Shown: positions 1 through 64,000, numbered from the stretch's first letter. The stretch: 64,000 nt of DNA from an uncultured Acidimicrobiales bacterium (GCA_963830865.1 CAWHNU010000009.1:495062-559061), one strand, 5' to 3'. Numbers and translations: made by a program. Notes: generated by a model from the letters alone, not told the origin.

Positions 1-198
1 GAGACGTGGGGCCTCGAGGGCGCCGAGATCGACCGGGGCATGACCGGGCCGTACGTCGCCGCGGTCCACTTCCTGTTCGACTCGCAGGAGGCGATGCAGC
101 AGAAGCTGGCGGTCGACGGCACGGCCGCGGTGCTCGCCGACGTCGCCAACTACACCAACATCACGCCGGTCCAGCAGATCAGCGAGGTGGTGGGCTGA
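1..198 (+). CDS. EthD-family protein, C-terminal fragment (5' end outside window)
   Basis: Frame 1 is open from the window edge to TGA at 196-198 and has strong GC3 bias. The translation ...VHFLFDSQEAMQQKLAVDGTAAVLADVANYTNITPVQQISEVVG resembles EthD/TIGR02118-type C-termini (recalled, not searched). Confidence 0.55.
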   Translation, partial: ETWGLEGAEIDRGMTGPYVAAVHFLFDSQEAMQQKLAVDGTAAVLADVANYTNITPVQQISEVVG

Positions 199-1270
199 GC
201 CGGAAGCGCTGCACGAAGCCCCAGATCTCCTGGCTGGCATCGATGTCGAAGGTCGTGGGGCCGACGATCCCCTCGATCGAGCGGCTGAACTCGCTGCCGG
301 GCCACGAGTGGCCGCCACCCTGGATGATGAGAAACTCGACGGGGGCGTCGTCCGGGCAGTCGAACGTTCGGCGGATCACCTCGTCGCTCACCTGCTCGTC
401 CTCGAAGCGGTCATCGCAGCCGTCGAGCGCGGCCCAGCCGTGCACGGTCGCGGGATAGCCGACGCCGTCGAGGTCGGCGGGGGCGGTCGTCGTGGTGGTG
501 GCACCCGGGGCGGGGCCGCCACCGAACAGGGCCGACAGTCCGGGGCCCAGCCCGCCGTTGTACAGCAGGATCGGGTCGGCCGTGCCGTGCATGGTCAGCA
601 CCGGCATCGGGTGGCTCGGCTCGCAGTCGCCCGGCAGGATGATGCCCGCCACCGGCGCGATGGCGGCGACGCGGTCGGACAGGGCGCAGCCCACGACCGA
701 CGCCATCATCGCCCCGTTGGACAGGCCGGTGGCGTACACCCGGGACATGTCGATGCAGCGCTCGCCCTCGACCCTGTCGAGCACCGCGCCGACGTAGGCG
801 AGGTCGCCGGCGCCGGGGTCGGTGCCGAGGTCCCAGCGCACCGGGACGCCGGTGCCGTGGGGGAACACGGCCACGAAGCCCTCCTCGACCGCGAGCGGCC
901 CCATCTGGGTCATCCGGGCGTGGACGTCGGCGCCCTCGGACAGTCCGTGGAAGTCGAGCACCAGCGGTAGCGGGTCGGCGCCGGGCTCCCAGGCCGGTGC
1001 GGACGCGAGCCACCGGCGGGAACCGGCGGGGTCGGCGAGGGTCTCCTCGACCAGGTCGGCCGGTGGGGTGGCGGCGCCGTCGCAGCCGGCCGAGGGGACC
1101 GGGTCGGCGGCGTCGGGCTCCTCCTGCTCAGCCCGCGGGCGGCTCGTGCCGGCGGCACCGTCGGATCCGCCGCCGTCGCCCGACGAACACGCGGCGGCGA
1201 CGACCAGCACCGACGCGGCGACGAGCGCGGCGCCCCGCCACGTCGCCAGGGTGATCCGGACGGTGCGCAT
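179..1270 (-). CDS. Secreted lipoprotein esterase, PHB-depolymerase/LpqC-like alpha/beta hydrolase
   Basis: 363-aa ORF. The N-terminal signal has a lipobox-like LVVAAAC. A GLSNG nucleophile elbow (GxSxG) and an HG oxyanion-type motif (DFHGL) are present. Confidence 0.8.
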   Translation of the reverse strand: MRTVRITLATWRGAALVAASVLVVAAACSSGDGGGSDGAAGTSRPRAEQEEPDAADPVPSAGCDGAATPPADLVEETLADPAGSRRWLASAPAWEPGADPLPLVLDFHGLSEGADVHARMTQMGPLAVEEGFVAVFPHGTGVPVRWDLGTDPGAGDLAYVGAVLDRVEGERCIDMSRVYATGLSNGAMMASVVGCALSDRVAAIAPVAGIILPGDCEPSHPMPVLTMHGTADPILLYNGGLGPGLSALFGGGPAPGATTTTTAPADLDGVGYPATVHGWAALDGCDDRFEDEQVSDEVIRRTFDCPDDAPVEFLIIQGGGHSWPGSEFSRSIEGIVGPTTFDIDASQEIWGFVQRFRLSPPPR

Positions 1271-1307
1271 CGACTTCCCCCAGCTCCGGCCCGACCGCCG
1301 GTCAAGT

Positions 1308-2132
1308 TTAGGGGACGGTGTTGCGGGCGGCGACCACCGGGTCGATGCTCAGATCGAGCAGGAACAGGAGGTCGTCGGTCGGCAGGATCGCCCGCATCGC
1401 GGCCAGGACCGGTGCGTGGTCGCCGGCCGCGACCGCGTCCGCGTGGGCGTCCAGCGCCTCGACGAACGCCTCGATGTAGCGGCGCTGGTCGGCGAGGCCT
1501 GCCCGGGTGACCGGTCCGCCGTGGCCGACGTGGAGCGTCACGTCGTCGCCGAGCGTCGTCTCCAGGTGGTCGAGGGACGTGAGCCAGTCCCGCCAGCGCC
1601 CGTCGGCCAGGTAGGCGTGCATCCCGTCGTAGGCCACGTCGCCGGCGAACACGGTGTGCTCGTCGAGCCACCACAGCGAGTCCATGTCGGACTCGCCCGG
1701 CCCCAGCTCCTGGACCGTGAACGCGAGCCCGCCCAGCTCGACCCGGTCGCCGCCGTCCACCACGTGGTCGGGGAAGACGCGCTCGCTCGGCCACTCGGCG
1801 CCCATCATCGGGCCGACGATCGCCTCCTTCGTGGCATCGTCCCGGCGGATGATGCGGTCGACCTCCCGGCTGGCGACGATCGGCACCGTGTCCGGCCCGA
1901 CGATGAGGCGGGTGCCGGCGTAGTGGTCGGGGTGCGGGTGGGTGACCAGCACGCCGGCGAGCGGGAGGCCCGAGCGCTCGACCGCCTCGCGGACCATCCC
2001 GGCGTCGGACACGGTGAGCATGCCGTCCACGACCACCACGCCCTCGGGCCCGCGGACGAGGAACGAGTTGACCGGCATGACCTGTCCGGCGATGCGCCGG
2101 ATCCTGGCGTCGTGTGTCTGCATAGGACGCAC
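1308..2132 (-). CDS. MBL-fold metallo-hydrolase
   Basis: 274-aa ORF with the HxHxDH metal-binding motif (THPHPDH). Divergent from the LysR gene. Confidence 0.85.
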   Translation of the reverse strand: MRPMQTHDARIRRIAGQVMPVNSFLVRGPEGVVVVDGMLTVSDAGMVREAVERSGLPLAGVLVTHPHPDHYAGTRLIVGPDTVPIVASREVDRIIRRDDATKEAIVGPMMGAEWPSERVFPDHVVDGGDRVELGGLAFTVQELGPGESDMDSLWWLDEHTVFAGDVAYDGMHAYLADGRWRDWLTSLDHLETTLGDDVTLHVGHGGPVTRAGLADQRRYIEAFVEALDAHADAVAAGDHAPVLAAMRAILPTDDLLFLLDLSIDPVVAARNTVP

Positions 2133-2144
2133 GATCCGCCCGCG

Positions 2145-2179
2145 ATCCGCCGCGGGTCCAACACCTGTCTGCGGCGGAT
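2145..2179. promoter_or_regulatory. Perfect 9-bp inverted repeat ATCCGCCGC-N17-GCGGCGGAT in the MBL/LysR divergent region; possible LysR-type operator
   Basis: Read directly at 2145-2153 and 2171-2179. A direct repeat GATCCGCC also occurs at 2133 and 2144. The functional assignment is inference from its position between the divergent genes. Confidence 0.3.
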
Positions 2180-2209
2180 TGACCGGTTCCCGTTGTTAGC
2201 GTCGAGCGC

Positions 2210-3217
2210 GTGACGGGCGACCTCGACCTGCGGTTGGTGCGCCACTTCGTCGCCGTGGCCGAGGAGCTGCACTTCGGGCGGGCCGCCGCCCGGCTGTTCG
2301 TCGCCCAGCAGTCGCTCAGCCGCGACGTCGCCCGGCTGGAGCGCCACGTCGGCACGCCGCTGCTCGTCCGCTCGACCCGGCGGGTGGCGCTCACCCCGGA
2401 GGGCGAGCGGTTCCTCGACCGGGCGCGGCAGCTGCTCGTGCTCCAGGACGAGGCGCTGCTCGACGTGCGGTCCGCCGACCGGCCGCTGGTCGTCGACGCG
2501 GTGAGGGACGGCACCACCGCGGCCCGGGTGCTGTGGCGGGCCCGGACCTACGTCGAGGCCCGCCACCTGGAGGGTCGCTTCCACGGCGGGGTCGGGGCGG
2601 CGCTGACGGCGCTGCTCGCCGACCGGGTCGACGTCGTGTTCGGCCGGATCGGCGCCAGCCAGCGGCGGCCGACCGACCACTTGATCCGCCGGCTCGTCCG
2701 CCTGGAGCCGCTCGGCCTGATCGTGCCCGACGACCACCCGCTCGCCGAGGGGCGCAGCATCCCGCTCGCCGCGCTCGCCGGGCTCACGATCGACACCAGC
2801 GCCGGCAACACGGACGCCCCCGAGTGGGTCGATCTGGCGACCCAGCTCGTCGAGGAGCACGGCGCGATCCCGTCCCGGCCCCACCATCCGGGCATGGCCG
2901 CAGTCGCCGGAGCCGGTCCCGCCGAGACCGTGCACCACGTGCGCAGGACGGGCTGGCCGATCCTCACGCTGCTGGACGTGCCGCCGCTGCCTGGCGCCGT
3001 CGTCCAGCCGCTCGTCGATCCGGTGCCCGTCTACCCGTGGCTGGTCGTCCACCGGCCCCACCTGCGCCATCCCGGGCTCGACGCGCTGTACCGGGCCGTC
3101 GACGATCTGGCGGAGGCCGAGGGCTGGCGCCAGGCCCCCGCCGGGGCGTGGTTCGCGGCCGGGGACCGCGACCTGCTGGTGGCCGAGCCGGCCAGCTACC
3201 GCCGGCGCTCGCCGTAG
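2210..3217 (+). CDS. LysR-family transcriptional regulator
   Basis: GTG start. The N-terminal HTH LRLVRHFVAVAEELHFGRAAARLFVAQQSLSRDVARLE is typical of the LysR family, followed by a substrate-binding-type C-terminus. Confidence 0.85.
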   Translation: MTGDLDLRLVRHFVAVAEELHFGRAAARLFVAQQSLSRDVARLERHVGTPLLVRSTRRVALTPEGERFLDRARQLLVLQDEALLDVRSADRPLVVDAVRDGTTAARVLWRARTYVEARHLEGRFHGGVGAALTALLADRVDVVFGRIGASQRRPTDHLIRRLVRLEPLGLIVPDDHPLAEGRSIPLAALAGLTIDTSAGNTDAPEWVDLATQLVEEHGAIPSRPHHPGMAAVAGAGPAETVHHVRRTGWPILTLLDVPPLPGAVVQPLVDPVPVYPWLVVHRPHLRHPGLDALYRAVDDLAEAEGWRQAPAGAWFAAGDRDLLVAEPASYRRRSP

Positions 3218-4047
3218 TCGCCGAAGGGCGCGTCCCGCTCGCGCACCGCCTCGCGCCAGCCGATCTCCTGGGCCCGCCGGACGAAGTCGAGGCCCTCCTG
3301 GGTATGGCGGGCGACGCCGTCGAAGACGAACCCCAGCAGCCGGCTCGTGTCCGGCTGGTACTGGTGGCGGGCGACGTCGTTGAGCATCCACTTCATCATC
3401 TTCAGCTGGTTGAGCGGCAACCTGGCCATGCGCCCGGCGAGGGCGCCGGCGTGGGCGGCGAGGGCGTCGTCGTCGACGACCTCGAGCACCATGCCCATGG
3501 CCGCCGCCTCGTCGGCCGTGATCTCGTCGCCGGTGAACAGGTAGCGCTTGGCCCGCTCCAGGCCGAGACGGGCGACCCACAGCCACGGCGCCTCGGGCAC
3601 GCCCCACACCCGGGCCGGCGGGTAGCCGAAGCGCGCCGAGCGGGCGGCGACGATGACGTCGGCGTTGAGCACCATGTCGGTGCCGCCCGCGATGCACCAG
3701 CCCTGCACCGCGGCGACCGTCGGCTTGGAGATCTCGTGGAGCTTGGCGAAGGTCCGGCCGAACGTCCCGATCATGCCGACGTCGGCCACCGTGTCCCACA
3801 CGCGCTCCGGCGCCCCCGCCCCGGCCGTCGCGGCGCCCACGGTCGACCAGTCGAGCCCGAACCCCGCGCAGAAGGCCGGCCCCTCGGCGCACAGCAGCAC
3901 CACCCGGACGCCGTCGTCGCGGTCGGCCGCGTCGAGGGCGGCCCCAAGCTCGTCCCGGAGCCCGGGCGTGATCGTGTTGTACTCGGTTGGTCGGCACAGG
4001 ACGAGGCGGCGCACGTGGCCGTCGTCCTCGACGCGGAGGGAGGTCAT
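3196..4047 (-). CDS. Enoyl-CoA hydratase/isomerase (crotonase) family protein
   Basis: This is the internal ATG at 4047 of the 536-aa track ORF. Translation from MTSLRVEDDGHVRRLVLCRPTEYNTI... includes the crotonase-like VVLLCAEGPAFCAGFGLD. The part of the ORF upstream of this ATG translates as Arg/Gly-rich out-of-frame sequence. Confidence 0.8.
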   Translation of the reverse strand: MTSLRVEDDGHVRRLVLCRPTEYNTITPGLRDELGAALDAADRDDGVRVVLLCAEGPAFCAGFGLDWSTVGAATAGAGAPERVWDTVADVGMIGTFGRTFAKLHEISKPTVAAVQGWCIAGGTDMVLNADVIVAARSARFGYPPARVWGVPEAPWLWVARLGLERAKRYLFTGDEITADEAAAMGMVLEVVDDDALAAHAGALAGRMARLPLNQLKMMKWMLNDVARHQYQPDTSRLLGFVFDGVARHTQEGLDFVRRAQEIGWREAVRERDAPFGDYGERRR

Positions 4048-4068
4048 CGGGCAGTAGAAAACCACGCC

Positions 4069-4569
4069 ATGAGCCTCGTCGTCGTGCATGCCGGTGAGTC
4101 CGCGTCGTCGCGCACCCGGGCGGTGGCGCTGGCCGCATTGGAGATCGGCGGGGGCGGCGAGCTGGTGGAGCTGTCCCAGCTGCCGGCCGACGGCCTGCTG
4201 GGCCGGTCCGCCGACCCGGGCGTCGAGGCCGCGGTCGCCGCCGCGTCCGGGGCGTCGATCCTCGTGCTGGCCAGCCCCGTCTACAGGGCCACGGTCAGCG
4301 GGGCGCTCAAGGCGTTCCTCGACCGGTTCGCGACCGGCGCGCTGGCCGGCACCGCGGTGGTGCTGATCGCCACCGCGGCCATCCCCGAGCACTACCTGTC
4401 CCTCGACACGGGCGGCCGGGCCCTGGTGGCGAGCCTCGACGGCTGGACCGTCCCGACGGTCGTCTACGCCACGTCCCCCGACGTCGTCGACGGGGTGGTG
4501 GGCGACGCGGTGCGCGAGCGGCTGGCCAGGGCGCTGGACGAGGCGGCGATGGTCGCCGGCCGCCAGTGA
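4069..4569 (+). CDS. NAD(P)H-dependent FMN reductase (SsuE/MsuE-like)
   Basis: Internal ATG at 4069 of a 678-aa track ORF. MSLVVVHAGESASSRTRAV...ILVLASPVYRATVSGALKAFLDR has the flavodoxin-like FMN reductase pattern. Confidence 0.75.
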   Translation: MSLVVVHAGESASSRTRAVALAALEIGGGGELVELSQLPADGLLGRSADPGVEAAVAAASGASILVLASPVYRATVSGALKAFLDRFATGALAGTAVVLIATAAIPEHYLSLDTGGRALVASLDGWTVPTVVYATSPDVVDGVVGDAVRERLARALDEAAMVAGRQ

Positions 4570-4580
4570 AGCGCGTTTGT

Positions 4581-4616
4581 ACGCGGAACTGGTCGCCCCA
4601 GCGACCACTTCCGCGT
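4581..4616. repeat. Palindromic intergenic repeat (REP-like), copy 1
   Basis: ACGCGGAACTGGTCGC-CCCA-GCGACCACTTCCGCGT: a 16-bp stem with 1 mismatch. It sits directly after the FMN reductase stop. Flanks GCGTTTGT/CGTAACG extend the pairing partly. Confidence 0.8.
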
Positions 4617-4639
4617 CGTAACGGGGGATCTTCAGCTGG

Positions 4640-5131
4640 AGGGTGGCGGTCGCCGTGGCCCATGCGGCGCAGCGTGTTCCACGATGGAGCGGCGCACCAC
4701 GTCGAGCGGCTCGGGCGGCCCACTCGACGATGTGATACGGGTCAACGCGCAGCACGGCGCTGGGGCACGCGGTGGTTGGCGCACTCGCCGACCCAGATGA
4801 CCGCACGAGCAGAGATCAGCCGGATCTTGGCGGCTCGTGCCGGTCCGAGCTCATCGAAGAAGTCCTGGAGCGTCGGCGTGGTCGTTGCCCGGCCGTTGGC
4901 CGACACGAGCCGGAGGGTGTCGTGATCGACCACGACCATCAGGTACGAGTGGCCCCGCGGGTAGGAGAGCTCGTCGATGCCGCTGCGCGCGAGCCCGCCG
5001 AAGCGCTCGCGGATCTCCCGGGCCGCGGCAAGGACCCGATCCGCGGTCGGCACCCACAGTGCCGCCACGCTACGCGCATCAGGGCGACCACGGCCGTCTT
5101 CGGCGTATGCGATGACCAGCCAGGCGACCAC
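4640..5131 (-). pseudogene. ISL3-family transposase remnant (internal fragment, frameshifted, both ends missing)
   Basis: The 129-aa ORF contains GIDELSYPRGHSYLMVVVDHDTLRLV...FFDELGPARAAKIRLISA. The next frame continues CPSAVLRVDPYHIVEWAA and a third frame gives EPLDVVRRSIVEH. All three resemble ISL3 transposase core segments. I found no terminal inverted repeats. Confidence 0.65.
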
Positions 5132-5147
5132 AAACGCGAGCCGGCGG

Positions 5148-5861
5148 CTACTCCGGCTGATCGCCGTCGGTGCGGGCGTAGGTGGCGAAGGCGATCGTCG
5201 TCCGGACGGCGAAGCCCAGCCGCTCGTACACCCGGCGGGCGCCGTCGTTGCCGTGGGCCACGTGGAGGAACGGGGTGTCGCCCTCGGCGAGGATGTCCCG
5301 GGCGACGCGGCGGGTCACGGCCGTCCCCAGTCCGCGGCCGGCGACGTCCGGATGGACGCACACGGCGCTGATCTCGGTGGCCCCCGGCAGGCGCAGGCGC
5401 CGCCCGGCCATCGCCACCAGGTCGCCGTCCTCCTGCAGGCCGACGTAGCCGCCGAGGCGGACGGTCTCCGTGAAGAACGGCCCGGGCTGCGCCAGCCCGG
5501 TCAGCGCCAGCATGGCCGGGACGTCGTCCCCGGTGAGCGGCCGGAAGCCGACCCCGTCGTCGCCGACCCCGTCGTCGCGGCCGTCGCCCAGGTCCTCGGC
5601 CAGCACCATCTGGTGGCCGTACACGCAGCCCAGCTCGCGCCAGCCCGCGGGCGGGTCCGGGAGCGTCGCCCGGCTGAGCGTCGCGATGCCGCCCCGGCCG
5701 GCCAGGGCGGCGAGCGCGTCCCAGCCCTCGCCGTCGAGCCGGTCGACCGCCGAGAAGAACGACACGGCCGGCGGGTAGCGGCGGGCCGCGCCCGCCACCT
5801 CCGCCATCCCGGCGTGGGGCCCGGTCAGCGCGTGCCAGGCGGCGTTGTCGAGCCGGTCCAT
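5148..5861 (-). CDS. GNAT-family N-acetyltransferase
   Basis: Internal ATG at 5861. MDRLDNAAWHALTGPHAG...VHPDVAGRGLGTAVTRRVARDI...ARRVYERLGF carries the acetyl-CoA-binding R/QxxGxG/A motif. The start is uncertain because it overlaps the upstream gene by 37 nt. Confidence 0.75.
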   Translation of the reverse strand: MDRLDNAAWHALTGPHAGMAEVAGAARRYPPAVSFFSAVDRLDGEGWDALAALAGRGGIATLSRATLPDPPAGWRELGCVYGHQMVLAEDLGDGRDDGVGDDGVGFRPLTGDDVPAMLALTGLAQPGPFFTETVRLGGYVGLQEDGDLVAMAGRRLRLPGATEISAVCVHPDVAGRGLGTAVTRRVARDILAEGDTPFLHVAHGNDGARRVYERLGFAVRTTIAFATYARTDGDQPE

Positions 5862-6991
5862 TCCCTCGCCAGCAGCTCGTAGGACCGCACCCGGTCGGCG
5901 TGGTCGTGGGTGATCGTGGTGACGACGAGCTCGTCGGCGCCCGTCGCCCGGGCCAGCACGTCGAGCCGCTCGGCGACCGTCGCCGGCGACCCCGTGAACT
6001 GGGTGTCGACCCGGTCCTGGACCAGCGCCCGATCCTCGTCGGTCCAGCGGTGGCGGCGGGCCTCGTCGGGGGTGGGGAAGGGGATGGCGCCCTCGGCGCT
6101 GCGGATGCTGCGCACCCACAGGCCGTAGCCGGTGGCCAGCTCGCGGGCCTCGTCGTCGCTGGCCGCCACCACGACGTCGGCCGACACCGCCACGTAGGGC
6201 CGATCGAGCCGGGGGGAGGGCCGGAAGGCCGCCCGGTACGCGTCGACCGCGTCGAGCACCCCGCTCGGGGAGATGTGGTAGTTGGCCGCGAACGGCAGCC
6301 CCCGGGCGCCGGCGGCCTCGGCGCTGGCGCCGCCGGTCGATCCCATGACCCACACCTCGACCGGCGCGCCCTCGCCCGGCACGACGTGGGCCTCGGTGCC
6401 GTCGGCGCCGCGGTAGGTGCCGGCCAGGAGGGCGAGGACGTCGTCGACCTGGTCCGCGTAGTCCGGGGTCTGGGCGCCCGGCTGCTGCAGGAGACGGCCC
6501 TGGAGCCGGTAGCGCGGCGACCGGAGCATCGGGCCCAGCGGGAACGGCGGCGGGATCAGCAGGCCCTCGGGCGTGACCCGGGCCTCCCGGGGCGCCCGGG
6601 GCGCCCCGGATCGGTCGCTGCGGCCGTTGTCGCGGCCGCTGCCCGGGGCCCGCAGGATCGAGCGCCCGAGCCCGAGGTCGATGCGCCCGGGGTGGACGGC
6701 GTCCAGCAGCCCGTACTGCTCGACCACGGCCAGCGGGGTGTGGTGGCCCATCAGCACCGCCCCCGACCCGACCCGGATCGTCTCGGTGGCCGCGGCCACC
6801 AGGCCGACCACCAGGGCCGGCATCGTCCCCGCCACGCCGGGGTTGAGGTGGTGCTCGGCGATCCAGTACCGGCGGTACCCCGCGGCCTCGGCCCGCCGGG
6901 CCAGGTCGACGGTGGCGGCCAGGGCCTGGCGGGGCGTCGAGCCGCTCACCACCGGCACGAGGTCGAGCACCGACAGGGGCGGGGGGATCAT
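5825..6991 (-). CDS. LLM-class (luciferase-like) flavin-dependent oxidoreductase
   Basis: MIPPPLSVLDLVPVVSGSTPRQALAATVDLARRAEAAGYRRYWIAEHHLNPGVAG... is typical of the luciferase-like monooxygenase family. The start at 6991 overlaps the stop of the upstream gene. Confidence 0.85.
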   Translation of the reverse strand: MIPPPLSVLDLVPVVSGSTPRQALAATVDLARRAEAAGYRRYWIAEHHLNPGVAGTMPALVVGLVAAATETIRVGSGAVLMGHHTPLAVVEQYGLLDAVHPGRIDLGLGRSILRAPGSGRDNGRSDRSGAPRAPREARVTPEGLLIPPPFPLGPMLRSPRYRLQGRLLQQPGAQTPDYADQVDDVLALLAGTYRGADGTEAHVVPGEGAPVEVWVMGSTGGASAEAAGARGLPFAANYHISPSGVLDAVDAYRAAFRPSPRLDRPYVAVSADVVVAASDDEARELATGYGLWVRSIRSAEGAIPFPTPDEARRHRWTDEDRALVQDRVDTQFTGSPATVAERLDVLARATGADELVVTTITHDHADRVRSYELLAREWTGSTTPPGTR

Positions 6992-8331
6992 GCGGTGGCG
7001 CTCCCCGGCCGGTCGCGGGCGGCCGGTGACGCCGGGGGCAGCCCGAGATGTGCCCGCAGGGTCGTCGTCTCGTAGTCGGCCCGCAGCGAGCCCCGCTCCT
7101 GGAGCAGCGGCACGACCCGGTCCACGAAGTCGTCGATCCCGGTCGGCGTCAGGTGGGGGATGAGGATGACCCCGTCGGCCGCGTCGGACTGGACGAAGTC
7201 GTCGACCGCGTCGGCCACCTGGGTCGGCGTGCCGATGAACGTCTGCCGCCCGGTGACCTCGATGACCAGCTCGCGGATCGACAGCTTCCCGGCCTCGGCC
7301 CGGGCTCGCCAGTCGGCCGCCGTGGCGAGCGGGTCGGCCCACATGCGGGCGCGGCCCTGGATGATCGACGGCGACGTGACGTCGGGGTCGACGTCCGGCA
7401 GCGGGCCGTCGGGGTCGTAGGCGGACAGGTCGCGGTTCCACACCTGCTCGAGCTGGAGGATGGCCGTCTGCGGGCTGACCTGCTGGCGGCGGATGTGCGC
7501 GGCGCGCTCGGCGGCATCGTCCGGTGTGTCGCCGACGACGTAGGTGGTGGCCGGGATGATCTTCAGCTCGTCGGGCGTCCGCCCGTACCGCGCCAGGCGG
7601 CCCTTGACGTCGGCGAAGAACGCCCGGGCGGCCGCAGGCCGCGAGTGCCGGCTGAAGATGGCGTCCGCCGTCGCCGCGGCCAGCTCGCGGCCGGGCTCGC
7701 TGTCGCCGGCCTGGAGGATGACCGGGTGGCGCTGGGGGCTGCGCGGGATGCCGAAGCGCCCGTGGATGTCCACGTGGCGGCCGGCGTAGGCGAACGGGGC
7801 GGGGGCGTTGTCGCCCGCGGCGTCCCACATGCGCACCGCCGCCCGGATGACGTCCTCCGCCCGGGCGTAGCGCTCGGCGTAGTCGAGGTAGCCGCCCCGG
7901 CGGAAGTTCTCGCCCGTGAATGCGTCGGAGGAGGTCACCACGTTCCAGCCGGCCCGGCCGCCGGAGAGGTGGTCGAGCGTGGCGAGCTGGCGGGCCACCT
8001 CGTAGGGCTCGTGGAAGGTGGCGTTGAGGGTGCCGGCCAGGCCCAGGTGGCTGGTGACGGCGGCCAGCGCCGCCAGCACGGTCACGGTGTCGGGGCGGCC
8101 GACGACGTCGAGGTCGTGGATGTGGCCGCCCTGCTCGCGCAGGCGCAGGCCCTCGGCCAGGAAGAAGAAGTCGAAGCGGCCCCGCTCGGCGGTCCGGGCG
8201 AGGTGCTCGAACGAGGCGAAGTCGATCTGGCTGCCGGCGGCGGGGTCGGCCCACACGGTCGTGTTGTTCACGCCCGGGAAGTGGGCGGCGAGGATGACCT
8301 GCTTCCGGGGGTGCGCACCGGCCGCGGTCAC
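6988..8331 (-). CDS. NtaA/SnaA/DszA-family FMN-dependent monooxygenase
   Basis: GTG start at 8331 in a GTGA overlap with the upstream stop. HFPGVNNTTVWADPAAGSQIDFASFEHLARTAERGRFDFFFLAEGLRLRE and LDHLSGGRAGWNVVTS match the nitrilotriacetate monooxygenase component A family pattern. Confidence 0.85.
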   Translation of the reverse strand: MTAAGAHPRKQVILAAHFPGVNNTTVWADPAAGSQIDFASFEHLARTAERGRFDFFFLAEGLRLREQGGHIHDLDVVGRPDTVTVLAALAAVTSHLGLAGTLNATFHEPYEVARQLATLDHLSGGRAGWNVVTSSDAFTGENFRRGGYLDYAERYARAEDVIRAAVRMWDAAGDNAPAPFAYAGRHVDIHGRFGIPRSPQRHPVILQAGDSEPGRELAAATADAIFSRHSRPAAARAFFADVKGRLARYGRTPDELKIIPATTYVVGDTPDDAAERAAHIRRQQVSPQTAILQLEQVWNRDLSAYDPDGPLPDVDPDVTSPSIIQGRARMWADPLATAADWRARAEAGKLSIRELVIEVTGRQTFIGTPTQVADAVDDFVQSDAADGVILIPHLTPTGIDDFVDRVVPLLQERGSLRADYETTTLRAHLGLPPASPAARDRPGSATA

Positions 8332-9455
8332 GGCGCGCTCCCCGCGTAACGGTTGGCCGGCCGGGGCAGGCCGAGCCGGGCCCGGAGCGTCCGGGCCGCC
8401 GCGTCGTTGCCGCCGGTCAGGCCGCGCCGGCGCACGGCCGGCACGAGGGCGTCGGCGATCGCCGGCAGGTCGACGTCGGACACGGCGGGCCGCAGCCGGT
8501 AGCCGGCGAGGCCCCGGTCCCGCCCGGCCGCGAGCAGGTCGGCGAGGTCGTCGGCCGTCCCCGCGAAGACGGGCGCATCGGTCCGCCACTCGGCGCCGTG
8601 GGCCTCGTCGAGCCGGTCGCGGCGGGCGGCGGCCTCGCTCGCAGCCGGGGCGAGGACGACGGCGACGTCGGCGACCACCCGCAGCGGCTCGCCGGTGCGC
8701 CCGGCGGCTGCCTCGGCCGCCCGGATCTCGCCCAGCCGCGCCGCCACCGCGCCGCAGTCGAGGTCGGGCGTGACGAACACGACGTCGGCGGCCCGGGCGG
8801 CGAGGTCGTCGGCCGGCGGGACGTGGGCCAGCACCGCCACGACCGGCTGCCCCTGCGGCGGGCGGGGCACGATCGAGGGCCCCTTGACGGTGAAGGACCC
8901 GCCGGCGAAGTCGACGTAGTGCAGTTTGTCCCGGTCGACGTAGCGCCCGGTGGCGATGTCCTTGATGACGGCGTCGTCCTCCCACGAGTCCCACAGGCGC
9001 CGGACGGCCTCGACGGCGTCGCCGGCGTCGGCGAAGGCGGCGTCGACCGAGGGCGCGGGCCGCACGCCGACCAGGTCGGCCTCGGCACGGCGGGTGGAGA
9101 TGCGCGGCTGCCACCCGGCCCGGCCGCCGCTGATGTGGTCGAGCGTGGCGATCACGGAGGCAACGTGGAACGGCTCGGTATGGGTGGTCGTGACCACGGG
9201 GACGAGGCCGAGCCGCCGGGTGAGCGGGGCGACCCGGGCGGCGACGACGGCGGCGTCGGGCCGGGCGCGGGCGGCGCCGAAGGTGTCCTCGAACGTCACG
9301 AAGTCGAGCCCGGCCGCCTCGGCCCGCGCCACCAGGCGGGCCCACAGGCCGGCATCGAACGGATCGGCGGCGCCCGCCGCGCCCACCCGCCCGGCCGCCG
9401 GGTGGTGCCCGGCGCCGTCGAGCGCGGCGGCGAGGATGAGTGCCGGTCCGGTCAC
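8328..9455 (-). CDS. LLM-class flavin-dependent oxidoreductase
   Basis: Intact 375-aa ORF. LDHISGGRAGWQPR and KLHYVDFAGGSFTVKGPSIVPRPPQGQPVV are luciferase-like monooxygenase features. Confidence 0.85.
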   Translation of the reverse strand: MTGPALILAAALDGAGHHPAAGRVGAAGAADPFDAGLWARLVARAEAAGLDFVTFEDTFGAARARPDAAVVAARVAPLTRRLGLVPVVTTTHTEPFHVASVIATLDHISGGRAGWQPRISTRRAEADLVGVRPAPSVDAAFADAGDAVEAVRRLWDSWEDDAVIKDIATGRYVDRDKLHYVDFAGGSFTVKGPSIVPRPPQGQPVVAVLAHVPPADDLAARAADVVFVTPDLDCGAVAARLGEIRAAEAAAGRTGEPLRVVADVAVVLAPAASEAAARRDRLDEAHGAEWRTDAPVFAGTADDLADLLAAGRDRGLAGYRLRPAVSDVDLPAIADALVPAVRRRGLTGGNDAAARTLRARLGLPRPANRYAGSAP

Positions 9456-9515
9456 GTTCCCGGGGAGGTCGAGGCGGCGATGCCGCAGCGTAGGCGCCCG
9501 CCTGCGGTCGTCGCC

Positions 9516-10184
9516 TCAGTCGGTGCCGGTGCGCGCGTGGCGGGCGTGGACGGGCTTGGACTCGGGCGACCCGCGCTGGCGCAGGTAGACGGACAGCACG
9601 ACCAGGCTGCCCACGGCGAGGAACTCGGACTGCCAGTTCTGCAACGACTGGAACCAGAACTCGGACCGGAACAGGAACCCCAAGGCGGACACGGTCGGCT
9701 CGCCGTGGGCGGCCTGCTCGGCGTTGAAGGCATGGGCGCCTGTCACAAGGTGGCCCACGAAGGCGAGCACGAAGAGGCTCAGCAGGGCGACGCTGAGCGA
9801 GTTCTCGTAGATGCGCAGCACCCAGCCGCCGCGCCGCACCGGCCACGGGGCGCCGGGATCGGTCCGGTGGTCCCGGGGATCGGCCTCCACCGCGGGGTCG
9901 CCCTCGGGCGGCTTGGACTCCGCCGAGCCCTTCTGCACGAGCCAGGCCGTGAGCAGCACGTACACGCCCATCTGCAGGAACTCGGACTCCCAGTTCTCGA
10001 AGGTGGCCTCGCCGAAGTCCGCCCGGGTGAGGTACTCCGGCAGGCTGACCGTCGCCTCGCCGTGGGCCCGCTGCTCGTCGTTGAAGGCCCGGTGCCCGGC
10101 CCACGCCTGGCCACCGAGCCAGATCAGCAGGAACGCCCCGAAGGCGACGATCGACAGGCTGTGCTCGCGGACGAAGCGGCTCAT
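9516..10184 (-). CDS. DUF6766-like integral membrane protein with an internal duplication
   Basis: ATG at 10184. There are two homologous halves, each with a TM segment followed by ...AGHRAFNDEQRAHGEATVSL...ENWESEFLQ...GSAESKP and ...GAHAFNAEQAAHGEPTVSA...QNWQSEFLA...GSPESKP. Confidence 0.75.
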   Translation of the reverse strand: MSRFVREHSLSIVAFGAFLLIWLGGQAWAGHRAFNDEQRAHGEATVSLPEYLTRADFGEATFENWESEFLQMGVYVLLTAWLVQKGSAESKPPEGDPAVEADPRDHRTDPGAPWPVRRGGWVLRIYENSLSVALLSLFVLAFVGHLVTGAHAFNAEQAAHGEPTVSALGFLFRSEFWFQSLQNWQSEFLAVGSLVVLSVYLRQRGSPESKPVHARHARTGTD

Positions 10185-10252
10185 CGCCCCATCGTGCTCC
10201 GGCGGCCCGGACCGCGTCGGCCGCCGACGTCGACGCCGCCCACGGGCTGCGG

Positions 10253-11041
10253 TCAGCGGCCCTGGTAGTCCGGGTCCCGGCGCTCGACGAACGCCGAGAC
10301 GGCCTCGGCGAAGTCCTTGGTCCGGAACAGGCCGGTCAGCTCGGACATCACGTGGTGGGCGTTGGCGTCGAAGGTGGTGTCGAGGCCGAGGCGCATCGTC
10401 CGCTTGGCGGCCGCCACGGCCAGCGGGGCCTGGGCGGCGAGCTCGGTGGCCCACTCGGCGACCGTCTTGTCGAGCTCGGCCGCGGGCACGACCAGGTTGA
10501 CGAGCCCGAGCCGCTGGAGGTCGGCCGCGTCGAGCTTGCGGCCGAGGAACGTCACCTCGCAGGCCTTGTGCCAGCCGACCAGGCGGGGCAGCAGCCACGT
10601 GCCGCCGCTCTCGGGGATCACGCCCCGCCGCGTGGGCGGGACGAACGTCGCGGCGTCCGACGCGACGATCAGGTCGCAGCCCAGCGCGAGGTCCATGCCG
10701 TAGCCCGCGGCGGGGCCGTTGAGCGCGCACAGGACCGGAGTGTCCATCCGGCGCAGGACGAACGGCGGGGTGTCGTCGAGCCGGAACCCGCCGCCGCCAC
10801 CGCCGCCTCCCCCGGACCCGATGCCGGTCCCGGCGGCCACGTCCTGGAGGTCGAGGCCCGAGCAGAACCCGCGACCGGCACCGGTCAGCACCACGACCCG
10901 CACGTCGCGGTCGGCGTCGCATTCGACCAGCATGCGGCCAAGGTCCGCGATCATCGGGCCGCTGATGGCGTTGAGCCGGTCGGGACGGTTGAGGGTGATG
11001 GTGGCGACGTGGCCGTCGCGGGATCCCAGGACGTCGGACAT
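10253..11041 (-). CDS. Enoyl-CoA hydratase/isomerase family protein
   Basis: MSDVLGSRDGHVATITLNRPDRLNAI...VVVLTGAGRGFCSGLDL is a crotonase signature. An alternative start lies at 11059. Confidence 0.85.
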   Translation of the reverse strand: MSDVLGSRDGHVATITLNRPDRLNAISGPMIADLGRMLVECDADRDVRVVVLTGAGRGFCSGLDLQDVAAGTGIGSGGGGGGGGGFRLDDTPPFVLRRMDTPVLCALNGPAAGYGMDLALGCDLIVASDAATFVPPTRRGVIPESGGTWLLPRLVGWHKACEVTFLGRKLDAADLQRLGLVNLVVPAAELDKTVAEWATELAAQAPLAVAAAKRTMRLGLDTTFDANAHHVMSELTGLFRTKDFAEAVSAFVERRDPDYQGR

Positions 11042-11076
11042 CGGGCGATCCTCGCGCACGCAGGGACGACGCGCTC

Positions 11077-12084
11077 ATGCCCGGCCGGGAATCGCCAGGC
11101 GGTCCCGGTGGCTTCATGGTGGCGGTCATGGAACGCGAGACGGACCCGGTGCGGATCGGCCTGCTGCTGCCGCTGCGGGAGGTGCTGCTCGGCGTCGGCT
11201 GGGCGCCCCTCGATGTGGTGGACCTGGCGGTGGAGGTGGAGCGGCGCGGGTTCGCCTCGGTCTGGGTCAACGACGCCCTGGACCGGCCCCGGATAGAGGC
11301 GCTCACCGCCCTGACCGCGGTCGCCGCCCGCACCGAGCGGGTCACCCTCGGTACGGCGGTGCTCATGCCCGCCTACCGCCAGCCGCTGCAGCTCGGCCAG
11401 GTGCTCGCCTCCCTCGACCTGCTGTCGGGCGGGCGCCTGGTGGTGGGCGTCGGCGCCGGCTTCCCCGGGTTCAGCGAGAACGAGCTGGCCGCCGTCGGCG
11501 TCGACCGGCGCAGCCGCTTCGCCCGGCTGGACGACACCGTGGCCGTGTGGCGCCGCCTGTGGTCGGGCGACCGAGGCGGGTTCGAGGGATCGGTCCTCCG
11601 CTACGACTGGTTACCCGAGGTCGCCGCGCCCGCCAGTCCCGGCGGCCCGCCCGTCTGGCTCGGCGGGCTCACCCCGGCCGCGCTCGACCGGACGGGGCGC
11701 CTGTACGACGGCTGGCTGCCTTACCCGCCGGCGCCGGACGACTACCGGCCCGCGCTCGCCGCGGTCCGGAAGGCGGCGGTCGCCGCTGGCCGGGCGCCGG
11801 GCGCGGTGACGCCGGCGCTGTTCGTCACCGTGGCCCTCGACGACGAGGCCCGGGCGGGCGAGCGGCTCGACGCGTACTGCCGCACGATCTACGGCCGCCC
11901 GGCCGGGGTCGTGCGGGGCATCCAGGCGATGCTCGCAGGCCCGGCCGACACGGTGGCCGCCGGCCTCGGCCGCTACGTCGACGCCGGCGCCCGCCACCTG
12001 GTCATCCGCCCCGCCGCGCTCGACCGGGACGACCACGCCCGCCAGCTCGACCGGCTCACCGAGGTCGCCGACGGCGTCAGGTGA
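11077..12084 (+). CDS. LLM-class F420-dependent oxidoreductase
   Basis: 335-aa ORF. FASVWVNDAL...LGTAVLMPAYRQPLQLGQVLASLDLLSGGRLVVGVGAG is typical of the family. The true start may be one of the internal Met codons between 11116 and 11128. Confidence 0.8.
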   Translation: MPGRESPGGPGGFMVAVMERETDPVRIGLLLPLREVLLGVGWAPLDVVDLAVEVERRGFASVWVNDALDRPRIEALTALTAVAARTERVTLGTAVLMPAYRQPLQLGQVLASLDLLSGGRLVVGVGAGFPGFSENELAAVGVDRRSRFARLDDTVAVWRRLWSGDRGGFEGSVLRYDWLPEVAAPASPGGPPVWLGGLTPAALDRTGRLYDGWLPYPPAPDDYRPALAAVRKAAVAAGRAPGAVTPALFVTVALDDEARAGERLDAYCRTIYGRPAGVVRGIQAMLAGPADTVAAGLGRYVDAGARHLVIRPAALDRDDHARQLDRLTEVADGVR

Positions 12085-13819
12085 GCACGATCACGCAGCC
12101 GTTGAGCGTCACGGCCGCGTCTGGATCGGGGCCCACTCTCTGGCTGTGGCCCGCGGAGTCGACGGCCTCCACGGTCCAGGTGACAGTTGTCGACTGCCCA
12201 GAGAGCATCTGTGTGTCGGCGATCGGCCCGAGGGTCGCGGTCCAGACGTCCCCGGCACCCGGGGCCATCTCGATCGTGCCGTTGTGCCCCGCGGTCGACT
12301 CCCAGGTGACCTTGACACCGGCCACCCCCGAGGCGTCGGTCACGGTGGCTGACAGTTGGGTTGTGAGAGGGAGCTCGCACCGGCAACACGTGCCCGGGGC
12401 GCCACTGATGTCGGCGCCGATGACTTTGACGTTGCGCGCCAGATTCGTGACGCTGGGCGGCACGTCGGGCGGCACGTCCAGAGGGGCGGGCGCTGCTGGT
12501 GCGGGGGCGTTCGGAGTCACGCCGGACCCCGGTCGGGGGATGGTCCCCGGCCGGCGGGTCGTGGTGGACGTGGTGGGCGAGGCGGTGGTGGCCGTCTGGT
12601 CCGGCGCCGGTAAGGTCTCGCTCGCGCGGTCCTTCGGGACCCGGGCCCCGGCGTCTCCCCGGCCGGACCCGACGGTCGTGGCCGTACTGCTGCCGGCCCG
12701 TTCGTCCGGATCGGCCGGCGCGGACGAGGTGACGAGGTCGGCCGTGTGGGCGTCTCGGGTACACGAGCGCAACGTCACCGCTCCCACGGCCAGCACCGTC
12801 ACGACCAGCGGCGCCAGCACGAGCGCCCCCTTGGCGCGGCCCACCACCCGTGGCGGGCGCTTCGGCGGAGGTTTCTTGGCCTCGCGCAGTGCGTCACCGG
12901 CCGCCGCCGCGATGCTGCCGCCGTCGCCGGGCGGGCCCGGCGGAGGTTTCTTGGCCCCGGTCAGCGCGTGACCGGCCGCCGCTGCGATGCTGCCGCCGTC
13001 GCCGGCTGCTCCCAGCGGAGGGTTGGTGGCCCCGCTCAGGGCGTGACCGGCCGCCGCCGCGACGCTGCCGCCGGCACCCCCGGCGCCGGCAGCCGGCCCG
13101 GGGTGGGGGGCGGCCAGCAGGGCCGCGCCCGCAGGGACGCCGACCGCGAGAGCGATGCCCGAGCCACCGTCAGGCCCGCCGGCCAGGAGGGCGGCACCGC
13201 ACGCCGCCGCGGCGCGGGGCCCGCGGGCGACCACCGCGCTCAGCCCGGTGGTGGCCGTGATGCCCTCCGCCAGGCCCGGCAGCCACACGGCCCCACCGAC
13301 CACGACGACCACGTCGGTCTCCCTGGGCACGAGGCCGTGCGCCGTCAGCGCGAGTGAGACCGCCTCCACCGCGGCCGCCCGGGAGGACAGCGGCCACCCC
13401 GCGGGCGGCCCGTCGATCGCCAGCCCGTCGGGCCGGGAACGCACCGCCGTGACCACCACGCGGGTCTCCTCGGCCTCGACCACGATCAGCACGGCGTCCG
13501 GGTCCACCTCGTTGGTGTGCGTGAACCACCGGGCCGCGGCAACCGGCCGCGGCACCAAGAGCGGATCCTCGAACGCGCCGCGGGCGGCGGCCTCCAACTC
13601 CGCCCGGGCAGCCCCGAGCGCGGGCACCGCGACCGCGACGGCCGGGACGGCGTCCGCGCCCACCAGTCGGCTCGCCAGCGACGCCAACCGGTGCTGCGTG
13701 GTCGCGTCACCGGCCAGGTCCGCGGTGGGAACGACGAGGGCCTCCTCGATCTCGTCTCCGCGACGGCGCGCCGCCACGGACGTCACCTCGCCCAGGTCGA
13801 TTCCGACTGCGTCACCCAT
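12077..13819 (-). CDS. Hsp70/actin-like ATPase-fold protein with one TM helix and a Cys-containing C-terminal beta-rich domain
   Basis: Probable start MGDAVGIDLGEVTS at 13819. Degenerate Hsp70 NBD motifs are present (GIDLG; VVVVGGAVWLPGL). These are followed by three 25-aa Ala/Gly/Pro repeats, a TM segment (ALVLAPLVVTVLAVGAVTL), a Pro/Thr-rich linker and a roughly 110-aa terminal domain. Confidence 0.7.
   Translation of the reverse strand: MGDAVGIDLGEVTSVAARRRGDEIEEALVVPTADLAGDATTQHRLASLASRLVGADAVPAVAVAVPALGAARAELEAAARGAFEDPLLVPRPVAAARWFTHTNEVDPDAVLIVVEAEETRVVVTAVRSRPDGLAIDGPPAGWPLSSRAAAVEAVSLALTAHGLVPRETDVVVVVGGAVWLPGLAEGITATTGLSAVVARGPRAAAACGAALLAGGPDGGSGIALAVGVPAGAALLAAPHPGPAAGAGGAGGSVAAAAGHALSGATNPPLGAAGDGGSIAAAAGHALTGAKKPPPGPPGDGGSIAAAAGDALREAKKPPPKRPPRVVGRAKGALVLAPLVVTVLAVGAVTLRSCTRDAHTADLVTSSAPADPDERAGSSTATTVGSGRGDAGARVPKDRASETLPAPDQTATTASPTTSTTTRRPGTIPRPGSGVTPNAPAPAAPAPLDVPPDVPPSVTNLARNVKVIGADISGAPGTCCRCELPLTTQLSATVTDASGVAGVKVTWESTAGHNGTIEMAPGAGDVWTATLGPIADTQMLSGQSTTVTWTVEAVDSAGHSQRVGPDPDAAVTLNGCVIVLT
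12864..13088. repeat. 3 x 75-bp tandem repeat inside the Hsp70-like gene
   Basis: Units start at 12864, 12939 and 13014 (ggcggaggtttcttggcc...gcgatgctgccgccgtcgcc). On the minus strand they encode GGSIAAAAGHAL(T/S)GAKKPPPGPPGD-type repeats. Confidence 0.8.
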
Positions 13820-13917
13820 GGACCCCGCCGCCTCGCCGCATCCGCATGCCGCTGCTGAATGTAGTGGCGTGACCACGTTCCGGGTAGCAGAAAATTGACA
13901 GGGACGACTCCCGTTTA

Positions 13918-13931
13918 CGAACACATGTTCG
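13918..13931. promoter_or_regulatory. LexA (SOS) box, Gram-positive/actinobacterial Cheo-box type: CGAACACATGTTCG
   Basis: It is a perfect match to the CGAAC-N4-GTTCG consensus. It lies 1 bp upstream of a TAGGCT -10-like hexamer and 14 bp upstream of the ATG at 13945. Confidence 0.6.
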
Positions 13932-13932
13932 C

Positions 13933-13938
13933 TAGGCT
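13933..13938 (+). promoter_or_regulatory. -10-like hexamer TAGGCT (TANNNT) placed 6 nt before the ATG; geometry of a leaderless transcript
   Basis: Read directly. A spacing of 6-7 nt between -10 and start codon is the usual actinobacterial leaderless arrangement (established knowledge). No SD sequence is present. Confidence 0.4.
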
Positions 13939-13944
13939 GGCGGC

Positions 13945-14112
13945 ATGACGCCGGAGCAACTCGACGAGCTGTCGAAGCGACACGCCACGTTCACGACGAC
14001 GGCCCTCTACATGCAGCATCCCCGCAACGATCTGGACCGCTGGCGCCGAGACTGGGCCGAGATCAACCGCCTGGTGGAGGAGATCAACCGCCTCGTGCGC
14101 CTGTACCGCTGA
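13945..14112 (+). CDS. Small hypothetical protein (55 aa), hydrophilic and helical-looking
   Basis: Absent from the ORF track because it is under 60 aa. ATG 13945 to TGA 14110-14112. Translation is MTPEQLDELSKRHATFTTTALYMQHPRNDLDRWRRDWAEINRLVEEINRLVRLYR. GC3 bias is strong, consistent with real coding. Confidence 0.5.
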   Translation: MTPEQLDELSKRHATFTTTALYMQHPRNDLDRWRRDWAEINRLVEEINRLVRLYR

Positions 14113-14179
14113 CCTCGTCCTTACCGCGCCCGGCGACGGTAGGCCAGAGCCGCTGGGGGCCCGGTCCGGCTGGCGAAGC

Positions 14180-14641
14180 GTGGCAGCTAGCGTCCCGGCG
14201 ATGACGTCGTGGGGCGACCCCCTCGATCCGGTGGCCGGCGCCCAGCGCATGACCGAGTTCTTCGGTCCGCTCGTGCCGGGCCAGCTCGGCTGTGTCTTCG
14301 ACCACTCGGCCAAGGACCTGGTCATCGGGCACATCGACGTGACCGAGAGCCTCATTGCCGGGACCGGCTACCTCTTCGCTCCCGCCGTCATTGCCCTGGC
14401 CGACACGTGCGCGGCGATCGGCTGCGGGAACAACCTGCCCGACGACACGTCGTTCACGACGATCGAGCTGAAGACGAACTTCCTCTCGTCGGCCCGCCTC
14501 GGCGAGCGTGTCGCGTGCCGGTGCGTGCCGGCTCATCTCGGTCGCCAGACCCACGTCTGGGATGCCGAGGTCACCAACGAGTCGAAGGGCCGGGTCATGG
14601 CGTTGTTCCGTTGCACCCAGATCCTCCTGCCACGGGGGTGA
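14180..14641 (+). CDS. PaaI-family (hotdog-fold) thioesterase
   Basis: GHIDVTESLIAGTGYLFAPAVIALADTCAA...TIELKTNFLSSARLGE...GRQTHVWDAEV is the PaaI/4HBT pattern. The start may instead be the Met at 14201. Confidence 0.8.
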   Translation: MAASVPAMTSWGDPLDPVAGAQRMTEFFGPLVPGQLGCVFDHSAKDLVIGHIDVTESLIAGTGYLFAPAVIALADTCAAIGCGNNLPDDTSFTTIELKTNFLSSARLGERVACRCVPAHLGRQTHVWDAEVTNESKGRVMALFRCTQILLPRG

Positions 14642-14721
14642 CGCGGCGCCGAGGCGGGACCCGGGCGTCGCCGGCGAAACCCGGACCAGCCGCAGCCGCC
14701 TCCGGCTGAGAGACTGCGGGC

Positions 14722-15102
14722 GTGGTCCCGTTCGAGCGGATCCGGGCGATCGCCCTCGCGCTCCCCGAGGTGGAGGAGTCGACGACCAACGGCTCGCTCG
14801 CCTTCCGGGTCCGGGGGCGGCTGTTCCTGCACCTGTGGGACGACGGCGACACGCTCGTCATCCGCATCGGGCGCGAGGAGAAGCAGCCGCTCCTCATGGT
14901 CGACCCCGACCGGTTCTTCGTGAACCGGCCGCTCCGGAACTCGCCGGCGGTGCTCACGCGGCTGAGCGTGCAGACCGAGGACGACGTCCCCGAGCTGGCC
15001 GACCTGATCGAGGACGCCTGGCGCCGCTGCGCCCCCAAGGCCCTCAGCCGGGTGTACCCACCAGGCGAACGACCTCCCGATCGTGGCTCAGGTGGCAGAT
15101 GA
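14722..15102 (+). CDS. MmcQ/YjbR-family protein
   Basis: GTG start. FERIRAIALALPEVEESTTNGSLAFRVRGRLFLHLWDDGDTLVIR is typical of YjbR-like proteins. Confidence 0.7.
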   Translation: MVPFERIRAIALALPEVEESTTNGSLAFRVRGRLFLHLWDDGDTLVIRIGREEKQPLLMVDPDRFFVNRPLRNSPAVLTRLSVQTEDDVPELADLIEDAWRRCAPKALSRVYPPGERPPDRGSGGR

Positions 15103-15149
15103 CCACCGCCAGCGTGAGGCGCTCGATCTCGGGCAGCGCCGCCAGCTTC

Positions 15150-15873
15150 ATGGCCCGCACACTACGGGCCGGACATGGTACGGATGCCCCCGTGGACGAC
15201 GTCGCCGCCTACGACCGGATCGCCGAATGGTACGTCGCCTGGGTCGGCGACGACCCCGGGCTGATGACCCGCAGGGGGACGCCGCTCGTGCCCGAGCGGC
15301 TGGACGGCGAGCGGGTGCTGGACGCCGCGTGCGGGCAGGGGCGGGTGGCGCGCGGGCTGGCGCGGCGCGGCGCCGCGGTGGTCGGGGTCGACCTGTCGGC
15401 CCAGCTGATCGCCAGGGCCCGCGCTGCGGAGGCCGCCGCGCCCCTCGGTGTCGAGTACCGGTCCGGTGACCTGGCCGACCCCGGCGGGTGGTGGGACGGG
15501 GCGCCGTTCGACGGGGCCGTGTGCGCGCTGGCGCTCATGGACATCGCCGACCTCGACGCGGCCCTGGCCGGCGTGGCCCGCGTCCTGCGGCCCGGCGGCT
15601 GGTTCGTCGCCTCGCTGTTGCACCCGTGCTTCCCCGGGTCGGCCACCGGCTTGTCGAGCTGGCCGCCGGACGGGGGGTATGCGGCGGAGGGCTGGTGGAC
15701 CTCGCCCGACCACAACCCCGTCGGCGCCCGGATCCGGGTCGGCGGCCTACCACCGCATGCTCGCCACCTACCTGAATGCGCTCACCGACGCCGGCCTGGT
15801 GCTCGAACGGGCGCACGAGTCCAGCGACGCCGTCCCGCTCTACCTCGTGCTCGCCTGCCGGCGGGCGCCCTAG
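15150..15873 (+). pseudogene. Class I SAM-dependent methyltransferase, one +1 frame break near 15740-15750
   Basis: The frame from 15150 has VLDAACGQGRVARGLARRGAAVVGVDLS (SAM motif I) and LRPGGWFVASLLHP. The C-terminus YHRMLATYLNALTDAGLVLERAHE... continues in the next frame and ends at TAG 15871-15873. Confidence 0.7.
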
Positions 15874-15882
15874 GGTGCCGGC

Positions 15883-17082
15883 ATGCCGGGACCGATGGAG
15901 GGGGTCAGGGTCGTCGAGGTGGGGCAGTGGGTGGCCGGGCCGGCCGCCGCCGCCGTGCTCGGGGACTGGGGGGCCGACGTCGTCAAGATCGAGCCCCTGG
16001 ACGGCGACCCGTTCCGGGGCCTGCTGTCCGCGCTCGGCGCGGGCGGGACCAGCCCGCCGTTCGAGCTCGACAACCGCAACAAGCGCAGCGTCGCGCTCGA
16101 CCTCGGCGTCGAGGAGGCCCGCGGCATCGCCGCCCAGCTCGTCGACGGCGCCGACGTGTTCGTCACCAACGTCCGTCCCAGCGCGCTCGCCCGCGCCGGG
16201 CTCGACTTCGCCTCGGTGGCGGCGCGCAACCACCGGCTCGTCTACGCCCACGTCACCGGGTACGGGCTGGAGGGCGAGGACGCCGACCGCGCCGCCTACG
16301 ACGTGGGCGCGTTCTGGTCGCGCGCCGGAGTCGCCGCGTCGCTGACGCCGGACGGCTCGCCGCTGCCGTACCAGCGGGGCGGCATGGGCGACCACATGGC
16401 CGGGCTTGCGGCCGCCGGCGCCGTGTCGGCGGCGCTGTTCGCCCGCGAGCGCACGGGCACCGGCCAGCTCGTGTCGGTGTCGCTGCTGCGCATCGGCATG
16501 TACATGCTCGGCTGGGACATCAGCATGGCGCTGCGCCTCGGGTTCCCGACGACGCCGATCTCGGTGTCCGCGCCGCCCAACCCGCTGATCAGCGCCTACG
16601 AGACCGGCGACGGCAAGCGGTTCTGGATGCTGGGCCTCCAGGGCGATCGCCACTGGCCGGACGTGCTCCGGGCGGTCGAGCGGCCGGAATGGGCGGACGA
16701 CGAGCGGTTCTCGTCGATCATCGCCCGGTTCCAGCATGCGGCCGAGCTGGTCACGGAGCTGAACGCGATCTTCGCCACCCGGACCATGGCCGAGTGGGCA
16801 CCGATCTTCGACCGGGAGGACGTGTGGTGGGCCCCGGTGCAGCACGCCCACGAGACCGTGGACGACCCCCAGGTCCGGGCCGCCGGGGGGTTCGTACCGG
16901 TGCCGACCGACGGCGGCGACCCCGTCGAGATGGTCGCGTCACCGGTCGACTTCGGGGGCACGCCGTGGGCGCCCCGCTCGATGCCGCCCGAGTTCGCCCA
17001 GCACACCGAGGAGGTCCTGCTCGAGCTGGGCCACGACTGGGACCGGATCATCCAGCTCAAGGACCTGGGCGCCATCCCCTGA
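15883..17082 (+). CDS. Family III CoA-transferase (CaiB/BaiF)
   Basis: Intact 399-aa ORF. GVRVVEVGQWVAGPAAAAVLGDWGADVVKIEP and NKRSVALDL are hallmark family III motifs. Confidence 0.9.
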   Translation: MPGPMEGVRVVEVGQWVAGPAAAAVLGDWGADVVKIEPLDGDPFRGLLSALGAGGTSPPFELDNRNKRSVALDLGVEEARGIAAQLVDGADVFVTNVRPSALARAGLDFASVAARNHRLVYAHVTGYGLEGEDADRAAYDVGAFWSRAGVAASLTPDGSPLPYQRGGMGDHMAGLAAAGAVSAALFARERTGTGQLVSVSLLRIGMYMLGWDISMALRLGFPTTPISVSAPPNPLISAYETGDGKRFWMLGLQGDRHWPDVLRAVERPEWADDERFSSIIARFQHAAELVTELNAIFATRTMAEWAPIFDREDVWWAPVQHAHETVDDPQVRAAGGFVPVPTDGGDPVEMVASPVDFGGTPWAPRSMPPEFAQHTEEVLLELGHDWDRIIQLKDLGAIP

Positions 17083-17118
17083 TGCGTTAGAACAGGCGGG
17101 GGCGGCATCCGAAGGAGA

Positions 17119-17610
17119 ATGACCATGCGCAGGGCAGTCGCCAGGCTCGTCGGCACCGTCGCATTCGCGATCACGGCGACGCTGATCGTGTTCGTCGTCG
17201 GGATGCGGGCCAAGTCGCCGCTGGTGCTCGACACGGTCCGCCGGATCAGCCGCGCGACCAAGCCGATGATCCTCCGCACGGCCGGGCAGCCGGGCGCACC
17301 CTCGGTCGTCCGCCACGTCGGCCGGACGTCGGGCCGTGAGTACGAGACACCGGTCAGCGCGCTGACCGCCGGCGACGGGTTCCTGATCGCGCTGCCGTAC
17401 GGGCCGAACACCGACTGGCTCAAGAACGTGCTGGCCAGCGGGTCCGCCACCATCGTCGACCAGGGCGACACCTACGCCGTCGACCGGCCCGAGGTCGTCC
17501 CCACGATCGTGGCCGAGCCCGACCTCCCGCCCGACACCCTCCGCGGGCTGCGCCTGTTCAAGGTGGAGAGCTGCCTCCGAGTGCGGCGCGTGCCGGCCGA
17601 CGACCGATGA
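17119..17610 (+). CDS. Deazaflavin (F420)-dependent nitroreductase-family oxidoreductase (Ddn-like)
   Basis: 163 aa with an N-terminal membrane anchor. GRTSGREYETPVSALTAGDGFLIALPYGPNTDWLKNVLASG matches the Ddn-like family. An SD-like GAAGGAG lies upstream. Confidence 0.8.
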   Translation: MTMRRAVARLVGTVAFAITATLIVFVVGMRAKSPLVLDTVRRISRATKPMILRTAGQPGAPSVVRHVGRTSGREYETPVSALTAGDGFLIALPYGPNTDWLKNVLASGSATIVDQGDTYAVDRPEVVPTIVAEPDLPPDTLRGLRLFKVESCLRVRRVPADDR

Positions 17611-17641
17611 GCCGGGGGCGCCGCCCGGGTCTACCCCAGGC

Positions 17642-18691
17642 ATGGCGCACGAGCCCGCACTGACCGGCACCGACACCACCGTGCTCGACGCGGCGCGGCG
17701 GGGCGACGAGGACGCCTTCGCCGCGCTGGTCGGGCCCCATCGCCGCGAGCTGCGGGCCCTGTGCTACCGCATGCTGGGCTCGGTCGACGACGCCGACGAT
17801 GCCCTCCAGGACGTCCTCGTGCGGGCGTGGCGGGGGCTGCGCGGCTACGAGGGGCGCAGCTCGCTGCGTACGTGGCTGTTCCGCATCGCCACCAACGCCT
17901 GCCTCAACCGGCTCGAACGGCGCCCGGCCCGGACGGTCCCGCTGGACTTCGGGCCGCCGGCCGCGCCGGGCGAGGGCCCCGGGGCGATGCTCGAGGCGTC
18001 GCTGTGGGTCGGCCCCTACCCCGACCGCTTCCTCGTCGACGACGAGGCCGAGGGGCCCGAGGCGGCCGTCGTCCGCACGGAGAGCGTGGAGCTGGCGTTC
18101 GTCACCGCCCTGCAGCGGTTGTCGTCCCAGTCGCGGGCCGTGCTGATCCTGCGGGCGGTGCTCGACTATTCGGCGCAGGAGACGGCCGACATGCTCGGCA
18201 TCTCCGTCGCGGCCGTGAACAGCTCGCTCCAGCGCGCCCGCGCCGCGTTGCGCCGGGACGGGCCGAGCCGCAGCCAGCAGCAGACGGTCCGCGACCTCGG
18301 CGAGGCGCGGGTACGGGACCTCGTCGCCCGCTACGCCCGGGCGATGGAGACCGCCGACCTGGACGCGCTGCTCGACCTGCTGGACGAGGACGCCACCTGG
18401 AGCATGCCCCCCATGCCCTCCTGGTACCGGGGCAAGGCGGCGATCGCCGGGTTCCTGTCGGGCTTCGTGTTCCACCACGCCTGGCGCCACGTGCCGACGA
18501 ACGCCAACGGCCAGCCCGCCGTGGGCTGCTATCGGTGGGTGGAGGAGGAGGGCGCATTCGTCGGCGAGGCGCTCGACGTCCTCACCCTCGGCGGCGACCG
18601 CATCGTTGCGGTGACCGGGTTCGTGGACCCCCGGGCCGTGGCGCTGTGCGGCCTGCCGGCCCGGCTGCCCGGGCCGCTGGCCCCCGCCTAG
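17642..18691 (+). CDS. ECF-type sigma-70 factor with a C-terminal SnoaL/NTF2-like extension (SigG/SigJ-like)
   Basis: Region 2 is DDADDALQDVLVRAWRGL...RTWLFRIATNACLNRL and region 4 is SRAVLILRAVLDYSAQETADMLGISVAAVNSSLQRAR. A further roughly 130-aa C-terminal domain follows. Confidence 0.85.
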   Translation: MAHEPALTGTDTTVLDAARRGDEDAFAALVGPHRRELRALCYRMLGSVDDADDALQDVLVRAWRGLRGYEGRSSLRTWLFRIATNACLNRLERRPARTVPLDFGPPAAPGEGPGAMLEASLWVGPYPDRFLVDDEAEGPEAAVVRTESVELAFVTALQRLSSQSRAVLILRAVLDYSAQETADMLGISVAAVNSSLQRARAALRRDGPSRSQQQTVRDLGEARVRDLVARYARAMETADLDALLDLLDEDATWSMPPMPSWYRGKAAIAGFLSGFVFHHAWRHVPTNANGQPAVGCYRWVEEEGAFVGEALDVLTLGGDRIVAVTGFVDPRAVALCGLPARLPGPLAPA

Positions 18692-18738
18692 CACCACGAT
18701 GCGGGTCGAGCCCACCGCCGTGGGCGAGACTCGCGCCC

Positions 18739-19578
18739 ATGGCGATCATGGCGGTGTGCGGTGCGGTCCTCGCGGCGGCGCTGGTGGTGGGCGTGCGATG
18801 GAGCGGGCGGGAGTTCCGCGCCCCGCCCACGGACGGTCCGCTCGGGGCGGCGGAGGCCGGCCGCCGGTGGGTCTGGTACGCCTCGCTCGCGCTGGTCGCG
18901 GGGCCGGCGGTGGGCATCGCCGTGATCGGGTGCGGGGGGAGGCTCGCCATGCGCCTCCTGGCGGTCACTGCCGGCGACGACGCCCAGGGGCGGATCACCG
19001 AGGCCGACGAGGTGGTGGGCCGGATCACCGCCGACGGCACGATCGGGTTCGTGGTGTTCAACGGGATCCTCGGCGGGCTCGCGTGCGCCGCCGTCTACCT
19101 CCTGGTCCGCCGCCTGCTGCCGGCGGGCTGGCTCGGCGGCGTCGTGTTCGGGCTCGGCCTCTTGGTCGTGCTGGGCACGGTCGTCGACCCGCTGCGCAAC
19201 GAGAACCCCGACTTCGACCTCGTCGGGCCGGGCTGGCTGTCGGGCGCCGTGTTCACCGCGCTGGCGGTCGCCTTCGGGGTCGTGCTGGCGGCGGTGACGG
19301 CCCGGCTCAGCGCCTGGCTGCCACTGCCCGCCAGCGAGCCCCGCGTGCTGCTGCGCTACGTCCCGGCGGCCCTCGTGGCCGGCCTCCTGTTCATACCGGT
19401 GACCGCCGTGCTGGTCGTGCTCGGCGCCGTGGTCGTCGTCGCGACCCGCTGGCGCGGGCTCGTCGATGCGGTCCGCTCCCCGCGGGCGGTGCTGGTCGGG
19501 CGGGTCCTGGCGATAGGTCTGTTGGTCGTGTCGCTGCCCACCGCGGTGGCGAGCGTGGCCGACATCGCGACGCGGTAG
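18739..19578 (+). CDS. Polytopic integral membrane protein, unknown function
   Basis: Internal ATG at 18739 of a 605-aa track ORF. At least 6 hydrophobic segments are visible. Upstream of this ATG the track ORF translates as Arg-rich sequence overlapping the sigma factor gene. Confidence 0.65.
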   Translation: MAIMAVCGAVLAAALVVGVRWSGREFRAPPTDGPLGAAEAGRRWVWYASLALVAGPAVGIAVIGCGGRLAMRLLAVTAGDDAQGRITEADEVVGRITADGTIGFVVFNGILGGLACAAVYLLVRRLLPAGWLGGVVFGLGLLVVLGTVVDPLRNENPDFDLVGPGWLSGAVFTALAVAFGVVLAAVTARLSAWLPLPASEPRVLLRYVPAALVAGLLFIPVTAVLVVLGAVVVVATRWRGLVDAVRSPRAVLVGRVLAIGLLVVSLPTAVASVADIATR

Positions 19579-19644
19579 CGTGCCCCCGCGCGGGCGGCGA
19601 CCACCGCACTCGTGCCACCCGGTACCCCCGCGTTTGCCGGCCGC

Positions 19645-20094
19645 TCAGCCCGGGTCGACCACCCGGATCTCCGCGAACTTGCTGGCCGAGCGGCCGGCTA
19701 CGACCTCGACGTAGAGCCCGTCGAGGTCGAACACGCCGGGCTGACCGTCCCGCAGCACCTCGACGGTGATCGTCTCGTTCTCGGTATCGGCGAGCGTCAT
19801 CCTGCCGTCGCGGATCCTGGCCGCGTCGGCGCCCGTGAAGGTGAACTCCTGGCGGGTGTGCCGCTGGGCGTCCAGGATGCTGATCGCCGTGACCTTCGGC
19901 CTCGCGTCGGCGTGCGAGCGGTCGAACGACACCGTCAGGACCGTCTGGGTCGGCGCGGACCACGGGAGCTGGGTGGCGGCGGCCTCGGTGATGGCGAACG
20001 ACCTGCCCTGCCGGAACTGGAAGAAGACCCACGTCGCCAGCGCGACGCCGGCTGCCCCGACGACCGCGATCGCGAACTCGTTGGCCAGATCCAC
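19645..20094 (-). CDS. Hypothetical protein with a single N-terminal TM anchor
   Basis: 149-aa ORF. The anchor is AIAVVGAAGVALATWVFF, followed by a beta-rich soluble domain. I recognise no family. Confidence 0.55.
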   Translation of the reverse strand: MDLANEFAIAVVGAAGVALATWVFFQFRQGRSFAITEAAATQLPWSAPTQTVLTVSFDRSHADARPKVTAISILDAQRHTRQEFTFTGADAARIRDGRMTLADTENETITVEVLRDGQPGVFDLDGLYVEVVAGRSASKFAEIRVVDPG

Positions 20095-20213
20095 GCCGTG
20101 CCTCAGTGCGGGCAGGCGCAGTCGAGCACGGGGGGAGCCAGGTTCGCCATGCGGCGCACCCTACGCTCGGTGCTCCCGCCGCCTCGCTGGCAGCGGGTGC
20201 CAAGCCGACCGGC

Positions 20214-20885
20214 TCAGGCGGCGGCCAGGCCGGTCTCCCGCACCGTGATGCTGAGCCGGCCCGGGGGCAGGCCGAGGCCGTCGGGCGCGGTGCCTGGCTC
20301 GACCTTGGGGACGCCGTGGTAGATCCGCCGGCTCGGGCCCCCGAACACCAGCAGGTCGCCGCTGCGCAGCTCCACGTCGGTGAACGGGCCGGTGCGCCGG
20401 TCCACGCCGGCCAGGCGGAAGACGCAGGCGTCGCCCAGGCTGATCGTCACGACCGGTGCGTCCGACGGCTCCTCGCCGTCCTGGTGGAGCCCGAGCCGGG
20501 CGCCCGGCGCGTAGAGGTTCACGATGGCGGCGTCGGGCGCGTAGGCCGCCGCCTCGGCGGGCCCGTAGGCCTCGGCGACCGCGGCCCGGGCCAGGTCGAC
20601 GACGTCGGCGGGCAGCGGCTTGACCGGCGCCCCGTCGGTGTCGTCGGCGGTCCGGCTGTAGTCGTAGGGCCGCCAGTGCCACCCGAGGCACACCGACTGG
20701 ACGCTCATCAGGTGGCCGGTCGGCACCCGCGGGTGCCGCAGCCCCGCCGGCGGCTGGGCCCAGCGCCGGAACGCGGCCACCAGCCCCAGCTGGGCGCGCA
20801 TGTCCAGCCAGTCGGGCACGTGGATCACCGCCGGCAGCACCTCCCGCCGCTCGCGCGGCGGGCGCGCCGATTCCGCGAACGGCAT
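20214..20885 (-). CDS. alkB: Alpha-ketoglutarate/Fe(II)-dependent dioxygenase AlkB
   Basis: MSVQSVCLGWHW, IVNLYAPGARLGLHQDGEE (HxD iron ligands) and LLVFGGPSRRIYHGV...RLSITVR align with E. coli AlkB motifs. An alternative upstream ATG lies at 20993. Confidence 0.8.
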   Translation of the reverse strand: MPFAESARPPRERREVLPAVIHVPDWLDMRAQLGLVAAFRRWAQPPAGLRHPRVPTGHLMSVQSVCLGWHWRPYDYSRTADDTDGAPVKPLPADVVDLARAAVAEAYGPAEAAAYAPDAAIVNLYAPGARLGLHQDGEEPSDAPVVTISLGDACVFRLAGVDRRTGPFTDVELRSGDLLVFGGPSRRIYHGVPKVEPGTAPDGLGLPPGRLSITVRETGLAAA

Positions 20886-21043
20886 GGCGAGCTGGCGCTC
20901 CGGCCCGGCGGCGCCGGCGGGCGGCAGGGTGGTGGGCACCCCGCCGAGGCGGCTGGTGGCCCCGGCGCGGCGGGTGGTGGAAGGACTGCCCATGCCAGGA
21001 CAACGCCGGGCCACGCCGTGGCGTGAGACCGGCGCAGCCTCTC

Positions 21044-21802
21044 TCAACCCGGGATCGCCAGGTGCCCCGCCAGGAACGCCTCGGACGCGGCGTACTCGGC
21101 GGCGGGGATCTCGACGTGGCGGCCGGGGTTGGCGTGCAGGGTCTTGGCCGGGCTGCCGAACAGGTCGTAGAGCGCCAGGGCGTACTGGCGGCGGGCCAGC
21201 TCGTCGTCCCATTGGACCAGGAACAGCAGCGGCACCCGCACCTGCCGGGCGAGCTCGTCGTAGCCCGCGAGCCGGGGCCCCGGCGCCCAGCCGAACAGGC
21301 CGAGCACCGCCACTGCGATGCGGGGCTCGCAGGCGACCAGCGGGACGCCGAACCGGGTGCCCATCGACACGCCCCAGTAGCCGACCGGGCCGGCGCCGAT
21401 CTCGTCCCGGGTCACGAGCGCGTCGAGCGTGGCCCGCCAGTCCTCGACGGCCCGGGCGCTGGCGATGACGTGGCCGCCCTCCGCGATGTGCCGCTCGCGC
21501 AGGCGCAGCTGCCGCTCGCGCAGCGACATGCGCCGCTCCTCGGGCGGCGTGCGGTCGCCGTGCAGCGGCAGGTCGATGGCGGCGGCGGCGAAGCGGTGGT
21601 GCCGCACCAGCCGGCGGGCCAGTGCGGTCACGTTGGGGGAGCGCTTGTGCTGGCTGCCGCCGTGGCCGATCAGGACCAGCGGGCGCGGCCCGGCGGCCTC
21701 GGCCGGGGTCCACAGGACCCCGGGCACCGGCTCGCGGGGTCCCTCGACCGTGAAGTCTCGCTCGGTGACGCCCCTCTCCGTCGTCTCGCTGGTCGTGTGC
21801 AT
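21044..21802 (-). CDS. Alpha/beta hydrolase (dienelactone-hydrolase-like)
   Basis: ATG at 21802. PLVLIGHGGSQHK, a GVSMG nucleophile elbow and the C-terminal HANPGRHVEIP (His) are present. Confidence 0.75.
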   Translation of the reverse strand: MHTTSETTERGVTERDFTVEGPREPVPGVLWTPAEAAGPRPLVLIGHGGSQHKRSPNVTALARRLVRHHRFAAAAIDLPLHGDRTPPEERRMSLRERQLRLRERHIAEGGHVIASARAVEDWRATLDALVTRDEIGAGPVGYWGVSMGTRFGVPLVACEPRIAVAVLGLFGWAPGPRLAGYDELARQVRVPLLFLVQWDDELARRQYALALYDLFGSPAKTLHANPGRHVEIPAAEYAASEAFLAGHLAIPG

Positions 21803-21825
21803 CGGCTGGGGTCTCCTGGCGGCGG

Positions 21826-23329
21826 TCAGCGTCGAGGCGTGCGGACCGGGACGTGGGCGAGTGCCTGGCGCTCCCCCGAGCGCCAGCGGGCGGCGAGCCG
21901 GGACTCGACGTCGAACAGCATCGTGACGGGGCGGTCGGCGGTGTATGCCGGCCAGTCGGGGATGCCCGGGTGGTTGGGGTCGCCCGTGCGGGCGAACGCC
22001 AGCCACGCGGAGGACATCTGGTCGGCGACGCGGTGGGCGGCCGCGCCGGTGCCGGCGTAGGACCGGACCCGGCCGACGTTGTCGAACACCAGCGGGATGT
22101 CGAGCGTGTGGGGCGACATCCAGCGCCCGCCGCCGACCGGCGTGTCCCACACCAGCTCGGCGTGCCACACCCGGCCGCCGCCGCTGGCGGCCGCCTGGTC
22201 GGCCTTGCGGTCGGCGACGACCCAACCCCCCAGGCGCGAGTAGAGGTCGGTGGTGACGAGGAAGAACAGCTCGCTCGGCGACACGTCGGGATACAGGCGG
22301 GCGAACGCGTCGGCCACGTCGTCGGGCCGCTCGTCGTCGCGCAGCCAGCCCCGCAGCCTGGCCCGCAGGCCGGCGTCGTCGAGCGCGAACAGCGACGGGT
22401 CGGCACCACCGGCGAGGAGCGTGGTCTCGGTGCGGGTCGAGCAGATCAACAGCGGCACGGCGGCCGAGCAATCGGGCGCCGCCGGGTCCCACGGCGAGCG
22501 GGGGAGGTGGCGGCCGTCGGCCACGGGGCTGAACGGCGTCCGCGCGGCGCGGACGACCCGCCGGTAGGCGGCGACCAGGTCGCTCGCGGGCGCGGTGCGG
22601 GCGGCCTCGACGTCGCCGCCGAGCTCGGCCAGGAACCGGTCGGCGTAGCGGCCCGCTCGCGTCGTCGAGCGCCTTCACGTGGACCCCGCTCTGCACGATC
22701 GCCCGGTGGAACAGGCCGAACGCCGCGGGCATGCCCATCAGGACGCACACCTTGGCGCCGCCGCCCGACTCGCCGAACACGGTCACGTTCCCCGCGTCGC
22801 CGCCGAACGCGGCGATGTTGTCCCGCACCCATGCCAGCGCCAGGACGAGGTCGAGCATGCCGGCGTTGCCGGAGTCGGCGCCGGGCCGGTGCAGGAAGCC
22901 GAACACGTTGAGCCGATGGTTCAGCGTCACGACCACGACGTCGCCCCGCTGGCACAGCCGCGTGCCGTCGTACAGCGGTGACGAGCCCGACAGGCTGCTG
23001 AAGCCGCCGCCGTGGAGCCACACCATCACCGGCCGGCGCCCGCCGTCGTCGACCGCCGGCGTCCAGACGTTGGCGACGAGGCAGTCCTCGGACATCGGCG
23101 TCGTGTCGCCGGGGTCGATGTCCTCGCCCCGCGACGGCTGCGGGCAGCGGGGACCGTAGGCGAGGGCGTCGCGCACGCCGGCCCAGGGTTCGGGCGGCGA
23201 CGGCGCCTCGAAGCGCCGCGCGTCGCCGTACGGCACGCCCTTGAAGACGGCGATCCCCTCGCTGACCGCCCCTCGGACCCGTCCGGCGGTCGTGTGTGCC
23301 ACGGGGGCGCCGCTCGTCGGCTCCTCCAT
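21826..23329 (-). pseudogene. Type-B carboxylesterase/lipase, one frame break near 22650-22660
   Basis: The N-terminal frame has EDCLVANVWTP, VMVWLHGGGF and FGESGGG (catalytic Ser). After VQSGVHVKALDD the sequence continues in another frame as RYADRFLAELG...SPVADGRHLPRSPWD... and runs to the stop at 21826. Total length is 1504 nt, not a multiple of 3. Confidence 0.75.
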
Positions 23330-23377
23330 CGGTCCCCTCCAGCCGGGCCAGCCCCCGGCCCTGGTACCTTAACCGGC

Positions 23378-24577
23378 GTGGCGAGGGGCTCCGCCGACCG
23401 CCCGCTGCCGCTCCGCGGCCTGCGGGTCCTCGATCTAGGCCGGATCTACCAGGGGCCCTGGTGCGGGACGTTGCTCGCCCTGGCGGGGGCGACCGTGATC
23501 AAGATCGAGGCGCCCGGTGGCGACCCGGCCCGGGGGCCGGCCGGCGGCACGACCGTGCCCTTCGCGCTGCTCAACTCCAACAAGTACGCCATCACCCTCG
23601 ACCTCAAGTCCGACCGGGGTCGGGCGCTCTTCCTCGACCTGGTGCACGGCGCCGACGTGGTGATCGAGAACTTCGGCCCCGGCGTGATGGAACGCCTCGG
23701 TGTCGGCCCCGAGCGGCTGGTCGCCCTCAACCCCCGCCTCGTCTACGGCGGCGCCACCGCGTACGGCATCGACGGCCCCGACCGCGACCAGCTGGGCATG
23801 GACGTGACCATCCAGGCCTACTCGGGCGTGATGAGCGTGACCGGGTTCCCCGGCCAGCCGCCGGTCAAGGCCGGCGTGGCCTTCGTCGACTTCCTCGGCG
23901 CCGCCAACCTCTACGCCGGCGTCATGACCGCCCTCTACGAGCGCGAACGCACCGGGCGGGGCCGCATCGTCGACGTGGCGATGGTCGATCTCGTGTACCC
24001 GACGCTGGCCTCGAACCTGTCCCAGTACTACCGGGACGGCACCACGCCGCCGGCCGGCAACGGCCACGGCGGCGCGGCGGTCGTGCCCTACAACGTGTTC
24101 CCGACCGCCGACGGCCACGTGGCGATCATCGTGATCACGGCGGAGCAGTGGCGCAAGCTGTGCGCCGCCATGGGCCGCCCGGAGCTGGCCGACGACGAGC
24201 GGTTCCGCAGCAACGGCCGCCGCTACCACAACCTCGAGGCGCTGGAGGACGAGATCCGCGCGTGGACCACCGCCCACCCGCGCGACGAGGTGGTGGCGGC
24301 GCTGGCCGAGGCCCGGGTGCCGGCGGCGGCGGTGCGCCAGGTGGCCGAGGTCGTCGAGGACCGGCACCTGCACGAGCGGGGCGCGCTGCGGCGCGTCGAC
24401 CACCCCGACCTCGGCGAGATGGTCGTGCCCCACAGCCCGCTGCGGTTCCGGGGCAGCGAGCCCGAGCCGCTGCGCCCCAGCCCGGCGCTGGGCGAGCACA
24501 ACGCGCTCGTGTACGGGGAGTGGCTCGGCCTCACGCCCGCCGAGATCGAGCGGCTGGCCGACGACGGGGTTCTCTAG
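23378..24577 (+). CDS. Family III CoA-transferase (CaiB/BaiF)
   Basis: GTG at 23378. LRGLRVLDLGRIYQGPWCGTLLALAGATVIKIE and NKYAITLDLK are family motifs. Confidence 0.85.
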   Translation: MARGSADRPLPLRGLRVLDLGRIYQGPWCGTLLALAGATVIKIEAPGGDPARGPAGGTTVPFALLNSNKYAITLDLKSDRGRALFLDLVHGADVVIENFGPGVMERLGVGPERLVALNPRLVYGGATAYGIDGPDRDQLGMDVTIQAYSGVMSVTGFPGQPPVKAGVAFVDFLGAANLYAGVMTALYERERTGRGRIVDVAMVDLVYPTLASNLSQYYRDGTTPPAGNGHGGAAVVPYNVFPTADGHVAIIVITAEQWRKLCAAMGRPELADDERFRSNGRRYHNLEALEDEIRAWTTAHPRDEVVAALAEARVPAAAVRQVAEVVEDRHLHERGALRRVDHPDLGEMVVPHSPLRFRGSEPEPLRPSPALGEHNALVYGEWLGLTPAEIERLADDGVL

Positions 24578-25616
24578 GTGACCGATCCGGCGGGGTTCTC
24601 CCTGGCGCCGGAGGTCGAGGAGCTGGCGGACGCGGCCCGGCGTTTCGCCCGGGACGTGCTGGCCCCGGCCGCCCGCGACCACGAGCGGGCCGGCCGCTGG
24701 CCCGACGCCGTTCTGGCCGTGCTCGACGGCTTCGCGCTCGGGTTCGATGGACCTGCGGGACGGCGCCGGCGGGGGCAGCGTCGCCAAGGTCGTGCTGCTC
24801 GAGGCGCTGGCCGCGGGCGACGCCGGGGGGCTGCCCGCGGCCGACCGGCCGGGGCTGGCCGCGGGCGCGGTGGACGCCTGCCCGGACCGGGAGCGGGCGG
24901 CGGCCGTGGTCGCGGACGGCGCGGCGCTGGTCGTGGGCGGGGACCCCGACCGGGTCGCGTGGGCCCCGGCCTGGCCGCCGCTGCGCTGGGCGTGGGTGTC
25001 CGCGGGCGACACGCTGCGGCTGGTGGAGGTCGCGGCCGAGCCCGAGCCGGTCGAGGCGCTGGCGTTCGCCGCCTCGGGCGGCGTGAGCGCAGCGCTCCAT
25101 GACACCGCCGGGGCGGGGGAGTGGGCGCTCCCGCCCGGCGGCGGGCTGGCGGTGCGGGGGCGGGCCCGGCTGTGGGCCGCGGCGGTCGCCGTCGGCGTCG
25201 CCCAGGACGCGCTCGACGCCACGGTCGCCTACACCACGGACCGGATCGTGTTCGGCAAGCCGGTCGCCCACCACCAGGCCAACGCCTTCGACCTGGCCGC
25301 GCTGGCGACGCGGGTACACGGGGCACGGCTGGCCGTGCGGGATGCGGCGTCCACCTACGACGCGGCCGGGCCGGACGCCGGGTTCTGGGCGACCCAGGCG
25401 TGGCTGGAGGCGACCGAGGCGGCGGTGGCGGTCAGCGAGGCCGGCATCCAGCTGCTCGGCGGCCACGGCTTCCTGGTCGATCACCTGGCCGAGAAGCGGT
25501 TCCGCGAGGCCCGCATGCTCGGCCTGCTCGCCGGCGGGCGCGACGCGGCGCTCGACGACCTGGCGGCGGCGATGCTGGACGTGCCCGACCCGCTGCTCGG
25601 CGGAGACGCCCCGTGA
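24578..25616 (+). pseudogene. Acyl-CoA dehydrogenase-family protein lacking the C-terminal catalytic Glu motif (beta-type subunit), one +1 frame break near 24738-24745
   Basis: The GTG start abuts the upstream stop. The N-terminal frame ends ...AVLDGFALG and continues in the next frame as MDLRDGAGGGSVAKVVLLEALA.... The ACAD C-terminal domain is present (VFGKPVAHHQANAFDLA...QLLGGHGF). Length is 1039 nt. Confidence 0.7.
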
Positions 25617-26791
25617 TCGGGCTCGACCCGGCCAGCCGGGAGATGGTCGCCGAGCTGCGCGACCTCGGGCGGCGCTACATGCGACCGATGGGCCTCGAGG
25701 CCGACCGCACCGGCGACCCGCCCCCGGCCGACCACGAGCTCTACCGGTTGTGCGCCCGCCAGGGCGGCCTCGTCAGCCGGACGGTCGAGCCCGACGCCGA
25801 CGGCTGGTCGCCGACCTGGCAGCCGTTGCGGGCGCTGCTGATCGCCGAGGAGAGCGCCTACTGGGACCGGGGCGTGGCCCTGTCGCTGCCCGGCCCCGGG
25901 CTCGGCGGCGCGGCGCTGCGCAGCACCGCCACGCCCGAGCAGCGCGAGCGCTTCCTGGCGCCGTTCGCGGATAGGTCCCGGGCGCACTGGGGCGCGATGG
26001 CGATGACAGAGCCCGGTGCCGGCAGCGACGTGGCCCGCATCCAGACCCGGGCCCGGCGCGACGGCGACGGCTGGGTCCTGCGCGGGCAGAAGATGTTCTG
26101 CTCCAACGGGGCCCGGGCCGACTGGGTGGTCGTGTGGGCGACGGTCGACCCCGACCTCGGCCGGGCGGGCCACCGCGCGTTCGTCGTCGAGCGGGGGACG
26201 CCGGGGTTCGAGCTGCTGCGCGTCGAGCACAAGATGGGATCGCGCGGCTACGAGACCGCCAGCTTCGCCCTCGACGACGTGCGGGTGCCGGCCGACAACC
26301 TGCTGGGCGGCGAGGAGTCGTACGCGGCCCGCCGCGGGTTCAAGGGGGCGATGGCGACGTTCAACCTGACCCGCCCGATCCACGCCGCCCAGGGGGTGGG
26401 CATGGGCCGCGCCGCGCTCGACCTGGCGCTCGACCTCGTGCGGGGCGACTTCCCCGCCCAGGGGACCCGGCGCCAGCGGGCGCTGGAGCGGCTGGCCGAG
26501 ATCCGGCGGGGGCTGCAGACCGCCCGGCTGATCTGCCTGCACGCGGTGTGGCTGGCCCGCCAGGGCCGGGACAACGCGCTGGAGGCGGCGTACGCCAAGC
26601 TGTACGCGCCGCCGATCGTCTACCGGGCCGTCTCGACGGCGCTCGACATCTTCGGGGAGGCCGGCGTGCGCCGCGACCACATGATCGAGAAGCTCTATCG
26701 CGACGTGAAGATCCTCGACATCGGCGAGGGGACCCAGCAGGTCCAGCGGCTGGTCATCGCCCGCCGCCTGGTCGGCCTGCCGTCCGAGTGA
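25613..26791 (+). CDS. Acyl-CoA dehydrogenase
   Basis: GTG sits in a GTGA overlap. MTEPGAGSDVARIQT, KMFCSNG and ILDIGEGTQQVQRLVIAR (catalytic Glu region) are present. Confidence 0.85.
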   Translation: MIGLDPASREMVAELRDLGRRYMRPMGLEADRTGDPPPADHELYRLCARQGGLVSRTVEPDADGWSPTWQPLRALLIAEESAYWDRGVALSLPGPGLGGAALRSTATPEQRERFLAPFADRSRAHWGAMAMTEPGAGSDVARIQTRARRDGDGWVLRGQKMFCSNGARADWVVVWATVDPDLGRAGHRAFVVERGTPGFELLRVEHKMGSRGYETASFALDDVRVPADNLLGGEESYAARRGFKGAMATFNLTRPIHAAQGVGMGRAALDLALDLVRGDFPAQGTRRQRALERLAEIRRGLQTARLICLHAVWLARQGRDNALEAAYAKLYAPPIVYRAVSTALDIFGEAGVRRDHMIEKLYRDVKILDIGEGTQQVQRLVIARRLVGLPSE

Positions 26792-28014
26792 TGACCGAGC
26801 GAAGCGAGGTCCGTGAGCACACCGGCCACCTGCCGCTCGCCGACCTCCGGGTGGTCGACCTGACGGTCGCCCGGGCCGGGCCGACCTGCGTCCGCCAGCT
26901 CGCCGACTGGGGCGCCGACGTCGTGCGGGTCGAGCCGCCCGCCGCCGGCGGCGAGGGCCCGGTGGGCCAGCACCGGGGCGGGTCGGACTACCAGAACCTC
27001 CACCGCAACAAGCGCTCCCTCGGCCTCGACCTCAAGGCGCCGGGCGCACGCGACGTGCTCTACCGCCTGGTCGACCGGGCCGACGTGCTGGTCGAGAACA
27101 TGCGGCCGCCGGTCAAGGCCCGCCTCGGGTTCGACTGGGAGACCGTCCACGCCCGCAACCCGCGCCTGGTCTACGGGTCGATCTCGGGCTTCGGCCAGGA
27201 CGGGCCGTACGCGGAGCGGGGCGGCGTCGACCAGATCGCGCAGGGCATGGGCGGGCTGATGAGCGTCACCGGGTTGCCCGGGACCGAGCCGACACGGGTG
27301 GGCATCCCGGTGTCGGACCTGTCGGCCGGGCTGTACCTGGCGGTCGGCATCCTCGTCGCCCTGCACGATCGCGAGCGCACCGGCGTCGGCCGCTGGGTCC
27401 AGACGTCCCTGGTCGAGGCGATGGTGGCGATGATGGACTTCCAGGCGGCGCGATGGACGATCGACGGCGACGTGCCGGTCCAGGAGGGCAACCACCACCC
27501 GACGCTCGTGCCGATGGGCTGCTTCGCCTCGGCCGACGGCTACGTGAACATCGCCGGGCCCGCCGGCCGGCTGTTGCGGGCGTTCTGCGACGCCATCGGC
27601 TTGCCCGACCTGCCCGACGACCCCCGGTTCAGCTCGGCGGGCCGCCGCTCGCGCCACCGCGACGAGCTGAACGACCTGGTCGCCGCCCGCCTGCGCACCC
27701 GGACCACCGCCGAGTGGGTCGAGATCCTCAACGCCGCCGGCGTGCCCTGCGGGCCGGTGTACGCGATGGACGAGGTGTTCGCCGACCCCCAGGTCGAGCA
27801 CCTGGCGATGACGGCGCCCGTCGACAACGCCGCGCTGGGGCCGCTGACGCTGGTCCGCAACGCGGTGCGGATGACCGGCGCGGGCCCGACCGTGCGGACG
27901 GCCGCGCCGGGCGCCGGCAGCGACACCGGGGACGTGCTCGCCGAGCTGGGCCTGGGCCAGGACGAGATCGCCGAGCTGCGCCGGGCCGGCGCGATCGGCC
28001 AGGAGGCGTTATGA
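26791..28014 (+). CDS. Family III CoA-transferase (CaiB/BaiF)
   Basis: The ATG overlaps the upstream TGA. LADLRVVDLTVARAGPTCVRQLADWGADVVRVEP and NKRSLGLDLK are family motifs. Confidence 0.85.
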   Translation: MTERSEVREHTGHLPLADLRVVDLTVARAGPTCVRQLADWGADVVRVEPPAAGGEGPVGQHRGGSDYQNLHRNKRSLGLDLKAPGARDVLYRLVDRADVLVENMRPPVKARLGFDWETVHARNPRLVYGSISGFGQDGPYAERGGVDQIAQGMGGLMSVTGLPGTEPTRVGIPVSDLSAGLYLAVGILVALHDRERTGVGRWVQTSLVEAMVAMMDFQAARWTIDGDVPVQEGNHHPTLVPMGCFASADGYVNIAGPAGRLLRAFCDAIGLPDLPDDPRFSSAGRRSRHRDELNDLVAARLRTRTTAEWVEILNAAGVPCGPVYAMDEVFADPQVEHLAMTAPVDNAALGPLTLVRNAVRMTGAGPTVRTAAPGAGSDTGDVLAELGLGQDEIAELRRAGAIGQEAL

Positions 28015-28817
28015 CAACCACCTACGACACCGGCACCGACATGCTGCTCGCTAGCGCCGACGACGGCATCGCCACGCTCACGTTCAACAACCCGGACAAG
28101 CACAATGCCCTGTCCCGGGAGATGCAGGCCGCCCTGCCCGCCGCGCTGCGGGCGCTGGACGGCGACCCGGACGTGCGGGTGATCGTGGTGCGGGGGGCGG
28201 GCGACCGGGCGTTCGTGTCGGGCGCCGACATCTCGGAGTTCGGCGAGCACCGGACGACGCCCGAGGCCCGGGCCGGCTACGACCGCGGCCAGGGTGACGC
28301 GGGCCGGGCGTGGGCTGCGGTGGGCAAGCCGGTCATCGCGATGATCCGCGGCTACTGCATCGGCGGCGGCCTGCTCACCGCCCTGCGGGCGGACATCCGC
28401 ATCGCGTCGCAGGACGCCCAGTTCGCGGTCCCGGCCGCCCGCCTGGGCCTCGGCTACCCGCTGGCCGGCGTCGCGGCCCTGGCCGACGTCGTCGGCGCGG
28501 CCGGGGCGGCCGAGATCCTGTTCTCGGCCCGGCGCCTGAACGCCGAGGAGGCGCTGCGCCTGGGGCTGGTCAACCGGGTCGTGCCGGTCGCCGACCTGGC
28601 CGCCGCGGTCGACGACCTGGCGCGCCAGATCGCCGCCAACGCCCCGCTCACGGTGGCGGCGTGCAAGGCGGCCCTGCGCGAGCTGGGCCGGCCCGTCGAG
28701 CGGCGCGACGTCGAGCGGGTGGCGACGATGGTCGAGGCGTGCTTCCGGTCCGAGGACTACCGCGAGGGCCAGCGCGCCTTCGCCGAGCGCCGCCCGCCCG
28801 AGTTCCGGGGGGAATGA
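28011..28817 (+). CDS. Enoyl-CoA hydratase
   Basis: ATGA overlap with the upstream gene. IATLTFNNPDKHNAL...VIVVRGAGDRAFVSGADISEF is the crotonase signature. Confidence 0.85.
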   Translation: MTTTYDTGTDMLLASADDGIATLTFNNPDKHNALSREMQAALPAALRALDGDPDVRVIVVRGAGDRAFVSGADISEFGEHRTTPEARAGYDRGQGDAGRAWAAVGKPVIAMIRGYCIGGGLLTALRADIRIASQDAQFAVPAARLGLGYPLAGVAALADVVGAAGAAEILFSARRLNAEEALRLGLVNRVVPVADLAAAVDDLARQIAANAPLTVAACKAALRELGRPVERRDVERVATMVEACFRSEDYREGQRAFAERRPPEFRGE

Positions 28818-28830
28818 CGACGCCGCGCTA

Positions 28831-28845
28831 TTGACGAGACGTCAA
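28831..28845. promoter_or_regulatory. Perfect palindrome TTGACGAGACGTCAA (6-3-6)
   Basis: Read directly, 14 bp after the crotonase stop in a locally lower-GC spacer. It could be a small terminator stem or an operator, and it also contains a -35-like TTGACG. Confidence 0.3.
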
Positions 28846-28873
28846 CCCGCTGCTACCAGACCCACCAGTCCGT

Positions 28874-28915
28874 CAATTGCAGTCAGCACTGGCGGCAATT
28901 GCAGTCAGCACTGGC
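28874..28915. repeat. Tandem direct repeat, 2 x CAATTGCAGTCAGCACTGGC with 22-bp period; candidate operator
   Basis: Identical 20-mers occur at 28874-28893 and 28896-28915, about 55 bp upstream of the TTG start at 28971. Each unit holds a CAATTG palindrome and a CAGT..ACTG inverted pair. Confidence 0.5.
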
Positions 28916-28970
28916 ATGGTCGGCCGCGATCGACTAGACCACCACCCGACGTAGCCGGAAGGGGGAAGGT

Positions 28971-31460
28971 TTGGCTACTAACGGGGAGTCTGGTCTGCGC
29001 GCGCGTTCCGCGACCTACGCCGGCCTCTTCATCGTCACGCTGACGACGCTGATGTACGAGATCGTGCTGACGCGGATCTTCAGCGTGGCGATGTGGTACC
29101 ACTTCGCCTTCGTCGCCATCTCAGTGGCGCTGTTCGGCCTGACGGTGGGCGCGCTCATCGTCCACCTGCGGCCGCAGTCGTTCGTGGACGCCAAGGTGAA
29201 GCGGCAGATGTGGCGTTTCTCGCTGGCGTACGCGGCCAGCGTCGCCGTGGCGTTCTGCATCCAGCTCTCCATCCCGTTCCTCCCGAGGCTGACGATGGCC
29301 GGCGTCGTGTCGGTCATGCTGACCTGCGTCGTGATCTCGGTGCCGTTCGTGTTCAGCGGCATCGTGGTGGCCCTGGCCCTGACCCGCTTCCCCCGGCGGG
29401 TCAACCGCCTGTACGCCGCCGATCTGGTGGGGGCCAGCCTCGGGTGCGTCCTGCTGGTCGTCGCCTTCAACTGGCTCGACGGGCCCAGCCTCGTCATCGC
29501 CATCGGCGCCCTGGCTGCGGCCGGCAGCCTGATGTTCGCCGTCGACGCCGGCCTGCGCGGCGGCAAGGTGCTGTCCGTCCTCGTTCTCGTCGCCCTCGTC
29601 GGGGTCACCGCCGCCAACTCGTACCGGCACTCGCAGGGCAACCCGTTCATCCGCATCGTGTGGGCGAAGGAGACAGAGGACCCGCTGCACACCTTCGACC
29701 GCTGGAACGCCTTCTCGCGCATCACCGTCGACGGCCAACGCGAGGACGTCGGACCTCCGACCGGCTACGGCATGAGCCCCACGCTGCCCCCCGACATCGT
29801 GCTCCCGCAGATGCCGATGGTCATCGACGGCACCGCCGGCACGATGATCACCGGCTACGACGGCAGCGACGAGGCCACCGACTTCCTCCGCTACGACATC
29901 ACGAACCTCGGCTACTACGCGCTCGAGGAGGCCGGCTTCGATCGCTCCGCCGTCATCGGGGTCGGCGGCGGTCGCGACGTGCTCGCGGGCCTCGAGTTCG
30001 GCGCCGACGACGTGACCGGCATCGAGATCAACGGCAACACCCTCGACCTCATCACCGACGAGCTCGGCGACTACACCAACCTCGGTGCGGACCCGCGGGT
30101 CCACCTCGTGAACGACGAGGCCCGCTCGTGGCTGACCCGCACCGACCAGCGGTTCGACGTCATCCAGATCTCGCTCATCGACACGTGGGCCGCCACCGCC
30201 GCCGGCGCCTTCGCACTCTCGGAGAACTCGCTGTACACCACCGACGCGTGGGACGTGTTCTTCGACCGGCTCGAGCCCGGCGGCGTGCTGTCGGTGTCCC
30301 GCTGGTTCACGACGAAAGTCGGCTCCGAGCCCTTCGAGACGCTGCGCACGGCGTCGCTGGCCTCCGAGGTGCTGACCCGGCACGGCGCCGAGAATCCGCG
30401 TGACCACGTTCTCATCTACGAGGGGGCACCCGGCCAGTACGGCGCCACCGCGGCCACGATCCTCGTCAGCCCCGAGCCGTTCACCGCCACGCAGCTGGCC
30501 ACCACCGCCGAGAACGCCGCGCGGCTCGGGTTCCGCCCGGTGCTGACGCCGACCGAGGTGGGCGACCAGCGCTTCGCCGACATCGTCGCCCCAGGCGGCC
30601 CCGACGCCGGCCTCGCCCAGTTCGACCAGGATCTGTCGCCTCCCACCGACGACCGGCCGTTCTTCTTCCAGATGGCCTCGCTCGGCACGTTCCTGTCGGG
30701 CGAGGGCTTCTCGGACGACCTGGTCTTCCGGCCGGTGCTGGTCCTCGGCTCGCTCGCCCTCGCTGTGCTGCTGCTCGCGGCCGTGTGCATCGGCGGCCCG
30801 CTCGTCCACATGGGCCGGCGCACCCGCCACGCCGGCATGGCGCCCTTCTACCTGTACTTCGCCGGCATAGGGCTCGGGTTCATGCTGATCGAGTTCTCGC
30901 AGCTCCAGCGCCTCAACACGTTCCTGGGCCACCCCACCTACGCCCTGGCGGTCGTGCTGTTCTCGTTGCTGCTGTTCAGCGGAATCGGCAGCATGCTCGT
31001 GGAGAAGGTCGTCGATCCCGACCGGCCGCGCTCGTTCCTCGTCCCGATCGGGGTGCTGCTCGGGATCATCGTCCTGTTCCGGTTCGTCACCGTGCCCGCC
31101 ACCGACGCGATGGCGGGCGGCACGACGTTCGAGCGGGTGGGCACGGCGGTCGCCCTGCTGGCGCCGCTGGCGCTCGCCATGGGCATGCCGTTCGCCATCG
31201 GCATGGGCGTCGCCTCGCGGCGCGCCGGGGCCCCCACCGCGTTCCTGTGGGGCATCAACGGGGCGATGTCGGTGGTGGCCTCGGTGTTCGGCGCGCTGCT
31301 CGCGATGTTCTTCGGCATCAACGTCACGTTCGGGGCCGGGTTCGTGGCCTACGCGGTTGCCGCGCTGGCGCTCGTGCTGATCGTCCGCGGCCTGGTCCGG
31401 GCGTCGCAGCGAGCGCGCCGCCGTGGCCGCCGTCCGGGGCGCGCCCAACGGCGACGGTGA
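28971..31460 (+). CDS. Polytopic membrane protein fused to a spermidine-synthase-like (class I methyltransferase-fold) domain
   Basis: 829-aa ORF with a TTG start preceded by GGAAGGGGGAAGG. It has about 7 N-terminal TM segments, a central domain (VIGVGGGRDVLAGLEFGADDVTGIEING...DVIQISLIDTWAA...LEPGGVLSVSRW) and C-terminal TM segments. The last roughly 20 codons are Arg-rich; see the finding on a possible 3' frame break extending the gene to 31551. Confidence 0.8.
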   Translation: MATNGESGLRARSATYAGLFIVTLTTLMYEIVLTRIFSVAMWYHFAFVAISVALFGLTVGALIVHLRPQSFVDAKVKRQMWRFSLAYAASVAVAFCIQLSIPFLPRLTMAGVVSVMLTCVVISVPFVFSGIVVALALTRFPRRVNRLYAADLVGASLGCVLLVVAFNWLDGPSLVIAIGALAAAGSLMFAVDAGLRGGKVLSVLVLVALVGVTAANSYRHSQGNPFIRIVWAKETEDPLHTFDRWNAFSRITVDGQREDVGPPTGYGMSPTLPPDIVLPQMPMVIDGTAGTMITGYDGSDEATDFLRYDITNLGYYALEEAGFDRSAVIGVGGGRDVLAGLEFGADDVTGIEINGNTLDLITDELGDYTNLGADPRVHLVNDEARSWLTRTDQRFDVIQISLIDTWAATAAGAFALSENSLYTTDAWDVFFDRLEPGGVLSVSRWFTTKVGSEPFETLRTASLASEVLTRHGAENPRDHVLIYEGAPGQYGATAATILVSPEPFTATQLATTAENAARLGFRPVLTPTEVGDQRFADIVAPGGPDAGLAQFDQDLSPPTDDRPFFFQMASLGTFLSGEGFSDDLVFRPVLVLGSLALAVLLLAAVCIGGPLVHMGRRTRHAGMAPFYLYFAGIGLGFMLIEFSQLQRLNTFLGHPTYALAVVLFSLLLFSGIGSMLVEKVVDPDRPRSFLVPIGVLLGIIVLFRFVTVPATDAMAGGTTFERVGTAVALLAPLALAMGMPFAIGMGVASRRAGAPTAFLWGINGAMSVVASVFGALLAMFFGINVTFGAGFVAYAVAALALVLIVRGLVRASQRARRRGRRPGRAQRRR

Positions 31461-31719
31461 GGGTGACGGTGACGGCGCCGCCGACGAGGAGACGACGACG
31501 ACCGGGACCGAGCGCAAGGACGACGGCGTGCGCGCGCCGGCGAAGGCCTGACCGGGGACGGTCACGCCAGCCAACCGGCCGTCGACGGTCACGCAGGTGA
31601 TCTCCATGCGGGCGATCGTGCCGCATGGCGAGGGGCTTCGTCTCTAACTGGCCATCAGATGACCGGTTTCGGTCGTACTGTCGTGGAAGGCAACGAATCC
31701 ACGACGCGAGGAGACCGCC

Positions 31720-32580
31720 ATGCTCAGCCGCACGGATTACCCGGCCGGAGTGCCCTGCTGGATCGACGTGGTCGAGACCGATACCGACGCCGCCTCTGCG
31801 TTCTACGGCGACCTGTTCGCCTGGACCTACGAGACCCGCACGCCCGACGGCGCGCCCCAGAGCTACGCCTACGCCCGCCGCGACGGACTCGTCGTCGCCG
31901 GGGTCGGCGGCCCGCCTTCGGAGGGCGAGCCGACCGGGTGGACCAGCTACGTGCGGGTCGACTCCGCGGACGAGACCGCGGCGGCGGTCACCGCCAACGG
32001 CGGCCGGGTGGTGATCGCGCCCTACGACGTCGGCCCCGCCGGGCGGGTGGCCGTCTGCGCCGACCCCGAGGGTGCCGTGTTCGGGCTGTGGCAGGCCGGC
32101 GAGACCCGGGGCGTCGAGCTGGTCAACGCCGACGGCTCGTGGAACTTCAGCGAGCTCCACACCGCCGATCCCGCGGGCGCCGAGCGGTTCTACGGGGCGG
32201 TGTTCGGGTGGACGCTCAACCCGTTCAGTTTCGGCGGCGGCCAGCAGGCCGGCTTCTGGGCGGTCACGGGCTACGGGCAGTTCCTGGCCGACAGCGACCC
32301 CGAGATCAAGGAGCGCCAGGCGGCCGCCGAGGCGCCCGATGGGTTCTGGAACGCCGTGGCGATCATGCAGCAGATCGACGCCGGGGCCGGCGACCAGCCG
32401 CACTGGACCATCACGTTCGCCGTCGCCGACGCCGAGAAGGCCTACGCCAAGGCGATCGAGCTGGGCGCCACCGAGGTCGTCCCGCTGTTCAACACCGACT
32501 ACACCCGGCAGGGCATGGTGCGCGACCCGCAGGGCGCGGCGTTCACGCTCAGCGAGTACCGGCCGCCAGCGGCGAACTGA
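31720..32580 (+). CDS. VOC-family (glyoxalase/bleomycin-resistance fold) protein, two-domain
   Basis: 286 aa. GVPCWIDVVETDTDAASAFYGDLFAW and FSELHTADPAGAERFYGAVFGW are duplicated VOC N-terminal motifs. Confidence 0.8.
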   Translation: MLSRTDYPAGVPCWIDVVETDTDAASAFYGDLFAWTYETRTPDGAPQSYAYARRDGLVVAGVGGPPSEGEPTGWTSYVRVDSADETAAAVTANGGRVVIAPYDVGPAGRVAVCADPEGAVFGLWQAGETRGVELVNADGSWNFSELHTADPAGAERFYGAVFGWTLNPFSFGGGQQAGFWAVTGYGQFLADSDPEIKERQAAAEAPDGFWNAVAIMQQIDAGAGDQPHWTITFAVADAEKAYAKAIELGATEVVPLFNTDYTRQGMVRDPQGAAFTLSEYRPPAAN

Positions 32581-32595
32581 CGTCCTCCGGCTTTT

Positions 32596-32635
32596 GTACG
32601 CGGAATTGGTCGCCAGGGCGACCGTTTCCGCGTAC
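32596..32635. repeat. Palindromic intergenic repeat (REP-like), copy 2
   Basis: GTACGCGGAATTGGTCGCC-AG-GGCGACCGTTTCCGCGTAC, with 2 mismatches in a 19-bp stem. It lies between the convergent VOC and ligB genes. Confidence 0.8.
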
Positions 32636-32647
32636 AGAACGCCGGGC

Positions 32648-35630
<2,983 letters not shown>

Positions 35631-35634
<4 letters not shown>

Positions 35635-36434
35635 CCGGCGGCCCGCGCATCTGCGTGTTCGGGCTGGGCGAGGCCGGCTCGCTCCTCGCCGGCGACCTGG
35701 CGGCTGCGGGAGTGGAGACAACCGGCTACGACCCGGCCCCGGTCGCGACCCCGCCGGGGGTCGAGCGCCACGACGACCCCCGGAGCGCGGCGGCCGGGGC
35801 CGACATGGTGCTGGCGGTGACCGCCGCGGCCGACGCCACCGGCGCCCTGACCCAGGCGCTCGACGCCATCCCCCGGGGCGCCATCTACGCCGACCTGGCC
35901 ACGGCGGCCGCCGGGCTCAAGCGGCGGCTGGCGGCGCGCGCCGCCGGGACCGGCATCGAGTTCGCCGACGTGGCGCTGATGGCCCCGGTGGCCGGCTCCG
36001 GCCTGCGCACCCCGGCGCTGGCCTCCGGTCCCGGTGCCGGCCGGGTGGTGACGGTCCTCGGGCCGCTCGGCATGCCGGTCGAGCACGTCGGGGACGAGCC
36101 CGGCGCCGCCGCCACCCGCAAGCTGCTGCGCAGCGTGGTGGTCAAGGGGCTCACCGCCGTCGTGATGGAGTCATTGCGGGCCGCGGCGGCCGCCGGGCTC
36201 GCCGAGGAGACCTGGGACAACATCGTCGCCCAGCTCACCGCGGCCGACGAGGATCTGATCCGCCGGCTGGTCGCGGGGACCGAACGCCACGCGGCCCGCC
36301 GGGTCCACGAGATGGAGGCCGCCGCCGAGCTGCTGCGCGAGCTGGGCGTCGAGCCCACGATGACCGAGGCGACGACCGAGCACCTGCGGGCGGTGGCCGC
36401 CGACGCCGCGACCGTCCCCGCCGTGCCGGAATGA
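35631..36434 (+). CDS. NAD(P)-dependent oxidoreductase (6PGDH-type NAD-binding domain plus DUF1932-like C-terminus)
   Basis: GTGA overlap with the upstream gene. RICVFGLGEAGSLLAGDL forms the Rossmann GxGxxG. The C-terminus is ATRKLLRSVVVKGLTAVVMESL...RHAARRVHEMEAAAELL. Confidence 0.7.
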
Positions 36435-36449
36435 GCCCCGTCGCGTTAT

Positions 36450-36489
36450 CTACGCGGAAATGGTCGCTGTGGCGACCGCTTCCGCGTAG
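36450..36489. repeat. Palindromic intergenic repeat (REP-like), copy 3
   Basis: CTACGCGGAAATGGTCGC-TGTG-GCGACCGCTTCCGCGTAG. The outer GCGTTATC/GAAAACGC flanks (36443-36496) also pair. It lies between convergent genes. Confidence 0.8.
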
Positions 36490-36521
36490 AAAACGCGAAA
36501 TCGGGGCGAGGCAGCGCCGGC

Positions 36522-37163
36522 TCAGGTGCGGTCCTCGAACGCCTCCCAGTGCCGCAGCACGTCGATCACCGACGCCAGGTGGTCGCGCATCGCGACCTCG
36601 GCGGCCGGACCGTCGCCCGCCACCACCGCCTCGACGATCGCCCGGTGCTGGGCGAGCGACTCCTCGGCCCGCCCCGGCACCAGCGCCAGGCTGAACTGGT
36701 GATGCACCGCCCGGTTGCGCAGGTTGGCGACCAGCTCGTCGGCCACCCGGTGCCGGGCGATCGTGCACAGCGCGCCGTGCAGCTGGCGGTTGAGCGTGGA
36801 GTAGCCGACCTTGTCGTCGTGCGCGACCGCGGTGACCATGTCGGCCAGCAGCGACCGCAGCCGCTCGCGATCGGCGTCGCACGCGCGCTCGGCCGCCAGC
36901 CCGGCGACCAGGCCCTCGAGCGCGGCGCGGGCCTGGGTGATCTCGATCGCCTCGGCGACCGTGATGCGGCGCACCGTGGCGCCCCGGTTGGCCTCGCGCC
37001 GCACGAGGCCCTCGGAGTCGAGCTCGGCCAGGGCGGCCCGGATCGCGGCCCGGCCCACGCCGTAGCGGTCGGTGAGCTGCAGCTCGATCAGGCGCTCGCC
37101 CGGCGGGAACGTCCCCCGGAGGATGTCGTCACGGAGCCGGTCCGCCACTGGCGCGGTGATCAC
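36522..37163 (-). CDS. GntR-family (FadR subfamily, FCD domain) transcriptional regulator
   Basis: 213 aa. The wHTH is GERLIELQLTDRYGVGRAAIRAALAELDSEGLV, followed by an all-helical FCD-type C-terminus. Confidence 0.85.
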   Translation of the reverse strand: MITAPVADRLRDDILRGTFPPGERLIELQLTDRYGVGRAAIRAALAELDSEGLVRREANRGATVRRITVAEAIEITQARAALEGLVAGLAAERACDADRERLRSLLADMVTAVAHDDKVGYSTLNRQLHGALCTIARHRVADELVANLRNRAVHHQFSLALVPGRAEESLAQHRAIVEAVVAGDGPAAEVAMRDHLASVIDVLRHWEAFEDRT

Positions 37164-37189
37164 GGATGACGGCCTAGATCGTCAACAGT

Positions 37190-37201
37190 ATTGTGCACAA
37201 C
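37190..37201. promoter_or_regulatory. Palindrome ATTGTGCACAAC (core TTGTGCACAA is perfect) in the gntR/ligC divergent region; candidate GntR operator
   Basis: Read directly, 22 bp upstream of the ligC ATG and 27 bp upstream of the gntR start. Confidence 0.55.
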
Positions 37202-37222
37202 ACGCCAGCGTAGAGGAGGGGC

Positions 37223-38185
37223 ATGGCGGACCGCACGAAGGTCGTCCTGGTGGGGGAGGGCGCCATCGCCCGCCAGCACATGGCCGCCCTCGGCCGCATC
37301 GACGACGCCGAGGTGGTCGCCGTCGTCGGGGGCGACGCCGGGGCGACCGCGGCCTTCGCCGCCGAGTTCGGCATCGCCCGCCACGGGCTCGACCTCGCCG
37401 CCGCCCTCGACGACCCCGCCGTCGACGCCGCGGTGCTCGCCAGCCCGACGCCGCTGCACGCGGCGCAGGCCATCGAGGTCATGGACGCGGGCAAGCACGT
37501 GCTGGTCGAGATCCCCATGGCCGACTTCCTCGCCGGCGCCGAGGCGGTCGTCGCGGCCCGGGAGCGCACGGGCCTGACCGCGATGGTCTGCCACACCCGC
37601 CGGTTCAACCCGAGCCACCAGTGGGTCCACCGCCGCATCCGCTCCGGCGAGTTCACGCTCCAGCACCTGGTGGTCACGACGTTCTTCCTCCGCCGCGAGA
37701 ACACGAACGCCCTGGGCCAGCCCCGCACATGGACCGACCACCTGCTCTGGCACCACGCCTGCCACACCGTGGACCTGTTCCTGCACCAGACCGGCGAGCC
37801 GCCCGCCGCGGCCTGGGCCCAGCAGGGCCCGCCGCACCCCGACCTGGGCATCGCCATGGACATGACGGTCGGGCTCCGTTCGCCGCAGGGCGCGCTGTGC
37901 ACGCTGGCGCTGTCGTTCAACAACGACGGGCCGCTCGGCACCACGTTCCGCTACATCGGCGACACCGGCACCTACGTGGCCCGCTACGACGACCTGGTCG
38001 ATGGCCACGACCGGCCCGTCGACGTGTCGGGCCTGGGCGTCGCCGCCGACGGCATCGAGAACCAGGACCGCGAGTTCGTGGCCGCCATCCGCGAGGGGCG
38101 GGAGCCTGTGGCCGGCGTCGCCGCGTGCCTGCCGACGATGCGGGTGCTCGACCGGCTCGACAGGGCGCTGCACGACAAGTCGTAA
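37223..38185 (+). CDS. ligC: 4-carboxy-2-hydroxymuconate-6-semialdehyde dehydrogenase (Gfo/Idh/MocA family)
   Basis: VCHTRRFNPSHQWVHRRI, RTWTDHLLWHHACHTVDLF, LGIAMDM, LSFNNDGPLGT, ARYDDLV and GIENQDREFVAAIREGREP parallel Sphingobium LigC as recalled. Confidence 0.8.
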   Translation: MADRTKVVLVGEGAIARQHMAALGRIDDAEVVAVVGGDAGATAAFAAEFGIARHGLDLAAALDDPAVDAAVLASPTPLHAAQAIEVMDAGKHVLVEIPMADFLAGAEAVVAARERTGLTAMVCHTRRFNPSHQWVHRRIRSGEFTLQHLVVTTFFLRRENTNALGQPRTWTDHLLWHHACHTVDLFLHQTGEPPAAAWAQQGPPHPDLGIAMDMTVGLRSPQGALCTLALSFNNDGPLGTTFRYIGDTGTYVARYDDLVDGHDRPVDVSGLGVAADGIENQDREFVAAIREGREPVAGVAACLPTMRVLDRLDRALHDKS

Positions 38186-38203
38186 GGACAACAGGGGGAA
38201 CAG

Positions 38204-39203
38204 ATGAAGGTGCAACCGGTCTGGCGGGCGCTCGCGCTCGCCGGAGTAATGGCGTTGGTCGTCGCCGCCTGCGGCGACGACGACGACGGCGACGAGGCCC
38301 AATCCGGCACGACCGAGGCTCCGGCCAGCGAGGAGATGACGAGCATCTCGGTGGGCGTGGTGCCCGTCGTGGACGTGGCCCCGCTCTACCTCGGCATCTC
38401 CAAGGGCTTCTTCGAGGAGGAGGGCCTCGACGTCACGCCGGTCGTCGCCCAGGGCGGCGCGGCGATCGTCCCGGCGGTCGTCAACGGCGACCAGGAGATC
38501 GGCTTCTCCAACGTCGTGTCGCTCATGCTCGCCCAGACCCAGAACGTGCCGGTGACGATCATCTCGCAGGGCATCCAGGCCACCGACGACGCGGACAACG
38601 ACACCGCCGCGATCGCGGTGGCGGCCGACAGCGACGTCCAGGAGCCGGCCGACCTGGAGGGCAAGACGATCGCCATCAACACGCTCAACAACATCAGCCA
38701 GCTGACGGTCACCGCCGCACTCGACAGCGAGGGCGTCGACACCTCGACGCTCCAGTTCGTCGAGGTGCCGCTGCCCGACATGGTCGGCCAGCTCGAGGCC
38801 GGCCAGATCGACGCCGCCGGCCTGGTCGAGCCGTTCGTCACCACCGGCAAGGACGCCGGCATGCGCATGATCATCTACGACCGCGTGGCGACCGAGCCCG
38901 AGATGACCGTGGCGACCTACTTCACGTCGGACTCCTACCTGGAGTCGAACCCCGACCAGGTCGACGCGTTCGTCCGGGCGATGAACCGCTCGCTGGAGTA
39001 CGCCACCGAGAACCCCGACGAGGCCCGGCAGGCGATCGCCGACTACACGGAGATCCCGCCCGACGTGCTGGAGCGGGTCGTGCTGCCGCTGTGGCAGACC
39101 GACCTCGAACCAGGCCTCGATCGAGAACACCGCCGGGCTGATGGTCGACCAGGGCATCGCGCAGTCCGAGCCCGACGTCGAGGCCCTGATCGCCCAGCGC
39201 TGA
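38204..39203 (+). pseudogene. ABC transporter substrate-binding lipoprotein (NMT1/SsuA/TauA-like), one +1 frame break near 39108-39117
   Basis: The signal has a lipobox (LVVAAC). GVVPVVDVAPLYLGISKGFFEEEGLDV is family-typical. After ...LPLWQTDL the C-terminus ASIENTAGLMVDQGIAQSEPDVEALIAQR continues in the next frame to TGA 39201-39203. Length is 1000 nt. Confidence 0.75.
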
Positions 39204-39227
39204 CGCCAATCCCCGGGAGGGACCGCC

Positions 39228-40368
39228 ATGCCGCGCACCGAACCACCGTTCCGGGCCGACCACGTGGGAAGCCTGCTGCGTCCGGCCGAGGTGCTCCGGG
39301 CCCGGGAAGACGCCGCCGCCGGCCGGATAACGGCCGGCGAGCGGCGGGCCATCGAGGACCGGGCCATCGCCCAGGTCGTCCGCATGCAGGAGGAGGTCGG
39401 CCTCCAGTCGGCCACCGACGGCGAGTTCCGCCGCGCCTCGTGGCACATGGACTTCATCTACCAGCTCGGGGGCGTCCACCCCGGCGACGACAAGCTCACG
39501 GTCGCGTTCCGGGACGAGAACGGCGAGCTGACGTTCGAGGCGCCGGCCCTGGTGATCGACGAGCGGATCTCGCTGCCCGAGCCGATCTTCGCCGACGACT
39601 TCGCCACGCTGGCGAGCCTGACCACCACGGCCACGCCCAAGCTGACGATCCCGTCGCCGAGCATGGTCCACTACCGCGGCGGGCGGGCGGCGCTCGACCC
39701 CGCGGTCTACCCGGACGTCGACCGGTTCTGGGACGACCTCAGCGCCGCCTACGCCCGCCAGGTGGCGGCGATGGCCGACCTCGGCTGCACGTACCTGCAG
39801 TTCGACGACACCAGCCTCGCCTACCTCAACGACCCCGCGCAGCGGGCCATGCTGACCGAGCGGGGCGACGACGCCGAGCACCAGCACCTGCGCTACATCC
39901 GCCAGATCAACGCCGCCCTGGCCGACCGGCCCGCCGGCATGCGGGTCACGACCCACATGTGCCGGGGCAACTACCAGTCCTCGTGGGCGGCCGAGGGGAG
40001 CTACGACTTCGTGGCCGAGGCCGCTGTTCGGCGAGCTGGCGGTCGACGGCTTCTTCCTGGAGTACGACGACGCCCGCTCGGGCGGCTTCGAGCCGCTGCG
40101 GTTCGTGCCGCCCGGGAGGATGGTCGTGCTCGGCCTGGTCACGACCAAGCGGCCCGAGCTCGAGTCGAAGGACGTGCTCAAGCGGCGCATCGACGAGGCG
40201 GCCCGCTACGTGCCGCTGGACCAGCTCTGCCTGTCGCCGCAGTGCGGCTTCTCGTCCACGGCCGAGGGCAACCGGATCACGTACGACGACCAGGTCGCCA
40301 AGCTGCGGCTGATCGTGGAGGTGGCCGCGCGAGGTCTGGGGCTGACGCCGCTTCAGGCGAAGTCGTAG
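39228..40368 (+). pseudogene. Cobalamin-independent methionine synthase (MetE C-terminal/CIMS) family methyltransferase, frame break near 40020-40025
   Basis: FRADHVGSLLRP, DGEFRRASWHMDF and TTHMCRGNY are present. After YDFVAEA the sequence LFGELAVDGFFLEYDDARSGGFEPLRF...LCLSPQCGFSS continues in the +1 frame. A further indel near 40328 would give ...EVAREVWG with a stop at 40343-40345; that second break is tentative. Confidence 0.7.
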
Positions 40369-41226
40369 AGCCGGGCGGGGTTGTCGACCAGGATGCGGTC
40401 GCGGGTCGGCTCGTCCGGCGCGAACTCGGCGAGGAGGTCGACGAGGTCGCCGTCGTCGGGCATGTGGCGGACGTTCGGGTGGGGCCAGTCGGTGCCCCAC
40501 AGCACCCGGTCGGGTGCGGCGGCGATCAGCGCCCGGGCGAACGGCACGACGTCGTCGTACGGCGGCGGCCCGCCCTCGGTGAGCCGGTCGGCGCCCGACA
40601 GCTTGACCCAGCACCGCTCGTCGACCGCCAGGGCCAGCAGCGCCCGGAACGGCGGCTGGTCGACGCCCGCGGCCGCGTCGACCCGGGCCATGTGGTCGAT
40701 CACGTACGGGCACGGCAGCCGGTCGAGCACGCGGGGCCCAGGCGGCCAGGTCGGCGGCGTCGAAGTGGCAGACGAGGTGCCAGCCCCGCTCGGCCAGCCG
40801 GGCCGCGGTGCGCTCGACGCCGGCGGGGTCGGGAGCGCCGCCGAGGTGGGCGACGAAGTTCACCCGGGCGCCCCGCACGCCGGCCGCGTGCAGCTCGTCC
40901 AGCTCGGGGTCGCTGGTGGCGTCGCCGATCATGGCCACGCCGGCGTGCCGGCCGCCGCCCCGGCGCAGCGCGTCGAGCAGCGCCGCGTTGTCGGTGCCGT
41001 GGCAGCTCGCCTGCACGATCACCGCCCGGGACAGCCCGAGGCGGTCGTGCAGCCGGACCAGGTCCTCGACCCCGGCGTCGGGCGGCGTGTAGCGGCGGTC
41101 GGGCGCGAACGGGAACCGGTCGGCCGGCCCGAAGACGTGGCAGTGGGCATCGCACGCGCCCGGCGGCGGGGTGAACGCCCGGGGCGGGTGCGGGTCGGGA
41201 TGGGGCGGGGCGATCGTGCGGTCCAC
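40353..41226 (-). pseudogene. ligI: 2-pyrone-4,6-dicarboxylate hydrolase (amidohydrolase_2), one frame break near 40738-40745
   Basis: PPPGACDAHCHVFGPADRFPFAPDRRYTPPDAG and VIVQASCHGTDNAALLDAL match LigI as recalled. After ...HFDAADLAAWAP the sequence VLDRLPCPYVIDHM...LWGTDWPHPN continues in another frame. Length is 874 nt. Confidence 0.8.
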
Positions 41227-41230
41227 GCTG

Positions 41231-42322
41231 CTAGGTCTCCCGGGGGAACACGGTCCCGTCCATCAGCTTGCGGGCCGTGCGGATGATCCCGGCCCGCTCG
41301 ACGACCGGCACGCCGTCGGTCCACGCGAGGTCGACGGCGGCGTCGAAGGTGCCCGACGGGTGCTCGACCGTGACCGCGCCGCCACCGTCGAGCCGGGCGA
41401 CGTCCGCGGCCGGGCCCTCGCCCAGCAGTGCGGCGGTGGCGACGCTCACCGCGCCCAGCACGCCGATGGCCTCGTGGCAGCGGTGGGGGATGAACGTGCG
41501 GGTGGCCAGCGCACCCGGCCCGGCGGGCGGGGCGACCAGCGTGAGCTTGGGCACGGTCAGGTCCCGCACGTCGCCCAGCCGCATGAGCGGCCCGGCGGCC
41601 AGGCGCATCCGTTCGAGCCGGTCCCGTAGCCCGGCGTCTGCCTCCAGGTCGGCGCAGGTCTCGTACCCGGTCACGCCCAGGTCGGCCGCCCGGAGGACCA
41701 CGACCGGCATGCCGTTGTCGATCAGCGTCACGGCCAGCCCGTCGATCCGGTCGACCGCCCGGCCGGTGGGGAGCAGCGCGCCGCACGACGAGCCGGCCAC
41801 GTCCTCGAAGTCGAGCCGGATCGGCGCGGCCGTCCCCGGCACGCCGTCGATGGCGGCGGTGCCGTCGTAGCGCGGCCGCCCGTCCCGCAGGGGCACGATG
41901 GCGGTGGCGAGCCCGCCGATGTTGAGCATGCGGATGCGGACCTCGGCGTGGTCGCCGGCCGGCGCCGAGAGCAGGCCGCGCTCGAACGCGAACGGCCCCA
42001 CCCCGGCGAGCAGGTTGCCGCAGTTCTGGCGGTCGGTGACGACCGCCTCGCCGACCACGACCTGGAGGAAGTGGTAGTCGACGTCGGCGCCGCCGGTGCC
42101 CGGGCCGACCACGGCGACCTTGCTGGTCAACGGGTGGGCGCCGCCCATGCCGTCGATCTGGCGGTCGTCGGGCGAGCCCATGACCCGCAGCAGCAGGTCG
42201 TCGCGGGCCGCGGGGTCGGCGGGCAGGTCCGCCGCCACGAAGTACAGGCCCTTCGACGTCCCGCCCCGCATGACCATGCATGGGATACCGTCGGCCACGG
42301 CGCCAGTGTGCTGTATGTTCAC
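41231..42322 (-). CDS. ligU: 4-oxalomesaconate tautomerase (PrpF superfamily; LigU/GalD-like)
   Basis: Intact 363-aa ORF. PCMVMRGGTSKGLYF, QIDGMGGAHPLTSKVAVV, RQNCGNLLAGVGPFA and FIPHRCHEAIGVLGAVSVA are PrpF-family motifs. Confidence 0.8.
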   Translation of the reverse strand: MNIQHTGAVADGIPCMVMRGGTSKGLYFVAADLPADPAARDDLLLRVMGSPDDRQIDGMGGAHPLTSKVAVVGPGTGGADVDYHFLQVVVGEAVVTDRQNCGNLLAGVGPFAFERGLLSAPAGDHAEVRIRMLNIGGLATAIVPLRDGRPRYDGTAAIDGVPGTAAPIRLDFEDVAGSSCGALLPTGRAVDRIDGLAVTLIDNGMPVVVLRAADLGVTGYETCADLEADAGLRDRLERMRLAAGPLMRLGDVRDLTVPKLTLVAPPAGPGALATRTFIPHRCHEAIGVLGAVSVATAALLGEGPAADVARLDGGGAVTVEHPSGTFDAAVDLAWTDGVPVVERAGIIRTARKLMDGTVFPRET

Positions 42323-42324
42323 AC

Positions 42325-42338
42325 GATTGTCGACAATC
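42325..42338. promoter_or_regulatory. Perfect 14-bp palindrome GATTGTCGACAATC in the ligU/permease divergent region; candidate GntR operator
   Basis: Read directly, 3 bp upstream of the ligU start. It shares the TTGT-N2-ACAA core with the 33.9 kb and 37.2 kb sites. Confidence 0.55.
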
Positions 42339-42385
42339 CGGAACTACACTGCGCCGCAGTCCACGGGCTCAGGGGGGAGCCGGAG

Positions 42386-43195
42386 ATGCGCGATGAGGGC
42401 CTCCGCCCGAGGGCCCGGCGACGGGCCGAGGCCGCGGTGCTGCCGCTGATCGGCGTGGCGGTCGCGCTGGCGGCGTTCGAGGTCGCGCCCCGCATCGGGC
42501 TGCTGCCCCGGTCGACGTTCCCGCCCATGAGCGAGATCGTCACCGCCTTCGCCGACCTGGTGACCTCGGGCGACCTGTGGCCGCCGGTGCGGGACACGCT
42601 CGACTCGTGGGTCCGCGCCATCGTGCTGGCCACGCTGATCGGGGTGCCGCTCGGCCTGGCCATCGGGGCGAGCCGGCTCGGCATGCTGCTGACCCGGCTC
42701 ACGATCGACTTCCTACGGCCGATCCCGTCGGTGGCGCTCATCCCCATCCTGGTGCTGGTGTACGGCACCAGCCCGTCGCTGAAGGTCGCGCTGGCGGTGT
42801 TCGGGGCGACGTTCCCGCTGCTGTTCCAGGCGATGTACGGCGTCGCCGACGTCGACCCGGTGGCCAAGGACACGGCGCGGGCGTTCGGCATGGGGTGGTG
42901 GACGCGGCTGCGGCGGGTCGTGCTGCCGTCGTGCGCGCCCTACCTGGCCACCGGGCTGCGGATCTCGGCGTCGATCGCGCTGATCCTGGTCGTGACCGGC
43001 GAGTACGTCGTCGGCCTGCCGGGCCTGGGCCGCGAGGTGCTGGTGACCCAGAGCAGCGCGGCCTACGACAAGATGTACGCGCTGATCCTGGCCGCCGGGC
43101 TCCTGGGCGTGGCCGTCAACCTGGCGTTCCAGGCGGCCGAGCGCCGGGTCCTGTTCTGGCACCCCAGCCAGCGGCCCGCGGAGGGCGCCGCGTGA
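42386..43195 (+). CDS. ABC transporter permease (SsuC/TauC-like)
   Basis: Internal ATG at 42386. It has several TM segments and the EAA-type loop DVDPVAKDTARAFGMGWWTRLRRVVLP. Confidence 0.85.
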   Translation: MRDEGLRPRARRRAEAAVLPLIGVAVALAAFEVAPRIGLLPRSTFPPMSEIVTAFADLVTSGDLWPPVRDTLDSWVRAIVLATLIGVPLGLAIGASRLGMLLTRLTIDFLRPIPSVALIPILVLVYGTSPSLKVALAVFGATFPLLFQAMYGVADVDPVAKDTARAFGMGWWTRLRRVVLPSCAPYLATGLRISASIALILVVTGEYVVGLPGLGREVLVTQSSAAYDKMYALILAAGLLGVAVNLAFQAAERRVLFWHPSQRPAEGAA

Positions 43196-44013
43196 CCCGG
43201 TCGCGGGCCGGCCGCGTGGCGCTGCAGGCTGTCCTGCCGATCGCGCTCGTGGCGCTGTGGTGGTGGACGTCGGCGGGCAGCACGGAGGTGTTCTTCCCGC
43301 CGCTGTCGCGGATCGTCGACCGGCTCCGGGAGGACTGGCTGTTCGAGCAGGTCGGCACCGACCTCGTGCCCAGCCTCACCCGGTTCACGGTGGGCTACGT
43401 CCTGGCGGTCGCCGCCGGGGTCGGCGTGGGCACGGTGATCGGGCTGGCGCCCCGGCTGCGGGCGGCGAGCCAGCCGGTCAGCGAGTTCCTGCGCTCGATC
43501 CCGCCGCCGCTGATGCTGCCGTTCGTCCTGGTGGTGATCGGCATCGGCGACGTCTCGAAGGTCGCGCTGATCGTGCTCGGCGCGGTGTGGCCGGTCCTGC
43601 TCAACACGATCGACGGCGTGCGGGGCGTCGACCCGCTGATGCTCGACATGGCCCGGAGCTTCCGGTTCGGGCGCTGGACCCGGATCGGCCGGGTCGTCCT
43701 CCCGGCCGCCAGCCCCAAGATCGTCGTGGGCATGCGGACCGGCCTGTCGATCGGCCTGATCCTCATGATCATCAGCGAGATGCAGGCGAGCACCAACGGG
43801 CTCGGGTTCCGGGTGCTCCAGGCCCAGCGCAGCTTCGACTCGGCGGGCACCTACGCCGGGGTGATCGTGATCGGCGTGGTCGGCCTGGTCGTCAACCTGG
43901 GGTTCCTGGCGGCCGAGGCCCGGATCATGCGCTGGCACCGAGGGGCGCGGGGCCATCTGGAGGACGTGGCCGCCCGGCGCGAGCCGAGCGACGTGCCGGT
44001 GGTGGTGGCGTGA
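43192..44013 (+). CDS. ABC transporter permease (SsuC/TauC-like), second copy
   Basis: GTGA overlap with the upstream gene. The EAA-type loop is GVDPLMLDMARSFRFGRWTRIGRVVLP. Confidence 0.85.
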   Translation: MTRSRAGRVALQAVLPIALVALWWWTSAGSTEVFFPPLSRIVDRLREDWLFEQVGTDLVPSLTRFTVGYVLAVAAGVGVGTVIGLAPRLRAASQPVSEFLRSIPPPLMLPFVLVVIGIGDVSKVALIVLGAVWPVLLNTIDGVRGVDPLMLDMARSFRFGRWTRIGRVVLPAASPKIVVGMRTGLSIGLILMIISEMQASTNGLGFRVLQAQRSFDSAGTYAGVIVIGVVGLVVNLGFLAAEARIMRWHRGARGHLEDVAARREPSDVPVVVA

Positions 44014-44819
44014 CCGTCCTGGAGATCGACCGGGTCGGCAAGACCTACGGCCGCGGGCCCGACGCCGTGACGGCCATCGACGAGATCACCTTCACCGCCC
44101 AGCCGGGCGAGCTGCTGTGCATCGTCGGTCCGTCGGGCTGCGGCAAGACGACGCTCCTGCGCTGCGCCTCGGGCCTGATGGCGCCGACGACCGGCGCGGT
44201 GCGGCTCGACGACCGGGTGGTGACCGCGCCGCCCCGGGCGATGGCGTTGGTGTTCCAGGACTACAGCCGGTCGCTGCTGCCGTGGATGACGATCCACGAC
44301 AACGTCGTCCTGCCGCTGAAGGCGGCGCACGTCGCGCGGGCCGAGCGGGAACGCCTGGCGACCGAGGCGCTGGCGTCGGTCGGGCTCGGCGACGACGGCC
44401 GGCGGTACCCGTGGCAGATGTCGGGCGGCATGCAGCAGCGGGCTGCGATCGCCCGGGCGCTGGCGTACCAGCCCGAGATCCTGCTGCTCGACGAGCCGTT
44501 CGCCTCCGTGGACGCCCAGACCCGGGCCGACCTCGAGGACCTGCTGCTCGAGGTCTGGTCCCGCACCGGCGTGACCGTGCTGCTGGTCACCCACGACATC
44601 GACGAGGCCGTCTACCTCGCCGACCGGGTGGTGGTGCTGTCTGCGTCGCCGACCAAGGTGCGCAAGACCATCGCCGTCGACCTGCCCCGCCCCCGGGACC
44701 AGATCGCCACCAAGGAGATGCCCGAGTTCGTCCGGCTGCGGGCATCGGTGTTCGCGCTGATCAAGGCCGAGGGCGGGCGGCGGGCCCCACAGGACCGGGT
44801 CGCACGGGACTCGGAGTGA
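44010..44819 (+). CDS. ABC transporter ATP-binding protein
   Basis: GTGA overlap with the upstream gene. Walker A is GPSGCGKTT, the signature is MSGGMQQR and Walker B is ILLLDEP. Confidence 0.9.
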   Translation: MTVLEIDRVGKTYGRGPDAVTAIDEITFTAQPGELLCIVGPSGCGKTTLLRCASGLMAPTTGAVRLDDRVVTAPPRAMALVFQDYSRSLLPWMTIHDNVVLPLKAAHVARAERERLATEALASVGLGDDGRRYPWQMSGGMQQRAAIARALAYQPEILLLDEPFASVDAQTRADLEDLLLEVWSRTGVTVLLVTHDIDEAVYLADRVVVLSASPTKVRKTIAVDLPRPRDQIATKEMPEFVRLRASVFALIKAEGGRRAPQDRVARDSE

Positions 44820-45178
44820 CGTCGCTGTCGCTGCGGGAGCGGCTCCGGGCCGCGCTGCCGGCCGCCATGAAGGCCCGCGACCGGGACGCGGTCGCCGCCC
44901 TGCGCTCGGCACTGGCGGCGATCGAGAACGCCGAGGCCGTCGCGCCGCCGCCTGCGGCCCCCCTGCAGGACGGCGTGATCCCCGGTGCGACCGCCGGGCT
45001 CGGCTCGGGCGAGGCCCGGCGCATCGACCTGTCCGACGAGCAGGTCGCGGCCATCGTCCGCGCCGAGGTGGACGAGCGCCGGACGGCCGCCGACGACTAC
45101 GCCCGTGCCGGTCAGGCCGAGCGGGCGGCCCGGCTCACCGCCGAGGCGGACGCGCTGGCCCGGCACCTCGACGCCTGA
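44816..45178 (+). CDS. GatB/YqeY-domain protein
   Basis: GTGA overlap with the upstream gene. LRERLRAALPAAMKARDRDAVAALRSALAAIENAE is the typical YqeY-like N-terminus. Confidence 0.7.
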   Translation: MTSLSLRERLRAALPAAMKARDRDAVAALRSALAAIENAEAVAPPPAAPLQDGVIPGATAGLGSGEARRIDLSDEQVAAIVRAEVDERRTAADDYARAGQAERAARLTAEADALARHLDA

Positions 45179-46150
45179 TCACCCGCCCGCCGCCCGGCGC
45201 AGGCGATCGGCGAGGGCGACCAGCGCGGCCCGCAGCTCCGGGGGCCCGTCGACCTCGAAGTCCTCGTCCAGGAGCGCCAGCCAGCCTGCCAGGTCCTCCG
45301 GGGTGTCGGACCCGGCCTCGTAGGTGCAGCGGCGGTCGTCGACGGCCTCCACCGCGCCGGCGCCCGCCGGCAGGCGGGCGATGACCCGCTCCGCCGGGGC
45401 GTGGACGGTCACCCGCGCCCGGAAACGCCAGGTCGCCTGGGCGAGCCCGGCGGTGACGTGGTCGGCGAACGAGCCGCCCGGCGCCTCCCGGGGGACGAAG
45501 GGCGGGCCGAGCGCGTTGGCCGGCAGCGCGATCCGGTCGGCGCGGAACGTCCGCCAGCCGGCGCGACCGGCGTCCCAGCCGACGAGGTACCAGCGGCCCC
45601 GGGCGTGGACGACCCGGTGGGGCTCGACGGTCCGCACGGACCCGTTGCCGTCGTGGGCGCGGTAGTCGAAGCGCAGCGCCCGGTGATCCCGGCAGGCCGC
45701 GGCCAGCGTCGCGAGCAGATCGGGCTCGACGGCCGGGCCCCCGCCGGCGCCGGGGCCGGTGAGGGTGAGCGTCGCCGCGTCGACCGCGTCGACCCGGCGC
45801 CGGAGGCGGGACGGCAGCACCTGGTCGAGCTTGGCGAGCGCCCGTCGGCTGGCCTCGTCGATGCCGACGATCGCGGCGCCCTCGGCCAGGCGGAGGCCGA
45901 CCGCGATCGCCACCGCCTCCCGGTCGTCGAGCAGCAGCGGCGGCATGTCGGCGCCCGCGCCCAGCCGGTACCCCCCGGCCCGGCCGGGGACGGCGTCGAC
46001 CGGGTAGCCCAGGCGCCGGACCCGCTCGACGTCGTTGCGCACGGTCCGGGTCGTCACGCCGAGGCGTTCGGCCAGCTCCGGCCCCGTCCACTGGGGCCGG
46101 GACTGGAGCAGGGCGAGCAGCCGCAGCAGCCGGTCCGAGGTCGCCAACAT
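45179..46150 (-). CDS. HTH-WYL-domain transcriptional regulator (YafY/PafB-PafC-like)
   Basis: 323 aa. RLLRLLALLQSRPQWTGPELAERLGVTTRTVRNDVERVRRLGYPV is the HTH. The WYL-type core is RALRFDYRAHDGNGSVRTVEPHRVVHARGRWYLVGWD. Confidence 0.85.
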   Translation of the reverse strand: MLATSDRLLRLLALLQSRPQWTGPELAERLGVTTRTVRNDVERVRRLGYPVDAVPGRAGGYRLGAGADMPPLLLDDREAVAIAVGLRLAEGAAIVGIDEASRRALAKLDQVLPSRLRRRVDAVDAATLTLTGPGAGGGPAVEPDLLATLAAACRDHRALRFDYRAHDGNGSVRTVEPHRVVHARGRWYLVGWDAGRAGWRTFRADRIALPANALGPPFVPREAPGGSFADHVTAGLAQATWRFRARVTVHAPAERVIARLPAGAGAVEAVDDRRCTYEAGSDTPEDLAGWLALLDEDFEVDGPPELRAALVALADRLRRAAGG

Positions 46151-46171
46151 CGCCCGCCAGTGTGACCGATA

Positions 46172-46194
46172 ATGCGGAACGGGACGTTCCGCAT
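46172..46194. promoter_or_regulatory. Perfect 10-3-10 palindrome ATGCGGAACG-GGA-CGTTCCGCAT upstream of the WYL regulator gene; candidate operator
   Basis: Read directly, 22 bp upstream of the regulator start codon (46150). Confidence 0.5.
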
Positions 46195-46204
46195 GCGTCG
46201 TCGC

Positions 46205-46254
46205 GTTTCGTCCCCGGAAACGGTCGCCACAGCGACCGTTTCCGGGGACGAAAC
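46205..46254. repeat. Palindromic intergenic repeat (REP-like), copy 4; likely also the terminator hairpin of the response-regulator gene
   Basis: GTTTCGTCCCCGGAAACGGTCGC-CACA-GCGACCGTTTCCGGGGACGAAAC: a perfect 23-bp stem starting 2 bp after the stop at 46256. It shares the GGAAAYGGTCGC-N4-GCGACC core with copies 1-3. Confidence 0.8.
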
Positions 46255-46255
46255 C

Positions 46256-46909
46256 TCAGTCGGTGAGGCCGGCCTCGTGGGCGACGATGGCGAGCTGCAC
46301 CCGGTTGGTCGCGCCCACCTTGACCAGCAGGCGGGAGACGTGGGCCTTGGCCGTCGCCTCGCTCATGTACAGGGTGGCGCCGATCTCGGCGTTGGACAGG
46401 CCCCGGCCGAGGGCGGCCAGGACCTCCGACTCACGCGCCGACAGCGTCGCCAGGCGGGCGCGGGCGGCCTGCCGGCGGTCACCGCGGCCGTCGGCGGCGA
46501 AGTGGGCGATCAGGCGGCGGGTCACCGTGGGCGACAGCATCGACGCGCCCTGGGCCACCACCCGGACCGCCTGGACCAGCTCCCTCGGCGGGGTGTCCTT
46601 GAGCAGGAAGCCCGCCGCGCCCGCCTGCAGCGCGCCGAACACGTGGTCGTCGAGGTCGAACGTCGTGAGCACGATGACCGCCGGCGCCGGGTCGAGCGCG
46701 CGCACCGCGCCGGTGGCGGCGATGCCGTCGAGGCGGGGCATGCGGACGTCCATCAGCACCACGTCGGGCCGGCACCGGCGGGCGGCGGCGGCCGCCTCCG
46801 CGCCGTCATCCGCCTCGCCGACCACCTCCAGGTCGTCGGCCGACTCCAGGATCATGCGCAGGCCCGCCCGGACCAGCGCCTCGTCGTCGACGATGAGCAC
46901 CCGGATCAC
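46256..46909 (-). CDS. NarL/LuxR-family response regulator
   Basis: GTG at 46909 (VIRVLIVDDEALVRAGL). The phosphoacceptor is in VVLMDVRMPRLDG. The LuxR HTH is LSARESEVLAALGRGLSNAEIGATLYMSEATAKAHVSRLL. Confidence 0.9.
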   Translation of the reverse strand: MIRVLIVDDEALVRAGLRMILESADDLEVVGEADDGAEAAAAARRCRPDVVLMDVRMPRLDGIAATGAVRALDPAPAVIVLTTFDLDDHVFGALQAGAAGFLLKDTPPRELVQAVRVVAQGASMLSPTVTRRLIAHFAADGRGDRRQAARARLATLSARESEVLAALGRGLSNAEIGATLYMSEATAKAHVSRLLVKVGATNRVQLAIVAHEAGLTD

Positions 46910-48107
46910 GTCGCCGGCGCTCCCCTCGCCGACGCGCTCGGCGGCGTCGAGCCCGCCGCCGGTCCACGGAACCCACGCCGCCACCCGCCAGCCGCCGCCC
47001 GGGGTCGGGCCGGAGGTCAGCCGGCCCCCTGCGAGCCGCAGCCGCTCGCGCAGCCCGACCAGGCCCGCCCCCGACCCCGGTAGCGCGTCGCCGACGGCGC
47101 GGGGCGGCGGGTCGTTGCCGACCGTGATCGTGAGCCCGTCGGCCGTCGCCGCCGGTCAGCTCGACGACCGCCGCCGCGCCCGGGGCGTGCTTGTGCACGT
47201 TGGTGAGCGCCTCCTGGACGACGCGGTAGGCGGTCCGGGCGAGGCCCCCGGGCAGGTCGGGGACGTCGGCGCGGAGGGTGGCGTCGACGCCGGCCGCCCG
47301 CGACGACTCGACCAGCCGAGCGATGTCGACCGCCTGCGGCGACGGCGCCAGCGCGTCTCGGCGCCGCGCCCTCACGCAGCACCCCGAGCACCGACCGCAG
47401 CTCCTCCAGCGCCTGCACCGCCGTCTCGCGGATCAGGCCGGCGGCCTCCTCGACCCGCTCGGGGCCGACGCCGGGGTTGACCTCCAGCGCACCCGCGTGC
47501 AGTGCGATCAGCGACACCTTGTGGGCCAGTACGTCGTGCATCTCCCGGGCGATGCGCGCCCGCTCGCCCGCCCGCGCCTGCTCGGCCCGCAGCTCGCGCT
47601 CGGCCTCGGCGCCCTCCGCCCGTGCCCGCAGGGAGCCCAGGAGGTCGCGCCGGGTCCGGGTGTAGATGCCGAGGCCGACGACGGCCAGCACGGTGGCCGT
47701 CGCACGCCACCAGGGGACGGGCGCTGACATGGCCGTCGTCCACCCACTCGGGCACGGCGAAGGCGACGGAGCCGGCGACGACCAGCGCGGCCAGGGTGAA
47801 GGCGCTCCCCACCAGGGTGGCCGCGGTGTAGAGCGCGACCGCCGCCGGGACGCCGGTCGGCCGAGAGCGCCACGGTGGCGACGTTCACCGCGGCGACCGT
47901 CGTCGGGTGGCTGCGCCGCCACCACAGGGCGGCGGTGCCCACCAGGCCGGCGGCGACCGCCACGGGGCGGGGGAACGGCGACCAGGCCGACGGGCCGTCC
48001 GATGCCGCCACGGTGAGGTAGGCGCAGACCACGATGGCCACCACGTCGGCGGCGCGCCCGAGATCCCGGCTGCCCAGCCGCTCGATGCGCTCCCGGAGCG
48101 GACCCAT
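46906..48107 (-). pseudogene. Sensor histidine kinase (HisKA_3/DesK-NarX type) broken by 4-5 frame shifts
   Basis: Pieces in successive frames give N-terminal TM segments, the H-box ARIAREMHDVLAHKVSLIALHAGAL, the N-box YRVVQEALTNVHKHAP, and G-boxes GNDPPP...GSGAGLVGLRERL. Breaks lie near 47855-47866, 47721-47735, 47348-47365 and 47133-47150, with a possible fifth at 46930-46960. Confidence 0.75.
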
Positions 48108-48250
48108 CGGCTCACGTTACGGCGCGGCCCCCGCCGCGCCGGTAGCGCCGATCGTCGATGTCCGGCCCGCCGGAACAGCGACCTTCGTCGGGGGTGCGCG
48201 GACACCCGCGGCCGATGCCGGCGGGGCCCGGCGCGGGTCACCGTCGGGGC

Positions 48251-49015
48251 ATGACCACCCCCGTCCCCACCCGGCCCGACCCCGGCGACGACGCCGTCGC
48301 CGTGCGGGCCCTCGACCTCGTGAAGGTCCACGGCCGCGGCGAGACCGCGGTGCGGGCGCTCGACGGCGTGAGCGTCGAGGTGCCCGCCGGCCGCCTGACC
48401 GCCGTCATGGGCCCGTCCGGGTCCGGCAAGTCGACCCTCCTGCACTGCCTAGCCGGCCTGGACACCCCCACGTCGGGCAGGGTCCTGCTCGGCGACACCG
48501 ACCTGTCGACGCTGGGCGACACCGCCCTCACCCGCGTGCGCCGGGAGCGGCTCGGCTTCGTCTTCCAGGCATTCAACCTGCTGCCGACCCTGACCGCCCG
48601 GGAGAACATCATCCTGCCGTCCCGGCTCGCCGGCACGCGGCCCGACCCCGCCTGGCTCGACGGGGTGATCGCCGCGGTCGGCCTCGGGGACCGGCTGGCG
48701 CACCGGCCGTCGCAGCTGTCCGGCGGCCAGCAGCAGCGGGTGGCGGTGGCCCGGGCGCTCGCCACCCGCCCCCGGGTCGTGTTCGCGGACGAGCCCACCG
48801 GCAACCTCGACTCGCGGGCCGGGCACGGCGTGCTGCGCCTGCTGCGCGAGTCGGTCGACGCGCTCGGCCAGACCGTGGTGATGGTCACCCACGACCCCAC
48901 GGCCGCCGAGTGGGCGGACGCCGCCCTGGTTCTCGCCGACGGCCGCATCGTCGACCGGGTCGCGTCGCCCACGGCGACCGCGGTCCTCGACCGGCTGACG
49001 GGGCTCGGAGCATGA
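48251..49015 (+). CDS. ABC transporter ATP-binding protein (MacB/LolD-like)
   Basis: Walker A is GPSGSGKST, the signature is LSGGQQQR and Walker B is VVFADEPTGNLD. Confidence 0.9.
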   Translation: MTTPVPTRPDPGDDAVAVRALDLVKVHGRGETAVRALDGVSVEVPAGRLTAVMGPSGSGKSTLLHCLAGLDTPTSGRVLLGDTDLSTLGDTALTRVRRERLGFVFQAFNLLPTLTARENIILPSRLAGTRPDPAWLDGVIAAVGLGDRLAHRPSQLSGGQQQRVAVARALATRPRVVFADEPTGNLDSRAGHGVLRLLRESVDALGQTVVMVTHDPTAAEWADAALVLADGRIVDRVASPTATAVLDRLTGLGA

Positions 49016-51543
49016 GCGTGGTCGCCTTCTCGCTCGCCTCCGCCTGGCGCCGCCGGCGCCGGCTGGCCGGCACCGTGGCCGCCGTGGTCCTCGGCGTCGC
49101 CTTCCTGTCCGCCACCCTCGTCGTCGGCGCCAGCGCCCGCGCCGGGTTCCGGGACACGTTCGCCACCGCCGACGCCGGCATCGACGCCTACGTGCGGTCG
49201 TCCGCAGCAGCTCACCGGCGGTGAGGTGAACACCCGCCCGCCGATCCCCGCCGCGCTGGTCGGCGACGTGGCCGCCGTGGACGGCGTGGACGCCGTCGCC
49301 GGCCTGGTCGAGGGCTCGGCCCAGGTCGCCGGGCGTGACGGCCGGCCGCTCGACGGCGGCCGGCCCACGACGCGGGCCGAGGGCTGGGTCGAGGCGCCCG
49401 CGCTGACCGGCTGGCGCCTCGCGGCGGGCCGCGCCCCCGGACCGGCGGCGAGGTCGTCGTCGACCGGGCGATGGCCGAGCACGCCGACCTGGCGGTGGGC
49501 GACCGGATCCGGGTCCTGGCTCCCGCGCCGCTCGACGCCACCGTCGTCGGCGTCGCCACGTTCGGCGGCGAGGACTCGATGGCGAACGCCAACCTCGTCG
49601 CCTTCACCACGGCGGAGGCGCAGCGCCTCCTCCTCGGCTCGCCCGACCTCGTGTCCGCGGTGCTCGTCGCCGGGGCGGGCAGGGTCGACCAGAGCGACCT
49701 GGCCCGGCGTGTCGGCGCGCAGCTGCCCGCGGGCGTCGAGGCGCTGACCGGTGCCCAACTGATCGCCGACCAGCAGTCCGACGTGGAGGACGACCTGCTC
49801 TCCGGGCTCTCGACCGGGCTGCTCGCCTTCGCCCTCGTGGCGCTGGTGGTCGCCGGCTTCGGCATCGTCAACACGTTCACGATCCTGGCGGCCCAGCGGG
49901 CCCGCGAGTCGGCGCTGCTGCGGGCGATCGGCGCGACGCGGCGGCAGGTCCTGTCGGCCACGCTGGTCGAGGCGCTGGCGGTCGGGCTCGCCGGCTCGGC
50001 GCTCGGCGTCGTCGCCGGGCTGGCGCTCGCGTCCGGACTGCTGGCCGCCACCGCCGCGCTCGGCCTCGACCTGCCGGTCGACGGCCTCGTCCTCACCGCG
50101 GGCGACGTGCTGGTGGCGGCGGCGGTCGGGGTGGCGGTCACGCTGGCCGGCGCGGTGCCGGCCGCCTGGCGGGCGTCGCGGGTCGCTCCCGTCGCCGCGC
50201 TGCGGGAGGTGGCGGCCGAGGATCCGACGCCGTCGCGGTCCCGGACGGCGGCCGGCGCCGCCGTCGCGCTCGCCGGCGCCCTGCTCGTCGTGGCCGCCGG
50301 CGGCGGCGCCCTCGGCTCGGCGGCCGTCGGGGCCGTGCTGCTGCTCGCCGGGCTCGTGCTGCTCGGCCCGGCCGCCGTGCGGCCGGTGTGCGCGGTGCTG
50401 GGCGCCCCGCTGGCCCGGGGCGTGGACGGCGACCTGGCGATGCGCAACGCGGTGCGCAACCCCCGGCGCAGCGCGGCCACCGCCTCGGCCCTGCTGGTCG
50501 GGGTCGGCGTCGTGAGCCTGTTCACCGTGTTCGGGGCGTCGGTGGCGCGGTCGCTCGACGAGGCGGTGTCCCGCGCGTTCGCCGGCGACCTGGCCGTCGT
50601 GCCGGCGTCCGGCGGCGCCGGGCTAGCCCCCGACGTCGTCGACCGGGTGTCCCGGCTGCCGGAGGTCGACGCGGTGGCCGGCGTGGGCCGGGGCCCGGCG
50701 GTCCTCGACGGCCGCCAGGACGACCTCGCCTTCGCCGACCTCGCCGCGCTGGGCGCGGTGCTCGACCTCGACGTCACCGCCGGCGACCTCGGCACCGCGG
50801 CGCACGGGGGCCTGGCGGTGTCGGCGCACTACGCGGACGAGCGGGGCTGGGCGCTCGGGGACCGGGTCCGGGTGGGCTTCCCCGACGGCACTACTGCCGA
50901 CCTGGTGCTCGCCGCCGTCTACGACCGCGAGGCGGTCGTGGGCGAGAAGGTGGTCGACCGGTCGGTGTGGGCCGCCCACGCCGGCCAGGTCGCCGACGAG
51001 GTGGCGGTGGTCGCGCTGGCCCGCGGCGTCTCGCCGGGGGCGGGGCGCGCCGCGGTCGAGGCGGCCACGGCCGGGGCCGGTGCCCCGCTGGTACGGGACG
51101 AGGCCGGCTTCGTGGCCGCCGAGGTCGCCCAGGTCGACGGCGCGCTGCGGGTCGTCTACGCCCTCCTGGCGGTGGCGGTCGTCATCGCCCTCATGGGGAT
51201 CGCCAACACCCTGTCGCTCTCGGTCCACGAGCGCACCCGCGAGCTGGGCCTGCTCCGGGCGGTCGGCCAGACCCGGCCCCAGCTGCGGGCGATGGTGCGC
51301 CGGGAGTCGCTGCTGCTGGCGGCGTTCGGCGCGGTCGGGGGTGTCGGTCTCGGCGTCTACCTCGGCTGGGGCGTGGTCCGGGCGATCGACGCCCGGGCCG
51401 ACATCGCCACGTTCTCGCTGCCGGTGCTGCCGCTCGCGGGCCTGCTCGCCGCCGGGGCGGCGGTGGGCGTGGCGGCCGGGATCGTCCCCGCCTGGCGGGC
51501 GGGCCGGCTGGCCGTGCTCGATGCCGTCGGCGGGCGGTCGTAG
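49012..51543 (+). pseudogene. FtsX-family ABC permease (two FtsX domains), with a +1/-1 pair of frame breaks near 49203 and 49440
   Basis: ATGA overlap with the ATPase gene. The segment 49205-49440 reads in the +1 frame (...QQLTGGEVNTRPPIPAALVGDVAAVDGVDAV...), while frame 1 carries a TGA at 49222. Total length is 2532 nt, a multiple of 3. FtsX motifs appear twice: ILAAQRARESALLRAIGATRRQV and LSVHERTRELGLLRAVGQTRPQL. Confidence 0.8.
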
Positions 51544-51689
51544 GCTCCGTCGCCAGCCGGCCGGGAGGTTGCCCGTGGGGAACGACGTGGTGGAGGAGGT
51601 CGACGGCTGGGCCGGCCGGGCCGAGCGGGTCAGCCCGGACAGTTCGCGGACGCCGTGCTGGCCGCGCTGGACGGGTGAGGCTACGGGCC

Positions 51690-51800
51690 CCACGTTTCTG
51701 GCAGCGCTCAGTGCCATAGCGGTACGGATTCGCTGTCAGAAGCTCGGGGAGGCCCAGCAGCCACGTTTCTGGCAGCGCTCAGTGCCATAGTGCCAGAAGC
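51690..51800. repeat. 30-bp direct repeat (x2, 71-bp period) with four nested CTG(C/T)CAGAA/TTCTGGCAG arms
   Basis: CCACGTTTCTGGCAGCGCTCAGTGCCATAG occurs at 51690-51719 and 51761-51790. Arm 51696-51706 pairs with 51731-51741. Arm 51731-51744 pairs with 51763-51777. Arm 51767-51774 pairs with 51790-51797. The region lies between convergent genes. Confidence 0.75.
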
Positions 51801-51814
51801 CGGCCAGCCGGCCT

Positions 51815-52516
51815 CTAGCTCGGGCTGGCCGGTCCCGCCAGCCACCAGCGCACGGCCTCGTCGGCGACCGGGGGCGGCACGGTGTGGCCGCCGTCGAACT
51901 CGCGGAACAGGACGTCGTAGCCGGCGCCGACGAGCGCGGGCACGAACGAGCGGCTGCAGGCGTCGATGGGCAGCACCGGGTCGGCGGTGCCGTGGGACAC
52001 GAAGATCCGGGGCCGGCCGACCAGGTCGGGCGCGACCAGGAAGCCCGGCGAAAACGCCAGCACCGTCGGGAACACGTCGCCGTTGCTGAGGCCCACGGAC
52101 AGCGCGTAGGACGCGCCGTCCGATACGCCGCCGACGGCCAGCCGGTCGGGGTCGACGTCGACGTCCAGCCGGTCGACCAGCGCGTCGAGCGCCCGGTCGA
52201 GGAACGCCACGTCGGGCCCGAAGTCGCCCGCGGCGATCAGGTCCCAGGTCGACGGGTGGCGCGAGTCGGGCGCCACCAGCACCACCCCGTAGCGGTCGGC
52301 CGCGGCCAGCACGGCCCGGAGGTGGCGGCGGCCGCTCCCGCCGGCGCCGTGGAGGAAGACGAGTACCGGGGCGCCGGCCTCGGCGGTGTCGGGCACGTAG
52401 AGCTGCCCGTCGCGGTCGCCGCCGACGCCGAGGTCCTCGTCGCGCCCGTCGTCGAACCCCCGGTGCGACACCGTGGGGGGCCGGGGCGCGAAGCGCAGGC
52501 GGGCCACCGATCTCAT
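51815..52516 (-). CDS. Alpha/beta hydrolase, phospholipase/carboxylesterase family
   Basis: 233 aa. VLVFLHGAGGSG, a GVSDG nucleophile elbow, and the C-terminal SHGTADPVLP and GGHTV (Asp/His) are present. Confidence 0.75.
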   Translation of the reverse strand: MRSVARLRFAPRPPTVSHRGFDDGRDEDLGVGGDRDGQLYVPDTAEAGAPVLVFLHGAGGSGRRHLRAVLAAADRYGVVLVAPDSRHPSTWDLIAAGDFGPDVAFLDRALDALVDRLDVDVDPDRLAVGGVSDGASYALSVGLSNGDVFPTVLAFSPGFLVAPDLVGRPRIFVSHGTADPVLPIDACSRSFVPALVGAGYDVLFREFDGGHTVPPPVADEAVRWWLAGPASPS

Positions 52517-52605
52517 CCGGACTTTGTAGCTCTCGCGGGGTTTCGTTCACGGCCGGTTAGCGGCCGCTCCGCACCTTGATGCCCGTACGACGAACGGAGG
52601 TCACC

Positions 52606-55458
52606 GTGGGCACGACAGGCGGACGACACGGGGGGCGGGGGGCGCTCGGCGCCCCGACGACGGCGCGGCGGCTGGTACGCAGCGCCGACCAGCTGGACAT
52701 CGTGGTCGAGCTGTTCGATGCGGACGTGATCGACGGGCAGGTCACGCCGAGCGGGCCCGGGGCCGCCATGCGGCTGACGTTCGGGTCGCAGCACACCGTC
52801 GAGCGGACCTTCGTCGGCCCGGCGCCGACGCCGCCGATCAACGGGGTGAACCACATCGCCGCCGGGGCCAGCCTCGTCGTGGTGCCGATCGCCGCCACCT
52901 TCCCCTTCACGGTGGACGGCGTGCTCGGCGCCGCCGAGGGCACCGCCGGGCTGGCCGGGCAGGCGACCGAGGGCGAGCCCGACGGCAGCGTGACCGCCGT
53001 CGAGGCGCCGACCGGGCTGTGGCTGAGCCCCGTGGCGCCCGCCCGGTTGGTCGCCGCCCGCGACCCGCTGACCACCGGTGACACCACCGAGGTGTGGGTG
53101 GCCAGGCTGGAGCCGACCGGCGGCCCGGCGCCGCTCGACGTCGCGGCCATCGACCATTCGGACGACGAGCTGCTCGCCACCCAGCGGCCCGACCTCGACG
53201 CGCGCATCGACATCGGCAAGAACAGCACCGCCCCCGACACGCCGCTGTCCGCCCGCCGGCTGTGGCTCACGTCGTCCGGCGCCTTCGCCGACCTCCACGG
53301 CGAGTGGACCGGCGGCGTGGCGCTCTACGACCACCTCATCGCGGCCGGGCGCGACGTCCACATCGAGTTCCAGAGCCTCGGCTACCTGCTGCCGTTCGGC
53401 CACCGGGCGGCGATCGCGGACGTGTCCGAGCGGGTCGTGCTCGACGACGCGGGCGGCGGCCAGACCGCGGTGATGCAGGCCACCAAGTTCCTCGTCATCA
53501 TCGACCCGGTCGTCACCACGCCCCGCGCCGGCGCCCGGCTGCTCGGCCGGGGGCTGCCGTTCGCCAGCCTCACGGCGTCCGCCAGCGAGACCACGCCGAT
53601 CAAGCTCGTGGGAGTGGACGACGCGGGCGGTGGCGAGATCGACGGCGTCTCCGACCTGCGGACCGTCGGCCCCCGACGACGACCTGATGGTCGACTACGT
53701 CGCCGTCGACCGCGGCGGCAACGACGTGTCGTTCTCGCTGCCGGCGACGTTCATCGACGACGAGTTCGCCTACGGGACCGGCGCCGACGACTCGCCCGCG
53801 GCGGCGGTCGCGGCCGCCAACACCGAGGCCCGGCGAGCCCGCCGGGAGGTCGACCTCGGCGGCCAGCGGGTGACGTTCGCCGACCCGTTCACCCCTGCCA
53901 GCCAGCCTGCCCGGGCGACCCACCGGTTCCTCCTGGCCTGGGACGGCGTCGACGCCGCCGCCAGCCAGGGCGACCTGATCGGCGCCCAGTCGCCGGCGGC
54001 CTTCGGCGTCCTCGAGTCCGCCGACGTGGTCCACGAGATGGCCGGCTCGGCCACCGGCGCCACCGGCGAGACCGTCGACGTCAGCCACCACGACCGCTGG
54101 CTCCAGAACGGCAACGAGCGGCGGCAACTTCGACCTGGCGTTCCTCAAGCTGGGCCGCAAGGTCTCGTCGCTCATCGGCGGCGGCAGCGCGGTCGGCGGC
54201 GTCGCCCAGCTCGACCTCCTGGCCAACGTCTACAACCAGTCGGCCGGCGCGGGGGTCGACCCCGAGCCTCTCGACGACGCCGTGGACCCGACCGACCTGC
54301 TCGGCGACGCGTCCAAGATCATCGGCAACATCCTGCTGTCGGCGGTCATCGAGGCGATCGAGGTCGGCGTGCCCGGCGTCGACATCCCGGGGACGACCTT
54401 CTCCGAGGACGGCCTCACCGTCGAGTTCACCTACTGCCCGACTCTGCACGACCTGGACGCCGTCGGGTTCCGGACGACCGGCCAGACCCGCTGCTGCGTC
54501 CACATCACCACCACCGCCTCGATCGACGACGGGATCGAGGCCGGCTTCGAGACCGAGATGCGGGTCGAGAACTTCTTCCTCGACTTCCCGCCGCTCATCC
54601 GAGCCCCCGATCGTCGGTGGCCGACTTCGAGTCGATCGTCGGCACGATCAGCTCGGACGGGTCCACGTCGATCGTGCCCACCGTCCGCTCCTGGGACTTC
54701 TCGGGCGCGATCTCGATGCTCATGGCGCTGGTCGACAAGCTGGGGATCGGCAACATCGACCTCAAGATCCTCGGCGACCTGATCGACATCGACAGCTCGA
54801 TCAACCTGCCGGACATCTCGCTCGGCGTCGCCGAGATCAAGAACTTCGCCATCAACCTCGGCGTCGAGCTGCCGCTCGGCCCCGGCGACGGGCAGCTCTC
54901 AATCGGCATCGGCTCGAAGGCGAGCCCGCTCGACATCGACGTCCTGATGTTCGGGGCCACGTTCTGGCTCGACATCCGACCTGGGCTTCAACGGCGGCGG
55001 CCCAGCCCCCCGCCCTGACCACGTCGATGGGGCTGTCGGTCTACTGGGAGATGCTCGACTTCGACATCGTCGTCGTGTCGATCAGCTTCGCCCTGCGGCT
55101 CTCGGCCGACTGGAAGGTGTCCGGCGGCGAGGTCGTCTTCACCGGCGCGGTGTCGCTGGAGGGCGAGATCGACGTGCTCGGCCTGATCTCGGTCAGCGCT
55201 GCGCTGATCGCCAGCCTGCGCTACGAGTCGGCGACCGAGCTGATGGTGCTCAAGGGCACGGTCACGTACTGCGTCGACAGCTTCCTCGGGAAGCTCACCA
55301 GCGGCACCGTGCCGATCGGCGAGACCGAGATCGAGCTGGGCGACGGGCAGAGCACGGCCCGGGCCGCCCTCGGCTTCCCCGCCGCGGGTGGCCGGTCCTC
55401 CTTCTCCGACCGCTACAGCGAGCCCGTCTGGGCCGACTACTGCGACGCCTTCGCCTGA
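52606..55458 (+). pseudogene. Giant hypothetical protein X1 (about 950 aa when frames are joined); no recognisable domain; about 5 frame breaks
   Basis: GTG 52606 lies 5 nt after a GGAGG SD. High-GC3 coding segments run through frames 1, 2, 0, 2, (0) and 1 to TGA 55456-55458. Breaks lie at C5 53670-53674, near 54118-54124, at C5 54604-54608, near 54975-54980 and at C6 55006-55011. I see no P-loop, TM segment or signal peptide. Confidence 0.6.
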
Positions 55459-55511
55459 GCCGCGACCGGTCGCAGCCTCCCCACCCACCCTCTCCCGAGA
55501 AGGTCCCTGAC

Positions 55512-58500
55512 ATGCCCATTCACCATCTGGTCGTCACCCCCCTCCCCAACGGGCGCAGCGGCAACACGCTGTTCCTGTCGGTCCACCTGTCACCCCGGCT
55601 GCGGGACAAGGGCGTCCTCGCCGACTACCCGGACGTCGCCGACTGGGGGACGTTCGTCACCACCGGCCCCGGGCTCGTGTTCCAGCCGCTGATCAACGGC
55701 GCGGTGCGGCCGGGTGTGACGGTGGCGGTCACCTCGCCGCCGGTCGACCCGGCGGTCTGGCGGGCGGTGTTCGGCGACCCGCCGACGGCGGTGCAGGTCG
55801 AGCCGTTCGCGTTCCTCGACCGGACGCGGCCGAACGTGACCGCGATCGACTCGGGCGAGCTGTCGCGGCAGATCATGGCGCTCGTGCGGTCCCTCTCGGC
55901 CCAGGGTGCCGCCGGCGCCACGAAGGCGGACGTGCTCGCCGCCGCCGGCGCCCTGTTCGAGGACACGCTGCCGCCGGCCCGGGACTTCTTCGGCCCGGTG
56001 GGCAACGGCGAGGACCCCTCGCCGCCGTCGCCCGAGTTCCACGACCAGCTCGGGCCGCTGTGCGCCCACCCGTTCCTCATGCGGAAGCTGGGCCTGGTGT
56101 TCGACCTGGAGGTCACGCTCCCGGCGGGCGCGGGCGCGGTCAACACGATCGCGGTGCGCACCAACTGGCCCAGGCCGCGTCGGCCTCACGGCCCACGACG
56201 AGGCGCCGATGCGCGTCGCCGTCGACGTCGACTTCAAGGCCCGCGTCGACCTCACCGACTTCCGGGTGTCCGACTGGTTGGCGCTGGGCGGCTCGAAGTA
56301 CGCGGTCGGCCAGCTCGATCTGATCAACGCCGTGCACCAGATCGACCAGATGATCGACGACCTGGCGGTCGCGCCGACGGAAGACTCGCCGATCGAGGTG
56401 CCGGCGATGCTGGAGAGCGGCCTGTCGGTCATCTGCGGCGACCTCGGGGACGTGCTCCGGCGCCGCTTCGCCCGCCAGCGGGACATCGAGAACGGCATCG
56501 ACTCCTGGCTGGGCGGCGCCGCCACGCCCCCGCCCGTGCTGTTCGCCGAGGACATCACGGCTCGGTTACCGCTGCGACGTCGACGACGAGGTCGCCCCCG
56601 GGTTCCTCTCACTGCACGACCGGCGGGTCCCGGCGGGGTACGGGTTCCCGCGGGACAAGACCCTCGAGGTCGTGCCACCCGACGACGAGGGCTGGGGGTC
56701 GATCGCGCTCGACGACCGACGGAGCCGAGAACCGCCGGCCCCTATCCACGAACGTCACCTACCAGCAGGAGGGCGAGCCGGACGTCGACAAGGTCGAGCA
56801 GCACGACGAGACCGAGTGGCGCCTCGAACGACCACGTCTTCACCTGGGGCGGCTGGAGCCTGTCCACGCCCCGGGTCGGCAACAGCACCACCGGCCGCGG
56901 GACCGTGAAGCGCCGCGAGGTCAACGTCCCGGCGCCGGGCAGCCCGACCCAGCTCGTCGTCGACTACGCCCACGTCAACGGCACGCTGCCCAAGCTGCGC
57001 TACGGGCGGACCTACACGCTCCGCGCGGTGCGTCGACCTCGCCGGCAACGGCCCGACGCTGGCCGATGTCCCCCCGCCCGACGCCGAGGCGCCGCCGACG
57101 CACTTCGGCCGGCTGGCGCCGCTCGTGGCGCCGCTGCCGGTGCGGCGTGCGTCGCGGCCCGACCCCGGGGTCGGAGACCTGCCCGACGTGCTGGTGATCC
57201 GCAGCGAGTTGGAGGACGAGGACCGGGAGGTGGCGCCGACCGACCGTCTGCTGTTCCCGCCCCGGATCAGCCAGAGCCGGCTGGAGCGCCACGACCTGCC
57301 GGCCGGCGGCAACGACCCGGCCTCGTACGCGCTGATCGCCGAGCGCGACGTGCGGTCGCTCACCGACCAGACGCTGGTCGACCCCGCGACCAGCGAGCTG
57401 GTGGCCGGGGCGGCCATCGTCGACGGCGACGTGACCGCCGGGCCGACCAAGCCGGCGGTGCTCTACCTCGCCGACCCGGTGGCGGGCCACGCCGCGTTCG
57501 TCGGCCTGCCCGGCGGCGACCTGGCCCGGCCGGTCCTCGTACCCTACGGCACCTGGCCGGACGTCGAGGCCGTCCAGCTCGAGCTGCGGTCGGGCGAGGG
57601 CGCCCCGCGTGCGTCCCGGGCCGAGCGCCGGGTGACGGTGCGCCTGCCCAAGGGCACGGTCGCCACCGCAGCGCTGGTCACCGCGCCCGACGCCGCGCTG
57701 CTCGACCACATGGCGCTGGCCCAGGGCCTCGACCCCGCCGGCGCGCACCGAGGCCCGGCGGGGGCTCAACCCGATGCTGTCGCCCCGCCGGTTGGTCACG
57801 CTCGTGCATGCCACACGGCTGCCGCTCGACGCCCCGCTGTTCGGCCTGATGACCGCCACCCGCGTCGACGTCGGCCAGACAGACGTCGTCATCGACGGCA
57901 TCCTCGGCGTGCACCGGGCCACCACCGAGCACGTCGTGATCCGGTCCCGCTGGGTCGACACGATCGACGACCCGACCGACCCGGACCATCCGGAGGGCCC
58001 GTTCGAGCGCATCACCAAGCGGGTCCTCAGCGACGTCCCGTTGGCGCCCGAGAGCGAGGACGGCACGGCCGAGGAGCTGACCGCCACGAGCTTGGAGCTG
58101 GGCGACACGAAGCGCCGCTCCGTGCGGCTGGTCGCCGAGGGGTTCAGCCGGTTCAGCCGCTACTTCACCGAGCGCATCGACTTCGTCATGGGCGCGGCCG
58201 GGCAACACCCTGTCGCTCCACGACGAGGGCGTCGTGCCGGCGTCGGTGACGCTGGCCCGCCAGGACGGCAGCGAGCGCTTCACCCGTGGCGTCCACTTCG
58301 ACGTGAACCGGGACGGCGAGCTGACCATCCTCGACGACGGGGCCATCCCGCAGGGGACCGTGTGCCGGGCCGAGTTCATCCCCCGGCCGGTCAGCCGGCT
58401 GTCGCTGGAGGCCTCCAGCGGCCAGGACTTCGTCGCCGACGTGCCGGCGTCGACGGCCCCCGACCTGCCCTCGGTCACCGCGGTCGTGCCGGCGTTCGCC

Positions 58501-59289
58501 CGCCAGGTGACCGAGACCGACACCAGCATCACCGTCGACCACGACGGGCGGGTGCTGCGCCTGCACCTCGCCCGGCCGTGGTTCTCCAGCGGCGACGGCG
58601 AGCTGCTGGGCGTGGCGATCGACCCGCCCGGCACGCCGGACCCGGTGTTCACCCGCTGGGGTCGGGACCCGCTGACCGAGGGCGCCGGGCCCTCGCTGGC
58701 GGTGGCGACCGCGCACTTCCCCGCGGCCAGCGAGGTGGCCGCCGCGGTCGACGGGCGGTTCGACGTCGCCGGCCACGAGGTCGCCTACGACACCGACCGC
58801 CAGCTGTGGACGGCGGACGTCCACGTCGACGCCGAGATCGGCTACCGGCCCTTCGTCCGGCTCCACGTCTGCCGCTTCCAGCCGCTCGCGGTCCTGGACC
58901 AGCACCTCTCGCCGACGGTCGACCTGGAGCCCCTGCGGCTCGGGGCGGAGCGCCAGGTCGAGGTCGCCCAGGTGGCGGAGGGCCAGGCCAGCGTGCGGCT
59001 GTCGGGCCCGGACAACGTCAACGTGGTCACGGTCGTGCTCCAGGAGGCCGACCCGCAGGTCGCCGACCCCGACCTCCGTTGGCAGGACGTCCGCACGACC
59101 GTGCTGACCCGCGGCGGCACCACGGCCGCGGCGGTGCACGCGGGCGTCGTGGACATCTCTGGGACCGGGGCCGAGCGTCGGCTGGTGGTCGAGGACGCCG
59201 AGCCGGTGACCGTCGAGGCCGACGGCGCGCTGACCGACGCCACCGTCGTCGCCTACCGCGAGGTCATCGAGATCCCTGCCGGGTGGTGA
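55512..59289 (+). pseudogene. Giant hypothetical protein X2 (about 1,260 aa when frames are joined); no recognisable domain; 7 frame breaks, all +1
   Basis: ATG 55512 lies 53 bp after the X1 stop. Coding segments step through frames 0,1,2,0,1,2,0,1. Breaks lie near 56169-56172, 56558-56566, 56717-56722, 56827-56832, 57024-57030, 57738-57746 and 58196-58203. The gene ends ...VVAYREVIEIPAGW at TGA 59287-59289. Only an Ig-like VDLAGNG motif (57032-57052) is noted. Confidence 0.6.
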
Positions 59290-62200
59290 CCGGGGCGCGC
59301 CAGTCGGCCGCGTTGCGCATCAGGATCTGCGTGGCCGGCTCGGCGGGCGCCCCGAACTCGGCCAGCATGCCGGCGAGCCGGTCGACGGAGGCGGAGCAGG
59401 CCGACCGGTCGCCGGCCTGCATGTGGGCAGCCACCGCCAGGCGGTGGGCCCGCTCGGCGTAGGGATCGGACGCCAGCACCTGGGCCGCCAGGGTGGTGGC
59501 CGCGTCGGCGGCCCCCCCGACCAGCTCCAGCTCGCCGAGCGTCACCGCGGCGTCGGCGAGCCGGGCCTCCAGGTGGCGGGACAGGTGGTCGAGGTCGGCG
59601 ACCCGGTCGAGGTCCGCGAGGGGTCGGCCCTGCCACAGCCCGGCCGCCGCCCGCAGGCCTTCGATCCGGCGGGCGGCGTCGCCCTGCCGGCGGGCGGCCT
59701 CGGCCCGGGCCAGGTGGTCCTCCGCCTCCCACAGGTCGACCTCCAGGCCGGGCACGTCGGCCAGCTGGAGCTGCTGCGTGTCGCCGCGCAGGAAGTAGGG
59801 CGCCGAGCCCTGGCCCCGGTCCGGTTCGAGCACCCGCTGGAGGTGGCGGAGGGTCACCCGCAGGTTGGCCCGGCCCCGGCCGGGGTCCAGATCGGGCCAC
59901 AGCACGTCCACGACCCGGTCGCGGCTCACGGTGCGCTCGGCCACCAGCAGGCTCAGCAGCTCCCGCACCCGGGTCCGGTGGATCTCGGCGGCGTCGCAGA
60001 CGACGTCGTCGAGGCGCACCTCGAGCGGTCCGAGGACCCGGATCCGCACGTTCGCCTTCGGCCGGGTCGGCAGGGCCCGCAGCACGGCCGCGGCCCCCCG
60101 GCGCACCGCGGCCTCGGCATCGTCGCACCGGCGGGCGACCTCGCGGGGCACGCCCTCGCCGAACAGGTCGGTCAGCAGCACGGCCAGCTCCGCGCCCCAC
60201 GGCGCCCGGGCCGCCGCCCGCACCGCCAGCTCGACCGACCAGGGCAGGGGGAGCGCGGCGCACACGGCCGGCAGCGGCACGTCGGGCCGGGCGGGCACGC
60301 GGCCGGCGCGGGCGTCGACGAGCAGGCGGGCGGCGGTCCGGGCCCGGCGCTGCGACGGGCCGAGGTCGGCGGCGTCCCACGCCCGGCGCAGGTCGGGCGA
60401 GCAGACGTAGGGGACCGCCAGTACCCGGCGCAGGTGGGTGTCGGTCACGCGGTCCGGAGGCCCGCCGGCGAGGAACCCGGCGATCAGGTCCGCCGCCGCG
60501 TCGTCGTCGCCGTCGACGACTGCGCCGCAGGCCCGGGCCACGACGGTGAGCGCGCCGTCCGGCCCGGCCGCGGCGGCGAACGGCGAGGTGGCGAGCACGT
60601 CGAGGGCGTCGTGGACCGCGCCGGGCTCGTCGGCCGAGGCGGCGATAGCGGCGATCAGGGTCGCCTGCTCGAACCGGTCCCGTTCGCTGAGCCGGCGGTA
60701 GCGGGCCGGGCTCACGTCGATGGCACCACGTCCGCCCATCAAGCCGGACGGGTCGCCGTCGAACCAGCGGGCCACCGCCTGGAGCTCGCGGGGCGCGTCC
60801 ATGCCCGGCACGGGGTTGACCTCGGCAGTGAGGTCCACGGCGTCGCCGGCCCGGCCGCCGAGGATCAGGAAATGCCAGTGCAGGCGGGTCAGGGCCTCGG
60901 GCACGTCCGCCGGGTCGACGCCCGGCACCGGGCGGCCGAGCAGCGCCAGGGCGCCGTCGATGTCGCCGCCGAGGGCCAAGGCGGCGGCGTCGACCACCGT
61001 GACGAGCAGGCCGAGGACCGGCTCGTCGCCCCGCTCGGCGAGCCGGCGGGCCCGGATGCCGAGGCTGACGAAGTAGGCGAAGTCGTCGCGGTCGTTGGCG
61101 ACCAGCGCGCCGAGCGCGAGCGCCACACCCTCGCCGACGTGGTCGCCCCGGACGCGGAACAGATCCGCCACCACATCGAGCCGGCTCGTCAGCGGCTCCG
61201 AACCGGCGCGCGCGTGCGCCAGCGCGCACCCGAGCAGCTCGGCGGCTGGGATCACGTCGCCGGGATCGGCCGGGCGCCGGGCCGCCAGCCAGGCCTCGGC
61301 CACGTCGACGGGCAGGCTGCCGAGCGTGGTCCGCACGAGGTCGACGGTGGCCCGGTCGAGCGCGTCGTCGTCGTCGAGGCGCAGGGCGATCGCACCCGCG
61401 GCGATCGGGTCGCCCCGGGCGGCCACCACGGCGACGACCCGCCGCACCATCGCCTCGACGTCGAACGCGGTGCCGAGCGCCTCGAGGTACGGGGTCCACA
61501 GGTCGTGGGCGACGACCCGGTCGCCGATCCGGTGCACGAGCGGCACCCTGGCGAGGAAGCCGTCGTGGTCGAAGGGCCGGGCGGTCGCGGCCTCGACCTC
61601 GTCGAGGCGGGACGGGCCGAGGAGGCACAGCGCCAGCAGCGCGCCCCGGTCCGCCGGCCCGAGCGACCGGATCACCTCCTCCCACAGGTACTCGTCGACC
61701 GACCGGCGGGGCGACATCAGCGCCAGCCGCACGAGCGCGGGCCAGCCGGCCAGGTCGAGCGCCGGCGGCTCCGCGCCGACGTTGGCGGCCAGGGCGGCGA
61801 CCTCGGCGTCGTCGAAGCGCAGGACATCGGCGTCGATCTCGACCACGTCGTCGGCCGCGCGGAACCGGGCGAGGGCCAGCGAGGGGAGCCGGCGCCCGAC
61901 CAGCACCACGTGCAGGTTCGCCGGCGCCCGCCGCAACAGGTCGTCGAGCAGCGCCACGGCTGCGTCGGGCAGCAGGTCGACGTCGTCGAGCACGAGCGAC
62001 ACGTGCAGCGGTGCCCGGTCGGTGACGACCGCGAACAGGCGGGCGAGCGGCGGGCCCTGGCCGGGGCCGGCGCCGCACGCGGCCTCCACGGCCGCCGCCA
62101 GGCGCTCGGGGCTCTCGCAGCCGGTGCGGCACGACACCCAGCCCTCGATCCCGCGGGGCCGGGCGAGGTTGGCCCGCATGGCCTGGCCGAGGGCGACCGA

Positions 62201-62326
62201 CTTGCCGAAGCCGGCGCCGGCCACGACCGTGGTCACGGTCCGGTCCCAGCGGGCGTCGAGGCGGCCGAGAACCCCCGAGCGCACGACGGCGTGGGCGACG
62301 TTGGGGGGCGACTCGCTGAGCGCCAT
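59264..62326 (-). CDS. Large transcriptional regulator: N-terminal P-loop (STAND/MalT-like) ATPase, helical repeat region, and C-terminal OmpR-type wHTH plus BTAD (SARP) module
   Basis: Intact 1,020-aa ORF. Walker A is AGAGFGKS and Walker B is VSLVLDDVD. The C-terminus is VRIRVLGPLEVRLDD...RVRELLSLLV...VDVLWPD...NLRVTLRHLQRVLEP (wHTH) followed by VDLWEAEDHL...DPYAERAHRLAVAAHMQAGDRS (BTAD). An SD GGGAGGAGG lies upstream. The 3' end overlaps X2 by 26 bp. Confidence 0.85.
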   Translation of the reverse strand: MALSESPPNVAHAVVRSGVLGRLDARWDRTVTTVVAGAGFGKSVALGQAMRANLARPRGIEGWVSCRTGCESPERLAAAVEAACGAGPGQGPPLARLFAVVTDRAPLHVSLVLDDVDLLPDAAVALLDDLLRRAPANLHVVLVGRRLPSLALARFRAADDVVEIDADVLRFDDAEVAALAANVGAEPPALDLAGWPALVRLALMSPRRSVDEYLWEEVIRSLGPADRGALLALCLLGPSRLDEVEAATARPFDHDGFLARVPLVHRIGDRVVAHDLWTPYLEALGTAFDVEAMVRRVVAVVAARGDPIAAGAIALRLDDDDALDRATVDLVRTTLGSLPVDVAEAWLAARRPADPGDVIPAAELLGCALAHARAGSEPLTSRLDVVADLFRVRGDHVGEGVALALGALVANDRDDFAYFVSLGIRARRLAERGDEPVLGLLVTVVDAAALALGGDIDGALALLGRPVPGVDPADVPEALTRLHWHFLILGGRAGDAVDLTAEVNPVPGMDAPRELQAVARWFDGDPSGLMGGRGAIDVSPARYRRLSERDRFEQATLIAAIAASADEPGAVHDALDVLATSPFAAAAGPDGALTVVARACGAVVDGDDDAAADLIAGFLAGGPPDRVTDTHLRRVLAVPYVCSPDLRRAWDAADLGPSQRRARTAARLLVDARAGRVPARPDVPLPAVCAALPLPWSVELAVRAAARAPWGAELAVLLTDLFGEGVPREVARRCDDAEAAVRRGAAAVLRALPTRPKANVRIRVLGPLEVRLDDVVCDAAEIHRTRVRELLSLLVAERTVSRDRVVDVLWPDLDPGRGRANLRVTLRHLQRVLEPDRGQGSAPYFLRGDTQQLQLADVPGLEVDLWEAEDHLARAEAARRQGDAARRIEGLRAAAGLWQGRPLADLDRVADLDHLSRHLEARLADAAVTLGELELVGGAADAATTLAAQVLASDPYAERAHRLAVAAHMQAGDRSACSASVDRLAGMLAEFGAPAEPATQILMRNAADWRAPVTTRQGSR

Positions 62327-62390
62327 GGGTCCTCCTCCCTGCGGACCAGGATCTCATCCAAGCGCAAGGGCGCGACGACACCGTCACCGT

Positions 62391-62412
62391 TCCGGTAGCG
62401 GTTCGGTAGCGG
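62391..62412. promoter_or_regulatory. Tandem 11-bp direct repeat TCCGGTAGCGG TTCGGTAGCGG; candidate SARP/OmpR-type binding site
   Basis: Read directly in the divergent region between the SARP-type regulator gene and the PLP enzyme gene. The repeat ends 9 bp before a CACACT hexamer, which itself lies 6 nt before the ATG at 62434. Confidence 0.45.
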
Positions 62413-62433
62413 GCGGCTGCCCACACTGGCGGC

Positions 62434-63855
62434 ATGACACAGCCCTTGGGCGGTGGTCCGCCGGCGGCGATGCTCGACCGGCCGGCCGGAGAGTGTCCGA
62501 TTCCCCGCGACGAGGTCGTCGGCGGCGACGAGCCGGTCCCCGTCCTCGCCGGCCGACGGGTGCCCTACGTCAACCTCGACAACGCAGCCACCACACCGGC
62601 GCTGCGCCCGGTGGCGGACGCGGTGACGGCGTTCCTGCCGCTGTACGCCAGCGTGCACCGGGGGACCGGCTACAAGTCGCGGGTCAGCACCGCGGCGTAC
62701 GAGCGGGCCCGGCGGGTGGTCGGCGACTTCGTCGGCGCCGACCCCGAGCGGGACGCGGTGGTGTTCGGCCGGCACACGACCGACGCCGTCAACCTGCTGG
62801 CCCGGTCCCTGGCGATCGAGCCCGACGCGGTCGTGCTCACCACCCGGCTGGAGCACCACTCCAACGACCTGCCGTGGCGGGCCCGGGCCGGGGCCCGGGT
62901 CGTCGCGGTCGGCGCCCGGCCGGACGGGACGCTCGACGAGGACGACCTCGACCTCCTGCTCGCCCGCCACGCGGGGCGGGTGGCGCTGCTCGCCGTGACC
63001 GGGGCGTCGAACGTGACCGGCGTCGTGCCGCCGGTGCACGACCTGGCGGCGCGGGTCCACGCCGTGGGCGGGCGCATCCTGGTCGACGCCGCCCAGCTCA
63101 CCGCGCATCGTCCGATCGACATGCGCCCGCACGACGACCCGCGCCACCTCGACTTCGTGGCGCTGTCGGGCCACAAGGCGTACGCGCCGTTCGGCGTGGG
63201 CGCCCTGATCGGCCGGCGCGACGCCTTCCTGCCCCGCCCCCACCAGCCGGGCGGCGGCACCGTGCGGGCGGTCACGGCCGACGACGTCGTGTGGGCGGAC
63301 CTGCCCGATCGCGAGGAGGGCGGCAGCCCCAACGTCATCGGCGCGGTCGCGCTGGCAGCGGCCCTATCGCGGCTGGCGGAGGCGGGCCTCGACCGCATCG
63401 CGGCCCACGACCGGCGCCTGGTGGCGTACGCGGCCGACCGCCTGGGCCGGGTGCCGGGGGTCCGGCTCTACGGGCCCCTCCCGGCCGGCGACGGGGCCCG
63501 AGCGACGGGCGCTGCGGGCTCGGCGCCCCGGGTCGGCGTGGTGCCGTTCACGCTGGCGGGGTTCGACCCGGGGCTGGTGGCGGCGGTCCTCGGGTGGGAG
63601 CATGGCATCGGCGTGCGCAGCGGCTGCTTCTGCGCCCAGCCCTACATCGCCGACCTGCTCGACCTGACCCCGTCCGCCATGCTGAGCGCGGCCGCCGCCG
63701 GCGGCGTGCCGGGGATGGTCCGGCTGTCGTTCGGCGCCTACACGACGGCCGCCGACGTCGACCGGGCGGTTGTCGCGGTCGAGCGGCTGGAGGCGGCGGG
63801 CCCGGCGGCGCCGTACGCCCGCGGACCGGTCGGGACGTGGGCGCCGCAGGTCTAG
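62434..63855 (+). CDS. Class V aminotransferase-fold PLP enzyme (cysteine desulfurase/selenocysteine lyase-like)
   Basis: 473 aa. YVNLDNAATTP, LEHHSNDLPW, ASNVTGVV, VDAAQL and LSGHKAYAPFGVGAL (PLP Lys) are present. Confidence 0.85.
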   Translation: MTQPLGGGPPAAMLDRPAGECPIPRDEVVGGDEPVPVLAGRRVPYVNLDNAATTPALRPVADAVTAFLPLYASVHRGTGYKSRVSTAAYERARRVVGDFVGADPERDAVVFGRHTTDAVNLLARSLAIEPDAVVLTTRLEHHSNDLPWRARAGARVVAVGARPDGTLDEDDLDLLLARHAGRVALLAVTGASNVTGVVPPVHDLAARVHAVGGRILVDAAQLTAHRPIDMRPHDDPRHLDFVALSGHKAYAPFGVGALIGRRDAFLPRPHQPGGGTVRAVTADDVVWADLPDREEGGSPNVIGAVALAAALSRLAEAGLDRIAAHDRRLVAYAADRLGRVPGVRLYGPLPAGDGARATGAAGSAPRVGVVPFTLAGFDPGLVAAVLGWEHGIGVRSGCFCAQPYIADLLDLTPSAMLSAAAAGGVPGMVRLSFGAYTTAADVDRAVVAVERLEAAGPAAPYARGPVGTWAPQV

Positions 63856-63865
63856 CGTTGGCCGC

Positions 63866-64000
63866 ATGGTGACGATCGACGACGTGCGGGCTGTCGCCGA
63901 GGGGTTGCCCCGCAGCTACGAGGTGCTGGTGCGGGACCGGGTGAAGTTCCGTGTCGGCCAGATCGTCTACGTGGCCTTCTCGCGGGACGAGACGGAGATG
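63866..64000 (+). CDS. MmcQ/YjbR-family protein, N-terminal fragment (runs off the window)
   Basis: ATG 63866. MVTIDDVRAVAEGLPRSYEVLVRDRVKFRVGQIVYVAFSRDETEM is a paralog-like match to the N-terminus of the 14722 gene. Confidence 0.6.
   Translation, partial: MVTIDDVRAVAEGLPRSYEVLVRDRVKFRVGQIVYVAFSRDETEM

Follow-up and report, generated by a model that had tools for sequence, protein, structure and literature searches.

Introduction

Nearly every SOS regulon contains small effectors that are restricted to one lineage and escape homology searches. Division inhibitors are the expected checkpoint output of such a regulon, and with SulA, YneA, SidA, SosA, and DivS, every newly found effector stalled the cell cycle in its own way. 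SulA of Escherichia coli, which is LexA controlled, and the small cytoplasmic FtsZ inhibitors Kil of phage lambda and MciZ are soluble and bind a division protein directly; TisB and DinQ are short hydrophobic membrane peptides with an antisense RNA partner. DinI, RecX, and gp7 are small modulators of RecA or LexA that work by protein-protein contact alone. Tum of coliphage 186 and the Gifsy proteins GfoA and GfhA are small LexA-controlled antirepressors that act in trans and lie inside prophages. Sda of Bacillus subtilis is a 46-residue helical hairpin, a stress-induced checkpoint protein that docks onto its target; it is controlled by DnaA, not by LexA, and blocks a sporulation kinase. A LysM domain is absent from DivS and SosA. 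The Gram-positive SOS division inhibitors YneA, ChiZ, DivS, and SosA have in common a single membrane-spanning segment, an extracellular C-terminus, and a gene that adjoins lexA, and they usually carry a LysM domain (PMC6851548). The gp7 protein of phage GIL01 is a small protein that acts solely by binding LexA (PMC4551915).

The locus described here belongs to an uncultured member of the Acidimicrobiales. These are abundant, barely cultured soil actinobacteria for which, to our knowledge, no SOS regulon has been described. The LexA operator reads TCGAAC-N4-GTTCGA in mycobacteria and CGAACRNRYGTTYC in Bacillus. Leaderless genes for small proteins are common in Actinobacteria, and mycobacterial promoters of this type have a TANNNT −10 element and start transcription at the start codon. 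Genomes of Acidimicrobiales encode both RecA and LexA (PMC10205998), and the LexA motif of Streptomyces, tCGAAC-N4-GNNCGa, was defined by chromatin immunoprecipitation sequencing (ChIP-seq) and surface plasmon resonance (SPR) (PMC9380542). We analyzed a stretch of 64,000 nucleotides (nt) from one such genome (GCA_963830865.1 CAWHNU010000009.1:495062-559061), referred to below as the window. It contains a 55-codon gene preceded by a LexA-type box. As judged by sequence comparison, the small-protein family encoded by this gene is new and undescribed; the kind of system to which it would belong, a LexA-repressed small effector gene, is well known.

Results

The box and its putative promoter

The original prediction placed a perfect LexA-type box next to a leaderless-type promoter in front of a short open reading frame (ORF). 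The region comprises the following features, listed with their coordinates in the window.

12077-13819, minus strand: divergent 'Hsp70-like' gene (weak DnaK match, E value of 0.02; no Pfam family)
13918-13931, no strand assigned: LexA-type SOS box CGAACACATGTTCG, matching 10 of 10 specified positions of CGAAC-N4-GTTCG
13933-13938, plus strand: −10 hexamer TAGGCT of the TANNNT type in the putative promoter, at −12 to −7, one base after the box
13939-13944, plus strand: discriminator GGCGGC of 6 nt between the −10 hexamer and the start codon
13945-14112, plus strand: small gene of 55 codons plus stop, with homologues, purifying selection, and a predicted two-helix hairpin product
14059-14097, plus strand: 21-nt direct repeat encoding EINRLVE-EINRLV, two coiled-coil heptads in helix 2
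14201-14641, downstream of the small gene: 4HBT thioesterase gene

Both the coordinates of the box and its match to the consensus at all ten specified positions hold. Relative to the A of the ATG, CGAACACATGTTCG extends from −27 to −14. It also fits the Streptomyces-defined motif. Within the 64-kb window, it is the sole perfect CGAAC-N4-GTTCG. When the window was shuffled 100 times with dinucleotide composition preserved, perfect boxes occurred at 0.10 per window and at least one was present in 10 of the 100 shuffles, so that a single perfect box in the window is only suggestive and not significant alone. Five sites with one mismatch lie elsewhere in the window (6 found versus 2.9 expected, which is chance level). 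On a rough gene map, two of the five are clearly intragenic and three fall into stretches that the map left undivided; as an operator, no site among the five is conspicuous. It is the conservation of the box in front of the 55-codon ORF across related loci, described below, that lifts it far above chance. By its sequence, the box is of the Gram-positive/actinobacterial LexA operator type, and we infer that it is bound by LexA. A tblastn search for recA and lexA, with the E. coli RecA and LexA sequences as queries, gave no match in the window or in any of the fetched loci.

The TAGGCT hexamer, the 6-nt gap, the ATG at 13945, and the lack of a Shine-Dalgarno sequence were found as originally described. 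Because only 6 nt separate the −10-like hexamer from the ATG, there is no room for a 5′-untranslated region or a Shine-Dalgarno sequence, and because the TAG of TAGGCT is an in-frame stop codon, the ORF cannot start upstream of 13945. Transcription is predicted to start at the A of the ATG, at position 13945. No recognizable −35 element accompanies the promoter of the small gene. A TTGACA at 13895-13900 was considered for this role and rejected, as it lies 32 nt from the −10 hexamer and its position is not conserved. A scan with the sigma-70 consensus also returned no promoter match, as can be expected because actinobacterial promoters that consist of TANNNT only should escape such a scan. Downstream of the ORF, folding of 100 nt at 17 loci revealed no common terminator hairpin, and no Rfam family was detected anywhere in the window.

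Conservation of the box across related loci

To follow the box beyond the window, related loci were fetched from genome and metagenome contigs (L001 to L033, about 150 kb in total). L001 is a near-identical copy of the window locus. The comparison set consisted of 20 distinct full-length loci, of which 13 carry a perfect box, 4 a box with one mismatch, and 2 a box with two mismatches. All 21 perfect boxes present in the approximately 150 kb of fetched sequence lie in front of this ORF. Twelve of the 13 perfect boxes, those of the window, L002 to L008, L016, L021 (copy L021a), L024, and L033, start 26 to 28 nt ahead of the start codon. In L022, whose protein is 41% identical, a perfect box lies 38 nt before the start codon and ahead of its own −10 element, TACACT; L014 combines a one-mismatch box with a GTG start. 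The diverged subfamilies (L027, L028, L032, L019, and L029) keep the palindrome, which has slid onto the −10 element: CGAACGTGTGTACG overlaps TACGCT in L027, CGTACACTTGTTCG contains TACACT in L028 and L032, the L019 palindrome reads GGTACGTTTGTTCG, and CATACAGACGTTCG in L029 is followed by TACTGT.

An alignment of 13 homologous promoters showed that CGAAC, GTTC, and the TA of the −10 element are invariant and that nothing upstream aligns. The full TANNNT is present in 11 of the 13, the exceptions being TACCGG in L024 and a shifted element in L022. In the 10 homologous loci for which spacing was tabulated, the −10 element ends 6 to 8 nt before an ATG or GTG, and 9 of the 10 tabulated N4 spacers fit RNRY. 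The elements can also be separated: the intact paralogue L021b (11692-11859) keeps a −10-like element and has no box, and L033 has a box and a degraded −10 element. As the neighboring genes differ between loci, the box tracks the small gene and not the divergent gene. Collectively, these alignments showed that the box, the −10 element, and the short spacer are conserved with the ORF through changing genomic contexts. Two claims of the original prediction, namely, that the ORF is a real gene and that it has a putative leaderless-type promoter overlapped by a LexA-type operator, were thus supported by the comparisons that the prediction itself had proposed: the ORF is conserved as coding sequence (see below), and the box is retained in homologous loci with differing flanks.

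The same alignments bear on whether the palindrome is a LexA operator at all. It might instead be bound by some other regulator or be only a promoter-associated sequence, in which case the gene would not be damage inducible. One half-site becomes GTAC or ATAC in the diverged subfamilies, where it merges with the −10 element, so that constraints on the promoter could account for some of the conservation. However, all 10 LexA consensus positions are matched in 13 distinct loci, the left half-site, which lies outside the −10 element, is as invariant as the right one, and we know of no other actinobacterial regulator that uses CGAAC-N4-GTTCG. A palindrome that serves a purpose other than LexA binding is very improbable in our estimation.

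Upstream of the box, one orthologous group carries tandem 11-nt units, G[TC]GGGACCA[GC]C, in two or three copies located 40 to 90 nt from the box (L003, 313-334; L004, 2911-2932; L005, 2913-2945; L033, 9907-9928). The units are absent from the window and may be the binding site of another regulator.

The small gene and its product

The ORF at 13945-14112, its 55 residues, and its strong GC3 bias were confirmed: GC3 is 0.91 and GC2 is 0.40, as in real genes of this genome, whose G+C content is roughly 75%. Contrary to the original description, the ORF is annotated in public data: NCBI, JGI, and ENA list the identical 55-residue protein as a 'hypothetical protein'. A word-indexed search identified 27 related clusters; with a profile derived from diverged members, the number rose to about 80 (clustered at 90% identity). 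In an exhaustive HMMER search of 1.84 billion representatives, only 43 matched, nearly all of 50 to 100 residues, and a metagenome scan with a diverged sub-alignment led to only 2 loci. All homologues with a taxonomic label come from metagenome-assembled genomes (MAGs) of Acidimicrobiales or Actinomycetota; the rest are on unlabelled metagenome contigs. Family members agree in the positions of the start and stop codons. The longer versions in databases represent mis-called starts, and their extra residues, NEHAF and RTxVRY, are the translated SOS box.

The expectation that the ORF would prove conserved as coding sequence was borne out. For ten distinct loci, the median pairwise dN/dS was 0.25 (45 pairs), which indicates purifying selection, and third codon positions were the most variable, with 41 of 53 columns variable at position 3 compared with 19 of 53 at position 2. 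These comparisons between loci showed that the small ORF is a conserved protein-coding gene.

With a family alignment of 56 sequences (A4) as input, AlphaFold2 predicted a two-helix hairpin with a mean pLDDT of 96.8, in which helices 3-22 and 30-54 flank a loop around a conserved His-Pro. The protein is hydrophilic (GRAVY, −1.0; pI, 8.3) and has no membrane-spanning stretch, the highest Kyte-Doolittle 19-residue mean being −0.32 and at most 1.07 among the 56 members. It is thus predicted to be soluble and helical. Across the family alignment, W33 and W37 are invariant, P26, R34, and L43 are nearly so, and both heptads of helix 2 are conserved. Hydrophobic residues at heptad positions a, d, and e suggest a further interface, either for self-association or for a partner.

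Neither the window protein nor its 56 relatives gave anything significant in Pfam, NCBIfam, PHROGs, or PADLOC. A profile search of the PDB returned a designed helical protein as its best match (E value of 0.068), and Foldseek returned only generic or designed helical hairpins from the PDB (best E value of 0.85) and BFVD, all with E values above 0.7. The statement that the product matches no recognized family is thus borne out in Pfam, NCBIfam, PHROGs, PADLOC, and the PDB. Weak Pfam matches to DUF6435 in 10 of the 56 members (best E value of 0.021) are far from convincing, and we read them as probable coiled-coil noise.

A small, soluble protein that is probably SOS controlled and has no DNA-binding or enzymatic features could also feed back on the SOS response itself by binding LexA or the RecA filament, in the manner of DinI, RecX, or gp7. 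Binding of LexA as the sole activity has its precedent in gp7 (PMC4551915), and a target present throughout the host would explain why the gene has no conserved neighbor. Yet Pfam and PDB searches revealed no resemblance in sequence or fold to DinI, RecX, or any solved LexA- or RecA-binding protein, and in contrast to the universal RecA and LexA, the family occurs only in a narrow clade. Such feedback therefore strikes us as quite doubtful.

Genomic context, copies, and decay

As originally stated, 99 nt separate the box from the start codon of the divergent gene (ATG, 13819). The description of that gene as Hsp70-like stands less firmly, as it goes back solely to the DnaK match at an E value of 0.02; the gene encodes a membrane protein with a weak Hsp70/actin-type N-terminus, GIDLG, followed by a Pro/Ala-rich region with a threefold repeat (GDGGSIAAAAGHAL..KKPPP). 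Given that the box is situated in the 125-nt intergenic region shared by both genes, it might serve the divergent gene, and the small ORF might be incidental or the locus might produce a noncoding RNA. We find this scarcely credible, since the Hsp70-like neighbor was seen only in the window and L001 and is replaced by unrelated genes elsewhere, the ORF is under clear protein-level selection, and the box, at −27 to −14, is placed for the promoter of the small gene and not for the divergent one.

Between the box and the divergent gene, and directly next to the former, the minus strand contains a terminator-like hairpin at 13898-13914, formed by ACGGGAGTCGTCCCTGT and then CAATTTTCTG, with a run of T residues reaching 13889. 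Two terminator-like sites were found in the 900-nt region, compared with 0.1 expected from shuffles. This hairpin could stop antisense transcription before the Hsp70-like promoter.

Downstream, the thioesterase gene has a putative leaderless-type promoter of its own (14188-14203), with TAGCGT, a gap of 7 nt, and the ATG, and lacks a box. Because of this separate geometry, the thioesterase gene is probably transcribed independently of the small gene. Close by, the window also encodes an enoyl-CoA hydratase, a luciferase-like oxidoreductase, and a CoA-transferase. At other loci, the neighbors include giant STAND kinases, a Clp_N protein, a sulfotransferase, a STAS protein, and a hexapeptide transferase. 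No two of the contexts examined have the same neighbors, and a conserved partner gene was not found.

Several of these contexts raise the possibility that the small gene is an SOS-triggered switch of mobile elements, which, like an antirepressor, would inactivate the repressor of a prophage or integrative element and would differ from the effector that we favor only in its target. The context is variable, and integrases, transposases, an Xis-like HTH protein, HNH and SIR2-STAND proteins, or a DNA methyltransferase are encoded near the small gene in L014, L021, L028, L032, and L033, with a HIRAN gene among the mobile-type neighbors in several loci. L021 contains two copies of the small gene 1.7 kb apart, and two MAGs carry two copies each. 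L004 harbors, besides its live copy, a full-length second copy (1294-1476) with an in-frame TAG that has lost its box. Insertion sequences interrupt further copies: L009 holds a 5′-truncated one (2986-3130), and in protein P0059 a copy is joined to an IS3-type transposase. For a core checkpoint gene, it is unusual to occur several times per contig or MAG, to decay frequently, and, in some loci, to have transposases or integrases close by. On the other hand, searches of 2.9 million viral contigs, 50,697 phage genomes, and 72,556 plasmids detected no relatives, and PHROGs gave no match below an E value of 0.1. The window, L016, L022, and L024 have ordinary metabolic or housekeeping neighbors and neither a repressor nor an integrase, and a conserved partner gene is missing everywhere. 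On balance, a switch of mobile elements appears rather unlikely.

Two further observations concern L021 and its relatives. A gene for a 71-residue Xis/AlpA-like HTH protein (10859-11074) lies between the two L021 copies amid hypothetical genes and hints at an integrative element. In addition, at 10045-10240 of L021 and around 2478-2700 of L019 and L020, a conserved ATGAC(C/T)CC start is shifted by one base against the frame of the remaining conserved ORF. In L021, a homopolymer error is plausible because the frameshift falls in a C-run and the contig name, contig_33513, is in the style of a long-read assembler; in L019 and L020 the frameshift may be real because the identical sequence occurs in two metagenomes.

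Discussion

Collectively, the comparative evidence supports the regulatory interpretation well: the small gene is probably a protein-coding, leaderless-type gene controlled by a LexA-type operator. As the best explanation of the locus, we consider it likely that a leaderless gene under LexA repression encodes a new soluble SOS effector. As long as the DNA is undamaged, RNA polymerase would be blocked by a LexA dimer that occupies the box (−27 to −14). Upon DNA damage, RecA would stimulate the self-cleavage of LexA and the promoter would be freed, and a leaderless mRNA starting at the ATG would give rise to a 55-residue soluble protein folded as a two-helix hairpin. This protein would then bind a conserved host protein in trans and act as a damage-inducible effector. 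Binding of a host protein in trans is the most likely mode of action because the protein has no enzyme-like features and the gene has no conserved partner.

Within this explanation, and by analogy with known effectors, we tentatively suggest that the protein halts growth, division, or replication for a time, which is more likely than any other single function. A bolder proposal, which we regard as speculative, is that the soluble hairpin of 55 to 60 residues represents the missing DNA damage checkpoint effector of Acidimicrobiales, one of a new type that would arrest division, replication, or growth by docking onto a cytoplasmic target, unlike the membrane-anchored YneA, ChiZ, DivS, and SosA. 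If so, the arrest might be costly enough that copies repeatedly duplicate, lose their operator, and decay, and the fusion of box, −10 element, and leaderless start would give the fastest possible switch-on.

The module thus provides a concrete candidate for an SOS effector gene in Acidimicrobiales, and its compact unit of operator, promoter, and start codon could serve as a reporter of DNA damage. Should the protein be a soluble checkpoint factor, it would broaden a Gram-positive picture that is dominated by membrane-anchored inhibitors; should it be only an accessory gene of mobile regions, it would be a routine addition to the LexA-regulated hypothetical genes.

How does the locus compare with the systems described so far? 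Like YneA of Bacillus, ChiZ (Rv2719c) of Mycobacterium, DivS of Corynebacterium, and SosA of Staphylococcus, the protein is small, lineage specific, and poorly conserved. The genes of these four inhibitors are LexA repressed via a box of the CGAAC-N4-GTTCG type, and the small gene carries a matching box. In contrast to them, its product lacks a transmembrane segment and is predicted to be a soluble hairpin, and the gene is multicopy and does not lie beside lexA. No LysM domain was found by Pfam in the 56 family members, and no LexA homologue is encoded in the 64-kb window or the fetched loci. Without a transmembrane segment, a LysM domain, or a lexA neighbor, the small protein cannot be grouped with the division inhibitors known from Gram-positive bacteria or with membrane toxins, and a function in division inhibition or as a toxin would be a guess by analogy. 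From TisB and DinQ it differs in being strongly hydrophilic, and no Rfam family was detected in the window.

SulA, Kil, and MciZ, which are soluble and bind division proteins, make it conceivable that a small helical protein acts in the cytoplasm. SulA itself is about three times larger and has an alpha/beta fold, and the small protein shows no SulA match in Pfam or NCBIfam and no sequence or fold match in the PDB.

At the level of the promoter, the gene resembles other leaderless actinobacterial genes for small proteins in having TANNNT 6 to 8 nt before an ATG or GTG and no Shine-Dalgarno sequence; it differs from them in that the −10 element is fused to a LexA-type box, a combination that is conserved as a unit and specific to this family. 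The phage antirepressors are likewise small, are expressed from a LexA-repressed promoter, as the small protein probably is, and are often multicopy and located in variable regions, but the small gene has no viral relatives and in the window is found among metabolic genes. DinI, RecX, and gp7 share with the predicted product that they are small, soluble, and linked to the SOS response, a link that is here suggested by the box, whereas homology to them was not detectable in Pfam, the PDB, or by Foldseek. In addition, gp7 is phage borne, and the small-protein family has no relatives in phages, plasmids, or viral contigs. Sda, for which the small protein gave no Pfam match, has the same architecture as that predicted here, an antiparallel two-helix hairpin of about 50 residues. 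Judged by architecture, the nearest analogues of the small protein would be soluble helical mini-proteins that dock onto a target, such as Sda, Kil, and gp7.

Follow-up and report, generated by a model that had tools for sequence, protein, structure and literature searches.

A two-gene operon of an uncultured Acidimicrobiales bacterium belongs to a very large unannotated family of paired prokaryotic genes

The 64,000-nucleotide window analyzed here, from an uncultured Acidimicrobiales bacterium (GCA_963830865.1 CAWHNU010000009.1:495062-559061), contains a genuine operon of two genes, X1 and X2. The pair belongs to a very large family of unannotated gene pairs spread across Bacteria and present in at least one archaeon. 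The explanation of the locus that we favor overall, with a probability of about 0.5, combines this operon and family with assembly errors in the window copy, control by a neighboring SARP-type regulator, and a role of the two products as a complex used in conflict.

X1 (52606-55458, + strand) encodes a protein of ~950 aa (98 kDa, pI 4.3) when its frames are joined. The gene starts with the GTG at 52606, preceded by a GGAGG Shine-Dalgarno sequence at 52596-52600 with a spacer of 5 nt, and its stop codon occupies 55456-55458. The ATG of X2 lies at 55512, after a 53-nt gap, and X2 ends at 59289 on the same strand, its joined frames encoding ~1,255 aa (134 kDa, pI 4.8). The two proteins are not homologous to each other as judged by BLASTP. 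The pair is bracketed upstream by a divergent Abhydrolase_2/esterase gene (51815-52516, - strand) and downstream by a convergent, intact regulator gene of 1,020 aa (59264-62326, - strand), the 3' end of which overlaps X2 by 26 nt. A first-pass annotation made from the sequence alone had described both large co-directional genes, the ribosome binding site, the intergenic gap and the two bracketing genes, and every coordinate that it gave checked out.

The GC content of this genome is 75%, a composition at which long spurious ORFs are common, and a single-frame ORF of 960 aa at 52576-55458, although open throughout, is itself partly spurious, with its middle 1.3 kb in the wrong frame. That the region does not code, or that its open frame is a chance product of high GC, nevertheless has a probability close to nil. 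GC3 reaches 0.9-1.0 in the corrected frames of X1 and X2, full-length homologues with identities down to 25% occur in more than 60 genomes, dN/dS values (below) are evidence of purifying selection, and an X2 homologue yields a high-confidence AlphaFold2 (AF2) model. These results dispose of the possibility, raised in the first-pass annotation, that the region does not code for protein. A set of several small genes in place of frameshifts was also rejected, as frame 0 has no stop from 52558 to 55456 and intact single-ORF orthologues exist.

GC3 Viterbi segmentation resolved 13 same-strand frame segments between 52536 and 59274. The positions of the breaks were obtained from frameshift-aware alignment to intact homologues and from DNA alignment to L006, a relative with 91.5% DNA identity in which both genes are intact (X1 at 7080-9950 and X2 at 10001-13765). 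X1 contains six breaks, at 53669 (+4), 54117, 54601, 54615, 54976, and 55001, and its joined reading runs in frame 0 from 52606 to 53667, in frame 1 to 54126, in frame 2 to 54610, in frame 1 to 54977, and in frame 0 to 55458. X2 contains seven, at 56172, 56559, 56710, 56826, 57026 (-2), 57738, and 58196, together with a further, in-frame difference of 9 nt at 57979. Every one of these breaks is +1 mod 3, and the 960-aa ORF stays open in one frame because the six +1 shifts of X1 cancel. The intact homologues include P0043 for X1 (965 aa, 85.7% identity in the frameshift-aware alignment) and P0001 for X2 (1,256 aa, 89.6% identity, with one codon gap and no in-frame stop). The frame-shifted pieces mentioned in the first-pass annotation are therefore real; they had been treated there as a detail, whereas the copy is unreadable as it stands.

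The 13 +1-type breaks most likely reflect errors in the consensus of an assembly prone to indels, with very recent decay less likely, because L006 is intact, no in-frame stops are present, and dN/dS resembles that of intact neighboring genes. Specifically, alignment to the intact homologues revealed no in-frame stop in the ~2,200 frame-corrected codons of X1 and X2, and dN/dS relative to L006 was 0.33 for X1 and 0.28 for X2, compared with 0.23-0.25 for the intact neighbors. The frame disruptions in the window copy are thus accompanied neither by relaxed selection nor by the in-frame stops expected of a pseudogene. Across 17.7 kb aligned to L006, all of the frame-breaking coding differences (~19) were +1 mod 3. 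Thirteen are in X1 and X2, five in a HisKA_3 histidine-kinase gene that carries the same kind of breaks, and one is at 49205. No net frame break relative to L006 was seen in the regulator, FtsX, esterase, and aminotransferase genes; in the regulator one pair of indels (-7/+1 at 60724/60735) cancels out locally.

This clustering of indels in particular genes, when an even spread might be looked for, counts against assembly error and favors the view that X1 and X2 are genuine pseudogenes, inactivated very recently in a lineage that has lost the system plus a sensor-kinase gene. The breaks are concentrated in X1, X2, and the HisKA_3 kinase gene, and the adjacent ~7 kb of genes is free of net breaks. 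Moreover, fragmented copies are found at seven other loci (L009, L048, L059, L061, L063, L064, and L067), so the pair could be one that is often lost. We nevertheless regard inactivation as unlikely. A uniform +1 mod 3 signature in ~19 coding breaks is not what would be anticipated of natural bacterial pseudogenes, which reportedly show a deletion bias, a pattern that Mira, Ochman and Moran are said to have described in 2001. Stop codons are lacking and dN/dS is as low as in intact genes. Divergence from outgroup proteins is barely raised in X2 (89.1% identity for the window copy versus 90.0% for L006); in X1 the difference is only 4 points (84.3% versus 88.3%), a gap due in part to out-of-frame residues at the crude frame junctions. 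Finally, the fragmented relatives are mostly long-read assemblies, and the close relatives are Nanopore-only, Medaka-polished MAGs (PMC12313526).

The first-pass annotation called the locus an orphan, which proved to be wrong. Counting with an X1 alignment gave 4,600 cluster representatives at 50% identity with E <= 1e-3, 3,612 at 1e-10, and 2,340 at 1e-30, so that the X1 family alone has ~4,600 clusters, distributed over bacteria and an archaeon. Full-length homologues are found at 45-90% identity and more distant ones at identities down to 25%. We located the pair at 62 genome loci across phyla. Hosts include Acidimicrobiia, Streptomyces, photosynthetic alphaproteobacteria, Chloroflexota, Planctomycetota, and a Nitrososphaeraceae archaeon, and the replicons that carry it include Bacillus cereus-group megaplasmids, the C. 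metallidurans CH34 chromid, and Rhizobium and Streptomyces plasmids. The co-occurrence of X1 and X2 across genomes, which had been proposed as a check, is conserved: X1 is directly upstream of X2 at 63/63 loci having upstream sequence, with a median spacing of 3 nt. These loci come from many bacterial phyla and one archaeon, and with few exceptions the two genes adjoin or overlap.

All-against-all clustering of flanking ORFs identified no third conserved gene beyond close relatives. AcrB-type pumps, which lie near some proteobacterial copies, are probably coincidental neighbors. In the neighborhoods examined the flanks are mostly housekeeping/metabolic or efflux genes and not defense islands or mobile elements; the Bacillus sp. 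PGP15 plasmid copy has HEPN, helicase, and GTP-pyrophosphokinase genes as neighbors. The pair is essentially absent from phages. There was no tblastn match in 50,697 phage records, one relative was found among the 2.9 million contigs of IMG/VR, and five of six diverse family members had no match in PHROGs, the sixth matching a family of unknown function (E = 0.0018). On these results a phage origin, or a phage structural protein such as a tail fiber or baseplate, was rejected.

No characterized family matched X1 or X2 by HMM, PDB sequence or fold search, in agreement with the first-pass annotation, which had found no recognizable domain. The joined window proteins gave nothing at E <= 1 against Pfam-A and NCBIfam and contained no P-loop, transmembrane helix, signal peptide, or RHS/YD match, again as had been reported. 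The same libraries searched with 25 X2 and 20 X1 homologues gave no match above cut-off, the best being DUF7223 (E = 0.004, in 5/20 X1 proteins); AIMA-like_N gave a sub-threshold match in 1/25 X2 proteins (E = 0.013). No catalytic or toxin domain was detected in X1 or X2 by these family searches. Among 32 long X1 homologues, 31 had no family match, and one carries an Rv2525c glycoside-hydrolase-like domain as a fusion. Both proteins of locus L028 contain lectin-like inserts that score below threshold, as do the fungal fucose-lectin matches. PADLOC-DB v2, the coverage of which ends before systems described after 2023, contained no family matching X1 or X2 at E <= 1. Searching PDB sequences with profiles from narrow and broad alignments returned only insignificant matches, to the 4s36 "phage baseplate protein" (E = 0.92) and to nesprin (E = 0.36). 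No signal peptide was found in any lineage; many members are homologous from residue 2-8 onward, and N-terminal hydrophobic segments are absent. Sec, Tat, and lipoprotein signals, sortase motifs, and transmembrane anchors were likewise not seen in any lineage.

The first-pass description of the proteins as acidic and β-rich is borne out by their pI values and by AF2 models that are almost all-β. The structure prediction and Foldseek comparison that it proposed gave β-rich folds but only generic resemblances and no characterized family. The AF2 model of the X2 homologue P0017 (pLDDT 88, pTM 0.65) looks like a string of Ig/MG-like β-sandwiches behind a mixed α/β N-terminal region. The N-terminal 300 residues contain a conserved DFHQALS..YP.LLRALGLVFDLE motif, and the YTLRA-(C)VDLAGNG motif noted previously is present, straddling the break at 57026. 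As a predicted chain of β-sandwiches X2 resembles multidomain Ig/macroglobulin proteins such as complement C3, α2-macroglobulin, CD109, and bacterial Big/FN3 surface proteins. Foldseek matched only generic Ig/MG/FN3 arrays, ranking Ig/macroglobulin-type proteins first (E about 1e-7, probability up to 0.99), and a BFVD search placed phage FN3/Big-domain proteins first. However, the TM-scores to Ig/macroglobulin proteins are 0.06-0.19, and therefore only single domains superpose. Unlike those proteins, X2 has no signal peptide, and its motif-bearing N-terminal 300 residues have no counterpart. The A2M, MG, thioester, and Big Pfam models did not match any of 25 X2 family members. Membership of the α2-macroglobulin/complement-like thioester proteins was rejected on the missing A2M and MG matches, the generic nature of a fold resemblance with TM-scores <= 0.14, and the lack of a signal peptide.

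X1 was modeled with medium confidence (homologue P0043, pLDDT 66.7) as a nearly all-β protein. Its end is predicted to be a conserved Gly-rich antiparallel β-meander with the motifs FGGGGFF ... GVASGxVxVMAGIYF ... VLGLISAS, followed by an invariant W..Y..AFA tail. In the model the C-terminal half is a long meander of ~16-18 strands, as in large β-barrels (Deinococcus SlpA, LptD, the PapC/FimD ushers, porins) and β-shells (RHS/YenB, teneurin). The resemblance of the modeled meander to large barrels is weak. Foldseek returned only barrel and shell matches, the best to SlpA (E = 2.3e-6, probability 0.91), and TM-scores were <= 0.14 to large barrels and shells and at most 0.28 to small porins, the latter normalized to a much shorter target. 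Unlike the barrels and RHS shells, X1 has no signal peptide, YD repeats, or Pfam OMP or RHS match and, unlike outer-membrane barrels, the family extends to monoderms and an archaeon, organisms that lack an outer membrane. Membership of the outer-membrane β-barrel proteins is not supported as regards the signal peptide, which is absent, the core starting at residues 2-8. An RHS/YD-repeat or Tc-toxin shell was rejected because no RHS/YD Pfam match was found and the YenB/RHS2 and teneurin shells matched only at E about 1e-2 (probability <= 0.07). The C-terminal meander domain used as a query for other architectures returned only X1 gene fragments.

The convergent regulator combines a MalT-like STAND ATPase at its N-terminus with a SARP module (OmpR-type wHTH plus BTAD) at its C-terminus, and this domain content places it in the SARP family. 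The Pfam BTAD match covers residues 863-1003 (E = 3.3e-14), and AAA_22 scored 25 bits, under its 27-bit cut-off. phmmer against the PDB matched residues 6-210 to MalT (8bob, E = 2e-8) and residues 759-1004 to residues 44-280 of the AfsR SARP domain, wHTH plus BTAD (8hvr_I, E = 6.9e-6). The gene has the same position in the P0001 contig, L001, L005, and L006. Co-occurrence of the pair with the regulator, which had been proposed as a check, holds only within the Acidimicrobiales/Ilumatobacteraceae clade; elsewhere the regulator is missing next to the pair, as it already is in L004 and L009.

A link of the pair to this regulator, also suggested in the first-pass annotation, is plausible, as a conserved SARP-type box lies upstream of X1 and a similar one beside the regulator gene. 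The repeat TTCGTTCACGG CCGGTTAGCGG (52542-52563) is present as reported; it goes beyond a "weak" echo of the box beside the regulator gene and overlaps a conserved putative SARP-type operator at 52545-52566 (+ strand), in which an 11-bp unit is directly repeated, as GTTCACGG-ccg and GTTAGCGG-ccg. The hexamer CTTGAT (52575-52580), which is -10-like, follows the 3' unit by 8 bp. The 19-nt core GTTNRCGGNNGGTTARCGG is single copy in the window and in each of L001/L011, L006, L007, and L009, where it invariably lies just in front of X1; L005 has a more diverged copy of the box upstream of X1. The second putative box (62394-62415, + strand) is in the divergent spacer between the regulator and a class-V aminotransferase gene and has the 11-bp units GGTAGCGG-ttc and GGTAGCGG-gcg, the 8-mer GGTAGCGG recurring at 62394 and 62405. 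A -10-like CACTGG (62424-62429) lies 8 bp downstream, and the box is partly conserved in L006 and L005. The aminotransferase gene (62434-63855, + strand, ATG at 62434; Pfam Aminotran_5, E = 1.7e-78), syntenic in L005, L006, and L009, may be co-regulated with the pair because it is located just downstream of this box. The -10 assignments at both boxes are weak hexamers, and a promoter scan found no sigma-70 consensus. The X1 box also resembles PhoP-type 11-nt direct repeats (GTTCAC core).

SARPs recognize direct repeats spaced 11 or 22 bp, with the 3' repeat 8 bp from the -10 (PMC10936776), a rule that the layout of the X1 box follows (8 conserved and 3 free bases per unit, 8 bp to the putative -10). 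With AfsR-type large SARPs the regulator shares the wHTH+BTAD module, the ATPase, and putative targets of the same form, a pair of 11-bp direct repeats, each with 8 conserved bases, located 8 bp from a -10-like hexamer (PMC10936776). The domain order is reversed, however, with the ATPase N-terminal and the SARP module C-terminal, whereas in AfsR the SARP module comes first. Moreover, the regulator adjoins no biosynthetic genes and accompanies the pair in only one clade. In the Acidimicrobiales clade the regulator would switch on the X1-X2 operon, its SARP module binding as a dimer to the two 11-bp repeats, which would overlap the -35 of the X1 promoter. Counter-points are the PhoP-like character of the box, the weak -10 hexamers, the lack of a sigma-70 consensus, and the fact that L004 and L009 have no neighboring regulator, yet L009 retains the box.

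As to the role of the pair, our tentative proposal is a heteromeric complex of X1 and X2, produced in the cytoplasm in equal quantities and deployed in conflicts with other cells or with phage, that would act after non-classical release or from inside the cell. X2 would be a recognition scaffold and the β-meander of X1 a membrane- or envelope-active part. The patchy cross-domain distribution, which includes plasmids, the lectin-like inserts of L028, the Rv2525c fusion, and the neighbors of the PGP15 plasmid copy faintly hint at such a role. Against it are the absence of a catalytic or toxin domain, the generic folds, the pLDDT of X1, the housekeeping flanks, and the empty PADLOC result.

Two other roles are, like the structural, adhesin-like, or defense-type assembly suggested in the first-pass annotation, speculative. 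By analogy with gasdermin-type pores, the pair might mediate anti-phage defense or abortive infection, with X2 sensing a phage component in the cytoplasm and X1 permeabilizing the cell's own membrane from inside. A self-contained two-gene module scattered over phyla and plasmids, independent of a secretion signal and with a meander that gives barrel-like Foldseek matches, would suit this role, as would the HEPN, helicase, and GTP-pyrophosphokinase genes beside the PGP15 copy. Nevertheless, we think it distinctly unlikely, given that no PADLOC model matches, that the neighborhoods examined are mostly metabolic or efflux genes, that no nuclease, NTPase, or protease trigger is encoded, and that extracellular proteins more usually carry Ig-like arrays and accretions of the lectin/glycosidase type. 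The resemblance of X2 to multi-Ig/MG/FN3 surface proteins, S-layer proteins, and mastigonemes, its "DLAGN" Ig-strand motif, the sub-threshold lectin-like inserts and cell-wall-hydrolase-like fusion, and the acidity of both proteins are consistent with an adhesin- or S-layer-like structure of the cell surface or envelope, or with a released binary toxin. Such proteins would have to leave the cell by an unrecognized route or by lysis. This is quite improbable in view of the lack of any export signal or anchor in any lineage, the occurrence of the module in organisms with no export machinery in common (diderms, monoderms, and an archaeon), and the absence of a conserved lysis or holin partner.

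Our proposal of a conflict complex would, if correct, make the pair an undescribed two-protein machine of prokaryotes, with thousands of members outside Pfam, NCBIfam, and the PDB; this too is tentative. The machine would be membrane- or envelope-active, would have no partner genes or secretion signal, and in Acidimicrobiales would be under a STAND-SARP activator of reversed architecture. At the window locus any gene caller would miss or mis-split X1 and X2 owing to the +1 indels, and such long-read MAG loci should be frame-corrected before they are called "degraded." The pair amounts to ~230 kDa of protein from invariantly adjacent genes that are "hypothetical" in every database queried, and a blind spot of such size in functional annotation is rare. 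The link to the putative SARP box offers a handle for inducing the X1-X2 operon, and the presence of the pair in culturable, genetically tractable hosts (CH34, the B. cereus group, and Streptomyces) makes its function directly testable.

The GC content of the window is ~75%, and GC3 is therefore a sharp indicator of reading frame. Segmentation by GC3 placed the coding signal between 52536 and 59274 always on the + strand, with 12 frame changes. Joining of the frame segments yielded two proteins of 947 and 1,254 aa. The first gene, X1, starts with a GTG codon at 52606, preceded at 5 nt by GGAGG, and stops at 55456-55458 (+); the second, X2, follows after a 53-nt gap and runs from an ATG at 55512 to a stop codon at 59287-59289 (+). 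A convergent 1,020-aa regulator ORF (59264-62326, -) overlaps X2 by 26 nt, and a divergent Abhydrolase_2-type esterase gene (51815-52516, -) lies upstream of X1. The coordinates of X1, X2, the gap, and the regulator overlap in the first-pass annotation were all correct on re-reading. A 960-aa ORF at 52576-55458 is misleading as a listed gene, since its frame 0 stays open solely by virtue of X1-internal shifts that total a multiple of three.

X1 and X2 are real genes that are intact in other genomes. X2 is 89.6% identical to an intact homolog of 1,256 aa (P0001), and other homologs align across its entire length (100%) at identities as low as 45%; X1 is 85.7% identical to a full-length homolog of 965 aa (P0043). 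A genome scan retrieved an uncultured Acidimicrobiales MAG (L006) with DNA 91.5% identical to window 51.8-64.0 kb, in which X1 (7080-9950) and X2 (10001-13765) are each one single open frame. Relative to L006, the window carries extra bases in X1 at 53669 (+4), 54117, 54601, 54615, 54976, and 55001 and in X2 at 56172, 56559, 56710, 56826, 57738, and 58196, together with a 2-nt gap at 57026. All of these X1 and X2 frame breaks are +1 modulo 3. L006 also has an extra Abhydrolase_1/6 gene between its FtsX permease and esterase genes (L006 5332-6304 against window 51632-51830), the absence of which from the window appears as alignment gaps of 311, 218, 69, and 56 nt.

We judge the frame breaks to be local consensus errors, with a probability of about 0.7, on the basis of several observations. 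After frame correction, no in-frame stop was present across the roughly 2,200 codons of X1 and X2. The dN/dS values relative to L006 were low (0.33 for X1 and 0.28 for X2, against 0.23-0.25 for the intact regulator, FtsX permease, and kinase genes). Identity of X2 to outgroup proteins was 89.1% for the window and 90.0% for L006; the corresponding X1 values were 84.3% and 88.3%, a gap due in part to out-of-frame residues at the crude frame junctions. The same error signature was found in a HisKA_3 histidine-kinase gene (46906-48110, -), which has five +1-type indels, at 46916, 47145, 47360 (-2), 47704, and 47853, and whose L006 counterpart (701-1891, 396 aa) is intact. Bacterial gene decay is deletion-biased, and a uniform +1 bias is unlike it. 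Very recent pseudogenization of the window copies is an improbable alternative, superior only in accounting for the concentration of the breaks in certain genes. The regulator, aminotransferase, FtsX, and esterase genes showed no net frame break against the relative; the regulator gene has one locally compensated indel pair (-7/+1 at 60724/60735). Consensus error is also consistent with the origin of the closest relatives of the window, which come from Nanopore-only metagenome assemblies with one Medaka polish (PMC12313526). Most other fragmented copies (L009, L048, L061, L064, and L067) stem from assemblies of this same type. The genes of the first-pass annotation are real, and this copy of them is corrupted, probably by assembly.

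Single +1-type indels were also seen at 48125 and 49205. GC3 segmentation detected same-strand frame switches without a stop at 15059-17642, 22647-24747, 37165-40019, 40732-41227, and 49204-49421, and further window genes at these switches may carry indels. Both genes are broken up into 11 or more ORF fragments in the "complete genome" of Pseudoxanthomonas sp. NC8 (L059; CP060419.1, 4600-12932). Three MAGs of Acidimicrobiaceae/Acidimicrobiales that stem from separate projects (L022, L025, and L026; 6366-7403 and 7400-9970) have X1 divided at one common position into two ORFs, of 345 and 856 aa, with a 4-nt overlap; here the division could be a true feature of the gene and not an error.

Searches of the joined X1 and X2 against Pfam, NCBIfam, and PADLOC gave no match at E<=1, PHROGs and PDB sequence-profile searches were empty, and X1 and X2 have no homology to each other. 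A member-by-member scan of the two alignments gave sub-threshold noise only, and no domains were found in longer homologs from other phyla; one of 32 long X1 relatives contains an Rv2525c glycoside-hydrolase-like domain. All retrievable source names of homologs, RefSeq PGAP records included, are "hypothetical protein." The main intuition of the first-pass annotation, that of an undescribed system, is upheld. In an Actinomycetota MAG (L028) the X1 and X2 homologs (4583-9991 and 10001-14857) have sub-threshold matches to the fungal fucose-specific lectin β-propeller (E=2.4e-3 and 1.2e-4), which suggests that a sugar-binding domain was inserted in parallel into X1 and X2. A conserved N-terminal extension of ~450-600 aa, absent from the window X1 and lacking a Pfam match, is present in roughly one in three of the listed X1 relatives (e.g. 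L003, L013, L027, L028, L039, and L047; A6).

The description of the locus as an orphan did not survive a profile search with X1 of 1.84 billion cluster representatives, which returned 4,600 relatives (2,340 at E<=1e-30). A genome scan with X2 identified 62 loci, distributed over Acidimicrobiia, Actinomycetes, Chloroflexota, Acidobacteriota, Armatimonadota/Abditibacteriaceae, Planctomycetota, Verrucomicrobiota, Gemmatimonadota, the Alpha-, Beta-, and Gammaproteobacteria (Rhodovulum, Rhodoblastus, Methylobacter, and Pseudoxanthomonas), and a Nitrososphaeraceae archaeon. An X1 homolog lies directly upstream of X2 on the same strand in 63/63 loci having sequence upstream of X2, with a median spacing of 3 nt and frequent overlap, an arrangement that speaks for coupled translation and a stoichiometric complex. 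No third conserved gene emerged when all flanking ORFs were clustered. Most flanking genes have housekeeping functions (RND efflux, DPP-IV, photosynthetic reaction-centre cytochrome, PhoD, and CoA-transferases). Copies are also carried by B. cereus-group megaplasmids, the C. metallidurans CH34 chromid (NC_007974.2, about 1,316.7-1,325.6 kb), and plasmids of Rhizobium and Streptomyces; Streptomyces sp. NBC_01334 is among the hosts. The distribution is accessory and patchy. In contrast to most other loci, the surroundings on Bacillus sp. PGP15 plasmid p1 (L071, 12592-19111) are defense-island-like: the pair is closely followed by two genes with DNA/RNA-helicase domains, one for a small GTP pyrophosphokinase, and one for a HEPN protein of the LA2681 family. 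The pair was absent from 50,697 phage genomes and present in 1 of 2.9 million IMG/VR contigs. At an Ilumatobacteraceae locus (L001, 2553-6764, -) a gene divergent from X1 encodes a 1,403-aa protein in which one fn3 domain is the sole Pfam match, a protein not seen beside the pair in other loci.

An AlphaFold2 model of an X2 homolog (P0017) was confident (pLDDT 88, pTM 0.65) and comprises a mixed α/β N-terminal third followed by a series of β-sandwich domains. Foldseek against the PDB and viral models matched it to generic multi-Ig/MG/FN3 proteins only, including C3, CD109, A2ML1, mastigoneme, S-layer, and phage FN3/Big proteins, with E values of ~1e-7 but TM-scores of just 0.06-0.19, and the likeness is therefore at the domain level without a common architecture. 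The model of the X1 homolog P0043 was of medium confidence (pLDDT 66.7) and nearly all-β, with a confident domain at residues 300-480 and a C-terminal region of ~16-18 long antiparallel strands. Its only Foldseek matches were to β-barrels (SlpA, LptD, ushers, and porins) and, much more weakly, to RHS and teneurin shells, with TM-scores <=0.14 for the large barrels and the shells. The C-terminal 330 residues are the part of X1 best conserved across phyla, containing the runs FGGGGFF, GVASGxVxVMAGIYF, and VLGLISAS and ending in an invariant W..Y..AFA. X2 is invariant at its N-terminus instead, with the pattern MP..HL..TPLPNG. N-terminal signal peptides and transmembrane helices are missing from both families, homology beginning at residues 2-8, and both proteins are acidic (pI 4.3 for X1 and 4.8 for X2).

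The first ~210 residues of the regulator align to MalT (8bob, E=2e-8) and residues 759-1004 to the SARP domain of AfsR, winged helix included (8hvr_I, E=6.9e-6), and Pfam detected BTAD (E=3.3e-14). It is therefore a STAND-SARP regulator and more than a "P-loop plus BTAD" protein. The STAND ATPase is N-terminal and the SARP module (wHTH+BTAD) C-terminal, whereas AfsR-type large SARPs have the reverse order, and no domain was assigned to the ~550 residues between them. The element noted upstream of X1 in the first-pass annotation resolves into a putative box with a pair of 11-bp units, GTTCACGG-ccg followed by GTTAGCGG-ccg (52545-52566). A second such box lies in the regulator/aminotransferase spacer, again with two 11-bp units, GGTAGCGG-ttc and GGTAGCGG-gcg (62394-62415, +). 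The 19-nt core of the X1 box also occurs just upstream of X1 in L006, L009, L007, and L001, relatives whose X1/X2 proteins are just 49-67% identical, and nowhere else in their 24-kb loci; the pattern was derived from these same sequences, and the occurrence count is descriptive and not a test. The conserved core is a phylogenetic footprint. As a caveat, PhoP-type regulators recognize similar GTTCAC-type 11-nt repeats. SARP boxes consist of two 11-bp direct repeats, contacted only at the first 8 bp of each, with the 3' repeat 8 bp from the -10 element (PMC10936776). A -10-like hexamer follows each box here at exactly 8 bp (CTTGAT, 52575-52580; CACTGG, 62424-62429), to be compared with CACTGT in afsS. 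We infer promoters at both putative boxes, the second of which would give a leaderless aminotransferase transcript. The 10-mer GATCTCATCC has just 2 copies in the 64 kb (52509-52518, which includes the esterase start codon at 52514-52516, CAT on the + strand, and 62350-62359), both in the two divergent spacers and 36-44 nt upstream of the boxes; L006 keeps it as GATCTCATCC and GATCTCATTC. This recurrence could be coincidental or mark another cis element common to both spacers. Adjacency of the regulator to the pair is confined to the P0001 contig, L001, L005, and L006, and L004 and L009 lack a neighboring regulator. The regulator link is thus clade-specific, but the conservation of the SARP-type box lends it more credibility than it was first given.

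X1 and X2 are co-transcribed, probably co-translated, large all-β proteins that form a self-sufficient module with no secretion signal and no conserved partner gene. The two proteins would assemble into a heteromeric complex, and in this clade their expression would be activated in a SARP-dependent manner. Intracellular defense, a surface structure, and something entirely different are possible roles for the pair. The barrel-like fold matches, the sugar-binding/cell-wall-type accretions in a few homologs, and the one defense-like neighborhood are weak hints from which we propose, speculatively and with low confidence, a conflict function in which the Ig-like array of X2 would recognize a target and the Gly-rich β-meander of X1 would act on a membrane or envelope.
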